A DNA stretch of 64,000 nucleotides. It comes from Thermoplasmatota archaeon. Its GTDB lineage: Archaea > Thermoplasmatota > E2 > DHVEG-1. Under the pieces are notes generated by a model. That model had not been told where the DNA came from, made no database searches, and saw only the letters and a program-made list of their open reading frames with translations. The DNA is taken from positions 5,717 through 69,716 of the forward strand of contig JAUXAU010000004.1 in the NCBI GenBank assembly GCA_030619765.1. Direction: 5' to 3'. A program made the translations under genes and the position numbers. This document shows positions 1-64,000 of this stretch, piece after piece (within the stretch, counting starts at the first letter, position 1; each line of letters opens with the position of its first letter).

Positions 1-40
1 AAACGAACTTGGAGAAGAATTTCTTTTCAAAATTGAAAAG

Positions 41-472
41 ATGGGTGTAAACCTAAATAATATACAGGTAATATTATTGCGACAAGGACATGAGCTGTTA
101 GTTAAAAAAGCATTAGAAGCAATTATAAACATAATAGATGAGAGAACTTCTAAAGGCTTTGCAGTTGTCACTATAGATACTATTATAGAAGAACTCGAGA
201 ATAGACATGATGTTTTAAAATACATCAAGATAGATAAATCACGATACACAGAAGGGGCAGATGCTATCAGTATTATGCCAGAGGTAAATTCTGTTGAATC
301 ATACAAACTTGGAAAAGCAATTCGAGAAATCATTAAGATGACACATAAACACTTAGGAGATAAAACCTATAATTTCATTGAGGAGTTTAAAAACAAACTT
401 GGAGATAAATATCTTTCAGAGATTGAAAAAATCGGTGTAAACCTACATTTTTTAGAACTGAAATTTACTTAA
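41..472 (+). CDS. hypothetical protein with an internal repeat (KIEKxGVNL occurs twice)
   Basis: ORF track; the motif 'KLGDKYLSEIEKIGVNL' recurs as 'KIEKMGVNL'; no family recognised. Confidence 0.35.
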   Translation: MGVNLNNIQVILLRQGHELLVKKALEAIINIIDERTSKGFAVVTIDTIIEELENRHDVLKYIKIDKSRYTEGADAISIMPEVNSVESYKLGKAIREIIKMTHKHLGDKTYNFIEEFKNKLGDKYLSEIEKIGVNLHFLELKFT

Positions 473-716
473 ATAATTAGACATCAATAGATGAAAAGGT
501 CGACGGGCGTTTTTATCTATCAACTAGATTTTCGAAATTTTGCTTGCAAAAACAGTTTAATCATTTTAAGTTTTCAAAACATGTAATCTGTTGAATAGCG
601 AAAGATATAATAGTCGTGCTAACAATGGGAATCTCTCTAACTAAGAATCGGAGAAATAATGAGTTTGTTGATTTCTGATTCAATGGTATAGTAACATCTA
701 ATGTCTCCCAGTCGCT

Positions 717-1080
717 CTAAGAATCATGAGGGTCTTTAGCTTTTGCTCTAATTGTATAGGTTCCTTTTTCGTACCACGTATGACTGGCTGTTATTGCGAC
801 ATCTGAGGGGGATGGACCACTATATTCAATGGGAGAATCATCGCCCCATTCCACGATGTAAACGATTTCCAACATTTGTTAAAAATATGATTACTGGTCC
901 ACCTAGATTATGTACGATTTTGTTTGTAGTAACCTCCAACACTGACCCCATTGGAACTGGGCCTCTTACACAGGTTCTAGCATTTTTATTTTCTACAATA
1001 TTAGAACCCAAAGAGCCTGTGGTTGACAATACAAGTAGTATTACAATTACTCCCATTAAAAGATATTTTACCTTTCTCAT
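717..1080 (-). pseudogene. small secreted PKD-domain protein, interrupted by a frameshift
   Basis: Signal peptide (MRKVKYLLMGVIVILLVLS) in ORF 838..1080. The adjacent shifted frame 717..~875 encodes 'IVYIVEWGDDSPIEYSGPSPSDVAITASHTWYEKGTYTIRAKAKD', which is PKD-like (WGDG...SHTW..GTYT), as in ORFs 23787..25481 and 32066..33130. Confidence 0.45.
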
Positions 1081-1094
1081 TCTTTTACCCTTTT

Positions 1095-1265
1095 TTACAT
1101 AGAATCACTAGAATGAAATAGGGGTCCCACCACTATAGCCCCTTCCACCTTCGTTTACTCGGCAAGCTCTCAGCCTTTCGGGTTTCGGTCTTGCCGTCTC
1201 TCATTCGGCGGCTGCGATAGATAGTCGTTGCCGACGATCATATCGGTCTTCCGCATTTGTTTCAG
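1095..1265. ncRNA. GC-rich island, candidate structured RNA of unknown class
   Basis: About 170 nt that are markedly GC-richer than the flanks, with several hairpins (ggcaag..cttgcc; ggggtccc..gggacccc) and no ORF; I could not match it to 5S, SRP or RNase P consensus. Confidence 0.2.
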
Positions 1266-1590
1266 ACTACCCAGTATTCCCGGTCACAATTATAAAAATT
1301 TTTTGTAAAAAGATAGACACATTTGTTACATTATCACATTAATTTCGTTCTTATACTACAATATTAAGGGAAAGGAAAAGAAAGAATAACGTTTTAAACA
1401 TACGGTAGAGAGGTACATGAAAATTACAGGTAAAATTGGCTCGTGTAATTCTCCATAAAAAGATATTGTGGAAGAATGAAAAAAGTTTAAGCAAAAATAT
1501 AAGGGTTAAAGACTTGTTTTTTAGCTTGCAACTACTGTTTTTTCCCACGTGACTTAGCGATTGACATAAGAAAATTACAAGATAGAAATA

Positions 1591-3003
1591 TTAATTTATC
1601 ATAGCATTTTTAATGCATCCTGGATCAGGAGCTAAATAATTTCCTGTGTATCCATATGCCCGCGCTCGGCATCCTCCGCAGTAGTATCGGTAGTCACATT
1701 TACTGCAATTTCCTTCTAATATATCTTTATTTCTTAAATCCTTAAGGATAGGGTTATTTATCCATAAATCCTCAAAATCATCCTCTTTTATATTTTCTAC
1801 AGTAGGAGGAAAAAACACACATGGTTCAATATTGCCATTTGGTCGTATAGCACAGTAAAACCTTCCACATCCACAGCCACCAATAAACTCAGCAAGGTTT
1901 ACAAGTTTCTCAGAGAGAGATGGGTTTGCAAAATGAGTAGGAACTGTTTTTTCGTTTTTACCAACTTCTGCTTCTAATGCAACCCTGGCGAATTGTGGAG
2001 CGGTTGAAAGCACATTTACCTTTCCACCGCCTTTTAATTTCTGCCATAAATCATTAAGTACTTTCTCTCTCTCAGAAGGAGTTAGATCGTTTTTTGCAAT
2101 AAACTCTCCTCTCCCAGTTGGTACAAAGTTATAGAGCATAAACCAGTTAACACCAAATTCTTCACACAAATCTATAATCCTAGGAATTTCCTCGTAATTG
2201 TATTTAGTTGCAGTGGTAGCAATATTAACAAAAAAACCTTCATTCACACAGTTTTTAATTCCCTGTACAGTTTTTTCATATACTCCGTTTATGCCTCTAA
2301 AGCTATCATGGGTCTCTGCAGTTGCACCATCAAGACTGATCTGAGTAAACCGAATACCTGCTTCTTTCATTTCCCGTGCTTTTTCTTTTGTAATTAAAGT
2401 TGCATTAGTTGCAACAGCCACATATATTCCCTTATCATAGGCATATTTCGTTAATTTAAAAATATCTTTTCGTACTAACGGTTCTCCACCAGAAAACGCG
2501 ATAATGGATACTGAAGCACGGTCAAGTTTGTCAATAACCTGTTTAGCCTCCTCAGTTGTCAACTCATCTTCAAGAGATTTTCCTGCACTAGCATAACAAT
2601 GCTTGCATTTTAGATTGCAGGCATACGTGATATCCCAAACAACAAGAAATGGAGCACCAGAAATAAACGGTCGTTGTATGCCAAAATGTGCTATTCCAGT
2701 AAGTACGTTAGCAAGTCCTTTTCTCCAAGATGGATGTTTAAATTGATCTTTAAATACTTTTGAATCTACGCCAAATGCTTTACTGCCAGTTTTTAAAATG
2801 CCACGAATAGTTTTTTCAGCGAGTTTACATTTAAAGCACGCATCTTTTCTAACACCGGTATATAATTCCAAAGCAACTTCTATGCGGCTTTTACTACAGG
2901 TCTCACAATATCCAAATCCAGTTAGGAGTTTTCGAGTGATAGGATTGGCAATAGTTGATTTCAATATCTGGATGGTAGCTGTAGTTTTCAGATACCTCAC
3001 CAC
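1591..3003 (-). CDS. radical SAM protein with a C-terminal SPASM-like Cys-rich domain
   Basis: CNLKCKHC (CxxxCxxC) cluster; 'SGGEPL'; C-terminal 'GGCGCGRFYCAIRPNGNIEPC' and 'CSKCDYRYYCGGC'. Confidence 0.75.
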   Translation of the reverse strand: MVRYLKTTATIQILKSTIANPITRKLLTGFGYCETCSKSRIEVALELYTGVRKDACFKCKLAEKTIRGILKTGSKAFGVDSKVFKDQFKHPSWRKGLANVLTGIAHFGIQRPFISGAPFLVVWDITYACNLKCKHCYASAGKSLEDELTTEEAKQVIDKLDRASVSIIAFSGGEPLVRKDIFKLTKYAYDKGIYVAVATNATLITKEKAREMKEAGIRFTQISLDGATAETHDSFRGINGVYEKTVQGIKNCVNEGFFVNIATTATKYNYEEIPRIIDLCEEFGVNWFMLYNFVPTGRGEFIAKNDLTPSEREKVLNDLWQKLKGGGKVNVLSTAPQFARVALEAEVGKNEKTVPTHFANPSLSEKLVNLAEFIGGCGCGRFYCAIRPNGNIEPCVFFPPTVENIKEDDFEDLWINNPILKDLRNKDILEGNCSKCDYRYYCGGCRARAYGYTGNYLAPDPGCIKNAMIN

Positions 3004-3261
3004 AATTTGATTGGCGTAAATTAATTCAATCTATTTCTTTACAAGCCATAATTTCGAAATATTTAATTCTTTAAAAACATATCCAAATAAATTCTACTTT
3101 TCTTATTTATTAGACTATTATTAGACTAAACAATATGGATCTAGTCCAAATTGATTCCAACAACATAGGTTTAAATGGATTTTTGAGGACCGAGAAAAAT
3201 GACTATGTGAGAACTGCACAGGAAAATCAAAATCGAGGGAAATGAAAATCAACATAAAATT

Positions 3262-3392
3262 CCTTTTAGATGCTGGTATGGGCTTAGCCAGCAGTGCGAA
3301 CTCCAACAGGAGAAAATTTGTTGGGTCAAAGCCCGATTTTTGACCAACTTGAAAATTGGTTCGTACTCACTAAACTCTTTTTTTCTTTTTTT
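3262..3392 (+). repeat. copy A of a diverged ~130-bp direct repeat ending in an oligo-T tract
   Basis: About 75-80% identical to 7101..7231 (shared blocks ggcttagcc, caacttga.aat.ggttc.tactcactaa, and a T-run). Confidence 0.6.
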
Positions 3393-3669
3393 GCGCCAGA
3401 TATTTTCGATTTTGTTCGGCCCAATACTTTTCCATATCACAGAGTATCTGTTTTTTATTCACTGAAGGATCGTTTGGTTCATATGCGAAACAAAGGAACA
3501 TTTCTCCCTTTCGAATCTCTTCCATCTGATCCATACGATTAAGCAGACAAGGTACTTCTTCATTTGCATCATTATTTTTCAGACATGAACTACATAACGC
3601 GGGTAACGGAACGGTGAGGGGGTCGATTTCTTTTCCATCATCTGAAAAATATCCTTCTTTTAAACTCAT
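3370..3669 (-). CDS. hypothetical Cys-containing small protein
   Basis: ORF track; CSSC and scattered Cys residues; no family recognised. Confidence 0.3.
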   Translation of the reverse strand: MSLKEGYFSDDGKEIDPLTVPLPALCSSCLKNNDANEEVPCLLNRMDQMEEIRKGEMFLCFAYEPNDPSVNKKQILCDMEKYWAEQNRKYLAQKKKKRV

Positions 3670-3842
3670 GGCCTCCTCCTTTATGATTATGAAAAACTTC
3701 TTTTGAATATTTTATATTTGATATAGAATCACCATAATTTATCTTTACTGGTCGTTCGTAAAGTAAGACGATCTTCAAGACCGAACGCATTAAATTAAAT
3801 GTTAATAAAGATTAAAGCTTAACACATGTTTATCTTTTAAAG

Positions 3843-4346
3843 ATGAATCAAACAGAGGTAAAGATTGTTCGTAGTGCAAAAAGAAAAAAGACCATTCAAG
3901 CGAAAATGGTGAATGGTAAACTCTGGATCTATCTCCCTAGTGGTATGACAAAGGCGGAGGAACAAAAATGGATTGAACAAATGAGTAAAAAGTTTGATAA
4001 AAGGAAACGGAGCAAGAAACTAAATAATAATGAAACGGTACAGAAACGTGCTCAACAATTCAACAAACAATATTTTAATGGCGATTTAGATTTTGATATA
4101 AAGTATGTAACAAATCAAACATCAAAGTTTGGGAGTTGTACTCCTCAAACGAAGATGATACGGCTCTCTGATCGCATTGCTGATATGCCCCGATGGGTGC
4201 AAGATTATGTTATCATCCATGAGCTTGCTCATCTTATCCATCCAAATCATTCGAAGAAATTCTGGGAAAAAGTATATCAATATAAATACACGGAACGGGC
4301 AAAGGGATATCTCATCGCGGTTGGTATGGACTCAGATGAGGAGTAA
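3843..4346 (+). CDS. DUF45/YgjP-like metal-dependent hydrolase (HExxH)
   Basis: 'YVIIHELAHLIHPNHSKKFWEKV' zinc-hydrolase motif. Confidence 0.6.
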   Translation: MNQTEVKIVRSAKRKKTIQAKMVNGKLWIYLPSGMTKAEEQKWIEQMSKKFDKRKRSKKLNNNETVQKRAQQFNKQYFNGDLDFDIKYVTNQTSKFGSCTPQTKMIRLSDRIADMPRWVQDYVIIHELAHLIHPNHSKKFWEKVYQYKYTERAKGYLIAVGMDSDEE

Positions 4347-4382
4347 AAAATGTAAAGATTTAGTGTTAAGGAGCGTGTATGA

Positions 4383-4964
4383 ATGAAAAAAGATTTCAAA
4401 CAAGTATATCAGTTTAAAATTACTCTGAAAAATACCAAACCCTCCGTGTGGCGACGGATACAGGTTCCAGATACATATACGTTTTGGGATCTTCATGTCG
4501 CGATTCAAGACGCAATGGGCTGGGAAGATGCACATCTTCATGAGTTTAAAATACGACAATCAACTCTAAAGAGAAAGACAATATTTAGAATCCCTGATGA
4601 GGATTCTGGTTGGGATATTATAGAAATTCTTCCAGGATGGAAACACAAAATTGCTGACAATTTTTCTATAGATTTTAAAAAAGCAGAATATACTTATGAC
4701 TTTGGTGATGACTGGGAGCACATAATAACACTTGAAAAAATCTTACCTCGTGATAAAGGCGTAAGCTATCCTAGATGTATTCAAGGAAAACGGGCTTGTC
4801 CACCTGAAGACTGCGGTGGAATCTGGGGATATGAAGAGATATGCCAAGGTAAAAGTGAATTTCAGGATTATTACAAGGATTTTGATCCTAAATGTTTTGA
4901 AGCAAATAATGTTCATTTTGACAATCCTGAGAAACGTTGGAAAATAGCATTTGGGCAAAGGTAA
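4383..4964 (+). CDS. plasmid pRiA4b ORF-3-like family protein
   Basis: 'VWRRIQVPDTYTFWDLHVAIQDAMGWEDAHLHEF' matches the family signature. Confidence 0.6.
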   Translation: MKKDFKQVYQFKITLKNTKPSVWRRIQVPDTYTFWDLHVAIQDAMGWEDAHLHEFKIRQSTLKRKTIFRIPDEDSGWDIIEILPGWKHKIADNFSIDFKKAEYTYDFGDDWEHIITLEKILPRDKGVSYPRCIQGKRACPPEDCGGIWGYEEICQGKSEFQDYYKDFDPKCFEANNVHFDNPEKRWKIAFGQR

Positions 4965-5084
4965 CTATTTGTTTTTACTTACCAGATACTATATTGTGAT
5001 AAAAAGTTGGATTATTATATCCACAAAATATGAACAAAAAGTTTACAGATTGCAAACTTAGGATTGATGCATCTCGCTCAATAG

Positions 5085-5627
5085 CTACAAATCTTCTAGG
5101 AGTTTTTTTGCTTCTTCAAAATATTTCTCAATAGGCTGAGGTTCGAAATCAGTTACATCTACTGAAGCATTAATTCGCTTGCCCCACGTTGTTTTTTCAT
5201 GGATATGACCATGAACATTAACAAAACCATTTTCAACATTCTCTAAGGGCCTATGTGACAGAATAAGATTTCCGATGACGATTGTATTAGTATCTGAAAC
5301 AGCGATACCAGATTTTCTGAGACGAGAGATGTTATCATGATTTCCGGGAATTAAAATTATTTCACCCTTAAGTTGGTCTTTAATTATTTTAACCTGATAA
5401 AAGTTTCTTGCTAATGCAAAATCACCCAGATGATACACAATATCCCTCTTAGAAACAACACGATTCCATTTGTGAATCATATAGGCATTCATTTCTTCAG
5501 CAGATTCGAATGGTCGATTACAATATTTGATGATATTTTTATGATAAAAATGATGGTCACCGGTAATATATATCTGTTTTTTTCTAAAAATCAATCTTAA
5601 CTTCTCAAACATACTAATATTGTTCAC
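5085..5627 (-). CDS. calcineurin-like metallophosphoesterase
   Basis: 'YITGDHHFYH', 'GNHD', 'VHGHIH' motifs. Confidence 0.7.
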   Translation of the reverse strand: MNNISMFEKLRLIFRKKQIYITGDHHFYHKNIIKYCNRPFESAEEMNAYMIHKWNRVVSKRDIVYHLGDFALARNFYQVKIIKDQLKGEIILIPGNHDNISRLRKSGIAVSDTNTIVIGNLILSHRPLENVENGFVNVHGHIHEKTTWGKRINASVDVTDFEPQPIEKYFEEAKKLLEDL

Positions 5628-5643
5628 ATGAACGCCTCATCTA

Positions 5644-6447
5644 TTACGATATTAAATTTTCAAATAGATTTTTTATGGTTTCTGCATCGATATCCATCGC
5701 AATTTGTGCTTTTTGAAATACTTCTTTTTCTGATTTTAGCATCCCTTGTAATTTTGTTAAATCTTCAGGGTTTAAATGATTCCGTGATTCACTTTTTATC
5801 TTTTGGAATTTTTTTCCAGAATACCAACCTAATGCATAGATATCACAGATATCTTTTACGAGTTTTTCATCTCGTGTTCTATTTGGGACGCTTTTGATTT
5901 TGGTGGCGAGAAGTATTTCAGGTGTTGGTATCCAAAGGAGTTTATTGAATTCTCTCAGTTCTTTACGGTATTGTTTATCTTTAAAAACTGGTGTGAGTAA
6001 TTGTTCATCTGCCGGTGTAAATCCAAAGACCTCGTGAAAAGAAGGATGTATTTCATCCACTATGGGATCGACATACATGGCGAAGATGTTGTGTGTTGGT
6101 GTTCTTTTTGCTTCTTCAGGAGATAATTCTTTTCCGGTTTCGTAATGTATTTCTTTGTAATATCGAAATCCAAGGGGTTTGAATCCTTCTTTTCTTAGTA
6201 ATGACAATGATTTTGCTATTGTGGTGTTTTTAAGTTGTACTTTGTGAAGATTTTTGTTGATGTGAAATCCAAGATCTATATCTCTTGATCCAAGGTAATT
6301 TCTCCCTTGATCTTTATTGAAGTTATCGTTGGCTGTTAGATAGACTGCCCAGCCGCCGAGTATACAAATTGGTTCATATAGTATGTTAACTATTTGTTTT
6401 AGATATTTGTATGATGTTTTTGTTTCAAATTCACTATATAATGCCAT
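5644..6447 (-). CDS. AbiEii-like nucleotidyltransferase toxin (DUF1814)
   Basis: 'LGGWAVYL...GSRDIDLGF' motif; overlaps the upstream wHTH gene by 14 nt. Confidence 0.55.
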   Translation of the reverse strand: MALYSEFETKTSYKYLKQIVNILYEPICILGGWAVYLTANDNFNKDQGRNYLGSRDIDLGFHINKNLHKVQLKNTTIAKSLSLLRKEGFKPLGFRYYKEIHYETGKELSPEEAKRTPTHNIFAMYVDPIVDEIHPSFHEVFGFTPADEQLLTPVFKDKQYRKELREFNKLLWIPTPEILLATKIKSVPNRTRDEKLVKDICDIYALGWYSGKKFQKIKSESRNHLNPEDLTKLQGMLKSEKEVFQKAQIAMDIDAETIKNLFENLIS

Positions 6448-7030
6448 GATACTCTCTCTCCACCAGCATTTGTGCTGCTTCTATTGCTACTCCTTCTTCT
6501 CTTAACAAATCTAATATCAGTTGTGGTATGGATACTATTCTTAATCCCTCTTTTTTAATATTTGAGTAGAACACATGTTCGTCGTCTAGTAGAAGCCTCA
6601 TATTACCTTTTCCAACAAGTCCTTGTTTAGTGAGAAGTTTATGCCATGATTGAAAATCTTGTTCTTTTATGTAAATATCTACTCGTGAGGGGAATAAATA
6701 GTGTTGTGTCAGTGATTCAGCATGATAGGTTGTGAGGGCGTATTTTAGGTTTGTTTTTTTTAAGAGATCTATGGGATCTTGAATATTGTATTCTCTATAA
6801 AGTGGGTATTTGCTGATTTCTAGCCAGTATGAAAATATGCCTTGTGTATCTTTAACTTTTGTTTTTTCAACAAGGTTTTTTTGTTCTAATGTTCTAAGAA
6901 ATTTGATTACCCAGACATGAGAACAATCTGCTTCTTTTGCAATACGATATATCGATAATGATCCATCGGGATGTTTGAGTAATATTCTGAGTATTCTCTC
7001 ACGTTTTTTGCCTTTCATAATATGTAACAA
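6434..7030 (-). CDS. AbiEi-like antitoxin / wHTH transcriptional regulator
   Basis: N-terminal winged HTH 'ILRILLKHPDGSLSIYRIAKEADCSHVWVIKFLRTLEQKNLVEK'; operonic with the AbiEii-like gene. Confidence 0.5.
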   Translation of the reverse strand: MLHIMKGKKRERILRILLKHPDGSLSIYRIAKEADCSHVWVIKFLRTLEQKNLVEKTKVKDTQGIFSYWLEISKYPLYREYNIQDPIDLLKKTNLKYALTTYHAESLTQHYLFPSRVDIYIKEQDFQSWHKLLTKQGLVGKGNMRLLLDDEHVFYSNIKKEGLRIVSIPQLILDLLREEGVAIEAAQMLVEREYHGII

Positions 7031-7100
7031 TAAGAACTATTATTTAAACTTTACTTACATGTAACTAAAAATGATATTATATAAACATTACTTACATATT

Positions 7101-7231
7101 TCTCCTAGAAAGTATAGTAGGCTTAGCCGGATATGTAAAGTCCGACAGGAGGAAAAAAGTTGGGTTGAAAGCCGAATTTGGCTCAACTTGACAATCGGTT
7201 CTTACTCACTAATCCTCTTCTTTCTTTTTTT
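7101..7231 (+). repeat. copy B of the diverged ~130-bp direct repeat ending in an oligo-T tract
   Basis: Aligns to 3262..3392; lies between the AbiEi start and tRNA-Leu. Confidence 0.6.
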
Positions 7232-7313
7232 GTAAAGAGAAGATTCTATTAATTGTAGTTGCTGAAAATGAAACTCGATTTTTGTTAATAATATTCTTCA
7301 AATCTAGAAAAAG

Positions 7314-7398
7314 TGCAGGGGACGAGATTTGAACTCGCGGACCTCTACAGGACAAGGCCCTCAACCTTGCGCCGTTGACCAGGCTTGGCTACCCCTGC
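7314..7398 (-). tRNA. tRNA-Leu(GAG), class II with a long variable arm
   Basis: Manual fold: acceptor GCAGGGG/CCCCTGC, anticodon stem CAAGG/CCTTG with loop TTGAGGG (anticodon GAG), T-arm GCGAG-TTCAAAT-CTCGT, 85 nt. Confidence 0.85.
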
Positions 7399-7480
7399 AT
7401 AATGAGATAAAATATATGCCTTCCTTTACCGATTTCTTGCAGTAAATAATACTAACTTATTTATCTTTTCGGTTACCAGA

Positions 7481-8014
7481 TTATATGTCATTGAGATTCA
7501 TACCACATATATCGCTTAATTCATTATGCAATTTAATGAGACGTTCCGCAAGTTGTTTCAGTCCTTTTTTTAATGCCTTTTCTACTTCTTTTTCAATTGT
7601 CTGTTTTTTACCTTTATCTATTAGATTATCTGTATGCGCAACAATTTTTTCTTCCAACGTTTTGGGAATATAATCTCTATTGGGTAATCCTAATTTGACA
7701 GCTTCATCTTTAGGGATCCCCGCACCCAAATGTCTCTCGATAATCTGTACAATGCGTTCTGGCAAACCGATTTCTCTTGCAATTTTCGCTCCCTCAATTC
7801 CATGTTTTATTCCATGTGTTTTTGATCTCCCAATATCATGAATGAGAGCACCTGCTTCAACCAGCTCAATATTTGCGTTGGTCTTCCCTGCTATTCGTAC
7901 CGCTAAATCTCTTACCACTTTGCAATGATTGATTACCTCTTCAGAACAGCCATTTTCTCTCAATAATTCAATGCATCTACTGGGGCTTGGAATGTGGGAC
8001 ATGTATTCAATCAC
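7481..8014 (-). CDS. HD-domain phosphohydrolase
   Basis: 'HDIGRSKTHG', 'HTDNLID' motifs. Confidence 0.75.
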   Translation of the reverse strand: MIEYMSHIPSPSRCIELLRENGCSEEVINHCKVVRDLAVRIAGKTNANIELVEAGALIHDIGRSKTHGIKHGIEGAKIAREIGLPERIVQIIERHLGAGIPKDEAVKLGLPNRDYIPKTLEEKIVAHTDNLIDKGKKQTIEKEVEKALKKGLKQLAERLIKLHNELSDICGMNLNDI

Positions 8015-8528
8015 TCTTCTCTTTTTTAGATAAAACCTTTTTTCTTTTATTTGAGGGAATAATTTCTATTTTTCCGTTGAATTGTTCTGTTAGCCATTTT
8101 CCATTTAAATATCTATCAAGAAAAATTGCTAACGCTGCGACTTCTGAATGGGGTTGATTCCCTACCGAAATATTAAAATCGGCGTTCTCATAAAAATATG
8201 GTGGAACTTTTTCAGCTCCTACAATAATAAGAAGATCATCATTTTTATCAATTTTTGATATAGATTTTTTTAGATTGTCTCCATACATTGTGAGATGAAT
8301 TATGGTACCATTCCATTGTTTGATTATTTTTTTAGGATCTGCTCCAGTTTCTATTTGAAAATTTCCGCCGAATTTTTTACATATGGAAGTAATATTTTCT
8401 TTAATCTTTTCGTCTTTTGTAGTAATAATAATTTTATCTGCACCAAAGGCTCTAGCCACCAATGCAACATGAGTTGTTATTCGCTTGTCACGATTTATTC
8501 TATGCCCAATTCTTAAAACAGTAATCAA
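8007..8528 (-). CDS. trm56: tRNA (cytidine56-2'-O)-methyltransferase aTrm56 (SPOUT)
   Basis: N-terminus 'MITVLRIGHRINRDKRITTHVALVARAFGADKIII' is typical of archaeal aTrm56. Confidence 0.6.
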   Translation of the reverse strand: MITVLRIGHRINRDKRITTHVALVARAFGADKIIITTKDEKIKENITSICKKFGGNFQIETGADPKKIIKQWNGTIIHLTMYGDNLKKSISKIDKNDDLLIIVGAEKVPPYFYENADFNISVGNQPHSEVAALAIFLDRYLNGKWLTEQFNGKIEIIPSNKRKKVLSKKEKSD

Positions 8529-8597
8529 CGAAACTACCTTCCTTAAATTAGTAAAATATAAAGAATATTAAAAGACTCCTCTGTGTTAAACATAATT

Positions 8598-8984
8598 TTA
8601 TTGTTTTTTCTTTGAAAGCAATCTGTCTACCCTTTTATCTACATCCCGGGACTCGTAAGTTTTTTCAGTATAGTCTATCTTTTTTTTGCCAATATCATCT
8701 ACATTTTTTTCAATTGTATGCGCGCTCTCCCAACTTTTCTGTTTCCATGGTTTTTCATCTGTTTTGGGAGGTGTCGTGCTTTTTTTAGGAGCATCTCCGT
8801 TAGAGTAAAGTGTTTCATGATAATCTGTAACGGGTAATTCTTCAGTTTCGTCAATTGTTTCAGGTTCTGGTTGTAAAACTTCTTTGCTTTCTTGAGCCGT
8901 TATTTCCATTTTCTTGCTGTTCTCCTCTTTCTTTGATTTGGATTTGCCAAACAACTTCCATCTTGCCAAATATGATTCCCCCAT
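8598..8984 (-). CDS. hypothetical Lys/Glu-rich protein
   Basis: ORF track only. Confidence 0.3.
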   Translation of the reverse strand: MGESYLARWKLFGKSKSKKEENSKKMEITAQESKEVLQPEPETIDETEELPVTDYHETLYSNGDAPKKSTTPPKTDEKPWKQKSWESAHTIEKNVDDIGKKKIDYTEKTYESRDVDKRVDRLLSKKKQ

Positions 8985-9123
8985 TATTTGTTTCGTCTAA
9001 ATGGTTAACATAACATTGGTTGATAAATTTTTTCTTTATAAAAATCAGGTAATGTTTTCAAGTTTTTACGAAAAGCATTTATTCGATACTTATAATTCAA
9101 AAATTCAATTATCAGATATTTAT

Positions 9124-9197
9124 GGGCTTATGGTCTAGTGGTTATGACGTCGCCTTCACACGGCGGAGGTCGCCGGTTCAAATCCGGCTAAGCCCAT
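9124..9197 (+). tRNA. tRNA-Val(CAC)
   Basis: Manual fold: acceptor GGGCTTA/TAAGCCC, anticodon loop TTCACAC (CAC), T-arm GCCGG-TTCAAAT-CCGGC, 74 nt. Confidence 0.85.
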
Positions 9198-9402
9198 GCT
9201 ATTTATTAACATGATTATTTAATGGAAGAATAACACCACTTTTCGCCGGTAAAAACGAGTTCAAATCTTGTCTCTTGTATACATACTAATTTTAACATGA
9301 GAAAAACATAGTTATTGTGAAAAGAGATTTAAACTCCAATTTACTGATAAAAATAGAAAAATACCCTTTTACGCACATTCAAATACCAGTTTTTGAAATT
9401 CC

Positions 9403-9819
9403 TTAAATTCCGCAATTATAACATTTTCTATTATGGACACAAAGTACTCCGCCACATTTTGGGCATTTCCATCTTTCCACTTCATTTTCAATGAATTTAC
9501 TAATGCCGTTTTTTTCGATATATTTTAAATTTTCAATCATGCTCATTTCATACTTTGTTATGTACCTTTTATCCAATTTCTTAAGATTTTCGCAGGGAAA
9601 ATCCTCGCATTCAAAACAATATTTGATTTCTTCATTAGATAACTTTTTACAGTCCTTCTTTAGGAAAGCGCATTGTTTATCCCCTAGCCTACAACCTATA
9701 CAAGGGTTTTTTCTCTTTTTACCACCCATCGTATAACCTAAATACCCGATACATATTCTGCAATTCATTCCGCAAGGAGCAATAAGCTCTTGTTTGAAGG
9801 GCTTACTCATTTTTCCCAC
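9403..9819 (-). CDS. Cys-rich DUF3795-like protein with a C-terminal zinc ribbon
   Basis: 'CGMNCRICIGY...CIGCRLG...CFECEDFPCENL...CPKCGG..CYNCG'; start overlaps the upstream gene's stop (ATGA). Confidence 0.45.
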   Translation of the reverse strand: MGKMSKPFKQELIAPCGMNCRICIGYLGYTMGGKKRKNPCIGCRLGDKQCAFLKKDCKKLSNEEIKYCFECEDFPCENLKKLDKRYITKYEMSMIENLKYIEKNGISKFIENEVERWKCPKCGGVLCVHNRKCYNCGI

Positions 9820-10418
9820 CTCTTTAGGAACTTTTCCGCTTTCTTTCTTGTAGCAGGTCTCGTATTCTTTAATTCGTTTCTGACAAAATGGATTATTTTT
9901 TTCTTGTCTTTGAACTCACCAATATATTCCTCAAAAGATAGTATCGCTTTACCCTTGATGATATTTTTACACTCAGAGCTATGATGGGTTTTGTCAATAT
10001 CTACCAATTTGTTAGTGATCTTACCTTGCAAGTGTGGTTTTGCTCTAGCAATTATTCCAGAACGTCCTGCAATATTAGCTGTGTTAATCATGCTCTCATC
10101 TTCAAGGAGACTGTAATACTTGTTGAATATTTTCTCGAACTTGTTTTTTGTGTCAACTCTTGTAAGGTTTGCAATTATCGTCGCGCCAATGACTCTTAAA
10201 AAAGTATTATCATCATCTAAAAGTTTCACAAAAAAATCCCACTCGGGATACAACATTTTGGGTTGTTGTTCACTTACTAACATTAGCACTTTCAAACTCT
10301 TGTATTTAATAACTGCTTTTTCAGAAGAAACGCCTTCTAGCAAATCATCAAGTAATCTCTCATCTTTAACAACTTTCTTAGCAATGCTCTCAGCATCAAC
10401 ATTCTTTTTTTCAATCAT
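9807..10418 (-). CDS. hypothetical helical (HEAT-like) protein
   Basis: ORF track; a degraded copy of its C-terminus (KAKEFLKKWGKYD) sits just upstream at about 10419..10512. Confidence 0.4.
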   Translation of the reverse strand: MIEKKNVDAESIAKKVVKDERLLDDLLEGVSSEKAVIKYKSLKVLMLVSEQQPKMLYPEWDFFVKLLDDDNTFLRVIGATIIANLTRVDTKNKFEKIFNKYYSLLEDESMINTANIAGRSGIIARAKPHLQGKITNKLVDIDKTHHSSECKNIIKGKAILSFEEYIGEFKDKKKIIHFVRNELKNTRPATRKKAEKFLKRWEK

Positions 10419-10551
10419 ATTTACCCCACTTCTTTAGGAACTCCTTTGCCTTCGTTTTTGTCTTCGGGCTCTTGCTCTCTAACTGTCCCTTAACAAATTC
10501 CATTATTTTTCCTTCTCCATTACAATTTCATTTCAACTATCATAAGATGAC

Positions 10552-11190
10552 TTAGACCGTTTTAATTTCTTTATTTCTTACATGAATTAACGTCTTATAA
10601 TATGCAATAAAAAGCAAAATATAAGGAATCAAATCTGATAAAATTGATAAAGTTCGTAGGGAAATATTCCAATAATGAAAACCAAGAACATGCTGCATAG
10701 TCATTGATATCCAATAAATAATCACAAATAAAGAAACACCAACAATAAGTATATTTTTTATCCAGGGAATTAACAGCTTTCTAAGTAGATACAAAGGAAC
10801 AGATAGTATCAACAAAGTCAACAGGACGAAAGGTATTACTGTTGTTATCATGTAGCCATATCCAAACATAGAAATAGGTCCGCTAATAAATGCGGATATC
10901 ACAAGAAACACGATGACAAGCCACAATGTTTTTTCAAGATTGGAGATATGTTCTTTTCCGAACTCATGTCTTCCTTTCCACATCTTGTAAAGTCCTACAA
11001 TAAATAAGACAACACCAACTAAATATAAGAATAAATAAAAACCTGCCAACCAAAATATCGTCTCAGTAAAAGAATCGTTTATATAATAATAAAGGAAAAT
11101 AATCAAAGACATAAAACCCCACCCAACCGCAATAATTGAGGCATAAGTCAAGTACTGTAACCCATTAACAGTTTGTGATTTACTCGCCAT
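10552..11190 (-). CDS. integral membrane protein
   Basis: Multiple hydrophobic segments; preceded by the conserved leader TTGTAGATTTGGAGGAGGAAAAATG. Confidence 0.5.
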   Translation of the reverse strand: MASKSQTVNGLQYLTYASIIAVGWGFMSLIIFLYYYINDSFTETIFWLAGFYLFLYLVGVVLFIVGLYKMWKGRHEFGKEHISNLEKTLWLVIVFLVISAFISGPISMFGYGYMITTVIPFVLLTLLILSVPLYLLRKLLIPWIKNILIVGVSLFVIIYWISMTMQHVLGFHYWNISLRTLSILSDLIPYILLFIAYYKTLIHVRNKEIKTV

Positions 11191-11206
11191 TTTTCCTCCT
11201 CCAAAT

Positions 11207-11602
11207 CTACAATTTCATTTCAACTTTCAATATCTTTTTCATCTGTTCATATTCTTCTTTAGTGATTTCACCTTTAGCGTATCGCTTATTTAAAATATCC
11301 ATGGCTTCATCTGATTTCTTATCGGATGAAATCTCTTCATGAATTTTTTCCTTTAGTTCACTATTTTTGTCCTCTGAAACCACACTTGGTGCAAAAATTC
11401 CAGCAATGCAAAGAATAAAACCTACAATTCCAAAAATATAGCCAAACATTACCATAGCATTTCCAGTTGAACTCATACTTTGATATGTATCAGGTGAAAT
11501 TATATACCATACACTCTGTTGAACCATATTGTTTCCAACAAAATAAAGAATAATTCCAATAATAACCAATAATATTCCTCCTCCCAATACACCGCTTCGC
11601 AT
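11207..11602 (-). CDS. membrane protein with a C-terminal SHOCT domain
   Basis: Two TM segments; C-terminal 'LNKRYAKGEITKEEYEQMKKIL' is SHOCT-like. Confidence 0.55.
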   Translation of the reverse strand: MRSGVLGGGILLVIIGIILYFVGNNMVQQSVWYIISPDTYQSMSSTGNAMVMFGYIFGIVGFILCIAGIFAPSVVSEDKNSELKEKIHEEISSDKKSDEAMDILNKRYAKGEITKEEYEQMKKILKVEMKL

Positions 11603-11647
11603 AATTTTCTTCCTCCAAACTACAATGTCATAACTATCAAGTGATGA

Positions 11648-11770
11648 TTATTCACCTTTCTTTATCTTTTTTCTCTTTTGATAACAAGTAGTACACATTC
11701 CTTTCACTCTGGCTAAATTGTTACACCCAGATACGCTACAGATTTTCCCTCTGTTATCTTGGTATTTCAT
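11648..11770 (-). CDS. 40-aa zinc-ribbon mini-protein (MKYQDNRGKICSVSGCNNLARVKGMCTTCYQKRKKIKKGE)
   Basis: Not in the ORF track (under 60 aa). ATG/stop found by hand; CxxxxC...CxxC; preceded by the ATGAATAACCATC box. Confidence 0.3.
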   Translation of the reverse strand: MKYQDNRGKICSVSGCNNLARVKGMCTTCYQKRKKIKKGE

Positions 11771-11817
11771 TCTTTCTTCAACCCATTAAGAGATGGTTAT
11801 TCATCAATATCGTCATT

Positions 11818-12009
11818 TTATTTTTTACCAAATCCTGATAAATTATTATAAAGTGCTAACACTATACTTGTAACAGCGAAACCATGTCCAGGGAGAGATA
11901 ATGGAGGAATTACTGAAGTACTGCCCACAAAAAATTCAAATCCGTAACAAGCCCAAGCCATGATAAGGCAAAAAACAACACCGACAATTAATTTACCCAT
12001 TTTTTTCAA
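11818..12009 (-). CDS. small membrane protein
   Basis: ORF track; hydrophobic. Confidence 0.35.
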   Translation of the reverse strand: MKKMGKLIVGVVFCLIMAWACYGFEFFVGSTSVIPPLSLPGHGFAVTSIVLALYNNLSGFGKK

Positions 12010-12018
12010 ACTCCTCCC

Positions 12019-12351
12019 TCAAAATGCAATCTCATTTATTATTTTCTTAATTTCTTCTTCATCAATTTCAACATCTATTTGATTAATCTTTAATTTTACA
12101 GCCCTATTCTTCAAGTTATCATACAACCACGTTGCAAAAATAGATGTATTTGTTGCGATATTTCCTTCAACATCCAATGTGAAAATGACCGTGTCTGGCT
12201 CTTCAATTGAAAATTTTTTAAGAGTCAGCTGATAAACCATTGTAGTGTTCCTATAAATATCCCTTTTATCTCCTGAACTTATAGATTTTTTACCTAAAAT
12301 ATCAGTAGTCAACCGCTTATCATATGTATCTACTTCTATATTGATTTTCAT
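12019..12351 (-). CDS. hypothetical protein
   Basis: ORF track. Confidence 0.4.
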   Translation of the reverse strand: MKINIEVDTYDKRLTTDILGKKSISSGDKRDIYRNTTMVYQLTLKKFSIEEPDTVIFTLDVEGNIATNTSIFATWLYDNLKNRAVKLKINQIDVEIDEEEIKKIINEIAF

Positions 12352-12397
12352 CTATATTCCTATCGCAGTTTTTTAAACACCTATTTCTTTATAAACC

Positions 12398-12604
12398 CTA
12401 TTTTCTCTTGATTGCCATCCATATCATACTTGCCGACTCCCTATACGACCTTCTATTATTCACCTCAATATCATAAATGCGTTTCCATGTCCATCCGTTC
12501 CTTTCATACTCATTCTTAATTCCAGGATAGACGTAGAAATACCAGATGAGTGATAGCACAATCACGCCTATTCCTGCAAGGATCTCAATGTAGAGTTCTG
12601 GCAT
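12398..12604 (-). CDS. small membrane protein
   Basis: ORF track; one TM; upstream ATGAATAACCATC box plus an 'ATGGAATTGTAG' mini-ORF. Confidence 0.4.
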   Translation of the reverse strand: MPELYIEILAGIGVIVLSLIWYFYVYPGIKNEYERNGWTWKRIYDIEVNNRRSYRESASMIWMAIKRK

Positions 12605-12673
12605 TTTATCTCCCTGAAACTACAATTCCATAACAACTTCCTGGTAAAAGTCTGTCTTTCAGAGCAGAGATGG

Positions 12674-12868
12674 TTATTCATTTTTTTCCTTCTTTTTCCT
12701 TTTATCTTTATATCTCCAACCATAACCTGGGTATCTCATTGCTTTAAAACCTTTTAAAAATTCGTCAAACTCTTGTGGATTATGGAAACGGATTAATCTT
12801 ACTACTTCCCCTGTTTTTTCATCAAATAACTCAATTACTTCTTTATATTTCGTTCTAACCCAACGCAT
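12674..12868 (-). CDS. hypothetical small basic protein
   Basis: ORF track; upstream conserved box plus an 'ATGAAGTTGTAG' mini-ORF. Confidence 0.4.
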   Translation of the reverse strand: MRWVRTKYKEVIELFDEKTGEVVRLIRFHNPQEFDEFLKGFKAMRYPGYGWRYKDKRKKKEKNE

Positions 12869-12926
12869 TTTCCCTCCGCACCTATCTACAACTTCATAAC
12901 CGCCTTCACCATCAAGAGATGTTTAT

Positions 12927-13230
12927 TCATTTTTTATCTTTTTTCGGCTTTATCTCATTGATATTTTTCCACGCCTTTTCGACACGTTGTCCAAAAGTTG
13001 TCATTCCTTCATCCCTCACTTACAGTTCCATAAACATCAATCGCTTTAAAAAACCAATCCTTGTGTTTTGTGGGAGGATAAAAAGGGATTGAAAATGATT
13101 TATTTTTCCTCAGATTTTTCTTCTTTTTTCGGCTTTATCTCATTGATATTTTTCCACGCCTTTTTGACACGTTGTCCAAAAGTTGTCATTCCATCACCCC
13201 TAACTCACAGTTCCATAAACATCAATCCCT
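12927..13230 (-). repeat. tandem duplication (~110 bp, two copies) encoding 25- and 29-aa peptides MTTFGQRV(E/K)KAWKNINEIKPKK...
   Basis: 12928-13040 and 13098-13230 are near-identical; mini-ORFs 12927..13004 and 13100..13189 with SD-like leaders. Confidence 0.55.
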
Positions 13231-13340
13231 TAATAAAACCAGTGCTTAGTGGAATGATTTCATTTACTCTGTTCAAAGTTTATTGTGAGTTAAACCTCCA
13301 ATTCATATCACGTCCCTTGCACTTTTTATATTTGTGTCTT

Positions 13341-14642
13341 TTAAGGTGTGAGACGTGTTCTATCACGTGGAAACAAAATACATTCTCTGATATTTTTAAT
13401 ATCTAATAGCTCCATCAAAAACCGTTCAATACCAAACCCAAAGCCACCATGTGGAGGCATACCATATTTAAATGCCTTAAGATAAGATTCAAAATCTTCG
13501 GGATTTAAATCACATGCTTTCATTCGCTCTTCCAACAATTTCACATCATGTATGCGCTGACTGCCAGAAGCAATTTCAATACCTTTGCATGCTAAATCAA
13601 AACCACGTGAATATTTATCTCCTTTAGGCATAGTATAAAATGGCTTTGATTCAAGAGGATATTTTGTAATAAAATAAAGCTCTGCACCCTCCTCTTTCAT
13701 AATATCTCCAAGTAAGCGCTCATCATCAGTACCTAAATCCTGACCCCATTCTATACTGGAGTTTCTATCTTGTAATTTGTCTACTACTTTATCATAAACA
13801 ATCCTTGCAAATGGCAACTCTGGAACAGAAATTTTCTTAACCAGAATCTTAAGTTCATTTTTGCAATCGCTTGCTTTTTTCCACATATTGTAGACAAGAT
13901 TTTCTAAAACGTTCATTACTTCCTCTTCATCGTTGATAAATGCCATTTCCAAATCAACAGCAGTTGACTCGTTCAGATGTCTTCGTGTATTGTGTTCTTC
14001 AGCTCTAAAATACCATGCAATTTCATATACTCTATCAAGGCCTGTTGCCATCAAACTTTGTTTATATAACTGAGGAGATTGGGCAAGAAATGCCTCTTTT
14101 TCAAAATATTTTAACTTAAAAACATCTGTTCCACCTTCAGAAGAACTAGCGGTAATCTTTGGAGTATGCACCTCCACAAAATCCTGCGATTGTAGATATT
14201 TATGAACAGCCGCAATTACAGCATTTCTTATGGTAAAGATTGCCTGATTCTTTTGCTTTCTGAGATCAATAAATCTGTTATCTAACCTGGTATCAAAATC
14301 TGCTTCAACCTTGTCAACAACACCTAAAGGCAAGGGGGCTTTAGCAACAGATAAAATTTCTAATCTTTCAGGCAAAATTTCATAGTCGTTTCTTACTTTT
14401 TCATTCTCTTTGCAGATGCCTTTTACAGATATAACCGACTCTCGTGATAAAGATGTTAATTTTTCAAATAATTCAGGATTTTTCTTTTTTAAAACAGTTA
14501 ATTGAAGAGTACCTCTCTTATCACGCAGGATGATAAATGCAATGGATCCAATATTTCGGATATCCTCGATCCAACCCGCTACTGTTATTGATTTGTTGTA
14601 GTCTTTTTTTGTTACATCCTTTGAATAATGACTTCTATACAT
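13341..14642 (-). CDS. aspS: aspartate--tRNA ligase, archaeal type
   Basis: Class II motifs '[14 protein letters not shown]' and '[10 protein letters not shown]', 'QSPQLYKQ', N-terminal OB fold; collinear with archaeal AspRS. Confidence 0.88.
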
Positions 14643-14652
14643 AATAAAAACC

Positions 14653-15405
14653 CTATCGAAACAATGAATTTAGTCTTTTTGAAATAAAAGATATCATTTC
14701 ACTTAGATTTCTTTCATTATCCCACTTTTCAACTAGATTTTTAAGCTCGTTTTTATCGGTATTTTTAAGTTCATTCACCCATCTTTCAATATTTGAAATT
14801 GCACGAGTTACATTATCAACAATTGTAATACTAGCTGTTCTTGCAGTCCTAGAAAGAGGATTCAAATCAATAGCAACAACTGTTTTTCCCATGTTTCTAA
14901 GAGCCTGACATCTATCGCCGTCTTCAAGTGGAACAAGAACAACATCAGCCGAAAAGATTCCCTCCATATCGCACAAAGCACGATCATGCTCTAAACCAGG
15001 AATCTTTGCATCTGCCTTTTGACCATATACATTTTTTGCCCCGTAATTTGACAGTTCTTTTAAAATTTTTTCTATTCGCTTCTTTGTTCTATGGAAAAGA
15101 TTAACTTCAAGTTTCGCTGAAATGGATTCGGTCAAGCTGATGCAATCTTCTGCAACTAAGGAAACGACATTGCCGTTAACCGATATAACAGGGTTCTTTG
15201 CGCATAGCAGTGCTGCTGCTGCAACCTCTTCAGCCATATCTGCTTGTGGTATAGTTTTCTCACCAAGCAAATAATCAAAGGCCTCACCCCTACCATGAGC
15301 TATCAAACCAGTTTCATGAACTATGCCATTTTTCATCGCCTGTGAAATTTTTTCCCGTGTCATTAACGAAGTATAACGCGGATGGTTTTTTGGTATCTTT
15401 TCCAT
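14653..15405 (-). CDS. 4-phosphopantoate--beta-alanine ligase (archaeal phosphopantothenate synthetase, DUF137)
   Basis: 'GLIAHGRGEAFDYLLGE', 'VPLEDGDR', 'DLNPLSRTA' blocks. Confidence 0.55.
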   Translation of the reverse strand: MEKIPKNHPRYTSLMTREKISQAMKNGIVHETGLIAHGRGEAFDYLLGEKTIPQADMAEEVAAAALLCAKNPVISVNGNVVSLVAEDCISLTESISAKLEVNLFHRTKKRIEKILKELSNYGAKNVYGQKADAKIPGLEHDRALCDMEGIFSADVVLVPLEDGDRCQALRNMGKTVVAIDLNPLSRTARTASITIVDNVTRAISNIERWVNELKNTDKNELKNLVEKWDNERNLSEMISFISKRLNSLFR

Positions 15406-15496
15406 AATTTAATAAAAACAATAAAGTGGCATTTTTAAAAGTTATTTGTTGAATCATTGGATAAAAAAAATAAAAAGTATAGTTTGAAACTATACT

Positions 15497-16270
15497 CTAT
15501 CCATACATACTTGGTTGAGGGATCTGACCTGCACCAGATACTATTGGTTTTGCTTGTTTGTGGAATTTCTGTAGTTGTTTTTCGATGCGTTCTGCTTCAT
15601 CATAAAGCGGTGCAACATTTATTTTCACACCAATAAGCGTACCGATAACAGTTATAGCAGATGCAGCAGCTCGAGCATCAGGAAAATTAGGATGTGCCTC
15701 CGCTAGTATTGATATTACATCAACGTTCTCATGTTTTCCTTTATTGAGCAAAACTCCGGAAACACCAGCGATTATGCCATTTTTAAACTGAGGAATATTC
15801 ATCGATTGAAGTAACTGCCGAGCGTTTTCTGTCGATCCAATTGCATACGCATCAACAATATCGTCTTCTTCCTTAGAGGGTTTACCTTCAACAACCATGC
15901 CTTCCGGCGATATCAAAAGCTTACATCCCTTTTTTTTCACCCAATCCATAATTGCATTAGATAAAGAAGTTATCAAGTTAGGTTTTGGTTTGAACTCCGA
16001 GACAAAAACTACAATCTTTTCTCCAGTTTCTAATTTCCCTGCATATATACGAACAGGAGACAAAGGCTCTCCAGTATGAACAACTGAGAGCGTAGGAAAA
16101 TATGGTGAATTTAACGCTCCGACCTGTTTTAAACCTAAAGCATCTATTGAATAATTAGCAACAATAGTGCTGACTAATCCTATAGAAGGGAAACCAGCAA
16201 TTACAATTGCATCACTAAGATCTGTGTCTTCAAAATCAACAATTTCAACATCTTCCAAATGCATCACCAT
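15497..16270 (-). CDS. PAC2-family (proteasome assembly chaperone-like) protein
   Basis: N-terminal 'AIVIAGFPSIGLVSTIVANYSID' glycine-rich loop typical of the PAC2 family. Confidence 0.4.
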   Translation of the reverse strand: MVMHLEDVEIVDFEDTDLSDAIVIAGFPSIGLVSTIVANYSIDALGLKQVGALNSPYFPTLSVVHTGEPLSPVRIYAGKLETGEKIVVFVSEFKPKPNLITSLSNAIMDWVKKKGCKLLISPEGMVVEGKPSKEEDDIVDAYAIGSTENARQLLQSMNIPQFKNGIIAGVSGVLLNKGKHENVDVISILAEAHPNFPDARAAASAITVIGTLIGVKINVAPLYDEAERIEKQLQKFHKQAKPIVSGAGQIPQPSMYG

Positions 16271-16333
16271 CCAATATACCTTAATATGCTTACTAGCATT
16301 TAAAATTAATTGGTGAGAAATGAATTTATCTTT

Positions 16334-17803
16334 CTATCCTTTAACCACCCCCAGAGGCAAAAGTTTTGCTACCTTAATAGAAATCCCAGCGCCATGTGTC
16401 ACATCTACAACTTCGCTGACATCTTTGTAAGCATCTGGTGCTTCTTCAGCCATAACCTTCCAGCTAGCTGGATGCACGTATATGCCTTTTCTTTTTAAAT
16501 TATTCTGTATGGCCTCTCCACGCCATCTTTTAACAGCTTGGTGTCTAGACATAACTCTACCAGCACCATGGCATGTAGAGCCAAATGTCTCCTCAGCTTT
16601 TTCTGTTCCTCGAAGAAGGTAACTCTCAGTCCCCATATCTCCAGGAATTAAAACAGGTTGACCAACATCTCTATATTTCAATGGAATTTCGCTTTTTCCT
16701 GGTCCGAATGAGCGGGTTGCACCTTTTCTATGAACATATACCTTTCTTTTTTTACCGTCCACTTCATGCTCTTCAAGTTTAGCGATATTATGACAAATAT
16801 CATAAATAATATGCATATCCAAACTCTCAGCACTTTCGTTAAGTATTTTTTCAAAAGATTCTCTTATCCAGTGGACTATCATTTGTCTATTGCACCAGGC
16901 AAAGTTTGCAGCACAAGCCATACCTTTAAGATAATCCTGTCCCTCCTTTGAATTTACAGGAGCACAAGCAAGTTGCCTATCTGGAAGCCAGATGTTATAT
17001 CTCCTAACGACCTGTTCTAAAACCCTTAAATGATCGGTACAAACCTGATGGCCAAATCCACGAGAACCTGTATGTATCATAACCATTATCTGCCCTTCTT
17101 CGTTTACTCCAAACGTTTTTGCAGCGTCTGAATCATAAATCTTTGCCACTTTTTGTATCTCAAGAAAGTGATTTCCAGCCCCTAAAGAACCCAATTGAGG
17201 AGCACCTCTCTGCTTTGCCTTCTCAGAAACTTTGGAAATGTCAGCATCTTTTAGACATCCGTTTTCCTCTAAAAACTCGACGTCTTCTTCCCATCCATAT
17301 CCATTTTCTACAGCCCATCGAGCTCCTATACATAAAACATCATTCAGTTCCTTTCTGCTAAGTCGAACCTTTGCCTTTGAACCAAGACCAGAGGGGACGT
17401 TTTTAAACATCTCGTCGACAAGAGGTGGTATCTTATTTGCATCTAAATTGCTAACGTGTAAATTTGTTCTAACAAGCCTCACTCCACAGTTGATATCAAA
17501 CCCGACTCCACCTGGAGAAAGAACACCTTCTTCAGCATCAGTAGCAGCAACACCACCGATGGGAAATCCATATCCCCAATGTATATCAGGCATCGCAAGA
17601 GATTTACCAACAATGCCAGGAAGCATTGTTACATTTGCAGCTTGTTCAAGGGCATTATCTTTCCGGATGGAATCAATCATATGGGCACTAGCATAAATAA
17701 CAGCCGAGGTTTTCATTTTTAGATTATTTTTTACCCCTTTATAATTCGAGGGAATCTCGTATCGAAAATCGTCAATTTTATTTAATGGGCCGTTCCAAAA
17801 CAT
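16334..17803 (-). CDS. rtcB: RNA-splicing ligase RtcB
   Basis: 'GAGNHFLEIQ', 'HTGSRGFGHQ', 'CHGAGR' motifs. Confidence 0.9.
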   Translation of the reverse strand: MFWNGPLNKIDDFRYEIPSNYKGVKNNLKMKTSAVIYASAHMIDSIRKDNALEQAANVTMLPGIVGKSLAMPDIHWGYGFPIGGVAATDAEEGVLSPGGVGFDINCGVRLVRTNLHVSNLDANKIPPLVDEMFKNVPSGLGSKAKVRLSRKELNDVLCIGARWAVENGYGWEEDVEFLEENGCLKDADISKVSEKAKQRGAPQLGSLGAGNHFLEIQKVAKIYDSDAAKTFGVNEEGQIMVMIHTGSRGFGHQVCTDHLRVLEQVVRRYNIWLPDRQLACAPVNSKEGQDYLKGMACAANFAWCNRQMIVHWIRESFEKILNESAESLDMHIIYDICHNIAKLEEHEVDGKKRKVYVHRKGATRSFGPGKSEIPLKYRDVGQPVLIPGDMGTESYLLRGTEKAEETFGSTCHGAGRVMSRHQAVKRWRGEAIQNNLKRKGIYVHPASWKVMAEEAPDAYKDVSEVVDVTHGAGISIKVAKLLPLGVVKG

Positions 17804-17854
17804 TATCTATCAAAATGTTAATACAAAAAAGGATTTATAGAGATTATGGAAAAG

Positions 17855-19768
17855 CTATTTTTTCTTCCTCAGGTAAGGAAGCTTAGTTTTTTTATTAATC
17901 ATAACCTTATAACCTTCTGGCAATGGAATTGCCTCGCCTAGGTCAGGCTTTTTTTTACTAAAAAAATGAATGGTTCTTTTTTTCCCAGTAGGTGTTTTTA
18001 TTTCTTTCATATAAAGTGTGTAATCTCCATGCTTATAAAATTCAGCGGTACTGTCAATATCAGGTATTTCTTCTTCTGCATCATAAGATGCCCACTCAGT
18101 AAGTTCCTCAACTTCAGATATTGACTTTGATGGGGAAACCACTTTTTCCTTTGCTCTTTGCTCTTTCTTCCGTTTCTTTAGTTCCGATAACCTTTCTTTC
18201 TCGGCAATTCTAGATTCTTTTTCTTTTTCTCTTGCCTCAATCAATGCCTTTTTTTCTTCTATTATTTTCAATCGTTGTTTTTCTTTTTGTTTCTCTCTGA
18301 GTTTTCTCTCCTTTTCTTTCTTAGCTTTTTCGGCTTCTTTCTCCTTCTTCCTTGCCTCAATCAATGCTCTTTTTGCTTCAATCTTTTTCAATCTCTGTTC
18401 TTCTCTCTCCTGTCTCTTTAGTTCCGCTAATCTTTCTTTCTCGGCAATTCTAGATTCTTTTTCTTTTTCCTTGGATATTTTTTCTATACCTTCTTCAGGA
18501 GGTTTTTCTTCTTTGGATTCTTCAGGCAACTCAACTATTTCTTCTTTGACACGTTCCTCACTCACGGGCTCCCAAGTAGGAATTTCTTCCTCAGTTTCAC
18601 CACTGGGAGGCTGAGGTTCAGCTTCCTCATCAATTTTTTCAAACTCTGAAATTTTTCCTTCTTTTTTCTCCACTGTTTCTTCAGGTTTTGTTTCCTCTTC
18701 TGATTCCCATTCAATTGCTTCTTTTTCTACATCGCCTGTGATTTCTTTGACTTCCCTCCATTCTGCCTTTGCTTCTAATTTTTTTAAAATATTCTCTTCG
18801 CTTTCCTTATCACCGATGACTATCTCGCCACTAATCTTCTTTGATCCTTTTTTTCCTAATTCTTCTGACTTCTGTTCTTCTCTTTCTTTCTTTTTTCGTT
18901 TGCGTTCTTTTAGAAATGACAAAATTCGGACTTTTTGTTGCTCCCTTTCTCTTCTGGCAATTCTAGATTCTTTTTCTTTTTCCTTGGATATTTTTTCTAT
19001 ACCTTCTTCAGAAGGTTTTTCTTCTTTAGATTCTTCAGGCAACTCAACTATTTCTTCTTTGACACGTTCCTCACTCACGGGCTCCCAAGTAGGAATTTCT
19101 TCCTCAGTTTCACCACTGGGAGGCTGAGGTTCAGCTTCCTCATCAATTTTTTCAAACTCTGGAAACTCTTCTGAAATTTTTCCTTCTTTTTTCTCCACTG
19201 CTTCTTCAGGTTTTGTTTCCTCTACCGATTCCCATTCAGGTAGCTCTTCATCGGCAACTTTCATATCTTTGGTTTTTTCTTTTTCGACAGGTTCTGGGAC
19301 AGGCAAGAATACTTCAGCTTCTTCGGAAACTTCCTCTTGTTTTTTTGTTGTTTCTTTAGGTCTAACTTCCAAAAATTCAGGTTCAGAAATATCAACCTTC
19401 TCGATTTCATAAAGATCTACGTCATCAAAAAGATCTTCTTCATGAAATTCGTCTTTAACCTCTTCGGCTCGTTCACCAGGCTCTAGCTTCTTAATTTCTG
19501 GTGGAGTGATCTTCTCTTCTTTTTGATAAATAGTAACTCTTGGTTCCAAACTATCATATTTCTTAGGTAAAAAATCTGATGATATATATTTCCTATCAGT
19601 TTTTAATGATTCTCCAGATAATCTTTTGCGTATTGAATCTAGATTTTTATTTTCTTCAAAAGTGGATGCTTTAAATTTAGGATCATGAGGATTATCTAAA
19701 ATCTGATGTAAGATTTCTATGATGTCTTTTTTAGATTTTTTATCCTTTGGCATTATATCATATACCAA
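17855..19768 (-). CDS. highly acidic E/K-rich repetitive protein with a conserved basic C-terminal domain
   Basis: About 240-nt near-identical internal direct repeats (e.g. 18433-18650 vs 18955-19170); low-complexity EEK tracts. Confidence 0.5.
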   Translation of the reverse strand: MVYDIMPKDKKSKKDIIEILHQILDNPHDPKFKASTFEENKNLDSIRKRLSGESLKTDRKYISSDFLPKKYDSLEPRVTIYQKEEKITPPEIKKLEPGERAEEVKDEFHEEDLFDDVDLYEIEKVDISEPEFLEVRPKETTKKQEEVSEEAEVFLPVPEPVEKEKTKDMKVADEELPEWESVEETKPEEAVEKKEGKISEEFPEFEKIDEEAEPQPPSGETEEEIPTWEPVSEERVKEEIVELPEESKEEKPSEEGIEKISKEKEKESRIARREREQQKVRILSFLKERKRKKKEREEQKSEELGKKGSKKISGEIVIGDKESEENILKKLEAKAEWREVKEITGDVEKEAIEWESEEETKPEETVEKKEGKISEFEKIDEEAEPQPPSGETEEEIPTWEPVSEERVKEEIVELPEESKEEKPPEEGIEKISKEKEKESRIAEKERLAELKRQEREEQRLKKIEAKRALIEARKKEKEAEKAKKEKERKLREKQKEKQRLKIIEEKKALIEAREKEKESRIAEKERLSELKKRKKEQRAKEKVVSPSKSISEVEELTEWASYDAEEEIPDIDSTAEFYKHGDYTLYMKEIKTPTGKKRTIHFFSKKKPDLGEAIPLPEGYKVMINKKTKLPYLRKKK

Positions 19769-20041
19769 CTACGGTATAAGATTACTCACATATTAATAAA
19801 TTTTCCTTTTTTATCTTTATTCGTCACCCTAGCATAAACTAAAAGTAGCCTCTAACTGAGTTTTTATTTTGTGATTCTGTTTGTATAGCCTCCAGGTGTT
19901 TCCGAATTGATTCACTGTCATTAATAAAATATCTAACTATTATCGGGAAATTGGCAGAAGGTAACGAAGGTACTCAGAACAAGTAATATTAGCCGATATG
20001 AGTCACCACATCAAAGGATAAAAAGGCTCGAAGGCATGTCT

Positions 20042-20749
20042 TTATCTGTTCTCAAAATAATGTAGAATTTTCTCTTTATCTAATCTTTTTTTCACTTGCG
20101 GATAGAGTTTTATTTCCTCTTCCTCAATCATAACTCTGTCTAAATCCATTTCTCTTAATCTATTAAACAATTCATGATTATTTTGTCTGATAGATACTAG
20201 CGCGATATTGAAACTCAGACTCTCATCTCTTAAATGTTCAAGTGCTTTCAATTGGTATTCAAATCCTCCCTCGGCTGCCGTAAGCCAGGAAAACTCTTCG
20301 GGGGTGCTTCCCTTCAGACACACGCGGATATGCAGATTTTTGAATTGAGATAATTCTTCCACATATGTTTTATCAACTCCCAAAAGTATGCCGTTGGTCT
20401 CAAGAATAAACAAAAATTCTGGGCGTATGTTTTCCAAAAGTGTGATTAAATGTTTTCTACCAATAGTGGGTTCACCACCAGATACCCGTACTCGATTATA
20501 TCCTTTCTTTCTTGCTATTTCATGGAGTTTATTAGCCACTTGTTGTGGCGAATAGGATTCGCCTGTATTTTTTGCATTCCATACACTCGAACCAGACCAG
20601 CAAAATTTACAACGAAGATTACATCCAACTGTATCAGCAGTTGATATGCCTCCATAGAAACCTGTTCCACGAAAACGATAATATTTCTTCATATATCCAT
20701 TAACAACAATATTCTCAGTTTTTTTAGAAAGTTCAACTGGATTATACAT
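20042..20749 (-). CDS. radical SAM protein (small, QueE/Tyw1-like fold)
   Basis: 'GCNLRCKFCWS' CxxxCxxC motif, 'SGGEPT'. Confidence 0.6.
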   Translation of the reverse strand: MYNPVELSKKTENIVVNGYMKKYYRFRGTGFYGGISTADTVGCNLRCKFCWSGSSVWNAKNTGESYSPQQVANKLHEIARKKGYNRVRVSGGEPTIGRKHLITLLENIRPEFLFILETNGILLGVDKTYVEELSQFKNLHIRVCLKGSTPEEFSWLTAAEGGFEYQLKALEHLRDESLSFNIALVSIRQNNHELFNRLREMDLDRVMIEEEEIKLYPQVKKRLDKEKILHYFENR

Positions 20750-20909
20750 TTAAACAAATATTTATGTGAGGAACTATAATATGCTTTTGGGATGACTTTA
20801 AATGATGGATAAAACGCAATCCAGAAAGGAAAAAAAGACCGCTGGAGAGGCAAATAATAGGCCAAAAAATTTATTAAACGGGTAACTTATTAATCATTTT
20901 CTGATGTAA

Positions 20910-22283
<1,374 letters not shown>

Positions 22284-22291
<8 letters not shown>

Positions 22292-23549
22292 TTTCTTCAA
22301 ATATTTCTTTGGCCCTATCAAGTTTTATCTTCTTTTCTTTGATCATTTGTTCTGCCACTTTATCTATCTGATCTCCCTTGGCACCAGCCATGACAGCAAT
22401 GTTTTTTGCATGAAGAGACATGTGTCCTTTTTGTATACCTGCAGTTGAAAGTGCGAGTACTGCTGCAAAGTTTTGTGCAAGTCCTAAACTAGCAACTACT
22501 CCAGCGAGTTCTTGTGCCGTCTTTATGTTAAGTATTTTTTTGCAGAGTATAGCCTTTGGATGTATATTTCCAGCACCACCAATAATTCCCACCGCAAGAG
22601 GCAATTCTAATTCACCAACCAGATCTCCATTTTTGTCTTTGTGATATGAAGAAAGTGAGGTATAAAAACCGTCTCTTGCTGCATAGGCATGTGCACCTGC
22701 TTCAATAGCACGGAAATCGTTTCCTGTGGCAATAATTAATGCGTCGATACCATTCATTATTCCTTTGTTATGGGTTGCTGCCCGATAAGGATCAATTGAT
22801 GCCAGGGTATAAGATTCAAGAAAAGCATCGACAACGTGTTCACCGCCCATTTTTTCCTTGTCAAAAACAGCTTTTGATTTTACAATTCGTTTGTCGGCAA
22901 GATTTGAAAGTATCTTTAACCTAACTTTCCCACTGGATATCTCTTCGAGGATTGGAGCTAAAGCCTCACACATTGTATTAACTGCATTTGCACCCATGGC
23001 ATCGCGAACATCAACAATTAGATGAATCACTATCATTTTCCCGATAGGACTGTCAAGTATTCGAATCTCTAAATCCTTTGCTCCGCCGCCAAACTTTACA
23101 AGAAGCTCGTCCTGAGCATTTGCTGTTCGTAAAATCTCTTTCTTATGATCCAATATTTTTTGTGCGGCACCTACCACATCCTTTACATTCAAAAGTTGAA
23201 TTTGACCGATCATCAAAGGATCCGTACTTTCAGTTGTGAATCCTCCTTTTATCCTAGCTATCTTGGCTGCATTGCTTGCTGCAGCAACAACACTTGATTC
23301 TTCGATAGCCATTGGAATAAGATAATCTTTGCCATTAACGAGAAAATTAACTGCAACACCGAGTGGCAACTCAAACGTTCCCAAAACATTCTCTATCATT
23401 CTGTCTGCAGTTTCTATATCTAGTGAAGAAGAAAATATCTTTGTTTCCTCCTCGTTCAAATCAGAAAAATTCTTTACAAATTCTACTCTTTTTTCAACTG
23501 GCATTTTATAAAGTCCTGAGACTTTGGATGATTTCTCAACACTTGACAT
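22284..23549 (-). CDS. hmgA: 3-hydroxy-3-methylglutaryl-CoA reductase
   Basis: 'DAMGANAVNTM', 'ELPLGVA' and other class I HMGR blocks. Confidence 0.88.
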
Positions 23550-23786
23550 CTTACTATGCCTCCTATTTTAGCTTTCCAGAAAACAGTTTACTATTTTTAT
23601 AATTGCGCATTTTAGTTACGTTTATTGTCGATGAATTACCAATATGCAGTTCTATTTCTGTGTTTTGCACTCCGATTATTTTTAAATTATTAGCAGGTTC
23701 TTTTCATGTTTTTTGATTACCTTTTTATGATAATTACAATAATGATTTTTAAAAAAAGATAAACAAGTGGTTTGACAGTTGAAATA

Positions 23787-25481
23787 TTATACTTTTATAA
23801 AGAACAATAACACAAACGCATTAGTATTTTTTATATTCATAGTTCCACCTGGCATCTTTGCATTCACTGTCACATCTGTTCTACCTATTCCCAATATTAA
23901 ATCTGATCTTACCGTTACTTGGCCTCCAGGAGGAATATTTGCAATCGAACCAGGGGTTTGATAACCTCGCAATATTAAACCACCGAGTAAGTTGATATTC
24001 CAGCTTATATTTTCAGCGTCTCCATCTCCAATGTTTTTGATAACAGCATTTACCTTAAATAATCCACCAGTTATATTGCCTATCTCGATTAAAGGTTCTA
24101 CAATATGTATTGAAAATGGTTCTGACCAATTACTCTCGGCACTATAAATATCCTTAGCTTTAACCTTAATTTCATAATCCCCTCCTGCAGTCCAAATATG
24201 ATTTGCAGTTATATTTATACCCTGAAAGTATGGTCCAAGCCACTCGCTGAAATTTCCATCACCCCAATCCCATTTATAAAATACTTGATCATTATCAGGG
24301 TCGGTCGTATTACTCGAAAATGTATATTCAAATCCTACGGCCCCATTTGTTGGTCCAGATGGTTGTTCTGGTGTCTTTGGCGGATCATTTATTCTTGTTG
24401 TGAAAAACCATATTGGCCCAGATGTTGAAGCATTATAATTATCCCAGGCAATAATCCTCCAATAATAGGTTAAGTTAACATCAAGTGTACCTGGATCATA
24501 TGCGGTTGCAGATTGATTATTTACTACTTTGGGTGGTGGGCTAACTGTTCCAAAGCATACATCATATGTTATAATATCACCAAGATCAGGATCGCCACCA
24601 ACCCAAGACATATCTATATTTACATCAACACCTGTCGACCCATTTGCAGGATAAGGATCGCTTGGTTCATATGGTGGATTATTTGGAATGTGTGCTATCT
24701 CTGTTTCATCTACATAACCATTACTGTTGTTATATACTGCCATTGTAACTTGAATATTGTTGGGAATAATATCACCAAAATCATTACCATGTTCATCTTC
24801 ATGGTCATTGCCGTTCCAAATAGTGCTATTTATATAACTGCTCCCGGCATCTATTGAAATATTTTCATCAAAAGCAAAGTCTAAAAATCCTAAATGATAT
24901 GGTACACCCAGAGATGTGTTATAACGAGATGAAATTTCAGTAATAAATGCTTGAATGTGCCCATTATATTGTGCAAATTCATTGTTTTGAATAACAATAG
25001 AAACATTAATCGTGGCATTTCCCAGCCATGATACAGTTATATTTGCGGTTATATTCGTCACCGTTCTATTTCCGCATATGTTAATGACCCCTGGAAGTTG
25101 GTTGAGATTATCACCTACTATCCTCTGATAATCCCCATCAAAAATAGAAGTTGGGGTAGATGAAAAACCATAACTATTTGACCAATTATATGCATCTCTA
25201 TTTAGAACATTCCCAAGTTCATCAAACACAATCATCGATGCATACTCAAAATCATAGTCTCCTGAAACGTATGTATTATACACGTTTTGACTCCAATTAT
25301 GACAGGGGCCACAAACTTGGGCAGATATTATTCCAGCAAAAACGGTATGCGAATAACCCTGGTTGGCCCCTTCACTTATCAATCTTATTGATGGTCTTGT
25401 AGATGATATTGCCACTGAAAAAGTCGAGATAATAAGCATACTGATTAATATATAAGTTATCTTCTTTGTCATTTTTATCAT
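23787..25481 (-). CDS. secreted/surface protein with PKD domain(s)
   Basis: Signal peptide; 'DPDNDQVFYKWDWGDGNFSEW' PKD signature; Asn/Thr-rich. Confidence 0.6.
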   Translation of the reverse strand: MIKMTKKITYILISMLIISTFSVAISSTRPSIRLISEGANQGYSHTVFAGIISAQVCGPCHNWSQNVYNTYVSGDYDFEYASMIVFDELGNVLNRDAYNWSNSYGFSSTPTSIFDGDYQRIVGDNLNQLPGVINICGNRTVTNITANITVSWLGNATINVSIVIQNNEFAQYNGHIQAFITEISSRYNTSLGVPYHLGFLDFAFDENISIDAGSSYINSTIWNGNDHEDEHGNDFGDIIPNNIQVTMAVYNNSNGYVDETEIAHIPNNPPYEPSDPYPANGSTGVDVNIDMSWVGGDPDLGDIITYDVCFGTVSPPPKVVNNQSATAYDPGTLDVNLTYYWRIIAWDNYNASTSGPIWFFTTRINDPPKTPEQPSGPTNGAVGFEYTFSSNTTDPDNDQVFYKWDWGDGNFSEWLGPYFQGINITANHIWTAGGDYEIKVKAKDIYSAESNWSEPFSIHIVEPLIEIGNITGGLFKVNAVIKNIGDGDAENISWNINLLGGLILRGYQTPGSIANIPPGGQVTVRSDLILGIGRTDVTVNAKMPGGTMNIKNTNAFVLLFFIKV

Positions 25482-25577
25482 TTATATAACTATTATTAGA
25501 ATACCATATATATAAATATTTATGACAAATAATCTAGTTTCTTGCAAAATACGCCGATATAACGTAAATTGGAAGTA

Positions 25578-27548
25578 TTAACTTCTCTTGTTAGTCTCTC
25601 TTGTTTTAACTGCAATACCATAGTTAAAGGAAAGCATCTCGCTTTTGTTTAACAGGCATCTTCCAACTGCAAGTAAATTATCTTTTTCATCAACAATTAA
25701 ACATTCATCAAGTGGTATTAATGCTGAATCACAATCTTCTACAAACTTAGCAAAGACACTTTTCCCTTCTTTAATAAAAGGAACAGCATCCTCTCTTACA
25801 ACAACTCTCAACTTTAGATATTTGAAAAAATCATGTAAAAGACTTGCACCGCCGATTTTTAAAGTAAACATGCCATCTGATGCTCGCATAGACAAAATGT
25901 GATTTCCATCACAATATATATTACGTATTTTACCAGTCTTTTTTGATTTGACAATCTTCATCTTTCCATTAAATAATGCCTTGGAGGCGTCTTTTCCGAA
26001 CTGCATGTCTGAAACAGCAGAAATTCTTCTAAAATCCATATCTATTTTCCTTTCTTCAGATACATCTGTTTCCAGGCTAGTTTTACCATCTTTCCAAAGT
26101 ATTACCTTTCTTCCCATCAAAAATTCATCAAATATCTTTCTTGATTCTTCATCAGTCTCTTTATCTATATTTTTAGGAAACACAGACTGTGCAAACGGAT
26201 ACATTTCATCAAGTTCAATAGGTACTGGACCCAAATGAGAATGTACTACTAGGTTTACATTTTTCTTTTTAAGAATTTCTTTTATGTATGGAGAATAGTA
26301 AGTTGAATATGGTTTATTTCCCTCTGGAAATACAATGGCAGTATCAAACAATTGTTCATATCTATTTAACAAACGTTTATGGATCCTATAAATAATAGGT
26401 CTATGAATAGTATGATCTCCAGTGTAAAATAAAGCTTTATTTTTGCTAATCGGCTCAAATTTTTCTAACCAAATCTTATTTTCTGTTTTTCTCAATTCTT
26501 TTAATGCATCTAGTAAATAGGGATTTGAACTGGCACGTCTTTCTACCAATTCCCAGAGATTTCCTTCAGAAATAGCAGATCTAATTTTTTTAATCTCGGC
26601 AAAACTAATGTAGAGATTATGCCTTGCTAATTGTAAAATAAGATCTGATTTCTCTAACTTTTTAAGCTCAGATGCAGTAAATTTTGTACATACGGGGCAA
26701 CAGCACGGTAGCTCATTTAAATCATCTAGCCTCTCTGTTCCCCATGGAAAAATCATTCTTCCATCATTTGCATATTTTGCATATGCAGAAGAATCAAAGA
26801 AGTCACAACCGAGTGCGACAGCCAAAGGAAATATCAATGGATGGCCTGCACCAAATAAGTGAACTGGCTTTGAAGGGTCTAGTCCTCTTTTGGATGAAAT
26901 GATGCACCGTACAAGGTCTACATATCTTTGATTTTCCATTAGAGGTACTACTCCACCTATTGGATAAAAATCAGCATCAATTTTACTAAGTTCTTTTGCA
27001 CATTTCACTCTAAGATCAGGATAAATAGAGCCCTGGACAGTACAGGCAAGCAACATATCGTCTTTCTCAGATGCGCTCTTTTTAGAGCGTTTAATCGTTT
27101 CTTTAATCCCCTGCTCTGCTTCTTTTTTGGTTTGATCAGGCCTTCCAAAAACATCTAAGACGGTCCCTACATCACTTCCAATATCTCTCTGAAATTTTAC
27201 AATCTCGATTGGGTCTATATCAATATCACCATATACATAAGACTGAAACGTTCCAGAGTCCGTCATAATGGGACCATCAAAATCTATGAGACTGTGAACT
27301 CCATTTTCTAAAACTTTCTCTTTATGTTCTTTGTGTTTGTTTATTATGTAAGAGTTAGTAATAACCATCTCGGTGCCAAAGAGTTTTTTCATTTCTCTTG
27401 GAGAGATAAGCATCTTGTTTGGATTTATGACAGGCATTAGATTAGGGGTAGTAACTGTTCCGTGTTTTGTGGTAAATTTACAAACCCTTCCTGCTGCGTC
27501 TCTGCCCTTAATTTCGAATTTCATTTCAAAGAGGATATCGAAATACAA
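25578..27548 (-). CDS. tgtA: archaeosine tRNA-guanine transglycosylase with a PUA domain
   Basis: Catalytic 'MTDSGTFQ', Zn site 'CCCPVC', 656 aa with C-terminal extension. Confidence 0.8.
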   Translation of the reverse strand: MYFDILFEMKFEIKGRDAAGRVCKFTTKHGTVTTPNLMPVINPNKMLISPREMKKLFGTEMVITNSYIINKHKEHKEKVLENGVHSLIDFDGPIMTDSGTFQSYVYGDIDIDPIEIVKFQRDIGSDVGTVLDVFGRPDQTKKEAEQGIKETIKRSKKSASEKDDMLLACTVQGSIYPDLRVKCAKELSKIDADFYPIGGVVPLMENQRYVDLVRCIISSKRGLDPSKPVHLFGAGHPLIFPLAVALGCDFFDSSAYAKYANDGRMIFPWGTERLDDLNELPCCCPVCTKFTASELKKLEKSDLILQLARHNLYISFAEIKKIRSAISEGNLWELVERRASSNPYLLDALKELRKTENKIWLEKFEPISKNKALFYTGDHTIHRPIIYRIHKRLLNRYEQLFDTAIVFPEGNKPYSTYYSPYIKEILKKKNVNLVVHSHLGPVPIELDEMYPFAQSVFPKNIDKETDEESRKIFDEFLMGRKVILWKDGKTSLETDVSEERKIDMDFRRISAVSDMQFGKDASKALFNGKMKIVKSKKTGKIRNIYCDGNHILSMRASDGMFTLKIGGASLLHDFFKYLKLRVVVREDAVPFIKEGKSVFAKFVEDCDSALIPLDECLIVDEKDNLLAVGRCLLNKSEMLSFNYGIAVKTRETNKRS

Positions 27549-27694
27549 TATTTAGTCTTTAGTTGAGAAGAAATTATCTATTTGTTGCCAATTGTATCTT
27601 TTTCAAAGCTTCAAATTTTTTATTTTGTAAAAATTCTACTATTTAAACGTATTTTTTATCTTTACGCGTTTACTTTATTAATGTCCACCATTTA

Positions 27695-28462
27695 TTAAGC
27701 GCCCATCTGTATAGGACTCACGATTCTTTTAAGTGTCGCAATTGCAGACAACGATGCCATGTAACTGGACTTTGGATTATTTGGATTAGGCATATTCTCT
27801 ATTTCTGCTCGTAACCTACCAAATTTCCCATGAGCCAAAATTTTATGATTTATTCTAGTAGCGACTGGGTCTGCAACTATTTCTACTTTTGTATCATCAA
27901 AACCTATACCTGCAAGAGATACGCTTGCAGCTACATTGATATTCTTTGGGAATTTTTTAACTGCTTCTCTGGCATTTCCCTCAAAAAGAATTGTTCTTTT
28001 ATTAAAATTTTTGCCTAGAGACGACGGCGGCTTTGTTGTTACAAGAGTTACTCCATCTATGCCACCAACACTGGCTGAAGATAACCCATCGATTCCAAAT
28101 ACTGCCCCAGCTGGAATGTAAATCTTACAATTTTTCTCTCTCGCAATTTTTTCGAGTTTCTTTCTAAAACTATCGTCAAGTAAACTTCCCACACTCATTA
28201 AAATCAAATCTCTGCCAGCTCTAAGTATTTTTTCAGCATATTTTCTTACTGCCTGTTGTGAGGCTCCCTCAAAAATAACATCGACATCTTCCAAAAAATC
28301 TTCTACATCATTGGTCTCTCCTTTTTTAATTGTTTTACAGAGATTCTCGGCTGCGTCCATGTCGGCGTCAAAAAGATATATCTTTTCAATCTCTTCCATC
28401 GTATCAGCAGCTTTTGCAACGTCAGTTCCAATTGCCCCACAACCAATTATTCCAAGATTCAT
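27695..28462 (-). CDS. nadX: L-aspartate dehydrogenase
   Basis: 'MNLGIIGCGAIG' Rossmann start, ~255 aa, divergent from nadC. Confidence 0.6.
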   Translation of the reverse strand: MNLGIIGCGAIGTDVAKAADTMEEIEKIYLFDADMDAAENLCKTIKKGETNDVEDFLEDVDVIFEGASQQAVRKYAEKILRAGRDLILMSVGSLLDDSFRKKLEKIAREKNCKIYIPAGAVFGIDGLSSASVGGIDGVTLVTTKPPSSLGKNFNKRTILFEGNAREAVKKFPKNINVAASVSLAGIGFDDTKVEIVADPVATRINHKILAHGKFGRLRAEIENMPNPNNPKSSYMASLSAIATLKRIVSPIQMGA

Positions 28463-28510
28463 ACAACTACCAAAACCTTAAAACGGCAAACCAATATAAA
28501 AAATATTATC

Positions 28511-29326
28511 ATGGACAATATTGATAGATTTCTAAAGGAAGATCTTGGAAGAGAAGGAGACATAACGTCTGAGTCTTTGTTTACTAACGAAGATGCCCAG
28601 GCAGAAATTATTGCAAAAGAAGATTGCATTGTTGCTGGCCTTGAAGAAATAGGAATAATTTTTGAAAGAACAGGCGCTGAAACAAAACTACGGGTAAATG
28701 ATGGGGACTCTGTCAAAAAAGACACGATAGTAGCTAAAATTATAGGACCAATATGTTCCATTCTTAAAGGCGAGAGATTAGCTCTTAACATGATAGGTAG
28801 AATGAGTGGTATTGCAACAGAAACAAAAAAGCTTGTAAATATCTGTCAAAAAATTAATCCCAATATAACTATAGCTGCCACAAGAAAAACGACACCTGGA
28901 TTTCGTAAATATGAAAAAAAGGCTGTCGTGATTGGTGGAGGGGAACCACATAGATTTGGATTATATGACGCAGTTATGATCAAAGATAATCATCTAAAAT
29001 TAATTGGCTCTGTAGAAGAAGCGATACAAAGAGTAAATAAAAAAATTCATAACAAAGTTATAGAAATTGAAGTAGAAAATGAAAAAGATGCGCTTATTGC
29101 TGCAAAGTTGAATGTAGATGTCATAATGCTTGATAATTTTGATCCAGATTTAGGAGAAAACACTGCAAAAAAAATTAGAAAAACAAATCCAAATATCCTT
29201 ATCGAAGTATCTGGAGGAATTACTCAAAAAAATATTGAAGAATATGCTTCTTTTGCAGATCGCATTTCACTTGGTTATTTGACACATTCAATTAAAAATA
29301 AAGATTTTTCTTTAGAAATTAATTAA
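28511..29326 (+). CDS. nadC: nicotinate-nucleotide pyrophosphorylase (quinolinate phosphoribosyltransferase)
   Basis: 'ATRKTTPGFR', 'DNHL', 'VSGGI' blocks. Confidence 0.85.
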   Translation: MDNIDRFLKEDLGREGDITSESLFTNEDAQAEIIAKEDCIVAGLEEIGIIFERTGAETKLRVNDGDSVKKDTIVAKIIGPICSILKGERLALNMIGRMSGIATETKKLVNICQKINPNITIAATRKTTPGFRKYEKKAVVIGGGEPHRFGLYDAVMIKDNHLKLIGSVEEAIQRVNKKIHNKVIEIEVENEKDALIAAKLNVDVIMLDNFDPDLGENTAKKIRKTNPNILIEVSGGITQKNIEEYASFADRISLGYLTHSIKNKDFSLEIN

Positions 29327-29426
29327 TTTTAAGGAAACTTTTAAGAACAGAAATGTCTTTACAATATTGTAAAAAATATAATATTCATAAGTGAGGGATT
29401 CTTATTATGCGGATGGTGACGTATTA

Positions 29427-30593
29427 ATGAAAAAGATTGTTGAAGATGCAATAGCATCTGCCAATAATGAGAAGAAGGATGATGTAGACACTGCTAAAAA
29501 AAATGTAAAGACAGTAAAAAAATCCAATAGAGATGATGCTCAAGAAAGTTTCAAGATAGCAGGTGGTGTTGACAACAAAGAATTAGAGGAAGTTTTGGCG
29601 GGACTTACCACAACCATTAAAGTTGTTGGATGTGGTGGCGCTGGAACAAATACAATTGCACGTTGTTTTGCAGAGGGCATTACTGGTGCAGCTTTGATAT
29701 CTATCAATACTGATGCTCAGCACCTTTTACTATCAGAATCACCCCATAAGATCTTAATTGGTAGACATCTTACTCGTGGTTTAGGTGCTGGTTCTCTCCC
29801 ACAGATCGGAGACGAAGCTGCAAGGGAGAGCGAACAAGACATTCGTGGGGCAATTGTACCTGCCGATATGATTTTTGTTACATGTGGACTTGGTGGTGGA
29901 ACTGGAACTGGTTCTGCTCCTATTGTAGCTCAGATTGCTAAAGAAACAGGTGCACTAACAATAGGTGTAGTAACCCTTCCATTCGGTGTTGAAGGCATCA
30001 TAAGAATGGAAAATGCAGAAGAAGGTTTGAAACGTTTAAGAGAAATCTGTGATACTGTCATTGTTATTCCAAATGACAAATTGCTTGATATTGTTCCTAA
30101 CTTATCATTAAACGCTGCCTTTAAAGTTGCCGATGAAGTGCTTATGCGATCAATAAAAGGCATAACTGAAATGATAACAATGCCGGGATTAGTCAATTTA
30201 GATTTTGCTGATCTTAAAACAGTAATGAAACGAGGCGGAGTAGCTATGATTGGTCTTGGTGAAGCAGAAGGTGAAAACAAAGCAGTAAATGCTGTTTCTG
30301 AAGCACTTAATTCTCCATTATTAGAAGTTGATATCTCAGGTGCAACGGGAGCTCTTGTCAATGTTACGGGCGGAGATGATATGACCATTAGTGAAGCGGA
30401 AAAGGTAGTAGAAGAAATTTATTCTAAAATTGATCAAAATGCACGTATTATATGGGGTACAACCATTGAACCATCGCTCAAAAGAAGTTTACGTGCTATG
30501 TTGGTTATTACAGGAGTAAAATCAAAACAGATTCTTGGTCCATCACAAAGATCTTTTGAAAATAAAGAATATGGGATTGATTTTGTAGCATAA
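29427..30593 (+). CDS. ftsZ: cell division GTPase FtsZ
   Basis: '[10 protein letters not shown]' tubulin signature. The ORF opens at GTG 29391, but the ATG at 29427 follows a GGTGA Shine-Dalgarno-like sequence. Confidence 0.9.
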
Positions 30594-30646
30594 AAACAGC
30601 CAAATTCTTTATATATGACCTAACATTTGACCCTTACTCATTATAG

Positions 30647-30907
30647 GTGTCTAGATTGAAAAAGGACGTAGGCATAATCGACAGAGCTTGGGAACTACAA
30701 CACAAAATAGAAGTAAGACAACAAAGGATAGGTAAAGGGAAGTACGGGAGAGTCCTTAAAATGGCTCGTAAGCCCACCAATGAGGAATATGAAAAAACAT
30801 CTAAGATTACAGGCTTAGGGATACTATTGGTTGGATCAATCGGCTTTACTATATACATTATTAAAGAGTTAGCAGTACCTTGGATATTATCAGCACTTGG
30901 TTATTGA
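30647..30907 (+). CDS. secE: protein translocase subunit SecE/Sec61-gamma
   Basis: '[16 protein letters not shown]...[14 protein letters not shown]' with a single TM; located upstream of spt5 and rpl11. Confidence 0.7.
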
Positions 30908-31433
30908 ATGGTTGGTGCATATTGTGCAGAACAACGATTTTGAAGAATTAGATGAGGAACAGTCAAACATATTTACTATCAAAACTCAGGTTGGTAAAGA
31001 ACAAAATACTGCTGATCTTATCAATAGTAGAGCAGATAAATCGAAATTGGACATTCCATCAATACTTGTGACGCCTGAACTTAGAGGATATATATTTGTA
31101 GAAGGCTTTGATGAAGAACGCTTAAAGAATACGATTAAAACAATTTCATATGCACGGAATGTGCTCGAGGGAGACATTCCTATTGATCAAATAGAACATT
31201 TCCTTACGCCGGCTTCTGCAGTCGCAAAGATTACTGAGGGAGATACCGTTGAGATGGTCGCAGGACCATTTAGAGGGGAAAAAGCAAAGATAACCCATAT
31301 AGACTATGCAAAAGAGGAAATTACCGTTGAACTATTAGATTCAATGGTTCCTATACCAATAACTGTTCGGGGAGAACAAGTAAGAATCATTAAAAGAAAG
31401 GAAGAAGACAATAATAAAGAGAAGAAGGAGTGA
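30897..31433 (+). CDS. spt5: transcription elongation factor Spt5 (NusG family)
   Basis: NGN domain plus KOW '[15 protein letters not shown]'; start codon uncertain (TTG/GTG). Confidence 0.8.
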
Positions 31434-31439
31434 AATAAC

Positions 31440-31916
31440 ATGGCAGAAACAATAAAAGCACTTATTGAAGGAGGAAAAGCATCTGCAGGTCCACCATTGG
31501 GTCCGGCTCTTGGTCCCATGGGTATAAATATTATGCAGGTCATAAATACAATCAACGATAAAACTAAAGAGTTCGAAGGGATGAAGGTTCCAGTAAAAGT
31601 CATTATCGATCCAAAGACAAAGAATTTTGAGATAGAGGTAGGTACTCCTCCCGCAGCATCATTAATTCTTAACGAAATGGGTGGAGAAAAAGGATCAGGC
31701 TCGCCATCAAAGCACAAGATAGGCAATATTACCATCGATCAAGCCATTAAGGTCGCTAAGATGAAATTTGATAATCTCCTAGGAAAAGATTTAAAAGAAA
31801 AAACAAAAGAAATCATAGGAACCTGCATATCGATGGGCGTTACTGTTGAAGGAAAGAATCCAAAAGAAATACAGAAAGCAATCGATGAAGGCGAATACAA
31901 CTCTAAATTCGCTTAA
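31440..31916 (+). CDS. rpl11: 50S ribosomal protein L11 (uL11)
   Basis: 'GPPLGPALGPMGIN' signature. Confidence 0.9.
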   Translation: MAETIKALIEGGKASAGPPLGPALGPMGINIMQVINTINDKTKEFEGMKVPVKVIIDPKTKNFEIEVGTPPAASLILNEMGGEKGSGSPSKHKIGNITIDQAIKVAKMKFDNLLGKDLKEKTKEIIGTCISMGVTVEGKNPKEIQKAIDEGEYNSKFA

Positions 31917-32065
31917 TAACTTGCCCTTGGTTTTAACAACTTTAATTAACATTTTTTTTACTCAAAAATCATAAAATTCAAATCTAACCCGCGAATCTGA
32001 CTTTGTACAACTATTTTAAGGAATTGAAAAAGAAAAAAAGAGAAAGAATTGGTTTTAATCTGGTT

Positions 32066-33130
32066 CTATAACCCTAGCATGTGCCTTATTACCGGGAACA
32101 TATGTGGGTGTTGCTGTAGGAATCTTAGGAATAACAGGTTCATGTTGAATGCTCTGTTTTTCGGCATACTAACATCCAGGGTTCCCTCTGGACCTTCAAG
32201 ACCATGCTCGTCTTGGGCTATTGCTGTGATGGTATAGGTACCCTTTTCAGCCCAAGTATGACTCACTGTTACCGGTGTACCAGATGCAGAAAAGCCAGTC
32301 CATTCTGTGTTGCCATCTCCCCAATCTATGAAGTATTTGACATCATTTCCATCAGGATCTACTGCATTGAATGTGTACTCATATTCCTTTCCTGTTTTTC
32401 CACTTGTTTGACCATCTATACTTGGTGCATTCGGAGGAGCATTATCTATTCCATATGTTTTGAAACACATATCCCAGGTAACAACATCTTCAAATATTGG
32501 TTGTGCACCTTGATTACTGAATGCTTCAGCTGTGTTTGGATAGGATGATGAAGCAGATTCATTTGTCCAGGTATCACCCTCATCAATTGAAACCCATGCA
32601 CATCCGTCAGGGTATGATTCAGAAATATTATTTGCTCCCCATGCATAAAAATTATCTGTAACATTCTCTGTTAAAGCAACAACGTAATATGTCAGGCCAG
32701 TTGTGACTGTAATATCGTCAAAGTCGATTTCCACCCAGTCGTAATCTTCAGTTGGTACCTGTGATGGATCAATATTTATTACTGTTAAGTCATCTTCTGT
32801 TAGTTCTTCTCTGATTGATACTGCCAAAGGATAAGTTGCTGTTGAGTTCTTACCAATAAAAAGCTCTACTCGAGTTAGTACATCTTTTGTCGGAATGAAT
32901 GACTGAGCAACTTGAATACATATTGGATTGTCAGGTATTGGAACATTACCTACTGGAACAGCAGTATTTTCTGTCATTACAGTTTGAGATTGATCTAACT
33001 CATCGCTGCGTGATGCCGTACCTGTTTTATAATCTAACAATTGGCTGTCAATGTTCACGTGTAATGCAACCGCTCCAAGTCCACTAAGAACTAAAATCCC
33101 TACTACCAATAATGGTAATATCTTTTTCAT
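32066..33130 (-). CDS. secreted PKD-domain protein
   Basis: Signal peptide; 'DPDGNDVKYFIDWGDGNTEW...TVSHTWAEKGTYTITAIAQD'. Confidence 0.55.
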   Translation of the reverse strand: MKKILPLLVVGILVLSGLGAVALHVNIDSQLLDYKTGTASRSDELDQSQTVMTENTAVPVGNVPIPDNPICIQVAQSFIPTKDVLTRVELFIGKNSTATYPLAVSIREELTEDDLTVINIDPSQVPTEDYDWVEIDFDDITVTTGLTYYVVALTENVTDNFYAWGANNISESYPDGCAWVSIDEGDTWTNESASSSYPNTAEAFSNQGAQPIFEDVVTWDMCFKTYGIDNAPPNAPSIDGQTSGKTGKEYEYTFNAVDPDGNDVKYFIDWGDGNTEWTGFSASGTPVTVSHTWAEKGTYTITAIAQDEHGLEGPEGTLDVSMPKNRAFNMNLLFLRFLQQHPHMFPVIRHMLGL

Positions 33131-33287
33131 ATTTTTTTTACCTCCCTTTATATTCTTATATATGTTGTAGTATATAAATGCTGCCCTCCATTACCAGACC
33201 CTTCTGGCTAAAACAAATTGGCAGTAATTATTTTAAGGACTTAAAAAAAGAGACTTTGTTTGTCACTATTATTCGTCTGACATAAAT

Positions 33288-33959
33288 TTATATTCGCTTA
33301 AAGCCTCTTTGAAAAAATTGTTTAAGTGATTTAAGCATACGGTCACGTCTATAGTCAAGGGGCATGACAATTCCCTCACCCCATGTTTTTTTCTTGTTTA
33401 TTTCTGAAAGAACAGTATCAATAGTCATGTCAGTTGAATCTACAATTGTGTAAGCATATCCCACATACAACAGATCATGTGAGTCACTGCCTCCAGTACC
33501 GCCAAGATCGAATTCTTTTGCTACCTGTGCTGTTTTTATATTGGTCTTTGGAAGGCTACAGCTATTATATACTTCAATTGCTGGTATTTTTGTATAATTT
33601 TTTTTAAGTTTTTCCTTTTTGATTCCTGACATATTTCTAAAAAGATGGGGAGCTACCGCTATTCCACCTACATCAATAATTTTTTCAATAGTCTCCTCAA
33701 CAGAGAGACCTCTAGGAATATCTTCTTTTACATTTAAGCCAATCATATGTCCGTCTGCAGTTGATATTTCTGTGCCTGGAATAACGATGAAATCTTTAGG
33801 TGCAATTTTCAACGCTTTAAGGCCACCTTCAACAGTATTATGATCAGTAATAGCCATTCCATGTAGTCCTTCCTTCTTTAGTGATTTAATTATATCTCGA
33901 GGACTTCCTATGGCATCATCTGAATATTGTGAATGAATATGTAAATCCAATTTTAACAT
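33288..33959 (-). CDS. PHP-domain metal-dependent phosphoesterase
   Basis: 'LDLHIHSQYSDD...GMAITDHN'. Confidence 0.65.
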   Translation of the reverse strand: MLKLDLHIHSQYSDDAIGSPRDIIKSLKKEGLHGMAITDHNTVEGGLKALKIAPKDFIVIPGTEISTADGHMIGLNVKEDIPRGLSVEETIEKIIDVGGIAVAPHLFRNMSGIKKEKLKKNYTKIPAIEVYNSCSLPKTNIKTAQVAKEFDLGGTGGSDSHDLLYVGYAYTIVDSTDMTIDTVLSEINKKKTWGEGIVMPLDYRRDRMLKSLKQFFQRGFKRI

Positions 33960-34056
33960 GGTTTAAACGCTCGGTTGCAATTGGTAGATAGATTCTGTAT
34001 TAGAAATTTACGGTTAATAAATCGTAGTATAGTTTGATATCATTCTAAAAAAGCCA

Positions 34057-34560
34057 TTATACTGTAAAAACAGCAATCCACACAATAATGTTTATCAATA
34101 ACGCAATAAGACCCATACGAAGACTATTAATCCAACTTAATTTGAGTAAATACTTAGAAACAAGCACAAAGGATAGGAAAATAAATAGCAAAGCGATCAA
34201 TAACCCTCCAATCCATGCACCTAGAATCAATTCGGAGATTAAGCCTACCAAGCTAATTATAAATACTGACATAAGTAACGTCGTTTTAGAAAAATCAAAT
34301 ACATTTTTGATTGTGACTAGATTACAGCGATGTAACAGATATATTCCGCCATATATGATTAAAATATTTATAAAAAAATCCATAATGAATACAATTGCAA
34401 TCCACGCAATATTTAAACTACTCACACCAATCGAGCCATAATAAACTGGTTCAGGATCTGGATAAATTGGGATTGGATTTCCTGCAGACATTGTTACAAA
34501 AAAAATTGGTAAAAATAGAATTAACGAAACTGATAAAGCAAATCTAGTGTAATCTTTCAT
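34057..34560 (-). CDS. integral membrane protein
   Basis: Hydrophobic throughout. Confidence 0.4.
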   Translation of the reverse strand: MKDYTRFALSVSLILFLPIFFVTMSAGNPIPIYPDPEPVYYGSIGVSSLNIAWIAIVFIMDFFINILIIYGGIYLLHRCNLVTIKNVFDFSKTTLLMSVFIISLVGLISELILGAWIGGLLIALLFIFLSFVLVSKYLLKLSWINSLRMGLIALLINIIVWIAVFTV

Positions 34561-34906
34561 ATTTTGTTAAACGAAGTTCATTATATAAAATATGAGGTAA
34601 TTTGCAAAGTAAAATGGTTTGATCTCTAAAAAATAAAAAAGAAAGTGTTATATAATGGAATTTTATTGCACCGCTTGGGAGAGGCGAATTATGTTAAACA
34701 ATAAAAACAGGCATCTTAATAACCATTATTTTGGTGAATTAGAACTAGTAGATAAAGAGTTGTTTTTTATTTCAGCAAATAGACGTGATAATTAGCACAT
34801 ATTACTGTTTTAAAATCACAGTAAAAACCTATTTGAATAACAAAATGATGCTGTCAACCTTTATAATACAAAAGATAAAAAATATATTTTAGCTTATGGA
34901 ATTTTA

Positions 34907-35473
34907 ATGATCAAAGAAAATCTAACCATCATTCCCTTTCAAACATTTTTTGTTTCAAGAGAGATAAGCAACTGTCCTTTAATTGCAGATATCATAAAAT
35001 TGAGCAAAAAGATAGATGAGTTGGGGATAACAGACAATAAGGATTATAGCATAAGTCTTGCTTATGGTAAACGGATACTGATTAATGCTAAAAACGTAAG
35101 CATCGAAAGTATGAATCAGCAAGACATCATAGAAATCGTGGATTATGACCCTGTGAAAAACATTATTTTGGCAATAGGGAAAAAAGATCCATGCATTGAA
35201 ACGCCAGTTCATTGGCTTATACATCATGCAAGAGATGATGTGAACGCAATTATCCAGCTCAACGGGGAAAAAGTTGCGAAAAGGTTATCAAAAAATCTAC
35301 CCATTACTGAAAAAGAATGTCCATCTGGCACTCTTGAACTAGCAAAGGAAGTTTTAAAAACACTTAGAGCTAGTAAAAAAATCGTGATTAAAAACAGAGG
35401 GGGATTATTCGTAGGTATCAGTCTAAAAGAAGCCGAAGATCTGGTTTTAAAGACATATGGGGAATCCAAATGA
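34907..35473 (+). CDS. class II aldolase/adducin-like domain protein
   Basis: 'KDPCIETPVHWLIHHARDDVNAIIQLN' resembles the class II aldolase core; overlaps the next gene by 4 nt. Confidence 0.4.
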   Translation: MIKENLTIIPFQTFFVSREISNCPLIADIIKLSKKIDELGITDNKDYSISLAYGKRILINAKNVSIESMNQQDIIEIVDYDPVKNIILAIGKKDPCIETPVHWLIHHARDDVNAIIQLNGEKVAKRLSKNLPITEKECPSGTLELAKEVLKTLRASKKIVIKNRGGLFVGISLKEAEDLVLKTYGESK

Positions 35474-36435
35474 AAGTTGAAGGAAAAGAATACAGATCTC
35501 TTTGGGTTGAAAAAAACCTTATTAAGTTCATAGATCAGAGAAAATTACCATATTTATTCGAGATTTTTACGGCAAAAACTGTAGATGATATTACATTTGC
35601 TATAAAGAACATGATAGTGCGTGGTGCCCCAGCAATTGGAGTTGCAGCTGCATATGGCATGGCTCTTTCAAAAAAAGATTTAAAAAAATCAGCAGAAAAA
35701 TTGAGAGCTACACGTCCAACTGCATATGATCTCTTTTATGCTATAGAATACATGATCGATAAAATAAACAATGGAGAGAATAGATTTGATGCTGCATCAA
35801 AATATGTTGAGGATATCATAGAGCAGTGTAAAAAAATTGGAGAGAATGGAGAAAAATTGATCAAAGATGACATGAAAATTCTTACTCATTGTAATGCCGG
35901 CGCTCTTGCAACAGTGGATTATGGCACGGCACTTGCACCCTTAAGATTGGCGCACAGAAATGGAAAAAAATTTTTTGTATACGTAGATGAAACAAGACCT
36001 CGCCTCCAAGGGTTGTTGACAGCTTGGGAACTGAAACATGAATGTATTAAACATGTAATTATCGCTGACAATGCTGCAGGTTATTTCATGAAGAATAAGG
36101 ATATTGACATGGTTATCACAGGTGCAGACAGAATTGCAAAAAATGGTGATTTTGCAAATAAAATTGGAACGTATGAAAAAGCAGTATTGGCTAAGGAGAA
36201 TAATATTCCTTTTTATGTTGCAGCTCCAAAGAGTACGTTTGATAATACCATTAAGGATGGCAGTCATATAATTATTGAAGAACGGGGGAAAAGCGAATTA
36301 TCAGAGATCAATGGAAAAACGATTATGCCAGAATGGGCATCTGTTAAGAATCCTGCTTTTGATGTTACACCTGCAGAGTACGTAACTGGTTATATAACAG
36401 AAGAAGGAATAATTAAAGGTGATTTTTCTTACTAA
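35470..36435 (+). CDS. eIF-2B alpha/beta/delta family sugar-phosphate isomerase (MTR-1-P or R15P isomerase-like)
   Basis: 'RGAPAIGVAAAYG', 'THCNAGALATVDYGTAL', 'ITGADRIAKNGD' blocks. Confidence 0.75.
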   Translation: MKVEGKEYRSLWVEKNLIKFIDQRKLPYLFEIFTAKTVDDITFAIKNMIVRGAPAIGVAAAYGMALSKKDLKKSAEKLRATRPTAYDLFYAIEYMIDKINNGENRFDAASKYVEDIIEQCKKIGENGEKLIKDDMKILTHCNAGALATVDYGTALAPLRLAHRNGKKFFVYVDETRPRLQGLLTAWELKHECIKHVIIADNAAGYFMKNKDIDMVITGADRIAKNGDFANKIGTYEKAVLAKENNIPFYVAAPKSTFDNTIKDGSHIIIEERGKSELSEINGKTIMPEWASVKNPAFDVTPAEYVTGYITEEGIIKGDFSY

Positions 36436-36954
36436 TGATTTAATCTATACATAACATTAGATTTAGTAGTACAATAGAAGAGTAATGAAAGTTTGATCAA
36501 TGGTTTCGGTCACCCCTATTTTACTAATATAAATGAAGAAAAGGTTTTTTTATCAAAAACATCGAGGGTTAATGATGATCACATGGAAATATATAATAAA
36601 AGGCGATGCAGGAACAATTATAACGAAAGATCATAGATATGCAGAAGAGAAAAGCAGATTAGGATATCGTGTATTTTGTAAGCGGGAAAAAAATATCTAC
36701 AAGTGTTATCATTGATAGTTTTCGACATTAAAGAAAAATTGTAAGGTTAGAATGCCGTAAGTCCCAATTATACTTTATTTGCTGTTTGATATGGATTGAA
36801 TGGTGGATTGCCATAAAGTGTAAACTCATGTAAACCAACAGCTGTTAGTTTCATTTTTTACTCCAAAACAGCAAAAATATTACGATAATTACAACAATTA
36901 CTATTACAATAATGAGTAAAAGACATAAAACATACTATGTAATTACAGAGACGT

Positions 36955-37311
36955 ATGATCAATATGAAAAATAATATTCAGACTATCAGAGAATACAGAG
37001 AAAAAATGAATGAGATTATTCTAAACGCCGATAATAAAAACATAAAGAGATTTTTTGCAATTGATAGTAATGTCTACGAAGAGGGAGCATTAGATAAGAA
37101 AACGAAAGAATTGATAGGGCTTGTGGCCTCAACAGTATTACGATGTAATGACTGTATCTTTTATCATCTAGATCAATGTATAAAAGAAAAAGTTACGCCA
37201 GATGAACTTTATGAATCATTGAGTATTGCATTAATTGTTGGAGGTTCAATAACCATCCCCCATATAAGATATATATTTGAGTTATTAGAGGGGATGTCAT
37301 TTGGAAAATAG
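36955..37311 (+). CDS. carboxymuconolactone decarboxylase/AhpD-like family protein
   Basis: 'RCNDCIFYH' CxxC-H motif. Confidence 0.5.
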   Translation: MINMKNNIQTIREYREKMNEIILNADNKNIKRFFAIDSNVYEEGALDKKTKELIGLVASTVLRCNDCIFYHLDQCIKEKVTPDELYESLSIALIVGGSITIPHIRYIFELLEGMSFGK

Positions 37312-37704
37312 TTATTTTTTTAGATGAAAAACATACAATGTGGGAATTCTTTTTTTCTTGCCGGTCCAATATCCGCAGTTAGAACATCTAAACTCGATAG
37401 TAACTTCTCCACCCCAGATAGTAAGATTCTTTACTCTTTGTAATGAGTTACTACAAACAGGACATCTGGCAAGTATTTTGTGAGGATCTCCCTCTCTGCT
37501 ATGAATTTCTATACTTACTAAATCACTTTTTAGAACGATGTTACGTAACCTACGTTCACTAACATGAAATTGTTTTTTCTTAGTTTTTAATTCTTTTTCT
37601 ACAAGTTCTTTTAACTTACGTTGTGAAGAAACGGTGCGATATTTTTTAAAAACCTTTTTAGCGGATTTTCTGACTTTTTCGTCTGAAGGAATATGGTAGG
37701 CCAT
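37312..37704 (-). CDS. basic protein with a C-terminal zinc ribbon
   Basis: 'CPVCSNS...CSNCGY'. Confidence 0.35.
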   Translation of the reverse strand: MAYHIPSDEKVRKSAKKVFKKYRTVSSQRKLKELVEKELKTKKKQFHVSERRLRNIVLKSDLVSIEIHSREGDPHKILARCPVCSNSLQRVKNLTIWGGEVTIEFRCSNCGYWTGKKKRIPTLYVFHLKK

Positions 37705-37739
37705 AATATAGTAGAATTGTCTTGATTACTTATAATCTT

Positions 37740-38537
37740 TTATAAAGATACTGTCTTCAAAAGGTCGGTTCTGGTAACAATTCCAACAAGAACATTATCT
37801 TTTATCACAGGTAGAGCCCCAACATTATGCTTGGTCATAAGTTTTGCTGCATCAACAGCAGTTACTGATTGTGTTGTCCAAACTACAGGAATCTTCATAA
37901 CATCCTTTACTAACAATTCATCAAGTCGATGTTTCTGATGTCCTAAAGAAAAAGATTTTTTTAATGAAGCAAATGCAAAAACAACTTCAGCATCAGATAT
38001 AATACCAACAAGTTTTCCCTGGTTTAGAACAGGTAGGCGTGCAACATTTTCATTTATCATAACCCTTCTAGCATGTACTACTCTATCATCTGCCGATACA
38101 GAAAAAACATTTCTCTGCATCAGATCACCTAGAGTTTTTTTACTATCAACGAGATGCAAAAGATCGGCCTTCGTGATAACTCCTACAAGCTTATCTTTAT
38201 CTACAACCGGAAGTATAGTTGGTCCAGGCTGACCGACCATTTTTAAAATCTCTTTAACATCAGTACTCGGAGAAATTGTAACGATTTCTTTTTCAGTAAC
38301 TGATGAGGCATGTAATCTAGAAGTAGAAATGCCTCTTTTTCTTATTGATCCCAATTTATATGCTATGACATTGTCAGTTATAATGCCAAAAAGTTTTTTA
38401 TCTTCTACAACAGGAATTTTTGTAATATCATGTTTCTTCATAAGGTCAAGAATGTACTTTAAATCCTGGTCTTTATCAACATAAATAACGTCTTTTGTCA
38501 TTATCTCTTTTACTTTCATTATTTCATCCCTTATCAA
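37740..38537 (-). CDS. CBS-domain protein (four CBS repeats)
   Basis: Repeated 'VMTKD/ITVSP...LPVV' CBS patterns. Confidence 0.7.
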   Translation of the reverse strand: MIRDEIMKVKEIMTKDVIYVDKDQDLKYILDLMKKHDITKIPVVEDKKLFGIITDNVIAYKLGSIRKRGISTSRLHASSVTEKEIVTISPSTDVKEILKMVGQPGPTILPVVDKDKLVGVITKADLLHLVDSKKTLGDLMQRNVFSVSADDRVVHARRVMINENVARLPVLNQGKLVGIISDAEVVFAFASLKKSFSLGHQKHRLDELLVKDVMKIPVVWTTQSVTAVDAAKLMTKHNVGALPVIKDNVLVGIVTRTDLLKTVSL

Positions 38538-38546
38538 TCAAAAATA

Positions 38547-39101
38547 TTATTGATATTTTAATGCATCCATGCAATTCTCACATAACAAACGTCCGTCAAC
38601 ATTTTTTAGGTTGGTAGACAGTGAACTACAATCTTCACATTTACCAGAAAAGATCTGAGCTCTAAGATGAGATTCATCTTTCTTGGCTATATTATACCAC
38701 TCTCTAGCTATCTCATTTAATATGGGAGAAATTCGTGTTATATCTTTATGGGTTATTATACCAATTAATTCGCCGTTTTCAACTACAGGTAGCCTTCTAA
38801 TATTACATTTACCCATTGTTTTCATAGCTTCTTCAACTGGGATATATGGGTCAGTCACTATAATCGGCGTGCTCATGATCTCTTTCACCAGTATCTCATT
38901 TGCATTCTTTCCTTCAGCTACAATCTTCTTTAAAATATCACTTTCTGTTAATATGCCAGTAGGCTGTTTTTTTTCTACAACTATTACGTTTCCGATTTTT
39001 TTTTCTCTCATAAGTTTAGCTGCTTCTAAAACTGTAATTGTAGGTTTTACTATAACAGGATTACTTTTCATCGCTTCCTTTACAATGACTTCCTTCTTCA
39101 T
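38547..39101 (-). CDS. CBS-pair protein with a C-terminal zinc ribbon
   Basis: Two CBS repeats plus 'CEDCSS...CENC'. Confidence 0.65.
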   Translation of the reverse strand: MKKEVIVKEAMKSNPVIVKPTITVLEAAKLMREKKIGNVIVVEKKQPTGILTESDILKKIVAEGKNANEILVKEIMSTPIIVTDPYIPVEEAMKTMGKCNIRRLPVVENGELIGIITHKDITRISPILNEIAREWYNIAKKDESHLRAQIFSGKCEDCSSLSTNLKNVDGRLLCENCMDALKYQ

Positions 39102-39308
39102 TTGATAGTCACCTTATAATCACTTTAAACTCAGAGTAAAGAACTACTAGCCCAAACATTAAAAGATTTCCAAGTATTTTACCTTTTTCGTATGATTGAT
39201 AATTGTGAACAAAGATTTAAAAGTATACCAGAAGGAGAAGAAGAAACTCTTTCAAAGACGAATACATCTTATTCTGTCATATGTGTGGATTTGGATTAAC
39301 TGTAAAAG

Positions 39309-39761
39309 GTGAAAATGAGCATGGTGACATTTGTAATTAAAGGGATTCCAAAGGTAAAGAAAAGACCTGTGTTTTCTACTCAAGGTGGAAAGGTCAGAAC
39401 ATACACTCCAAAAATAACAGCAACGTATGAGAACTTAGTAAAACTCAAAGCAGAAGAACAATTTAAACATCCACTCGACGGTTCGATTAGTTTGGCTATA
39501 CGATTCTATCTCCCAAGACCAAAACGATTAATCTGGAAGCGAAGACCCATGCCCGAAGTTTATTCGGACAAAAGACCTGATATAGATAATCTTGCAAAAG
39601 CAGTAATTGATGGATTGAATGGCGTTGCCTTTAGAGACGATGGACAAATAGCAGAGTTACATATTACAAAAAAATTTCACGCGGGGGATGACGAACCAAA
39701 AACAATAGTTATAGTTAATAACGTCAAAGAAGGTTCCAATCAATCAACACTAGAAAGTTAA
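39309..39761 (+). CDS. RusA-family Holliday junction resolvase
   Basis: 'KGIPKVKKRP...KRPDIDNLAKAVIDGLNGVAFRDDGQIAELHITKKF' matches the RusA signature. Confidence 0.6.
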   Translation: MKMSMVTFVIKGIPKVKKRPVFSTQGGKVRTYTPKITATYENLVKLKAEEQFKHPLDGSISLAIRFYLPRPKRLIWKRRPMPEVYSDKRPDIDNLAKAVIDGLNGVAFRDDGQIAELHITKKFHAGDDEPKTIVIVNNVKEGSNQSTLES

Positions 39762-39833
39762 AGTCATCTTGGATAATACGAAATCTTTTTAGAATAAGAT
39801 ATCGTATGAACCAACCACAATCTTTTTAGTAAG

Positions 39834-40301
39834 TTGTATATTACTACTCCTTTGATTACAATGAAAAAATTACTGATTGCCTATGATGGCTCAGAGGCTT
39901 CAACAAAAGCTATTGATATGGCACTAAAATGTTCTAATAAAGAAGACGAAGTAATACTTCTTACAGTGATACCTGCTGCACTGGTCGAATCGGCTTTTAC
40001 GGACATGCTGCTTCCAACGATTGATCTAAGCTCTGTAGTAAGATCAGGTAGTTTTAAAGAAAAAGCCGTGGAGAATATGAACAAAGTTGCAAAAGAGATG
40101 GAAGGTAAAATAGATAAAGTAGATATTGTCGTGGAATCAGGCGATGCTGCAGATGAGATACTTCTGACTTCAAAAAAACATGAAGTTGATATTATAATCA
40201 TTGGATACAAAGGATATGGAAAAGAAGGGAGATTTCTACTTGGCAGTGTTACCGATAAAGTGGTAAGACATGCAAGCAGATCTGTTCTGGTTGTAAGATA
40301 A
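39834..40301 (+). CDS. universal stress protein UspA family
   Basis: 'KKLLIAYDGSEAS...ILLTSKKHEVDIIIIG...GSVTDKVVRHASRSVLVV'. Confidence 0.7.
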   Translation: MYITTPLITMKKLLIAYDGSEASTKAIDMALKCSNKEDEVILLTVIPAALVESAFTDMLLPTIDLSSVVRSGSFKEKAVENMNKVAKEMEGKIDKVDIVVESGDAADEILLTSKKHEVDIIIIGYKGYGKEGRFLLGSVTDKVVRHASRSVLVVR

Positions 40302-40315
40302 AAAATTGTGATTAA

Positions 40316-41512
40316 ATGCATCCTGCTGACGAGATACGCGGGATTAAAAGCAAGAAGCTTTCTAAAAAGAAGATTGTTCTTGGTGTAACCGGAAGTATAG
40401 CAGCTATTGAATCAATTAAATTATCACGAGAATTGATTCGTCATGGTGCAGATGTTTACCCTGTTATGACAAAAGCAGCAACAAGAATTATTCATCCCGA
40501 TTCTTTAGAATTTGCCACTTCCCATAAACCAATTATTGAATTAACTGGAAAAACAGAGCATGTTTCATTTTGTGGCCTTACGAAAGACCGCGTAGATCTG
40601 TTGCTAATTTCTCCCTGTACTGCTAATACCATCTCAAAGATTGCACTTGGTATTGATGACACACCAGTGACAACTTTCGCAACTACAGCGATTGGATCAG
40701 GTGTAACAATAGCAATTGTGCCTGCCATGCACCTTTCTATGTATAAACATAAAATCATACAAGAAAACATCGATAAATGCAAAAGAATGGGCATATCTTT
40801 TATTGACCCTGTTATTCAAGCAAACAAAGCCAAGATGCTTGGTGTGGATAAAATAGTTGAACATACAATAAGAGTGATTGGAAAACAGGATTTAGGGAAA
40901 AAAAATATTCTAATTATTGGTGGGGCTACTGCCGAAGCTATAGACGATATAAGGATACTTACAAATAGAAGCTCGGGTAAAACTGCTGTTGCTCTTGCAA
41001 ATAACGCGTTTGAGCGAGGTGCAAATGTTGAGTTATGGTATGGACATGCAAAAGAGGTTGTTCCTTCATATATACCTGTTAAAAACTTTGAAACAGTTGA
41101 AGATTTATTGAATTTATTGAAGAATAATGACATAAAATTTGACATAATCATCGTCTGCGCAGCAATTGCAAATTATCTTCCAAAAAAACAAAAAGGGAAG
41201 ATTCCCTCTGGAAAAAACAAGCTTGATTTAGAGCTTTCTCCTGCACCAAAAATTATTCAAAAAATTAGATTAATTGCATCGAAATCCAAAATTATTGCTT
41301 TTAAAGTGGAAGAAAACAAGAAAAATTTGAAAGAAAAATCATATCAATTACTAAAGAAAAATCAACTTGATTTTGTTATTGCCAACACTGTTTCTGCTTT
41401 TGGTAAAGATGAAAATGAGATTTTGATTATTGATAAAAAAGGCGAGAGTGTTCTTAGAAAAGGGAAGAAAGAAGAACTTGCTGATTATATTCTAGATATT
41501 ATCAATCAATAG
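40316..41512 (+). CDS. coaBC: bifunctional phosphopantothenoylcysteine decarboxylase/synthetase
   Basis: Flavoprotein 'VLGVTGSIAA' N-half plus CoaB C-half ('IIGGATAEAIDDIRILTNRSSGK'). Confidence 0.8.
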   Translation: MHPADEIRGIKSKKLSKKKIVLGVTGSIAAIESIKLSRELIRHGADVYPVMTKAATRIIHPDSLEFATSHKPIIELTGKTEHVSFCGLTKDRVDLLLISPCTANTISKIALGIDDTPVTTFATTAIGSGVTIAIVPAMHLSMYKHKIIQENIDKCKRMGISFIDPVIQANKAKMLGVDKIVEHTIRVIGKQDLGKKNILIIGGATAEAIDDIRILTNRSSGKTAVALANNAFERGANVELWYGHAKEVVPSYIPVKNFETVEDLLNLLKNNDIKFDIIIVCAAIANYLPKKQKGKIPSGKNKLDLELSPAPKIIQKIRLIASKSKIIAFKVEENKKNLKEKSYQLLKKNQLDFVIANTVSAFGKDENEILIIDKKGESVLRKGKKEELADYILDIINQ

Positions 41513-41565
41513 AATATATAATCAACAACTATATATACTGATAATACATTCTTTTTAATGATAAT

Positions 41566-42681
41566 ATGACAGAAGGAAACGAAAAGAAAATACAAGATTA
41601 TTGTGAATATAGGCTTGATGAGGAGAGAGTGGAAGAGACCACAGTTAAACTCAACCGCCATATTTTAACTAAATTTGCAGAGACATTGGATAAACCCTTC
41701 AAAAAAGCTACTCACAAGGACATAAGGAAATTCTTAAATTCCTATGCAGATAGAACAAAAGATTTGTACATTATAGTTCTGCGGAGGTTTTATCGTTGGC
41801 TATTTAAAAGCGATGAGCTACCAGAATGCATCAAAGGCTTTAAATTGCAGAGTAAGAGGTCAAGGGCACAACAGGATAATGACATAACACGAAAGGAACG
41901 CATAGTTACTCCAGAAGAGTATGAAAAACTGCAATCTGTTACAAAAAATCCACAGTTTAAGGCAATTTTTGAAACATTATATCTATTCGGTTGTAGAATC
42001 TCCGAGCTTACGAGTATGAAAGCTACAGGTGTTGATGACGATGGAGAAATTGTAACGATAGACCTTAGAGACTCCAAGACAAAGCCCAGAGTGACAGGAA
42101 TTAATGTGCGTCCTAAGTATCTGCTTGACTGGTACAACACATATCAACCATACAAAGGTCAGAAAGACAAGCCGTTGTGGGTATCTAAGAAAGGCACACT
42201 TATAAATAAGGGAGTTGTCAACAGCGAATTAATGAGATTTAGCGATAAAGCAGAGATCGGCAGGAATATCTCCCCACACGACTTCCGACATACAGCAATC
42301 ACTAGAGCATTAGACAAGGGAATGCCGACAACGCATGTGGAAGAACTATATGGTTTTGAAACAGGCTCTGCTGTAATTTCTGTTTATGATCATAATGACC
42401 AAAAAAGTGCAATGCAGTATCTTAGAAGAGCACAGGTTAAGCAAAGACCTCCGAGCTACAAGGAATTAAAAAAGAAAGCAGACTTAATCGAAATACTGGA
42501 ACAAAAAGTAGCAACATTGACAGAGCAAGTGGATAAAATGACGAAGCATGAGACAGATGTCCAAAGTAAAACACTGATTCTCAAACCAGAAGATCATCAG
42601 GAGCTGCGGCTTTACCTCGACACTAAATCTTGGTTTAAAGAGGCAATCAAAGAAGCCGATAAAGCCGATCAAAAAAAGTGA
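41566..42681 (+). CDS. tyrosine-type site-specific recombinase/integrase
   Basis: 'RISELTSM', 'HDFRHTAITRAL', 'HVEELYGF' (R..H..R..Y catalytic tetrad order). Confidence 0.75.
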   Translation: MTEGNEKKIQDYCEYRLDEERVEETTVKLNRHILTKFAETLDKPFKKATHKDIRKFLNSYADRTKDLYIIVLRRFYRWLFKSDELPECIKGFKLQSKRSRAQQDNDITRKERIVTPEEYEKLQSVTKNPQFKAIFETLYLFGCRISELTSMKATGVDDDGEIVTIDLRDSKTKPRVTGINVRPKYLLDWYNTYQPYKGQKDKPLWVSKKGTLINKGVVNSELMRFSDKAEIGRNISPHDFRHTAITRALDKGMPTTHVEELYGFETGSAVISVYDHNDQKSAMQYLRRAQVKQRPPSYKELKKKADLIEILEQKVATLTEQVDKMTKHETDVQSKTLILKPEDHQELRLYLDTKSWFKEAIKEADKADQKK

Positions 42682-42876
42682 TAAGATATGAATATTCAAA
42701 ATGTCTATTCTTTTTTTGTCTAAAAATGAGTACATTAACATTAGCTTATTATAAGGAGCAGGAGAAAAAGCATAATGTCCAAAAAGAGGGGAACCCCATG
42801 CTAACCTGTATCAAAGTCTTTATAAACCTATAATCATTACATTTCTTTAAATAATCAACAGGAGAAAAGGGATTAT

Positions 42877-43281
42877 ATGATTTACACAATTGGATATACC
42901 TCACTGGGCTTTAGGATATATCAAATAATCCCCAAACTTAGGCAAATAGCAGATGAAAAACGAGCAACAATTGTTGATATTCGGTCAAGACCATACGGTT
43001 TGGTAAATCTAAATCAACTAAAGAGGGAACTGGGCGCAAGGTATGTTTGGGTTCAGGAATTGGGTTTTCCGCAATATAAAGAGAATGCAGAGCGGGTAAA
43101 CCTTCCTTATAATAACATAATACTCATGTGTGCTGAAAAGGACTATAAATGCTGTCATAGGGCTGATGTAGCTAAAATATTAAGAAACATTCGCAATGAT
43201 AATGAGGTTATAGTTCATCTTAATAGTGCGGAGGTCGATGGAAATACAAATAATCAAAAGAAGTTGGCTTTGGGTTGTTGA
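42877..43281 (+). CDS. DUF488-family protein
   Basis: 'MIYTIGYTS' start typical of DUF488. Confidence 0.5.
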   Translation: MIYTIGYTSLGFRIYQIIPKLRQIADEKRATIVDIRSRPYGLVNLNQLKRELGARYVWVQELGFPQYKENAERVNLPYNNIILMCAEKDYKCCHRADVAKILRNIRNDNEVIVHLNSAEVDGNTNNQKKLALGC

Positions 43282-43947
43282 CACTTATCCTGTTGAACAG
43301 GGGCTTTGCACCTAAAGTCCATTTTGCACCTAAAGTCGAAATTTACAGGAGTGGTGTTTTACAAGAAGAATTTAAGATAAAGCTGATTATAGAATATTCA
43401 AATTTAATGGAATATTTTTATGAATAATTTTTTTGAAGATTTTGTTTTTCAATTAATCTTCATCTATGCCGTTAATGAATTCGAGGACTGTGTCGATGCT
43501 TTCGCTTATCTGTTCTGCGACTTCATCCTCAATTTCATCCAAACACAAATGCATTCACCTCCTGTAATATCATTCTTTTATTTATATAGCGGTGGGTCTA
43601 CCGCTCAAAAGAATTTACAATAAGTCTATCCCTCACTGTTCTCATTGAAAATTCTCTTTAAAAATAATAATATGATCAACTTATATATAAACTTTATTTT
43701 TATTAATAGTGAAAATAAATCTATTGTTTTATGTCTACTCTTAAAAAACGAATAAATTGAATCAAGCTCAGCAACCCAATAATAAGTGTTATCCCACCTT
43801 CTATCTGGTATCCTCTGACTATGAGTCCTATTCCTCCAAATGTAAAGAATCCAGCAATAGCACCTAAGATATATGTTAAAGGTCTCATATATGAGATAGA
43901 CAAATGGCTAAATACTAGATAAAAGATTTGACAATAGAGGAATATGT

Positions 43948-44517
43948 ATGGAACCCAAAGAAGTTGTTAGATATTTAACATCACTAATTGAAACAAGAAA
44001 GGAAATTTTTAAAATTGCCTATTGTAGGGGAAAGGATAAAGGAAAAAGAATAGAATCCTGGATTAACACAGAAATGTTGGCAAAACTGTTGGAATTAAAA
44101 GAAAAAAATGAAGTTGAAGAAGTTGAGGGGGAACATGTATATCATATTCCAAAGGGAACATCCCCAAGAAGAAGCTATGAGCATTGCGATTTATGGTGGT
44201 TCATTAATAATGAAGAACACTGGTTAGAAGTAAAAACCCTTGTATTCCACCGCAATTCTGATGGGTTAAAAGATAAATATAAAAAAAGAATCAAAAAGGA
44301 TTTGAATAAAGTTGATAGATTGAGACCACCATATAATTTCTATCACCTATTGATGATTTTTGATGATGAATATTACTATACGGGTGAATGGATGGAAGAT
44401 GTATATGCTATTTATCAAGATTACAAAATGAAGAAAGAAGATAAATGGAAATTTGATGTAAATCAAAGAAAAACAGTTTATGCATTTTTGCATTATAAAT
44501 CGGGAGATAATCAGTAA
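43948..44517 (+). CDS. hypothetical protein with a PD-(D/E)xK-like motif
   Basis: 'EHCDLWWF...EEHWLEVK' (D...ExK). Confidence 0.3.
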   Translation: MEPKEVVRYLTSLIETRKEIFKIAYCRGKDKGKRIESWINTEMLAKLLELKEKNEVEEVEGEHVYHIPKGTSPRRSYEHCDLWWFINNEEHWLEVKTLVFHRNSDGLKDKYKKRIKKDLNKVDRLRPPYNFYHLLMIFDDEYYYTGEWMEDVYAIYQDYKMKKEDKWKFDVNQRKTVYAFLHYKSGDNQ

Positions 44518-44583
44518 CGAATTGGATTTAAAAACTTGGTATCTTAAATAATAGATAAAAGATTTGAAAATGAGGGAGAAATT

Positions 44584-45117
44584 ATGAGCAGAAATTATGT
44601 AGAAGAACTCGTTTCAGAATATTATAAAATCCATGGCTATTTTGTGATGAATAATTATTGGTTTCCTTTTACTAGTGAAAGAAAAAGAATTGTAAAGGGA
44701 AAAAAACAAAAATTTACTGCTCAAAGTTGGACAGATATTGACATAGTTGCAATCAACTCAAAGGAGTTGCTACTTATTCAAACTAAGGCAATAATTAATA
44801 CAAAAAAAGTTGCAGAAAATATTATAAAATTTTTCAGGAGAGTAGATGCTTTCTTAGCTAAGGGTTTAGCTTTGGATCAAAAATCAGAAATCAAATGGTG
44901 GAAAAAGAAACGCACGATAAAAAGAATTGTTATATATGAGACTGGTATCCCAAGTTATAATCGTATTGTTGAAAATGCTGGAATTAAAACTATTGATTTT
45001 AAAGAGATCTTGGAGGACATCATTAAATATATTTCAAAGAAAAAAGGCGTTAAGGAAGGAAATCCGATCATGAGATTGATAACTTATTTAAACAACAAGA
45101 AAATCGTAAAGATATGA
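44584..45117 (+). CDS. Hjc/restriction-endonuclease-fold (PD-(D/E)xK) protein
   Basis: 'EELVSEYYKIHGYFV...TDIDIVAINSKELLLIQTK' resembles the Hjc E...D..(E/Q)xK core. Confidence 0.4.
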   Translation: MSRNYVEELVSEYYKIHGYFVMNNYWFPFTSERKRIVKGKKQKFTAQSWTDIDIVAINSKELLLIQTKAIINTKKVAENIIKFFRRVDAFLAKGLALDQKSEIKWWKKKRTIKRIVIYETGIPSYNRIVENAGIKTIDFKEILEDIIKYISKKKGVKEGNPIMRLITYLNNKKIVKI

Positions 45118-45156
45118 AAAAATATTAGTTTTAGATTTGAAAATGGAAGAGGTAAA

Positions 45157-46194
45157 ATGGTTGGTTTTTTCGATAAGAAACAATTTTATGAATTTATATT
45201 TCCTATTGAAAATTTAGAGATTACCAAAAGAAGTTTTACAGTTGGCAAAGTAAGGTTTTTTGAATATAATAATTATCAATTTAATAAGATAATGAAAAAA
45301 ATTAGAATGAAAATAGATCAAAACCAATATTATAATCAACGTCCACAAGCAAAGAAAAATGTAATTGCCACATTGAGAAAATATTATGAATTAAACCTTA
45401 ACGATAATGGCAATAAAACATGTGCGATTGCTGAATCATATAGTCATATTGATGACGCAATTTTACAAACATTGCATGATGTGAAAATCGCTGTCAATGT
45501 TTTAAAACTATATCGTTATCAAAACGATGATTTTTACAGAACTTATTTTGGTATTCAAGGAGAAATAATTCCTAGGAATGTGCGAGCAATTCTCGCTAAG
45601 GCATCTCGATCAGAAATGTATCGTCCTTCCGTTGAAACATATGGAAGTAGTTATCCTTTTAGAGTTGATGACCGTAGAATTAGTTTCATGGAAAATAATG
45701 GTTTTAATATCCTTGATAAAATGTTGAAAAAAAAGAAAAGTCAATTTAATGCATTAGACAGAAGAATTATTTCAGCAATAAATTGGTTTGGCGAGAGCTT
45801 TAATTCAAATATTGCTATAAGAGAAAAGTACAAATCAATATATCAGACTAAGCGAATAGGGACAGGGAAACCTAAGAATTATGGTCTTTCTGAACCTGAG
45901 AGATTAGTTTTTTGTATTACTGCATTGGAAGGATTATTTCTATTCAGTAACAGAGAAAAGCATGAAAGAGTTGGTGAGAGAATTTCAAAAATTATCGGAA
46001 GGAACATAACTATAAGATATGAAAAGCTGTATAAAATCAGATGTAGTATTGTTCATGGTAGCAGGAGTTATGTAGATAAAAACGAACTTGATGACATTTT
46101 TGGGTTGACTAGGTCAGCAATAATTGTATTAATTAGAAGAAAAGGTAGATTAGGTATTAAAAACGTACCAGAACTTAGAAATTGGTTAAAATGA
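45157..46194 (+). CDS. hypothetical protein with a candidate C-terminal HEPN motif
   Basis: 'KIRCSIVHGS' fits Rx4HG. Confidence 0.3.
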   Translation: MVGFFDKKQFYEFIFPIENLEITKRSFTVGKVRFFEYNNYQFNKIMKKIRMKIDQNQYYNQRPQAKKNVIATLRKYYELNLNDNGNKTCAIAESYSHIDDAILQTLHDVKIAVNVLKLYRYQNDDFYRTYFGIQGEIIPRNVRAILAKASRSEMYRPSVETYGSSYPFRVDDRRISFMENNGFNILDKMLKKKKSQFNALDRRIISAINWFGESFNSNIAIREKYKSIYQTKRIGTGKPKNYGLSEPERLVFCITALEGLFLFSNREKHERVGERISKIIGRNITIRYEKLYKIRCSIVHGSRSYVDKNELDDIFGLTRSAIIVLIRRKGRLGIKNVPELRNWLK

Positions 46195-46387
46195 AAATAT
46201 AAGTGCAAAGCTAAAAATATTTCTTCTCCTGTTACTTTTGAATTTTTGTGCAGAATTAGTATTTTTTGTGCAAAAACGATTATTTGTGCAAAGCCTAAAA
46301 CCTTTGAAAATTATATCGATACATTGGTTAGTTAGGTTTTTAAATAAGGAGTAGGTTACAAGAATGTAATTTTGGAGGAGGCAAAGG

Positions 46388-48868
46388 TTGGAGGATATAG
46401 GTTCATCAAAGAAATTAGGAGATTTTATCAATAATATTGAAAAATATAGGAGATTAAAACTTATTGGATTTGTTCTAACTCCCATAGTTATTGGCTTTTT
46501 TATTTTAAGATATTGCAATATTAAATTAAATGAACTAGAAAAAGAAATAAGAGTTGAAATACAACAAGAAATGGAAGAGATAAGAATCACACATAGAAAT
46601 GTTATAATAGATGATACTTACCTTATATATTCAAAAAGAACCGACCTTCTAAATTATTATGATGCTCGTATAAGATGGATAACCCAATTATCATCTTATA
46701 AAAATTGTTTTAGCTCCGGATTAATCGGGTTAATAGAGGAATCAGAGAAGGAAATAAGTTGTATTAGACTCAAAATAGATAATTTCAACAAAGAATTTGT
46801 CAAACGTAGAAAAAATGAATATCAATATTTGTTTGATAAAGTACCTTTTCCATTAGATGAAAATCAGAAAAATGCAATTATAATAGACGACAAACATAAT
46901 CTTGTTGTTGCAGGTGCAGGATCTGGTAAAACAGAAGTTCTCATCAACAGAATAGCTTATCTCATTGAAAGAAAACCTGATACAGTTAATCGTAAGAAAA
47001 TACTTGCTTTAGCCTTCCAGAGAGATGCAGCAAGACAAATGAAGAATAGATTGAAAGAAAGATATAATCTTGATGTTGAAATTCGAACTTTTCACTCTCT
47101 TGGACTTAATATTTTAAAAGAAATTGATGAGAGATATAAATTATATGGTGGGGATAATCATGAACAAAAATCTATTCAGCTTATATCAAAGTTAGTTAAC
47201 GATGCTAAAAAAGAAAGAGAGTTTCAGAACCATCTTATTAATTATATGAAATGGGTAGGAACATCAGAAAAGACAAAAGATGAAGCTGACTTTAAAGAAA
47301 AAGAAGAATTCTATGAATATATGAGAAATTTAGAACTGACTGCTTTAGATGAAACTAAAGTTAAAAGCCATGGAGAACTTGAAATTATTAATTTTTTCTT
47401 AACCAACAAAATAAACAATAAGAATATCAAGGTTTTATATGAAGACTATGCTGAATGGATGGAATATGAAGATCCGGATAAGTTAAAACATACTCCTCGT
47501 CCTGATTTTTATTTGCCTGATTACGATGTATATATTGAGCATTGGGCAATTGACGATGATGGAAGTACATGGGAAAATGATTATCTTCGTACAATGAAGA
47601 TTAAAAAGAAGAAGTTTGCAGAGCATAATAAAACATTGATTGAAACAACATATGGGGAATTCAAGAACAATAAAAACTTCATTGAATTATTAAAGGAACG
47701 ATTACTAAAAATATTACATGAGAAATATCCAGATAAAGATTTTACAATTACACCAATTGAATATGAAGAACTTGTTAAGAAGGTATGGGATGAGTGTAAA
47801 GTATACATTGATAATCTGCCAAAACACATAGCTAACTATATTAAAAATGCAAAAACCTATTATCTAACTCCAGAAAAAATAAGTGAGCGATTATCCAAAG
47901 AGAAGTGGAATAGAGAACAAATAACCTTCTCGCAAGTAGCTTTAAAAATCTACGAAGATTATCAGAATGAGCTCAAATCTTCAGGATATATTGATTTTGA
48001 AGATATGATAAATATTGCTATTGAAAGCTTAAAAAATAGCCCTGAATTATTAAAAGATAATTATGACCATATCCTTGTGGATGAATATCAGGACATTAGT
48101 CAGCAAAGATATGAATTAATAAAAACCATCGTGGAGAAGAATCAAAATTGTAAGTTGTTTTGCGTTGGTGATGATTGGCAGAGTATCATGAGTTTTGCAG
48201 GTTCAAATCCTGAATTTTTCATTAATTTTGATAAATATTTTGACCATCCTGCAAGAACTGATTTAACATTTAATTATCGAAGTATAAAATCAATCGTTGA
48301 AACTGGAAATGAAATAATCAAGTATAACGGTGACCAACAAATATCAAAAAAGGTCTATGCGAATAATGAGCAGATAGTACCTATTGATGTTTTTTATCTA
48401 ATGCATAAGGAAAATTATAAATGGAAATATTATAAACAGATGGTAGAGGACTGTATTGACCGTATTAAATACCATTTAGATAACGGATATGAATCCGAGG
48501 ACATTATGGTCTTAACTCGAATTACTAAAAATCCTATATATAAGGAATTTTTTTATGAGTATGTAAACAATAATAATATTTCATTTTCCTCGATACATAA
48601 GAGCAAGGGTTTACAATCAAAGATTGTCTTTTTACTTGATATGAAAGAAGGTGTGTATGGGTTCCCATGTCAACTTCATAATCCAGTAATATTTGAACCA
48701 GCTCGTATGGAGGTAATATCAGATAAGGTCGTTGAAGAAAGACGATTATTTTATGTTGCTGTTACACGAGCTAAAGAAAAACTATATGTTTACTCACAAA
48801 AATCTAATCCCAGCAGATTTTTATCTGAAATGGGAGAATATGTTAATCACCAGAATATTGGTTATTGA
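46388..48868 (+). CDS. UvrD/PcrA-like SF1 helicase with an N-terminal TM/coiled-coil region and a ~370-aa insertion carrying a nuclease-like motif
   Basis: Walker A 'VVAGAGSGKTEV', motif II 'ILVDEYQDIS', motif VI 'VAVTRAKEKLYVY'; insertion has 'PRPDFYLPDYDVYIEHW'. Confidence 0.75.
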   Translation: MEDIGSSKKLGDFINNIEKYRRLKLIGFVLTPIVIGFFILRYCNIKLNELEKEIRVEIQQEMEEIRITHRNVIIDDTYLIYSKRTDLLNYYDARIRWITQLSSYKNCFSSGLIGLIEESEKEISCIRLKIDNFNKEFVKRRKNEYQYLFDKVPFPLDENQKNAIIIDDKHNLVVAGAGSGKTEVLINRIAYLIERKPDTVNRKKILALAFQRDAARQMKNRLKERYNLDVEIRTFHSLGLNILKEIDERYKLYGGDNHEQKSIQLISKLVNDAKKEREFQNHLINYMKWVGTSEKTKDEADFKEKEEFYEYMRNLELTALDETKVKSHGELEIINFFLTNKINNKNIKVLYEDYAEWMEYEDPDKLKHTPRPDFYLPDYDVYIEHWAIDDDGSTWENDYLRTMKIKKKKFAEHNKTLIETTYGEFKNNKNFIELLKERLLKILHEKYPDKDFTITPIEYEELVKKVWDECKVYIDNLPKHIANYIKNAKTYYLTPEKISERLSKEKWNREQITFSQVALKIYEDYQNELKSSGYIDFEDMINIAIESLKNSPELLKDNYDHILVDEYQDISQQRYELIKTIVEKNQNCKLFCVGDDWQSIMSFAGSNPEFFINFDKYFDHPARTDLTFNYRSIKSIVETGNEIIKYNGDQQISKKVYANNEQIVPIDVFYLMHKENYKWKYYKQMVEDCIDRIKYHLDNGYESEDIMVLTRITKNPIYKEFFYEYVNNNNISFSSIHKSKGLQSKIVFLLDMKEGVYGFPCQLHNPVIFEPARMEVISDKVVEERRLFYVAVTRAKEKLYVYSQKSNPSRFLSEMGEYVNHQNIGY

Positions 48869-48943
48869 TATGAAGTTGAAGATTTGGAGGAGGAAAAGGA
48901 AATGAATAACAATAGGGGATTTCTCGCAACAGGTATAATACTA

Positions 48944-50380
48944 TTAATTCTCGGAATATTTTTCGATTTTCTTTAAATCTTTGATTTCAATGTATTTATT
49001 TTTATCAGAACTTGCATCATTGTATTTCATGCCAGTAGCAAATCCAAAATTAAATAGTAAATCTTCTATCTTGCCGTGATAATGGCTATAAGCATTTAAA
49101 CTTCTATGTGTTTTTAGTTCTTGTTTTAGTTTATTATCAAGTTTTTCTATCAATTTATCCTTTTCTTTGGTTGGTATTGCTCTAAACATTAAAATCAATT
49201 TCTTGATTGATTCGATTTGTTCCGCATGATAGGAGTGAATAGCAATTAAACCTAATTCGTGATAATAAATTCGGTTGTCCGGTAAATCAGACATTAAATA
49301 AACTAAGAATTTGAAGAATTTAAGATTACCCCATACCCAAGTGATATTTACTAATCCAGTTGTATAAATTGAACGTAGTCTAGATACATCTGTAGTTGAG
49401 GTTTTAACCAACTCATATCCAAGAGCTGTTATTTTATATTCACTTCTGTTATATTTTTGTATTAGTCCTAATCGTTCTAAATAATTCTTATGTTGACGAA
49501 TAAACCAATCTCTTTTTTGTTCTTCTGTATATCTATGTTTATATGTTATACCTGCCTGTTTTATTATAGAATTGACGTATCTAATGTCTTTTCGACTCGT
49601 TGAGAATGATGCATATCCGTCACTTTTGTATTCTTTACTTTTGATAATTAATTCTATAATTTTTCGTAGTTCCTTTAATTTATCTGTATTAATTATTCCA
49701 TGTCCTGGTAATAAATACCAACCACGCCATTTTTCCAAATTTACAATTTTTTTATTACTTTTAATATATTTTATCCAATCATCTACAAATGTGAGGATTG
49801 TTTTACTATTCTCACCGAAATTATAGGTTCCATCCTCCTTATATTTGATTTTAATATGTTTGGTTTTCTCAACATCTTTGTAATTGTCAATATATTCATC
49901 ATCAATCAATAAAGATTTTTCACTTTCCCATAATTTCCTAAAATATTTTATTTGCTGTTTAATGATCGTGGTTTTTCCCTTAATTATAATGTTTGCTTCA
50001 ATGTTTTTTTCTAATGCACCTTTACTTATATTTGATGATCCAGTAATGGTAATTATATTTGGTTTGGAATGAAATATCCATAATTTTGGATGATATGTTT
50101 TTTGTGGATCTCGATATACTTTGAGTATCACGCCCATCTTCAATAATTCTCTAAGAGCAGTACTCTCAGAGATATTCATATCTTCTCCAAATAATAATTC
50201 AATTTTTCCTCCATCCTGAATAAACTTTTGAAATGTAGGCTTTAAATAATCAACACCAGACCTCCTGACAAATGAAATTCCCATTTGAACCTTTTTCAGA
50301 TTTTCTATTTCAAAGCAATCTATGATTGCTTTTAATGTTGTTTGCCCATTGTCGTTAAAAACAAATACTAAATCCTTCAC
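48944..50380 (-). CDS. PLD-family (Nuc/BfiI-like) nuclease-domain protein
   Basis: 'YHPKLWIFHSKPNIITITGSSNISKGAL' is a degenerate HxK..D..GSxN motif; convergent with the helicase. Confidence 0.45.
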   Translation of the reverse strand: MKDLVFVFNDNGQTTLKAIIDCFEIENLKKVQMGISFVRRSGVDYLKPTFQKFIQDGGKIELLFGEDMNISESTALRELLKMGVILKVYRDPQKTYHPKLWIFHSKPNIITITGSSNISKGALEKNIEANIIIKGKTTIIKQQIKYFRKLWESEKSLLIDDEYIDNYKDVEKTKHIKIKYKEDGTYNFGENSKTILTFVDDWIKYIKSNKKIVNLEKWRGWYLLPGHGIINTDKLKELRKIIELIIKSKEYKSDGYASFSTSRKDIRYVNSIIKQAGITYKHRYTEEQKRDWFIRQHKNYLERLGLIQKYNRSEYKITALGYELVKTSTTDVSRLRSIYTTGLVNITWVWGNLKFFKFLVYLMSDLPDNRIYYHELGLIAIHSYHAEQIESIKKLILMFRAIPTKEKDKLIEKLDNKLKQELKTHRSLNAYSHYHGKIEDLLFNFGFATGMKYNDASSDKNKYIEIKDLKKIEKYSEN

Positions 50381-50578
50381 TCTATTGCTATCTTAATATT
50401 CTTTTATAAAGATTGTGAACATGAATTTTATGATATGCAACATTTTGATAATCCTTTTAACTTTTAACCATTGTTCTATGTTTATATTAAATTTTTTTTG
50501 GAACAACATCCGAATCTAAAAAGGATCACCTATAAAAACCAATTATCTAATCTAAAGTGTTGTATACCATTTATCCTA

Positions 50579-51007
50579 TTATGACCAAACTCCTTTTCTT
50601 TTTGATAAAGAAATCAGGATTTCAATATCTTTGTCATCAATTTCAAGGATATATCCATTCATATGTTTACTCGCTTTTAATAATTTGGAAGAAATGTTTG
50701 GATGTTGTTTTACTAATTTCAACGGAACTGGATTTTCTAATAGACATGTATTTGACAAATCAATTATATATTTTTTACCATTATCATATACTTCAGAAGT
50801 CACGATAGATTTGGCTACAAATGCAGATTTAAACATTTTTACTAGAGTGTTTTCTTTTTTAAGATAATGGAAAATAATGTCACCTTTTTCCACTCGGCTC
50901 ATTATATAAAAAATCTTTTTATTTCGAAATGATATTAAATCTTCCTTACCTTCTAGCTTTTTCTCCAGAGAATCTGTGCCACATTTAACTTCAATCCAAG
51001 TTGTCAT
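50579..51007 (-). CDS. EVE/PUA-like domain protein
   Basis: About 140 aa; 'W...VKCG...GDIIFHY...VAKSIVTSEVYD' pattern resembles an EVE domain. Confidence 0.3.
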   Translation of the reverse strand: MTTWIEVKCGTDSLEKKLEGKEDLISFRNKKIFYIMSRVEKGDIIFHYLKKENTLVKMFKSAFVAKSIVTSEVYDNGKKYIIDLSNTCLLENPVPLKLVKQHPNISSKLLKASKHMNGYILEIDDKDIEILISLSKRKGVWS

Positions 51008-51390
51008 GTTTTTACCTTTTTTTATAATTATATGACATATTGAAGATGAATAGTTGGTATATAGGAGAATGGATAAACATATTGGTATAATTTCTTATTT
51101 TCTAGTATTTATATACTCATTCTCTTTAGCTCCTGTTAAAAATTAGGTTTAGTAGTGCGAATATATTAAATATCTCCTTTTAGATTTGTGAATTGGAGAT
51201 TTCATTTTTTCGGTTCCGAAAGTGCATCGAAATTTCCTGTCTAGGGAGATCTCAACCAACATTCCCTACGGCCCTTATTAACTTATGTTTCTACTTATCT
51301 TATTATCTCATAAAATATGGTGTACTAAAAATTTTCCGGAATGAGAGTTTCCACATGGCAAAAAATTAAAAAGAAAAAATAACGATGAAT

Positions 51391-52110
51391 TTATATCTTT
51401 GACAATTTACTTAATTTCTCTTCTGCTTTTTCAACTTTAGCTTTTAATTCATCTTCATTCAAATCTGGATGGAGTTTCATCATAAAATCGCAAAAATCGA
51501 TAAATGATCGTTGATCGATGTTTGCAATTCGAGTATAACTACCATCTATTGCAGCTCTACCGATTTTACCTGGAGTATAATAACTTACAATATCAAGATT
51601 CTTGTTATAATTTGCCATCAAACCTCGTTCTAAAAATGTGGCATATCCCACAACAACAGTGTCAATAAATTTTTCATATTCAACATATATTTCATGGGCA
51701 GTTAATTCAACGTTAAAAATATCTTCTTTAGTCATACCCTTTTTCTTTGGATATGGATGAGGAACATCGTCAGGCATTTCAGGTCTATGAGTGATCAAAG
51801 TTTGAAAAAAGCTATCTTTCATAATACCAGTATCTGCCACTTTAAATTCCATAAAATATGTGTTTTCTGGATTTTTAGAATCAATGATAAGGACATCTGG
51901 CATATATCTGATGAACTGAACATTCTTAGTATGAGTATCCTCTAAAAGTTTATGAATCTCCTTAGTTAGTATTTCTATCCCATATCGAAAAGCACAAAGG
52001 GGTTTAATAGTAAGAACTCCATCCAACATAATTTGCATCATTTCTTCTGATAATTTCGTTCTTTTATCAAACCCATCTGAAATCATTATACATTCATCTA
52101 ATATTTTCAA
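51391..52110 (-). CDS. candidate restriction endonuclease (PD-(D/E)xK)
   Basis: 'YMPDVLIIDSKNPENTYFMEFKVAD'; divergent from the MTase. Confidence 0.35.
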   Translation of the reverse strand: MKILDECIMISDGFDKRTKLSEEMMQIMLDGVLTIKPLCAFRYGIEILTKEIHKLLEDTHTKNVQFIRYMPDVLIIDSKNPENTYFMEFKVADTGIMKDSFFQTLITHRPEMPDDVPHPYPKKKGMTKEDIFNVELTAHEIYVEYEKFIDTVVVGYATFLERGLMANYNKNLDIVSYYTPGKIGRAAIDGSYTRIANIDQRSFIDFCDFMMKLHPDLNEDELKAKVEKAEEKLSKLSKI

Positions 52111-52203
52111 ATGATTTAAAACCTTTTAATATATACTTTTGACATTCTCATAAAAGAACTTATTAACATTCATTGGGATTATCTTTAGGGGAGCAACAAT
52201 AAA

Positions 52204-53148
52204 ATGGTCAATGAAACGATCATATCCGCAAACAATAATTATTCTGAAGAAAAAGAAATAGGCGAAAATAGAGTTGATCCAAGAAATAAACTAAATGAAT
52301 TAAACGGTAGAAACTGGATTAAAGCAACAAAAAGCATATGGTATAGCAGACCCCCTCGACGGGACGAACTAAAAGAACAACATCCTGCCACATACGCAGA
52401 AAGTGATATTGAGCAATTGATTAAATTTTTTACAAAAGAGGGACAAACTGTATTAGATCCTTTTCTTGGATCTGGTAGCACCTTAATTGCTTGTCACGAT
52501 ACTAAAAGATTTGGAACAGGAATTGAACTCATTGACAAATGGGTTGAAATTTCACAGGAAAGAGTTAAGCAAGTTGAAACTCAGAAGACATTAGATTCAT
52601 TTGCCATAGAGCAAGAAACAACTCAAAAAATCATTCATGGTGATGCTGAAGGGGAATTGAAAAAAATAGAATCAGAATATTTTCATTTCATTGTTACCAG
52701 TCCGCCATATTGGGGGATTTTAAATAAACCACTGGATCATAAGACAAAAAAAGAAAGAGTTGGGAAGGGTTTAGATGTTAGATATAGTGAAGATGAAAAA
52801 GATTTAGCTAATGTTGAGAAGTATTCAGATTTTTTAAAAGCATTACAAAAAACCTGGAAAGCATGCTATAGAGTTTTGAAGAAAAATAAGTACATGTGTA
52901 TAGTAGTTTCTGATTTCAGGCATAAAAATAGATTTATTCTTTATCATGCTGATATTACAAAATCTATGGAAGAAATTGGATTTATTCTAAAGGGAATGAT
53001 AATTTTAGTTCAGGACAGCAAAACACTCTATCCTTATGGGTATCCTTTTGAATATGTGCCAAACATCCATCACCAAAATATTTTAATCTTTAAAAAGGAT
53101 GAAAATAATGAAAAATTAAAGGATATTTCAAATGGTAAGAGAGGGTGA
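52204..53148 (+). CDS. DNA N4-cytosine/N6-adenine methyltransferase
   Basis: Motif I 'LDPFLGSGSTL', motif IV 'VTSPPYWG'. Confidence 0.75.
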   Translation: MVNETIISANNNYSEEKEIGENRVDPRNKLNELNGRNWIKATKSIWYSRPPRRDELKEQHPATYAESDIEQLIKFFTKEGQTVLDPFLGSGSTLIACHDTKRFGTGIELIDKWVEISQERVKQVETQKTLDSFAIEQETTQKIIHGDAEGELKKIESEYFHFIVTSPPYWGILNKPLDHKTKKERVGKGLDVRYSEDEKDLANVEKYSDFLKALQKTWKACYRVLKKNKYMCIVVSDFRHKNRFILYHADITKSMEEIGFILKGMIILVQDSKTLYPYGYPFEYVPNIHHQNILIFKKDENNEKLKDISNGKRG

Positions 53149-54694
53149 AGTTTGTTGCGGTGTTGTTAAATGGCTTGTTTCTAAGCAACAAGAACTAGAT
53201 CGAGAAACAGGTAATAAAAAACATCTAGCTTTTTGGGCAGATAAAAAAACCTTTGATGGAATAAAGAGGCATTTAGGGATTTCAAGTACTTCTAATTTAG
53301 ACCATACAAAAACTTCAATCTCTAACAATTTCAATGTCGATTCAGACCTACTGGAGAGGTGTTGGCTTGAAATTGAAGATATTAGGATCCCTTATTCTAC
53401 TTCAAGTGATGTTCTGCCAGATTTTGTGGCTCATATATTTGACACATCTTCAAATATTTCAGAGACATGGGCTATTGAGGCAAAACCTAATGATATAGCC
53501 TCCATTCAAAGAGGTTATTTCCAAGTAATTTCTCATGCATTAGGTGTTTCAAAATCATACATTGCCATTCCTAGTGATTTAGAGGAGGCTGTTAAAAATC
53601 TTTACTATTACAATTATGGTATATTATTATATGATCCCACAAATCATACAATTGAAGAAAAATCAAAGCAAATCATTACAAGAGCCAATCCAGAAATTAT
53701 GGGCTACCTAACTAATTATCTGAGAGATTATCATTTTAAGAATCCGTCACATTTTCAAAGTCCATATGGCATTCCTTTTAGAGTTTCAAGAATATCTATT
53801 AGTGCTCGGGACAGCCTTTTGGTGTTAGCATTAAAACTATATTTTGATCATAATACGGATAATATTACCAACAGGGAGCCAAAAATTTTTGATTTGAAAA
53901 GAATGAGTTTTATTGATAAAAATGAGAACATAACTGATGATGCAAAATTCTTTTTTGAGATACTAGAAAAATATATCGAAGAGAAAATTACTTATCGACC
54001 AAGGGGAAGAACAAGAGCAATAGTAAATTATTTTATTAATAGCATTCCTTCTGTACAAGGAATGAATTTATTATATGAGGGGAATCCTTTTGGAAATTTT
54101 GTTTCGAATATTTTACACATGTTCTTAATATCGAACAATAGCTTGAAAGAATTAATTGGATGGATTAAACAAGCGACAGAAGAATCTGGAGGGGAGCACC
54201 CTATTTTTTCACATGTATTTACTATAGGGCTTAAAAGAAACCCCCTTTTACTTAGAGATATGATGCTTTCTCCTCATTTAAACACTACCACTCCTACATT
54301 CCATAATCCTCTAACAAGAGGAGGGAATGTTTGTGTAAATTGTGATCATCAGGATAAGAAAGGATTTTGCTTTTGTACAAATATTAGTTTAGTAAATCAT
54401 GTTGATTTTCAGAAGAAATATGGTGATTTCATTGAGATCTGGAGAAAACATGTACCTTATGAGTTCTTTACTGATCCTGCCTTACACAAACGATTTATTA
54501 AAATTCATACTTATTCAAATGGAAGAGAAGTTGAAATATTAGCTCCAGGATTTGTCAAATGTCTGATTCATACTGATACAAATAAAACAACAGGTATACT
54601 AAGACATTCTAAAATCCTAGGTAAAGATGTTAGAAGCGGTATAAAAGCAGAGCTTTGCACTAGATTTGATCCTTATTATTTAGAAACCACATAG
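53132..54694 (+). CDS. large hypothetical protein, translationally coupled to the MTase; PD-ExK-like motif and a C-terminal Cys cluster
   Basis: 'LPDFVAHIF...ETWAIEAK'; 'CVNCDHQDKKGFCFC'; ATG overlaps the MTase stop. Confidence 0.3.
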   Translation: MVREGEVCCGVVKWLVSKQQELDRETGNKKHLAFWADKKTFDGIKRHLGISSTSNLDHTKTSISNNFNVDSDLLERCWLEIEDIRIPYSTSSDVLPDFVAHIFDTSSNISETWAIEAKPNDIASIQRGYFQVISHALGVSKSYIAIPSDLEEAVKNLYYYNYGILLYDPTNHTIEEKSKQIITRANPEIMGYLTNYLRDYHFKNPSHFQSPYGIPFRVSRISISARDSLLVLALKLYFDHNTDNITNREPKIFDLKRMSFIDKNENITDDAKFFFEILEKYIEEKITYRPRGRTRAIVNYFINSIPSVQGMNLLYEGNPFGNFVSNILHMFLISNNSLKELIGWIKQATEESGGEHPIFSHVFTIGLKRNPLLLRDMMLSPHLNTTTPTFHNPLTRGGNVCVNCDHQDKKGFCFCTNISLVNHVDFQKKYGDFIEIWRKHVPYEFFTDPALHKRFIKIHTYSNGREVEILAPGFVKCLIHTDTNKTTGILRHSKILGKDVRSGIKAELCTRFDPYYLETT

Positions 54695-54741
54695 ATATAG
54701 AAAGTTTATTAATACCTAAGACATTTTACCTTGGGGGTTGA

Positions 54742-55011
54742 ATGGCAATAGAGCATAAGTTATTTGGAACTCAGCAGAAATATGGTTATGTATGGTGGAA
54801 TGCAAAGGATAATGATAAATTCAAGAAAGTTCTACCAAAGGAAAAATTTGTGTTATATTTTCATGAAAAAAAAGTTGGTGAACGCATGGTTGATTGGAGT
54901 AGACGTCGATTTATTCTTGGAAAGAGGGTCATGCGAGAACATTTGAAAAAGAACGATACCATAAAAATTTCTAATCCAACTGGAAATAAAGTTGTCATAA
55001 GCAAAAGATAA
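54742..55011 (+). CDS. hypothetical protein
   Basis: ORF track; followed in another frame by a copy of the Zn-ribbon mini-ORF (55011..55115). Confidence 0.3.
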   Translation: MAIEHKLFGTQQKYGYVWWNAKDNDKFKKVLPKEKFVLYFHEKKVGERMVDWSRRRFILGKRVMREHLKKNDTIKISNPTGNKVVISKR

Positions 55012-55180
55012 TCCGTAAAATCTGCGATGTAAACGAAACAGATAATCCTGATGGGATTTGCGATGATTGTAAGTTTTCGATAATTAGTAATGATGATATA
55101 CCACCAGATATATAACCAAAAAATTCCGTGATTTTGCTATATCGATTTTATAAGGAATATTCCTAATTTTAATTATGAAA

Positions 55181-55903
55181 TTAAAAAATTATGATTTGAA
55201 GTACAACCGGTGTAAGGCATCTCATAGCACTTTCATAAGCCTGAATATTTACATCAGATGACGTAAGTGGAAATTTTTCCTCCAATCTTTGATGATGTTC
55301 CTCTCCGATTTTCTCAATAATACTCTTGAGTTCTATACTTGATATACCAATGAGATTCTTTCCCCCAAAAAAAGAAATCATTACGTTTGTATTTTTCATT
55401 TTTTTTATTTTTGAAAGGTCTATCTCTTTAAAAGTTCCATCTCTATAAACGAAATGTTCAGAATTTGCATCCTCTAATACGTCTCTGCTCACTTGAGAAA
55501 ATTTCTTTATAAAATCTATATAAAATATTTTGTTTATTTTATATACAGGGGATTTCTTTAAACGTTCTTTTCTAAGGAATTCGATTTTATAATGTGTCAT
55601 CTTATTTAGAAGCTTGAGCATCTGCCTTTTTGAAGAGATGCTATTTGGATTAATTCTACCATCATCGATTAATTTCTTCAATCTCTCACGATTCTTTGAA
55701 TTTTTAAAAAATTCTATAGTTCGGTTCCAAAGTTTTAATTGTGATTGATTATCATTGTATATCAATTTATTAATATCTTTATCCTTGACCATAATCTGTT
55801 CAATTATTGCTGAAGTTAATGACGTATCATGAAATTCTTCAAAAAGGTGAAATAAGTCTTTATAATATGGTTTTGTCATTATATTCTTTTTTGTTATTGT
55901 CAT
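55181..55903 (-). CDS. hypothetical protein
   Basis: ORF track. Confidence 0.35.
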   Translation of the reverse strand: MTITKKNIMTKPYYKDLFHLFEEFHDTSLTSAIIEQIMVKDKDINKLIYNDNQSQLKLWNRTIEFFKNSKNRERLKKLIDDGRINPNSISSKRQMLKLLNKMTHYKIEFLRKERLKKSPVYKINKIFYIDFIKKFSQVSRDVLEDANSEHFVYRDGTFKEIDLSKIKKMKNTNVMISFFGGKNLIGISSIELKSIIEKIGEEHHQRLEEKFPLTSSDVNIQAYESAMRCLTPVVLQIIIF

Positions 55904-56003
55904 ATAAATTAAGATATATGGTGACCATTATTTATTTATTTTGGTGTTTTTTAGTCACTAAATTTAAAATATAATTAATTCATATTAGTATTTATTGATT
56001 AAC

Positions 56004-56123
56004 ATGAAAAAAAGAGTTGTATTCACCGTCGATAAAAAAAATCTTGAACAACTCGATGGAAAAAGAGGGCTAATACCACGTAGCACTTATGTAAATTACC
56101 TTATCGAAGAGCACTGCAAATAG
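56004..56123 (+). CDS. 39-aa ribbon-helix-helix (CopG/Arc-like) DNA-binding protein
   Basis: MKKRVVFTVDKKNLEQLDGKRGLIPRSTYVNYLIEEHCK has a beta-strand then two helices in the RHH pattern; not in the ORF track. Confidence 0.4.
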   Translation: MKKRVVFTVDKKNLEQLDGKRGLIPRSTYVNYLIEEHCK

Positions 56124-56169
56124 AATTAAACGAATAATTTGAGGAATTATCGAATGACTGGAAACACTT

Positions 56170-56358
56170 TGTACGCACAAAAAGTCCAAAAGTACCTTTT
56201 TAGTACGCAAATCCCTCCTATAAGAGTAAGTAACGTAGTAAATAACCTATATTATATACGTATTATTTACTTAAAGTTCCTTACTACATTCTTTACTATC
56301 CCTCCCTATATCTGCGTACAACCAAACGCCTTTTTAGAAAATCATGCGTACAACCATT
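56170..56358. promoter_or_regulatory. iteron-like repeat set: two direct TTGTACGCA-like sites and two inverted TGCGTACAACCA sites
   Basis: gtacgca at 56172 and 56204; tgcgtacaacca at 56303 and 56336; spacing of about 32 nt within each pair. Confidence 0.45.
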
Positions 56359-56374
56359 TTGTACAGGGGGTACT

Positions 56375-57136
56375 GTGAGCATCTACACCTATTTTACAGA
56401 TACAATAATACATACGATATTCCCAGACGTAAAGAGAGTTCGTCCCCTAAACCCAAAGGCTAATGCCACTCTGCTATACACAGAGGAACTAAAACAAATC
56501 ATTTACATCAGGGAGAGCAAGAATAAACAAGCATTGAGGATAAGGGATTTACGGAAGTACAATGAAAGGGCAGTCAGGAACATGAGACAGCTTATGAAAA
56601 ACAAATTTGGTAAAAAGAGGGGGATCAAATTATATAATGAAGCAGACAAGATCAATGTTCTTGTAGTGGAGAGAACACTCAATACCATATGGAGATTGCA
56701 TAGAGCGTTAAACCGCCTAGATAATTCCGCGACATACAACAAAAAAACGATTCATATGATATTTGACAAGACAAAAACAAAAATCCCAGAAGAGAAGATG
56801 GCATCGCTTATCTATAAAAGCTTGTACACTAAATTTGACCGATACAAGGAAAACATAGAAACCAGCATGAAAAAGAAAAACAAGGGCAAGGATAAAGACA
56901 AGCAGATAAAGCCATTCAATGAACTAAAAGAAAAGCTCGAATCCTTAGACTGGACAGTGAGAATGCTAAATCATGAATACTGCAAACTTGCAGGAAAGAC
57001 ACTGATCCCCAGAAAGCTAAAGTCAGAGATAGACTTTGAGATGGAGAGACTACATAAAGCCAGTATAATCAAGAACGATAAAAGCTCAATTAAGTATGAT
57101 AAAGAACCCTATAAAGCGAATACGGAGGTACAATAA
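56375..57136 (+). CDS. hypothetical basic protein downstream of the RHH/iteron module
   Basis: ORF track; K/R-rich; start uncertain. Confidence 0.4.
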   Translation: MSIYTYFTDTIIHTIFPDVKRVRPLNPKANATLLYTEELKQIIYIRESKNKQALRIRDLRKYNERAVRNMRQLMKNKFGKKRGIKLYNEADKINVLVVERTLNTIWRLHRALNRLDNSATYNKKTIHMIFDKTKTKIPEEKMASLIYKSLYTKFDRYKENIETSMKKKNKGKDKDKQIKPFNELKEKLESLDWTVRMLNHEYCKLAGKTLIPRKLKSEIDFEMERLHKASIIKNDKSSIKYDKEPYKANTEVQ

Positions 57137-57551
57137 GAAAATGACACCCAACCAACAATGGAATAACGACCATACAGCCCTTATCACAGCCTCTACGCTG
57201 CAAACACAGACACCCAAATCCCACACATCAAAGACCGACAACACCCCTCAAAACATGCTACAGAGAATCTTGTTAAAACAATATGAGTATGGTTTCAAAG
57301 ATGAACATTGGAGAGGAGAGAAAAAATCATTCGATTTGATAAAAAAAATTGAAAGGATAAAAAGAAAATTCAAAATATCGATTCTGTTTTGTACAGAATG
57401 TCCAATATTACTTTAAGCATTATAAGGAGAAAATAGAGAAAAATGCAATACTTTTCAATACTCTATAAAAATGTCCTAAAAGTGTCCTAAAAGTGTCATG
57501 TTTTTTAAGAATTAATGGAATTTTCGGAGTCTATAAAAAAGAGATGTTTAT

Positions 57552-57872
57552 TCATTCTTCCAATATTTCTAAGGTTCTTTTGTCCACCTTACAACTAAAC
57601 CAGTGTTCTGTTTCTCCATACCATAAATCCTGACGGTAATAATGTACTACTATGCTATAGTAACTTCCCCTATCCATACATTGCTCAGATACCACATTCC
57701 CATAATCAACATATAACACACCATATTTGTCTTTTAGATAAGCTATACCTACACCTAAGGCTATGTCCTTGTTTGGATCATATTCTTCAGGTTCCTGTGT
57801 ATTCATGCATCCACTCAACTCAATAGCCAAAAGCAGAATGATTATTCCAATTATCAATATCTTTTTTCTCAT
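57552..57872 (-). CDS. small lipoprotein-like secreted protein
   Basis: 'MRKKILIIGIIILLLAIELSGC' lipobox-like signal. Confidence 0.45.
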   Translation of the reverse strand: MRKKILIIGIIILLLAIELSGCMNTQEPEEYDPNKDIALGVGIAYLKDKYGVLYVDYGNVVSEQCMDRGSYYSIVVHYYRQDLWYGETEHWFSCKVDKRTLEILEE

Positions 57873-57990
57873 TCTTATCTTTAAATAATAATCAGTCTAA
57901 TCCTATATAAAGTACTACTAAATAGGTAGTACTATTTAGTTTAACAGTGGTATTTGTACTGATATATTGTTTAACTATCGGTAGATACAA

Positions 57991-58158
57991 ATGGCACTAC
58001 AAGGTAAGGGCACTATTTATCAGCACGTTAAGGGTAAGATGTATGTTTATATTCCATCTGTTGTCCGTGATGACAGTCAGTTTCCTTTTAACCGTGGGGA
58101 AAAAGTGAACGTTAGTATCCATGGAAATAGGCTAATTGTAGAAAAAGAAAAATCTTAA
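57991..58158 (+). CDS. 55-aa AbrB/SpoVT/MazE-like small protein
   Basis: 'GKMYVYIPSVVRDDSQFPFNRGEKVNVSIHGNRLIVEK' fits the swapped-hairpin pattern; not in the ORF track. Confidence 0.3.
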   Translation: MALQGKGTIYQHVKGKMYVYIPSVVRDDSQFPFNRGEKVNVSIHGNRLIVEKEKS

Positions 58159-58413
58159 TAATTTTTAGACAACCATTTTAATTCTAATGAACAATGTCCA
58201 ATAAGTATCAAAATCACAATCAGTTTTCTCAGTATGTGCTTGTATAAAAGATCATTGAAATTACTCCTGTTGAATAGGAGGTAGAAAGCAGGTTTTTTAA
58301 AGAAAAAGATGGTTATTCAATATTAATCACATATTTTCCGGAATATCATCTGAACTTATAATAGATACTTTGCAATCATCGCATATCCCATTGGAATTAT
58401 TAAAGTCTATTAT

Positions 58414-59235
58414 TTATGATTTTACCAGTTCACGTAACAAGATTTTATCCTTCTCTGAATTCAATGCATGCATTTTTCTATGACAATTTGGGCAAAGGGC
58501 AACAGTATTATCGATTGCATCATCCCCACCCTGTGACAACCATTGAATATGATGACTCTCGAGAAAGGGTTCACCGTCTTTTTTGCTGAAAGGAGCAGCA
58601 TTCTTGCATAATTGACAAAAACCGTTTGCTCTACGTTTGACAAATTCTACAACATCTTGATTTCTATCGTATTGTTTGGAAATAACGTGTCGGACTCCAC
58701 ATGTTCTAGGTGCAGACTGGACTTTTTTCCATAATGATTCGTCTGATGATTTTTTTGCTTGTCTCTCTCTTATAGTTAGTTTTCTATGAAAAACGTCTTC
58801 AGTAATAATTGAGGATGTTGTATGGTCAATAAGTTTTAATGGAAAAATCCACACTTTGCGAATGTATTGTTTTACATCTGGTTGTTTTTCAACATAAGGT
58901 TTAGTAGCCAACATGACCCTACCTTGATAAACATATCTACCTGGGTCAAAAACCTCAAATAAAAATACATCCACTCCGTTAGTTTGAGATTCATTTAATG
59001 TTCTGTTTTGTGCAAAAGAGAGACTTTGGTCACCTGTAAGTCCCATACCTGTATAATGAAAAACATCATTCTCCCATCTATCCTCATAAATAGATTTAGT
59101 ATGATCTGAAACAATGACAAGACAGTTTTTTCTTCTACTTCTTCTCATCCCTCCTTGTGGACTACATTTGAATATCCGACAAATATCATCATTTCTTAGT
59201 ATATCACCTTGTTTTAGTTCAGGGTCAAACTCCAT
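58414..59235 (-). CDS. SRA-like domain + HNH endonuclease (candidate modification-dependent type IV restriction enzyme)
   Basis: C-terminal 'CQLCKNAAPF...ESHHIQWLSQGGDDAIDNTVALCPNCHRKMH'; N-terminal 'HYTGMGLTGDQ...AQNRTLNESQTNG...GRYVYQGRV' parallels SRA 'TYTGSGGRD...TAEQ..KLTNTN...YDGIYKV'. Confidence 0.5.
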   Translation of the reverse strand: MEFDPELKQGDILRNDDICRIFKCSPQGGMRRSRRKNCLVIVSDHTKSIYEDRWENDVFHYTGMGLTGDQSLSFAQNRTLNESQTNGVDVFLFEVFDPGRYVYQGRVMLATKPYVEKQPDVKQYIRKVWIFPLKLIDHTTSSIITEDVFHRKLTIRERQAKKSSDESLWKKVQSAPRTCGVRHVISKQYDRNQDVVEFVKRRANGFCQLCKNAAPFSKKDGEPFLESHHIQWLSQGGDDAIDNTVALCPNCHRKMHALNSEKDKILLRELVKS

Positions 59236-59328
59236 TCTATATTTCCTCCTCCAAATCTACAATTTTGTAATAATTCCTACTTTAAAAACAATTACACCGT
59301 TATTTAATTACAACTATTTTGAAAACAG

Positions 59329-60108
59329 TTAAGGGAATTTATACTCCAATCTTCCTGTTTTGTTATACTGTTCAATGAGATATAAAGCAGATTTTGGATG
59401 AACTTGAATTGAGCCACAACCAAGAAATTCCTGCAATCGTCTTCCATTACTGTATGATTGAATAAAGGGTTCTAACTTCTTTGGTATACTTGGCTTATAT
59501 TTTCCATTCAGTCTCTGTATCCCTACAAATGCAAATTTAGGAGAATTTTCAGATACCACTATTTTGTTTAAATCATCGAATAATGCTTCATAATAATCTA
59601 AACCAGCGGCGATTAAGACAATATCTTCTGAATTTGAGATATTAACTAACTCATGAATTGATTTAGGGTGAGAGGTCTCAATTATACCAGTATTACTAAG
59701 AAAATTCCACCACTGTTTTTTTACTTCGCCTTTATCTGAGCCATAAAAATAGTCCTGGTTATTTACTGAGTCATCAACTCCCGATTTGAACGTAGCATGA
59801 TAACCAGATATTTTTTCTTTGGCATTAATAAGACCAAATCCACAAGATACTATCCATAATTGACTTGGTCCATTAATTCCTCTAAATGCCTCCATTGATG
59901 CATTCCACATAGAGCCTTTGTATATACTCGATGCTTCAGGTAAAAATGTTGATGAATTCATATGATTGGTGAGAGTATTTTTCCATTCTTTAAATAATTC
60001 TTCAGTATCATTTCTAATTTCCTTTTGAAGTAAATTATCAATGGCATTCTTAACCGAAGGTCCTTCATAATTTTTGCTACCAACACAGGTGACTATTAAA
60101 TGAAACAT
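59329..60108 (-). CDS. hypothetical protein (third gene of an uncharacterised operon)
   Basis: ORF track; no family recognised. Confidence 0.4.
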   Translation of the reverse strand: MFHLIVTCVGSKNYEGPSVKNAIDNLLQKEIRNDTEELFKEWKNTLTNHMNSSTFLPEASSIYKGSMWNASMEAFRGINGPSQLWIVSCGFGLINAKEKISGYHATFKSGVDDSVNNQDYFYGSDKGEVKKQWWNFLSNTGIIETSHPKSIHELVNISNSEDIVLIAAGLDYYEALFDDLNKIVVSENSPKFAFVGIQRLNGKYKPSIPKKLEPFIQSYSNGRRLQEFLGCGSIQVHPKSALYLIEQYNKTGRLEYKFP

Positions 60109-60122
60109 AGAATAATCCCCCC

Positions 60123-60530
60123 CTAATGCTCCAATTTGTCCAGGATTAAATAATACCTTAATCCTCTACCAACTTTTCTTGATTCGATATAAGGCTGCTT
60201 TGAAATGAGTGTGAATGAAACTGCGGTATGCCTATTTTGCCCACCATGTAAATCCTTCTGCAAGTATCCTGCTGAAATATATTTTGGATTTTGTAAATCT
60301 CTGAATATATCTACAAAATCTCCCGTTGGTATATCCTCAAAAGGAAGTTTGCTATCCTCTCTTTCAACACGAATATGGGAGCCTGTTACACCTTTTACCC
60401 AAAACCGTTTCCTTTGAGAGTTCGTATACATCTCGGTAGCATTTTCACGGATTTTCCGCTCAACAAAATCTTTAACATCGTTCCAAAGGCGTTCATTATC
60501 AATATTTCTTTCCATTTTATCTGCTCCCAA
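60123..60530 (-). CDS. hypothetical protein (middle gene)
   Basis: ORF track; overlaps the upstream gene by 14 nt. Confidence 0.4.
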   Translation of the reverse strand: MGADKMERNIDNERLWNDVKDFVERKIRENATEMYTNSQRKRFWVKGVTGSHIRVEREDSKLPFEDIPTGDFVDIFRDLQNPKYISAGYLQKDLHGGQNRHTAVSFTLISKQPYIESRKVGRGLRYYLILDKLEH

Positions 60531-61233
60531 CCCATTCTTTTGTTTTAGTTATAGCGTTTGAGATGGTTATTTTATCCTTTTCATTTATTTCATCATCCAT
60601 AAGATGCTGCACCAACCATAAGCCACTTTCCTTAATTTTCTGAATGGGCGAATAATTTCCCAACCAGTTATTCGATGGTCTGCAAAAAGCACAACTTGCT
60701 ACAGTCCCAATAAGTGAACTTTCTAACCCCGTGCCACCCATTCTTTTTATCTGACTATCCATCATGATGAATTTAAAGGAAAAATTCTCCCTTAATATCT
60801 GCGTGACCTCTGATTCAATTGTCTTCTCTTTCTGAATATCTCGAAGATGCCCATAACGCTCTCGATTCTCTCTCGGTGTAAAATCTATCTCCCAGATTTC
60901 CAAATAATCATCCTTCTCTTTATTTAACAATGACCGCCCTATATTTTTTCTAAAGATGCTTCTATCCTTTGGTGCCGCTTTCATCTGATTAAAACTCATT
61001 TTCCTATCGTTAAACAAAAAGTGGTCGTTTATCCTGCTTCTAAAATTGTTCCCTTTGTGCGTTCCAATTCTAACCATTCTTGGTAAATTGCCACCATGTC
61101 CCCAATTTTCTCCGTCCTCATAGAAAAAGTAGATGCCGTTTTGCGGTAAATCCTCTAAACAGAATGGATATTTAAAAATCGGCAATGCTTTTAATTGACG
61201 ATGTAGCCATTCACAACTATTCGTAATTACCAT
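60517..61233 (-). CDS. GIY-YIG-like nuclease-domain protein (first gene)
   Basis: 'NGIYFFYEDGENWGHGGNLPRMVRIGTHKG...R...H' resembles the GIY-(x10-17)-YIG core. Confidence 0.35.
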   Translation of the reverse strand: MVITNSCEWLHRQLKALPIFKYPFCLEDLPQNGIYFFYEDGENWGHGGNLPRMVRIGTHKGNNFRSRINDHFLFNDRKMSFNQMKAAPKDRSIFRKNIGRSLLNKEKDDYLEIWEIDFTPRENRERYGHLRDIQKEKTIESEVTQILRENFSFKFIMMDSQIKRMGGTGLESSLIGTVASCAFCRPSNNWLGNYSPIQKIKESGLWLVQHLMDDEINEKDKITISNAITKTKEWVGSR

Positions 61234-61627
61234 TCTCCATTTGATATTCTTTCATCGTGTAAGACAGCCCATAAATAAGATGGACCTCTCACTATCTGGG
61301 AAATCTGACCAGGTCCACTAATGGGCAACAGTTTAGAGGCTTTCTTAATATCAACCTTCGATATAGCGTATTCAGTTCTACTTGGAATAAACATGTTTCC
61401 TACTATCTTATATGTAAATGGTAATCCCCTTTTTGTGAAAAACTCTTCTCCAGCATGTTCTATAATTCGACCCCATACCTCTTCAAAAGATGTATTTGAT
61501 ATGCTAATACCTCCTTTTTATTCTCATTATCTAAATGTACATTTTTAAATAATTTTCGTTCGCATTACTGATATATAACAATATATATACAATCTAACCT
61601 ACAAATATATATAAAACTTGAAATCAA

Positions 61628-61735
61628 TCACATATTTGGTAGAATATCATCATCACTAATTATTGAAACCTTACAATCATCACAAATCCCGTCAGGGTTA
61701 TCTGTTTCGTTTGTGCCACATATTTTGCAGATCAT
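61628..61735 (-). CDS. 35-aa zinc-ribbon mini-protein MICKICGTNETDNPDGICDDCKVSIISDDDILPNM
   Basis: Found by hand; CxxC-x10-CxxC; degraded paralogous copies at 58327..58413 and 55011..55115. Confidence 0.35.
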   Translation of the reverse strand: MICKICGTNETDNPDGICDDCKVSIISDDDILPNM

Positions 61736-61748
61736 ATTTAACCAAAAA

Positions 61749-62720
61749 CTAGTCTAATTTTCCTATATACTTTTTAGTAGCCTTCTCTAAACTAATCATA
61801 GCATCTATCATTTTATCTTGTATATCGTCCCATCTGTCTTCATCTTTTAATCCTATTTCATCAAATGTATAAGAAATTCTTGATGCCTTCCTATCATCAA
61901 GCTTCTCCCACAGTAGTTTTTCACCAAATTCTTTTTCAATTTCTCCCTTATGTTTAAACAGTCGATCAAATCTTTTTTTATTAATTAAGACATCCTCGTC
62001 CTCTTTTCCTTTATCAAGATAGATCTCAACTCTCCCATTCTTATACGTTACTTCATAAATATATGCAATTCCTGATTTACCTGCTCCTGTTGCTATCCAA
62101 GAATATTTACTTGGGGAAACATTAGAAAACAAATTAGTTTTATCTTTAGATTTCGTTAATAATTTTGTCCAGAAATCTTTTCTAAGTTTATATCTTTGTG
62201 CAGATTCTATCCTCTCTTCACCAAGTTGTTTTGCTTCAATAGTTGGACCGGTTACAATAGTAAATAGAGGTGCAGCTATCGGTTGATCTCCGATTTTAAT
62301 TGCCTCAAGTTTAACCAAATAAAATAATACGTCTCCAGGAGTATATTTGTTTAACCATTCAATAACCTGAACATGTTCATCTCTTGGTTCTTTTGTAATC
62401 CATATTGCAGTGTTTGCTTCGAGATTTATCATGTATGTAAGTATCTTTCCTAAATGATCATGATCTGTTTTTTCTAACTGATTCTCGATTATTACTTTAT
62501 TGTCATTTTCATCCTCAGCAAAAAGGTCTAATTTAAAAGGACCAACCTTTTCCTCTCTTTTAACAACGTTAAAATTTTTGTCAAGGACATCGTTAAGATA
62601 ATCAATATTTTCTTCTAACCATTTTGTAAATTCCTTATCTTCCTTTTTCCAAATTTCTCTTAAAGGAACTTTCTTGATTTTTCCAATTGGATTTTCAAAT
62701 TCCATTTCTTCCTCCTCCAA
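61749..62720 (-). CDS. PD-(D/E)xK-family (DUF4268-like) nuclease-fold protein
   Basis: 'FKLDLFAEDENDNKVIIENQLEKTDHDHLGK' (D..E.Q...D..HLG signature). Confidence 0.45.
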   Translation of the reverse strand: MEEEEMEFENPIGKIKKVPLREIWKKEDKEFTKWLEENIDYLNDVLDKNFNVVKREEKVGPFKLDLFAEDENDNKVIIENQLEKTDHDHLGKILTYMINLEANTAIWITKEPRDEHVQVIEWLNKYTPGDVLFYLVKLEAIKIGDQPIAAPLFTIVTGPTIEAKQLGEERIESAQRYKLRKDFWTKLLTKSKDKTNLFSNVSPSKYSWIATGAGKSGIAYIYEVTYKNGRVEIYLDKGKEDEDVLINKKRFDRLFKHKGEIEKEFGEKLLWEKLDDRKASRISYTFDEIGLKDEDRWDDIQDKMIDAMISLEKATKKYIGKLD

Positions 62721-62761
62721 ATCTACAATTTCATTTTAACTATCAGGATGGTTATTCATGT

Positions 62762-63781
62762 TTATCCCAGAAAAGTATATTCTTTAGTTATTGGGTCAAT
62801 TGCAGTTTTTTCTCCAGTTATTCCTGCATCATAACCAGGAAATCCATAGTCACCAGCAGTAGGGTCTAAGACCACACAGTTAACACCATCTATCCTGTAC
62901 GAGATTATTTCTTCCTCCCCAAATAATTCATAAAATGAAGGTCTAAAATAAAACTCAATAAACACACTAACAGATGCATCTTGCCATTTCTCGTTAGAAA
63001 GTATTATCCCACCATATTTATCCAAGTAATGACAGGTGTCGGTAACTGTTAATATATTCTCACATTCCCAGTCAGCATATTGAATAAAAGTTTTACATTC
63101 ATTCAATTTATCAAAATCATCCCTTGAAGGAACTACATATAAATGCAATGGCTGATTTGAATCAATACTGTAACTTATATTCAAATAATTAAAATAGTCT
63201 TTCAATGACGAACCATTTCCTCCATAATACCAATTATGACCTCCCTCAAGAACAAAGGATTGCTCATGAGTTTGCCTTATACTCTCTCCCAAATCATTTT
63301 CAACTTGTTCTAATAGTGAAGGTTCAACATAGTTCCATAGCTCTCTTGCATTAATGTCATATGCAAGAGCATAAGCATGGTCTTCAGTTAATACTAAATA
63401 TGCTTTAATACCGATATTTTCTAATAAAGAGATTAATAGTATTGAGAGGTCTTCACAATCCCCTCCTCCAATATCTATAGTCTCTTGTGGGCTTTGGATG
63501 AGTTCAACTCCAACGGGGTCACTTAGATAATTAAAGTTCTCTACGATGTGTCTGTATAATGCATTTACTTGACACTCTCTATCACCAGCAGTACAATTCT
63601 TAACGATAGAATTTGCATATGCTCTTAGGTCAATATCATTTAGAACAATTTTGTTGAGATATGGTTCTGCACCTTGAAGCACTGGGTCTACTTCAATCTG
63701 TTCAAATAACTCATTACATCCACTCAATCCAACAGATAAGAGCAGAACAGCTATTCCTATTCTCACTAATTGTTTTTTCAT
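62762..63781 (-). CDS. transglutaminase-like lipoprotein
   Basis: Signal/lipobox 'LLLSVGLSGC'; 'GGGDCEDLSILLISLL' transglutaminase-core cysteine. Confidence 0.55.
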   Translation of the reverse strand: MKKQLVRIGIAVLLLSVGLSGCNELFEQIEVDPVLQGAEPYLNKIVLNDIDLRAYANSIVKNCTAGDRECQVNALYRHIVENFNYLSDPVGVELIQSPQETIDIGGGDCEDLSILLISLLENIGIKAYLVLTEDHAYALAYDINARELWNYVEPSLLEQVENDLGESIRQTHEQSFVLEGGHNWYYGGNGSSLKDYFNYLNISYSIDSNQPLHLYVVPSRDDFDKLNECKTFIQYADWECENILTVTDTCHYLDKYGGIILSNEKWQDASVSVFIEFYFRPSFYELFGEEEIISYRIDGVNCVVLDPTAGDYGFPGYDAGITGEKTAIDPITKEYTFLG

Positions 63782-63796
63782 ATTTTCTTCTATATA

Positions 63797-63985
63797 TTAG
63801 TATTTGAGCGGTGCACTCTTGAAAAGTATATCACCCATGCCCTTATCGGAAAGTGTTAAGACGTAGGTTCCAGAATATGGAGCAGTTACTGCAAAAGTAT
63901 CTCCTGGATTTACATAGTTATCATTGTTGTTATCGTTAAATGTAAGTGTCGCACCAGTAGCACTTACACCGTTGGTATCTGACAA
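63797..63985 (-). CDS. 3' part of a gene that continues beyond the window end
   Basis: ORF runs to the window edge. Confidence 0.2.
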   Translation of the reverse strand: MSDTNGVSATGATLTFNDNNNDNYVNPGDTFAVTAPYSGTYVLTLSDKGMGDILFKSAPLKY

Positions 63986-64000
63986 AGTCCAATCATATTC

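What the first reader, a model, noticed from the sequence alone, without database searches (positions are those of the whole stretch)
59329..61233. Uncharacterised three-gene operon headed by a GIY-YIG-like protein, sited between an SRA-HNH enzyme and a PD-(D/E)xK protein
Three minus-strand ORFs of 238, 135 and 259 aa are tightly packed, with a 14-nt overlap and a 14-nt gap. The first carries a GIY...(R/Y)IG-like nuclease core. I cannot assign the other two to any family. The operon sits in a defence-island context, next to a candidate type IV REase, other nucleases and an R-M module. That is the typical setting of undescribed anti-phage systems.
Basis: partly seen in the sequence, partly recalled or inferred. 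Interest (0 to 1): 0.7.

Follow-up and report, generated by a model that had tools for sequence, protein, structure and literature searches.

The report
GIY-YIG nuclease plus DpdC-like cassette
A small mobile four-gene cassette in an archaeal defence island pairs a GIY-YIG DNA-cutting enzyme with a relative of DpdC, an enzyme that acts on 7-deazaguanine bases in DNA; it is an unusual variant of a predicted but untested anti-virus system and may cut virus DNA that carries modified bases.

Summary
The three minus-strand ORFs are real, tightly coupled and recur elsewhere.

Elsewhere, 64 of 80 genome loci have a DUF6884-superfamily gene beside or fused to A, so nuclease and partner work together. 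That pair is PADLOC's untested candidate PDC-M57. Here the usual short upstream partner is missing, and a DpdC-like paralogue sits downstream instead. Relatives of C always follow a DNA-breaking enzyme: GIY-YIG, an HhH-GPD glycosylase, or an REase-like protein. One relative lies beside a DpdA-type TGT and QueT.

Best reading (about 0.4): a modification-dependent restriction module in which C reads or processes a modified base, possibly a 7-deazaguanine, and A cuts. R-M-like and DNA-repair readings remain open. Novelty: new variant of a known, unvalidated kind. Interest 0.55.

The parts
61227..61502 (-). [not shown]
   Evidence: 80% identity over 91 aa to L081:6611-6886; no Pfam family; no match in plasmid or phage records. 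Found only in the window and in the L081/L082 lineage.
60517..61233 (-). A: GIY-YIG superfamily nuclease (Pfam PF26468 GIY_YIG_3; PADLOC PDC-M57B), the presumed DNA-cutting effector.
60123..60515 (-). B: 130-aa protein of a very rare family. Its C-terminal half is winged-helix-like, with an invariant QNRHTAV motif. Presumed DNA-binding accessory or regulator.
59329..60108 (-). C: DpdC-like protein of the DUF6884/YaaA superfamily, with CxxxK (C8...K12) and an LSAxxG-like motif (I86-S88-C89-G90-F91-G92). Presumed base-flipping reader or processor of a DNA base.
   Evidence: PADLOC DpdC PDLC02818 E 3.3e-36 over residues 2-250; PDC-M57A E 4.7e-5. DUF6884 E 0.017, YaaA E 0.09; motif conservation in 26 homologues. 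Motif definition from PMC11701544.
59238..61493 (-). Extent of the transferable Z-A-B-C cassette, defined by DNA homology to contig L081. It is mosaic: the 3' half of Z, B and C are 90-100% identical, but the interior of A is only 64-80% identical.
   Evidence: blastn HSP window 61493-59238 = L081 6620-8871, with identity per 100 nt. The flanks outside this span are unrelated.
61503..61627 (-). A/T-rich leader with several TATA-like runs upstream of Z; presumed archaeal promoter region (inference only).
   Evidence: Sequence read. The sigma-70 scan is uninformative for an archaeon.
59243..59265 (.). Exact 23-nt repeat (TTCCTCCTCCAAATCTACAATTT on the + strand) at the cassette's 3' junction. It forms the leader and RBS of the next gene (HNH). 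The second copy at 62709-62731 is the leader of the DUF4268 gene.
   Evidence: The same 23 nt follow C in L081, and homology ends exactly at the RBS.

Best explanation
Z-A-B-C is a self-contained, horizontally mobile defence-type cassette. It is a variant of the predicted system PDC-M57.

Core of the system: a GIY-YIG nuclease (A) works with a DUF6884-superfamily protein. In this variant the usual short upstream partner has been replaced by a longer, DpdC-like paralogue (C) placed downstream. Two small accessory genes accompany them: B, probably a winged-helix DNA-binding or regulatory protein, and Z, of unknown function.

Most likely mechanism: C binds duplex DNA and flips a non-canonical base into its Cys/Lys pocket, as DpdC must do with 7-cyano-7-deazaguanine (preQ0). 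This either marks or chemically converts that base in invading DNA. A then cuts the DNA. That would make the cassette a two-component, modification-dependent (type IV-like) restriction module, possibly aimed at 7-deazaguanine-modified viral genomes.

Shown:
- gene order and coupling;
- family and fold assignments of A and C;
- obligatory-looking partnership of GIY_YIG_3 with DUF6884-type proteins, including fusions;
- recurrence of the cassette;
- island context.

Inferred:
- physical A-C interaction in this variant;
- nuclease activity;
- dependence on a modified base, and the identity of that base;
- the roles of B and Z.
For: Partnership:
- 64 of 80 genome loci with an A homologue have a DUF6884-superfamily ORF adjacent to or fused with it. 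There are at least 8 fusions, in both domain orders: L057 is DUF6884-GIY_YIG_3 and L027 is GIY_YIG_3-DUF6884.
- All 4 viral-contig copies of A also have the partner directly upstream.
- All partner classes keep the CxxxK and LSAxxG-like motifs.

Nuclease:
- GIY-YIG fold and invariant catalytic-type residues.

C:
- PADLOC DpdC E 3.3e-36.
- DpdC acts alone on DNA-borne preQ0 (PMC10164549).
- One C-family member lies in a cluster with a DpdA-type TGT (E 2e-13) and QueT.

Modularity:
- C-family genes always sit directly behind a DNA-breaking enzyme: GIY_YIG_3 of two subtypes, an EndoIII-like HhH-GPD protein (about 6 lineages), or an REase_II-like protein.
- HhH-superfamily glycosylases have been shown experimentally to defend specifically against 7-deazaguanine-modified phages (bioRxiv 10.1101/2025.10.29.685425).
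- An archaeal virus with about 30% of its G replaced by dPreQ1 is known (PMC6884629).

No means of self-modification seen:
- There is no DpdA or DpdB near the triad. The window's only TGT is the tRNA enzyme ArcTGT, with C2 and PUA domains, 32 kb away.
- 16 of 80 loci carry A without a partner. That is hard to reconcile with a nuclease that needs a protective modifier.

Context and mobility:
- Integrase-bounded low-GC island rich in nucleases.
- The 2.26-kb cassette sits in unrelated flanks in L081.
- The PDC-M57 models were derived from genes embedded in BREX, DISARM or type I R-M loci.
Against: - No experiment exists for PDC-M57 or for any member of the A, B, C or Z families.
- The 7-deazaguanine link rests on HMM similarity to DpdC, one genomic association out of about 15 lineages (L092, where C's immediate upstream gene is an unknown 256-aa protein and the TGT gene lies three genes away), and analogy with the Dag glycosylases.
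- Conservation of the putative catalytic Cys and Lys suits an enzyme that modifies DNA at least as well as a passive reader.
- One C homologue (P0122) has Gly in place of the Cys.
- Neighbourhoods of A elsewhere are mixed and include plain housekeeping genes.
- Z has a non-ATG start in the window and may be defective.
- The solo copies of A may be decayed, or may have partners elsewhere in the genome.
Confidence: 0.4

Rival explanations
1. Restriction-modification-like system. C is an enzyme that chemically marks the host's own DNA using its Cys/Lys active site. A is a nuclease that cuts DNA lacking the mark. B is a controller-type winged-helix regulator, as in many R-M operons.
For: The putative catalytic CxxxK and LSAxxG-like motifs are conserved in every partner class. 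DpdC is the modification-side enzyme of the Dpd R-M system. The variable or absent middle gene (B, a 123-aa ORF, a 115-aa ORF, or none) behaves like a dispensable regulator. PDC-M57 was found embedded in R-M or BREX loci. DUF6884 proteins also occur alone, like orphan methylases.
Against: A DpdC-type reaction needs preQ0 already in the DNA, and no DpdA/DpdB or preQ0-insertion machinery accompanies the cassette. 16 of 80 loci have A without any detectable partner; that would be lethal for a classical restriction nuclease if those copies are active. The short partners of about 135 aa have no obvious target-recognition domain. C also pairs with a glycosylase, whereas known defence glycosylases attack modified foreign DNA.
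Confidence: 0.22
2. DNA-lesion repair or processing module. The DUF6884/YaaA-like protein recognises a damaged site (abasic site, ribonucleotide or oxidised base), and the GIY-YIG nuclease incises next to it, by analogy with UvrC or EndoII-type incision. The HhH-GPD + C pairs would be a glycosylase plus an abasic-site processing factor.
For: The DUF6884 member YfjM was recovered as an interactor of abasic and ribonucleotide lesions, and YaaA is a DNA-binding oxidative-stress protein (PMC11701544). A's closest folds include the UvrC incision domain. C's HhH-GPD partner is EndoIII-like but lacks the lyase lysine, so a partner with a conserved lysine could supply that step.
Against: Distribution is sporadic: A homologues were found in 389 of about 185,600 species genomes. 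Identity of 60-76% across archaeal and bacterial phyla indicates recent horizontal transfer, not vertical housekeeping inheritance. The window's cassette sits in an integrase-bounded island among restriction-type genes. The A allele has been swapped within an otherwise near-identical cassette. No conserved linkage to other repair genes was seen.
Confidence: 0.13
3. Selfish element. A is a homing-type or addiction-type GIY-YIG endonuclease, and its accessory genes spread the cassette for its own benefit rather than defending the host.
Against: A has no intron or intein context and none of the usual homing-endonuclease DNA-binding modules. A and C have no match in 50,697 phage records, and A occurs in only 4 of 2.9 million viral contigs. 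The constant need for a DUF6884-type partner is not a feature of homing endonucleases.
Confidence: 0.07

Closest known systems
PADLOC phage-defence candidate PDC-M57 (PDC-M57A = DUF6884 protein, PDC-M57B = GIY_YIG_3 nuclease)
   Same: A is a full-length PDC-M57B (E 5.8e-64). The system logic, a GIY_YIG_3 nuclease plus a DUF6884-superfamily protein with CxxxK and LSAxxG motifs, is the same.
   Different: There is no canonical PDC-M57A. The upstream slot holds the unrelated small gene Z. The partner is a 259-aa DpdC-like paralogue that matches PDC-M57A only at E 4.7e-5, lies downstream, and is separated from A by an extra gene, B. PDC-M57 itself is an untested prediction.
DpdC of the Dpd 7-deazaguanine restriction-modification system
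   Same: C matches PADLOC DpdC models over almost its whole length (best E 3.3e-36). One C-family member lies with a DpdA-type TGT and QueT. DpdC works on a base within DNA, independently of DpdA and DpdB (PMC10164549).
   Different: No DpdA, DpdB or DpdD-K genes accompany C here. C covers only positions 4-236 of the 319-position model. C is coupled instead to a GIY-YIG nuclease. No activity has been tested.
Type IV (modification-dependent) restriction enzymes built from a base-flipping reader plus a nuclease, e.g. SRA/EVE/YTH-HNH fusions and the GIY-YIG 5hmC-specific enzyme PD-T4-3 (PDB 9u75)
   Different: The components are separate polypeptides. Modification dependence is entirely inferred.
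Dag defence glycosylases (HhH superfamily) that target 7-deazaguanine-modified phages
   Same: C's alternative partner is an EndoIII-like HhH-GPD protein. Dag proteins are HhH-fold enzymes with experimentally shown defence against 7-deazaguanine-modified phages. This supports a common target class for C-linked effectors.
   Different: The Dag proteins were described and tested as individual proteins; a text search of that preprint for 'operon' and 'DUF' found nothing. The window's effector is a phosphodiesterase (GIY-YIG), not a glycosylase. Homology between Dag proteins and the 401-aa partner was not tested.

Membership tests
GIY-YIG nuclease superfamily (A) | GIY-YIG alpha/beta core fold | tested here: met
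   [not shown]
GIY-YIG nuclease superfamily (A) | Sequence motifs GIY and YIG, followed by a conserved Arg and a metal-binding Glu | tested here: inconclusive
   GIY is present (G33-I34-Y35). The second motif is RIG (R55-I56-G57), not YIG. R67, H71 and E171 are invariant in 29 sequences. Residue-by-residue equivalence to the catalytic residues of solved enzymes was not checked by superposition.
GIY-YIG nuclease superfamily (A) | Membership of Pfam PF26468 GIY_YIG_3 | tested here: met
   The identical protein P0001 and all 120 listed homologues carry the precomputed PF26468 hit, named GIY_YIG_3. This model is absent from the local Pfam copy, which therefore gave no hit.
GIY-YIG nuclease superfamily (A) | DNA cleavage activity | not testable with these tools
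   Needs biochemistry.
PADLOC candidate PDC-M57 | PDC-M57B component present | tested here: met
   PDLC04713 E 5.8e-64, residues 4-227.
PADLOC candidate PDC-M57 | PDC-M57A (short DUF6884 protein) encoded next to it | tested here: not met
   No remnant was found in 61180-61800, nor anywhere in the window's six frames apart from C itself at E 0.14. C reaches only E 4.7e-5 against PDC-M57A and is separated from A by B. In 45 of 80 other loci the partner abuts A upstream.
PADLOC candidate PDC-M57 | Demonstrated anti-phage activity | not testable with these tools
   The PDC systems are described by their authors as 145 untested candidates. A full-text search for 'PDC-M57' found no paper.
Dpd 7-deazaguanine system (C as DpdC) | Sequence similarity to DpdC | tested here: met
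   Six PADLOC DpdC models hit; best is PDLC02818 at E 3.3e-36, residues 2-250.
Dpd 7-deazaguanine system (C as DpdC) | Adjacent DpdA (TGT-like) and DpdB genes | tested here: not met
   Only ArcTGT, with TGT_C2 and PUA domains, is present at 25578-27548. Nothing of the kind was found in the scanned island genes at 40-64 kb. One relative, L092, does have a DpdA-type gene nearby.
Dpd 7-deazaguanine system (C as DpdC) | Conversion of dPreQ0 to dADG in DNA | not testable with these tools
   Needs LC-MS on treated DNA, as in PMC10164549.
DUF6884 (PF21818) / YaaA superfamily (C) | CxxxK and LSAxxG motifs | tested here: met
   C8-V-G-S-K12 and I86-V-S88-C-G90-F-G92. K12, S88, G90 and G92 are invariant and C8 is at least 90% conserved in 26 sequences. 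Motifs as defined in PMC11701544.
DUF6884 (PF21818) / YaaA superfamily (C) | Pfam score above the gathering threshold | tested here: not met
   15.7 bits against a cut-off of 30 (E 0.017); YaaA 12.7 bits against 29.6. C is a divergent relative, not a Pfam-defined member.
DUF6884 (PF21818) / YaaA superfamily (C) | 'Cantaloupe' alpha/beta fold with a basic DNA-binding cleft | not tested
Winged helix-turn-helix proteins (B) | wHTH fold | tested here: inconclusive
   [not shown]

The most novel reading that the evidence does not exclude
DpdC-like proteins of the C family are not DNA-modification enzymes of an R-M system. Instead they are a portable specificity or processing subunit, an enzyme turned sensor, that plugs into interchangeable DNA-breaking effectors: GIY-YIG nucleases, monofunctional HhH-GPD glycosylases and HNH/REase-like enzymes. 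Together these would form a previously unrecognised class of two-component restriction systems, in archaea and bacteria, directed against 7-deazaguanine-modified viral DNA. More generally, the whole DUF6884 + GIY_YIG_3 family (PDC-M57) would work by base-flipping recognition of non-canonical bases.
Probability: 0.25. Interest if true: 0.8.

Novelty: new variant of a known kind. Interest (0 to 1): 0.55.

Why it matters
Phages and archaeal viruses replace guanine with 7-deazaguanine derivatives to escape restriction. Only very recently have host enzymes that exploit these marks been found (the HhH 'Dag' glycosylases).

If the DpdC-like protein here really directs a GIY-YIG nuclease, and elsewhere a glycosylase, to such DNA, three things would follow:
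- It would give PADLOC's untested candidate PDC-M57 a concrete, testable mechanism.
- It would provide a defence module native to archaea, whose immune repertoire is still poorly charted.

Such reader-nuclease pairs could also become reagents for mapping 7-deazaguanines in DNA. If the R-M-like rival is right instead, C would be a new kind of DNA-modifying enzyme that works without DpdA, which would also be of interest.

Tried and rejected
- **Local Pfam and NCBIfam scans of A, B and C** gave almost nothing. The GIY_YIG_3 model is newer than the local Pfam copy, so that label rests on precomputed hits.
- **Sequence and profile searches of the PDB** for A, B and C found no meaningful match.
- **Co-occurrence of B and C with A** by tblastn in 80 genome loci: none found. 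Taken alone, this would have wrongly suggested that the triad never recurs. The recurrence appeared only when I searched from C and B.
- **A decayed canonical DUF6884 partner upstream of A**: none found.
- **The middle ORFs of related cassettes** (123 aa in L097, 115 aa in L095) as divergent B proteins: rejected by hhalign, probability about 1% or less.
- **C as part of a true Dpd system**: rejected for this locus, because no DpdA or DpdB is present.
- **A virus-encoded origin**: C has no match in phage records or IMG/VR; A has none in phage records and only four IMG/VR loci; B and Z have none in plasmid records, and Z none in phage records.
- **Rfam** finds only a tRNA in the window. The sigma-70 promoter and terminator scan shows no enrichment and is not appropriate for an archaeon.
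- **The afdb50 fold library** was unavailable.
- **The source contig** could not be retrieved by exact look-up, so the organism is identified only as an archaeon from its gene content.
- **P0167**, a 3,485-aa 'relative' of B, looks like a repetitive artefact and was ignored.
Full report
**1. Observation**

The three minus-strand ORFs exist exactly as reported: A 60517-61233 (238 aa), B 60123-60530 (135 aa from a TTG) and C 59329-60108 (259 aa). Reading the sequence and comparing homologues shows that B almost certainly starts at the ATG at 60515. That makes it 130 aa, starting one base after A's stop codon. C follows B after 14 nt that contain a G-rich ribosome-binding site.

A fourth gene was missed. 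The frame upstream of A is open from 61502 to 61227. It is 80% identical over 91 residues to a called 91-aa gene at the same position in metagenomic contig L081, and in both it overlaps A's start by 7 nt. In the window its ATG has become ATA, although a GGAGG site sits 7 nt upstream. This gene, Z, either initiates at ATA or carries a start-codon defect. The unit is therefore Z-A-B-C, with translational-coupling geometry at every junction.

**2. Setting**

The window is archaeal chromosome. It encodes RtcB, archaeosine tRNA-guanine transglycosylase with C2 and PUA domains, HMG-CoA reductase, FtsZ and aIF-2B. A tyrosine integrase at 41566-42681 opens a low-GC stretch (29-34% against about 35%). 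This island carries:
- a UvrD-type helicase, a PLD-family nuclease and an EVE-domain protein;
- an N6/N4 DNA methyltransferase with an overlapping 520-aa ORF;
- an HNH protein that matches PADLOC's type IV enzyme model;
- the cassette itself;
- a DUF4268 protein, which is PADLOC candidate PDC-S11 (E 2.5e-118);
- a transglutaminase-like protein.

The defence-island description holds. I found no SRA domain in the HNH protein.

**3. What the proteins are**

*C.* It matches six PADLOC DpdC models; the best is E 3.3e-36 over residues 2-250. It matches PDC-M57A, Pfam DUF6884 and YaaA only weakly. It carries both DUF6884 signature motifs, CxxxK (C8-K12) and an LSAxxG-like ISCGFG, which are conserved across 26 homologues (motifs from PMC11701544). 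DpdC converts preQ0 already in DNA to the amide ADG, and does so without DpdA or DpdB (PMC10164549). The family is small: 29 word-indexed homologues and 17 metagenome loci.

*Z.* It has no detectable relatives beyond the L081 lineage.

**4. Evidence from elsewhere**

I fetched 80 genome loci containing an A homologue. None contains B or C. In 45 of them, however, a homologous ORF of about 135 aa abuts A upstream. This partner is DUF6884/PDC-M57A (for example L075: E 1e-45 and 1e-59) or a divergent subclass of it.

With profiles of all partner classes, 64 of the 80 loci have a DUF6884-superfamily ORF next to or fused with A. There are at least eight fusions, in both domain orders (L057, L027 and others). 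All four viral-contig copies of A also have the partner. Every partner class keeps the CxxxK and LSAxxG-like motifs.

So GIY_YIG_3 and a DUF6884-type protein form a functional pair. That pair is PADLOC's candidate PDC-M57, one of 145 candidates found by 'guilt by embedding' in BREX, DISARM and type I R-M loci and explicitly untested. I found no paper that names it.

In the window the canonical partner is absent, and no remnant is detectable. Its role is evidently taken by C.

**5. Recurrence and modularity of the variant**

Searching from C and B shows that the variant recurs:
- Z-A-B-C in L081/L082, with A 73%, B 95% and C 98% identical.
- A-B-C in L085-87 and L109, at 62%, 62% and 54%.
- B-C on a cut contig, L116.
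- A, an unrelated 123-aa ORF, then C in L097/98.
- A second PDC-M57B subtype directly followed by C in L093, L110 and L115.

The middle gene is therefore variable and dispensable.

C-family genes also follow other enzymes. In about six lineages (L088-91, L094, L104-108, L112) they follow a roughly 400-aa HhH-GPD protein. That protein aligns to endonuclease III, keeps the catalytic Asp and the 4Fe-4S cysteines, and lacks the lyase lysine. In L095/96 C follows an REase_II-like protein and is followed by two methyltransferases. In L092 C lies in a cluster with a DpdA-type TGT (E 2e-13) and the queuosine-precursor transporter QueT. Wherever the upstream gene is visible and recognisable, it is an enzyme that breaks DNA or removes bases.

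Compared with L081, DNA identity is 92-100% across Z's 3' half, B and C, but only 64-80% inside A. Homology stops sharply at 61493 and 59238. The cassette is thus a 2.26-kb transferable unit whose nuclease allele has been exchanged by recombination.

**6. Mechanism**

The partnership of nuclease and DUF6884-type protein is well supported; I put it at about 0.85. A conflict or defence role is likely, at about 0.7. This rests on the patchy distribution, the horizontal transfer, the island context here, the origin of the PADLOC models, and integrases being A's most frequent neighbours. The caveat is that neighbourhoods elsewhere also include housekeeping genes.

The direction of the logic is less certain. 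I favour a modification-dependent, type IV-like mode, for four reasons:
- A DpdC-type reaction needs preQ0 already in DNA, and nothing near the cassette could put it there.
- A occurs without any partner in 16 of 80 loci.
- C is exchangeable between a phosphodiesterase and a glycosylase.
- HhH-fold glycosylases have just been shown experimentally to defend specifically against 7-deazaguanine-modified phages (bioRxiv 10.1101/2025.10.29.685425), and an archaeal virus with such DNA is known (PMC6884629).

In this model C flips the modified base into its Cys/Lys pocket. It either senses the base or converts it, for example nitrile to amide, and A cuts the DNA. B would add DNA binding or regulation.

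The conserved catalytic-type residues fit an R-M-like scheme equally well, in which C marks self DNA. The reported affinity of a DUF6884 protein for abasic and ribonucleotide lesions keeps a repair role possible. A purely selfish, homing-type element seems least likely.

**7. Comparison with known systems, and novelty**

A is a member of the GIY-YIG superfamily and of Pfam GIY_YIG_3. The locus is not a canonical PDC-M57, because the M57A component is not present. It is not a Dpd system, because DpdA and DpdB are absent. C is DpdC-like but falls below Pfam's DUF6884 threshold.

The cassette is best described as a new variant of a known but only predicted kind. The recurrent coupling of a DpdC-like protein to interchangeable DNA-breaking enzymes is, as far as the searchable literature shows, undescribed.

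**8. Verdict**

Interest is 0.55: this is a coherent and testable hypothesis linking an untested defence candidate to 7-deazaguanine biology, but all functional claims are inferred.

Noticed in passing
window 59243-59265 and 62709-62731; L081 8844-8869: An exact 23-nt direct repeat (minus-strand reading AAATTGTAGATTTGGAGGAGGAA) forms the leader and RBS of both the HNH gene and the DUF4268 gene. It also follows gene C in the unrelated contig L081, where homology to the window ends exactly at the RBS. It looks like a conserved junction at which island genes are exchanged.
   Followed up: partly
window 61628-61735 (-), 58330-58401 (-), 55008-55112 (+): A 35-aa CxxC...CxxC zinc-ribbon mini-ORF (MICKICGTNETDNPDGICDDCKVSIISDDDILPNM) lies immediately 3' of the DUF4268 gene. 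A truncated copy follows the HNH gene. A third, start-less copy with its first Cys changed to Arg follows the 89-aa gene at 54742-55011. So three island genes are each followed by the same small element, at 73-75% identity.
   Followed up: partly
window 60517-61233 compared with L081 6880-7596: The cassette is mosaic. Against L081, Z's 3' half, B and C are 90-100% identical at DNA level, while the interior of the nuclease gene A is only 64-80% identical (73% at protein level). This points to allele replacement of the nuclease by recombination, or to strong diversification.
   Followed up: partly
window 61500-61502: Gene Z has ATA where its L081 homologue has ATG, with the GGAGG site preserved. 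It is either a rare non-canonical start or a recent inactivating mutation; an internal ATG would give a 55-aa product.
   Followed up: partly
L088 6830-8780; L090 6830-8810; L094, L104-L108, L112: An EndoIII-like HhH-GPD protein of about 400 aa recurs as a gene pair with a C-family DpdC-like protein, often overlapping it, inside integrase and type I/IIG R-M islands. It keeps the catalytic Asp and the 4Fe-4S cysteines but lacks the lyase lysine. This may be a candidate two-gene base-excision defence system in its own right.
   Followed up: partly
L092 1288-7405: A compact cluster holds a DpdA-type TGT, a SWIM zinc-finger protein, two unknown proteins, a C-family DpdC-like protein, QueT and an N6/N4 methyltransferase. 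This may be a minimal 7-deazaguanine DNA-modification locus without DpdB.
   Followed up: no
L099 (E. coli plasmid NZ_CP031135.1, 159860-160525) and about 1,800 other plasmid records: A stand-alone DUF6884 protein, 27% identical to C over its full length, is carried by about 1,800 large, mostly conjugative enterobacterial plasmids. It lies near a cytosine methyltransferase and DUF1173, DUF4942 and H-NS genes, with no GIY-YIG partner.
   Followed up: partly
window 61749-62720 (-) and 58414-59235 (-): The flanking genes are themselves defence candidates. The DUF4268 protein, with a weak NucS_C-like N-terminus, is PADLOC PDC-S11 (E 2.5e-118); its true start is probably the ATG at 62705 rather than the TTG at 62720. 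In the HNH protein only the C-terminal residues 184-265 match a type IV enzyme model, and its N-terminal 180 residues have no detectable SRA or other domain.
   Followed up: partly
window 46388-54694: Further island content: a UvrD-type helicase (826 aa), a PLD-family nuclease (478 aa, minus strand), an EVE-domain protein (142 aa, minus strand), and an N6/N4 methyltransferase whose end overlaps a 520-aa ORF with no family hit. That ORF is probably the cognate restriction enzyme.
   Followed up: no
A, residues C7, H11, C181, C184: Four invariant or nearly invariant Cys/His residues lie in A's N-terminal helix and just after the GIY-YIG core. They could form a structural zinc site linking the two ends of the protein. 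This was not checked in the model coordinates.
   Followed up: no
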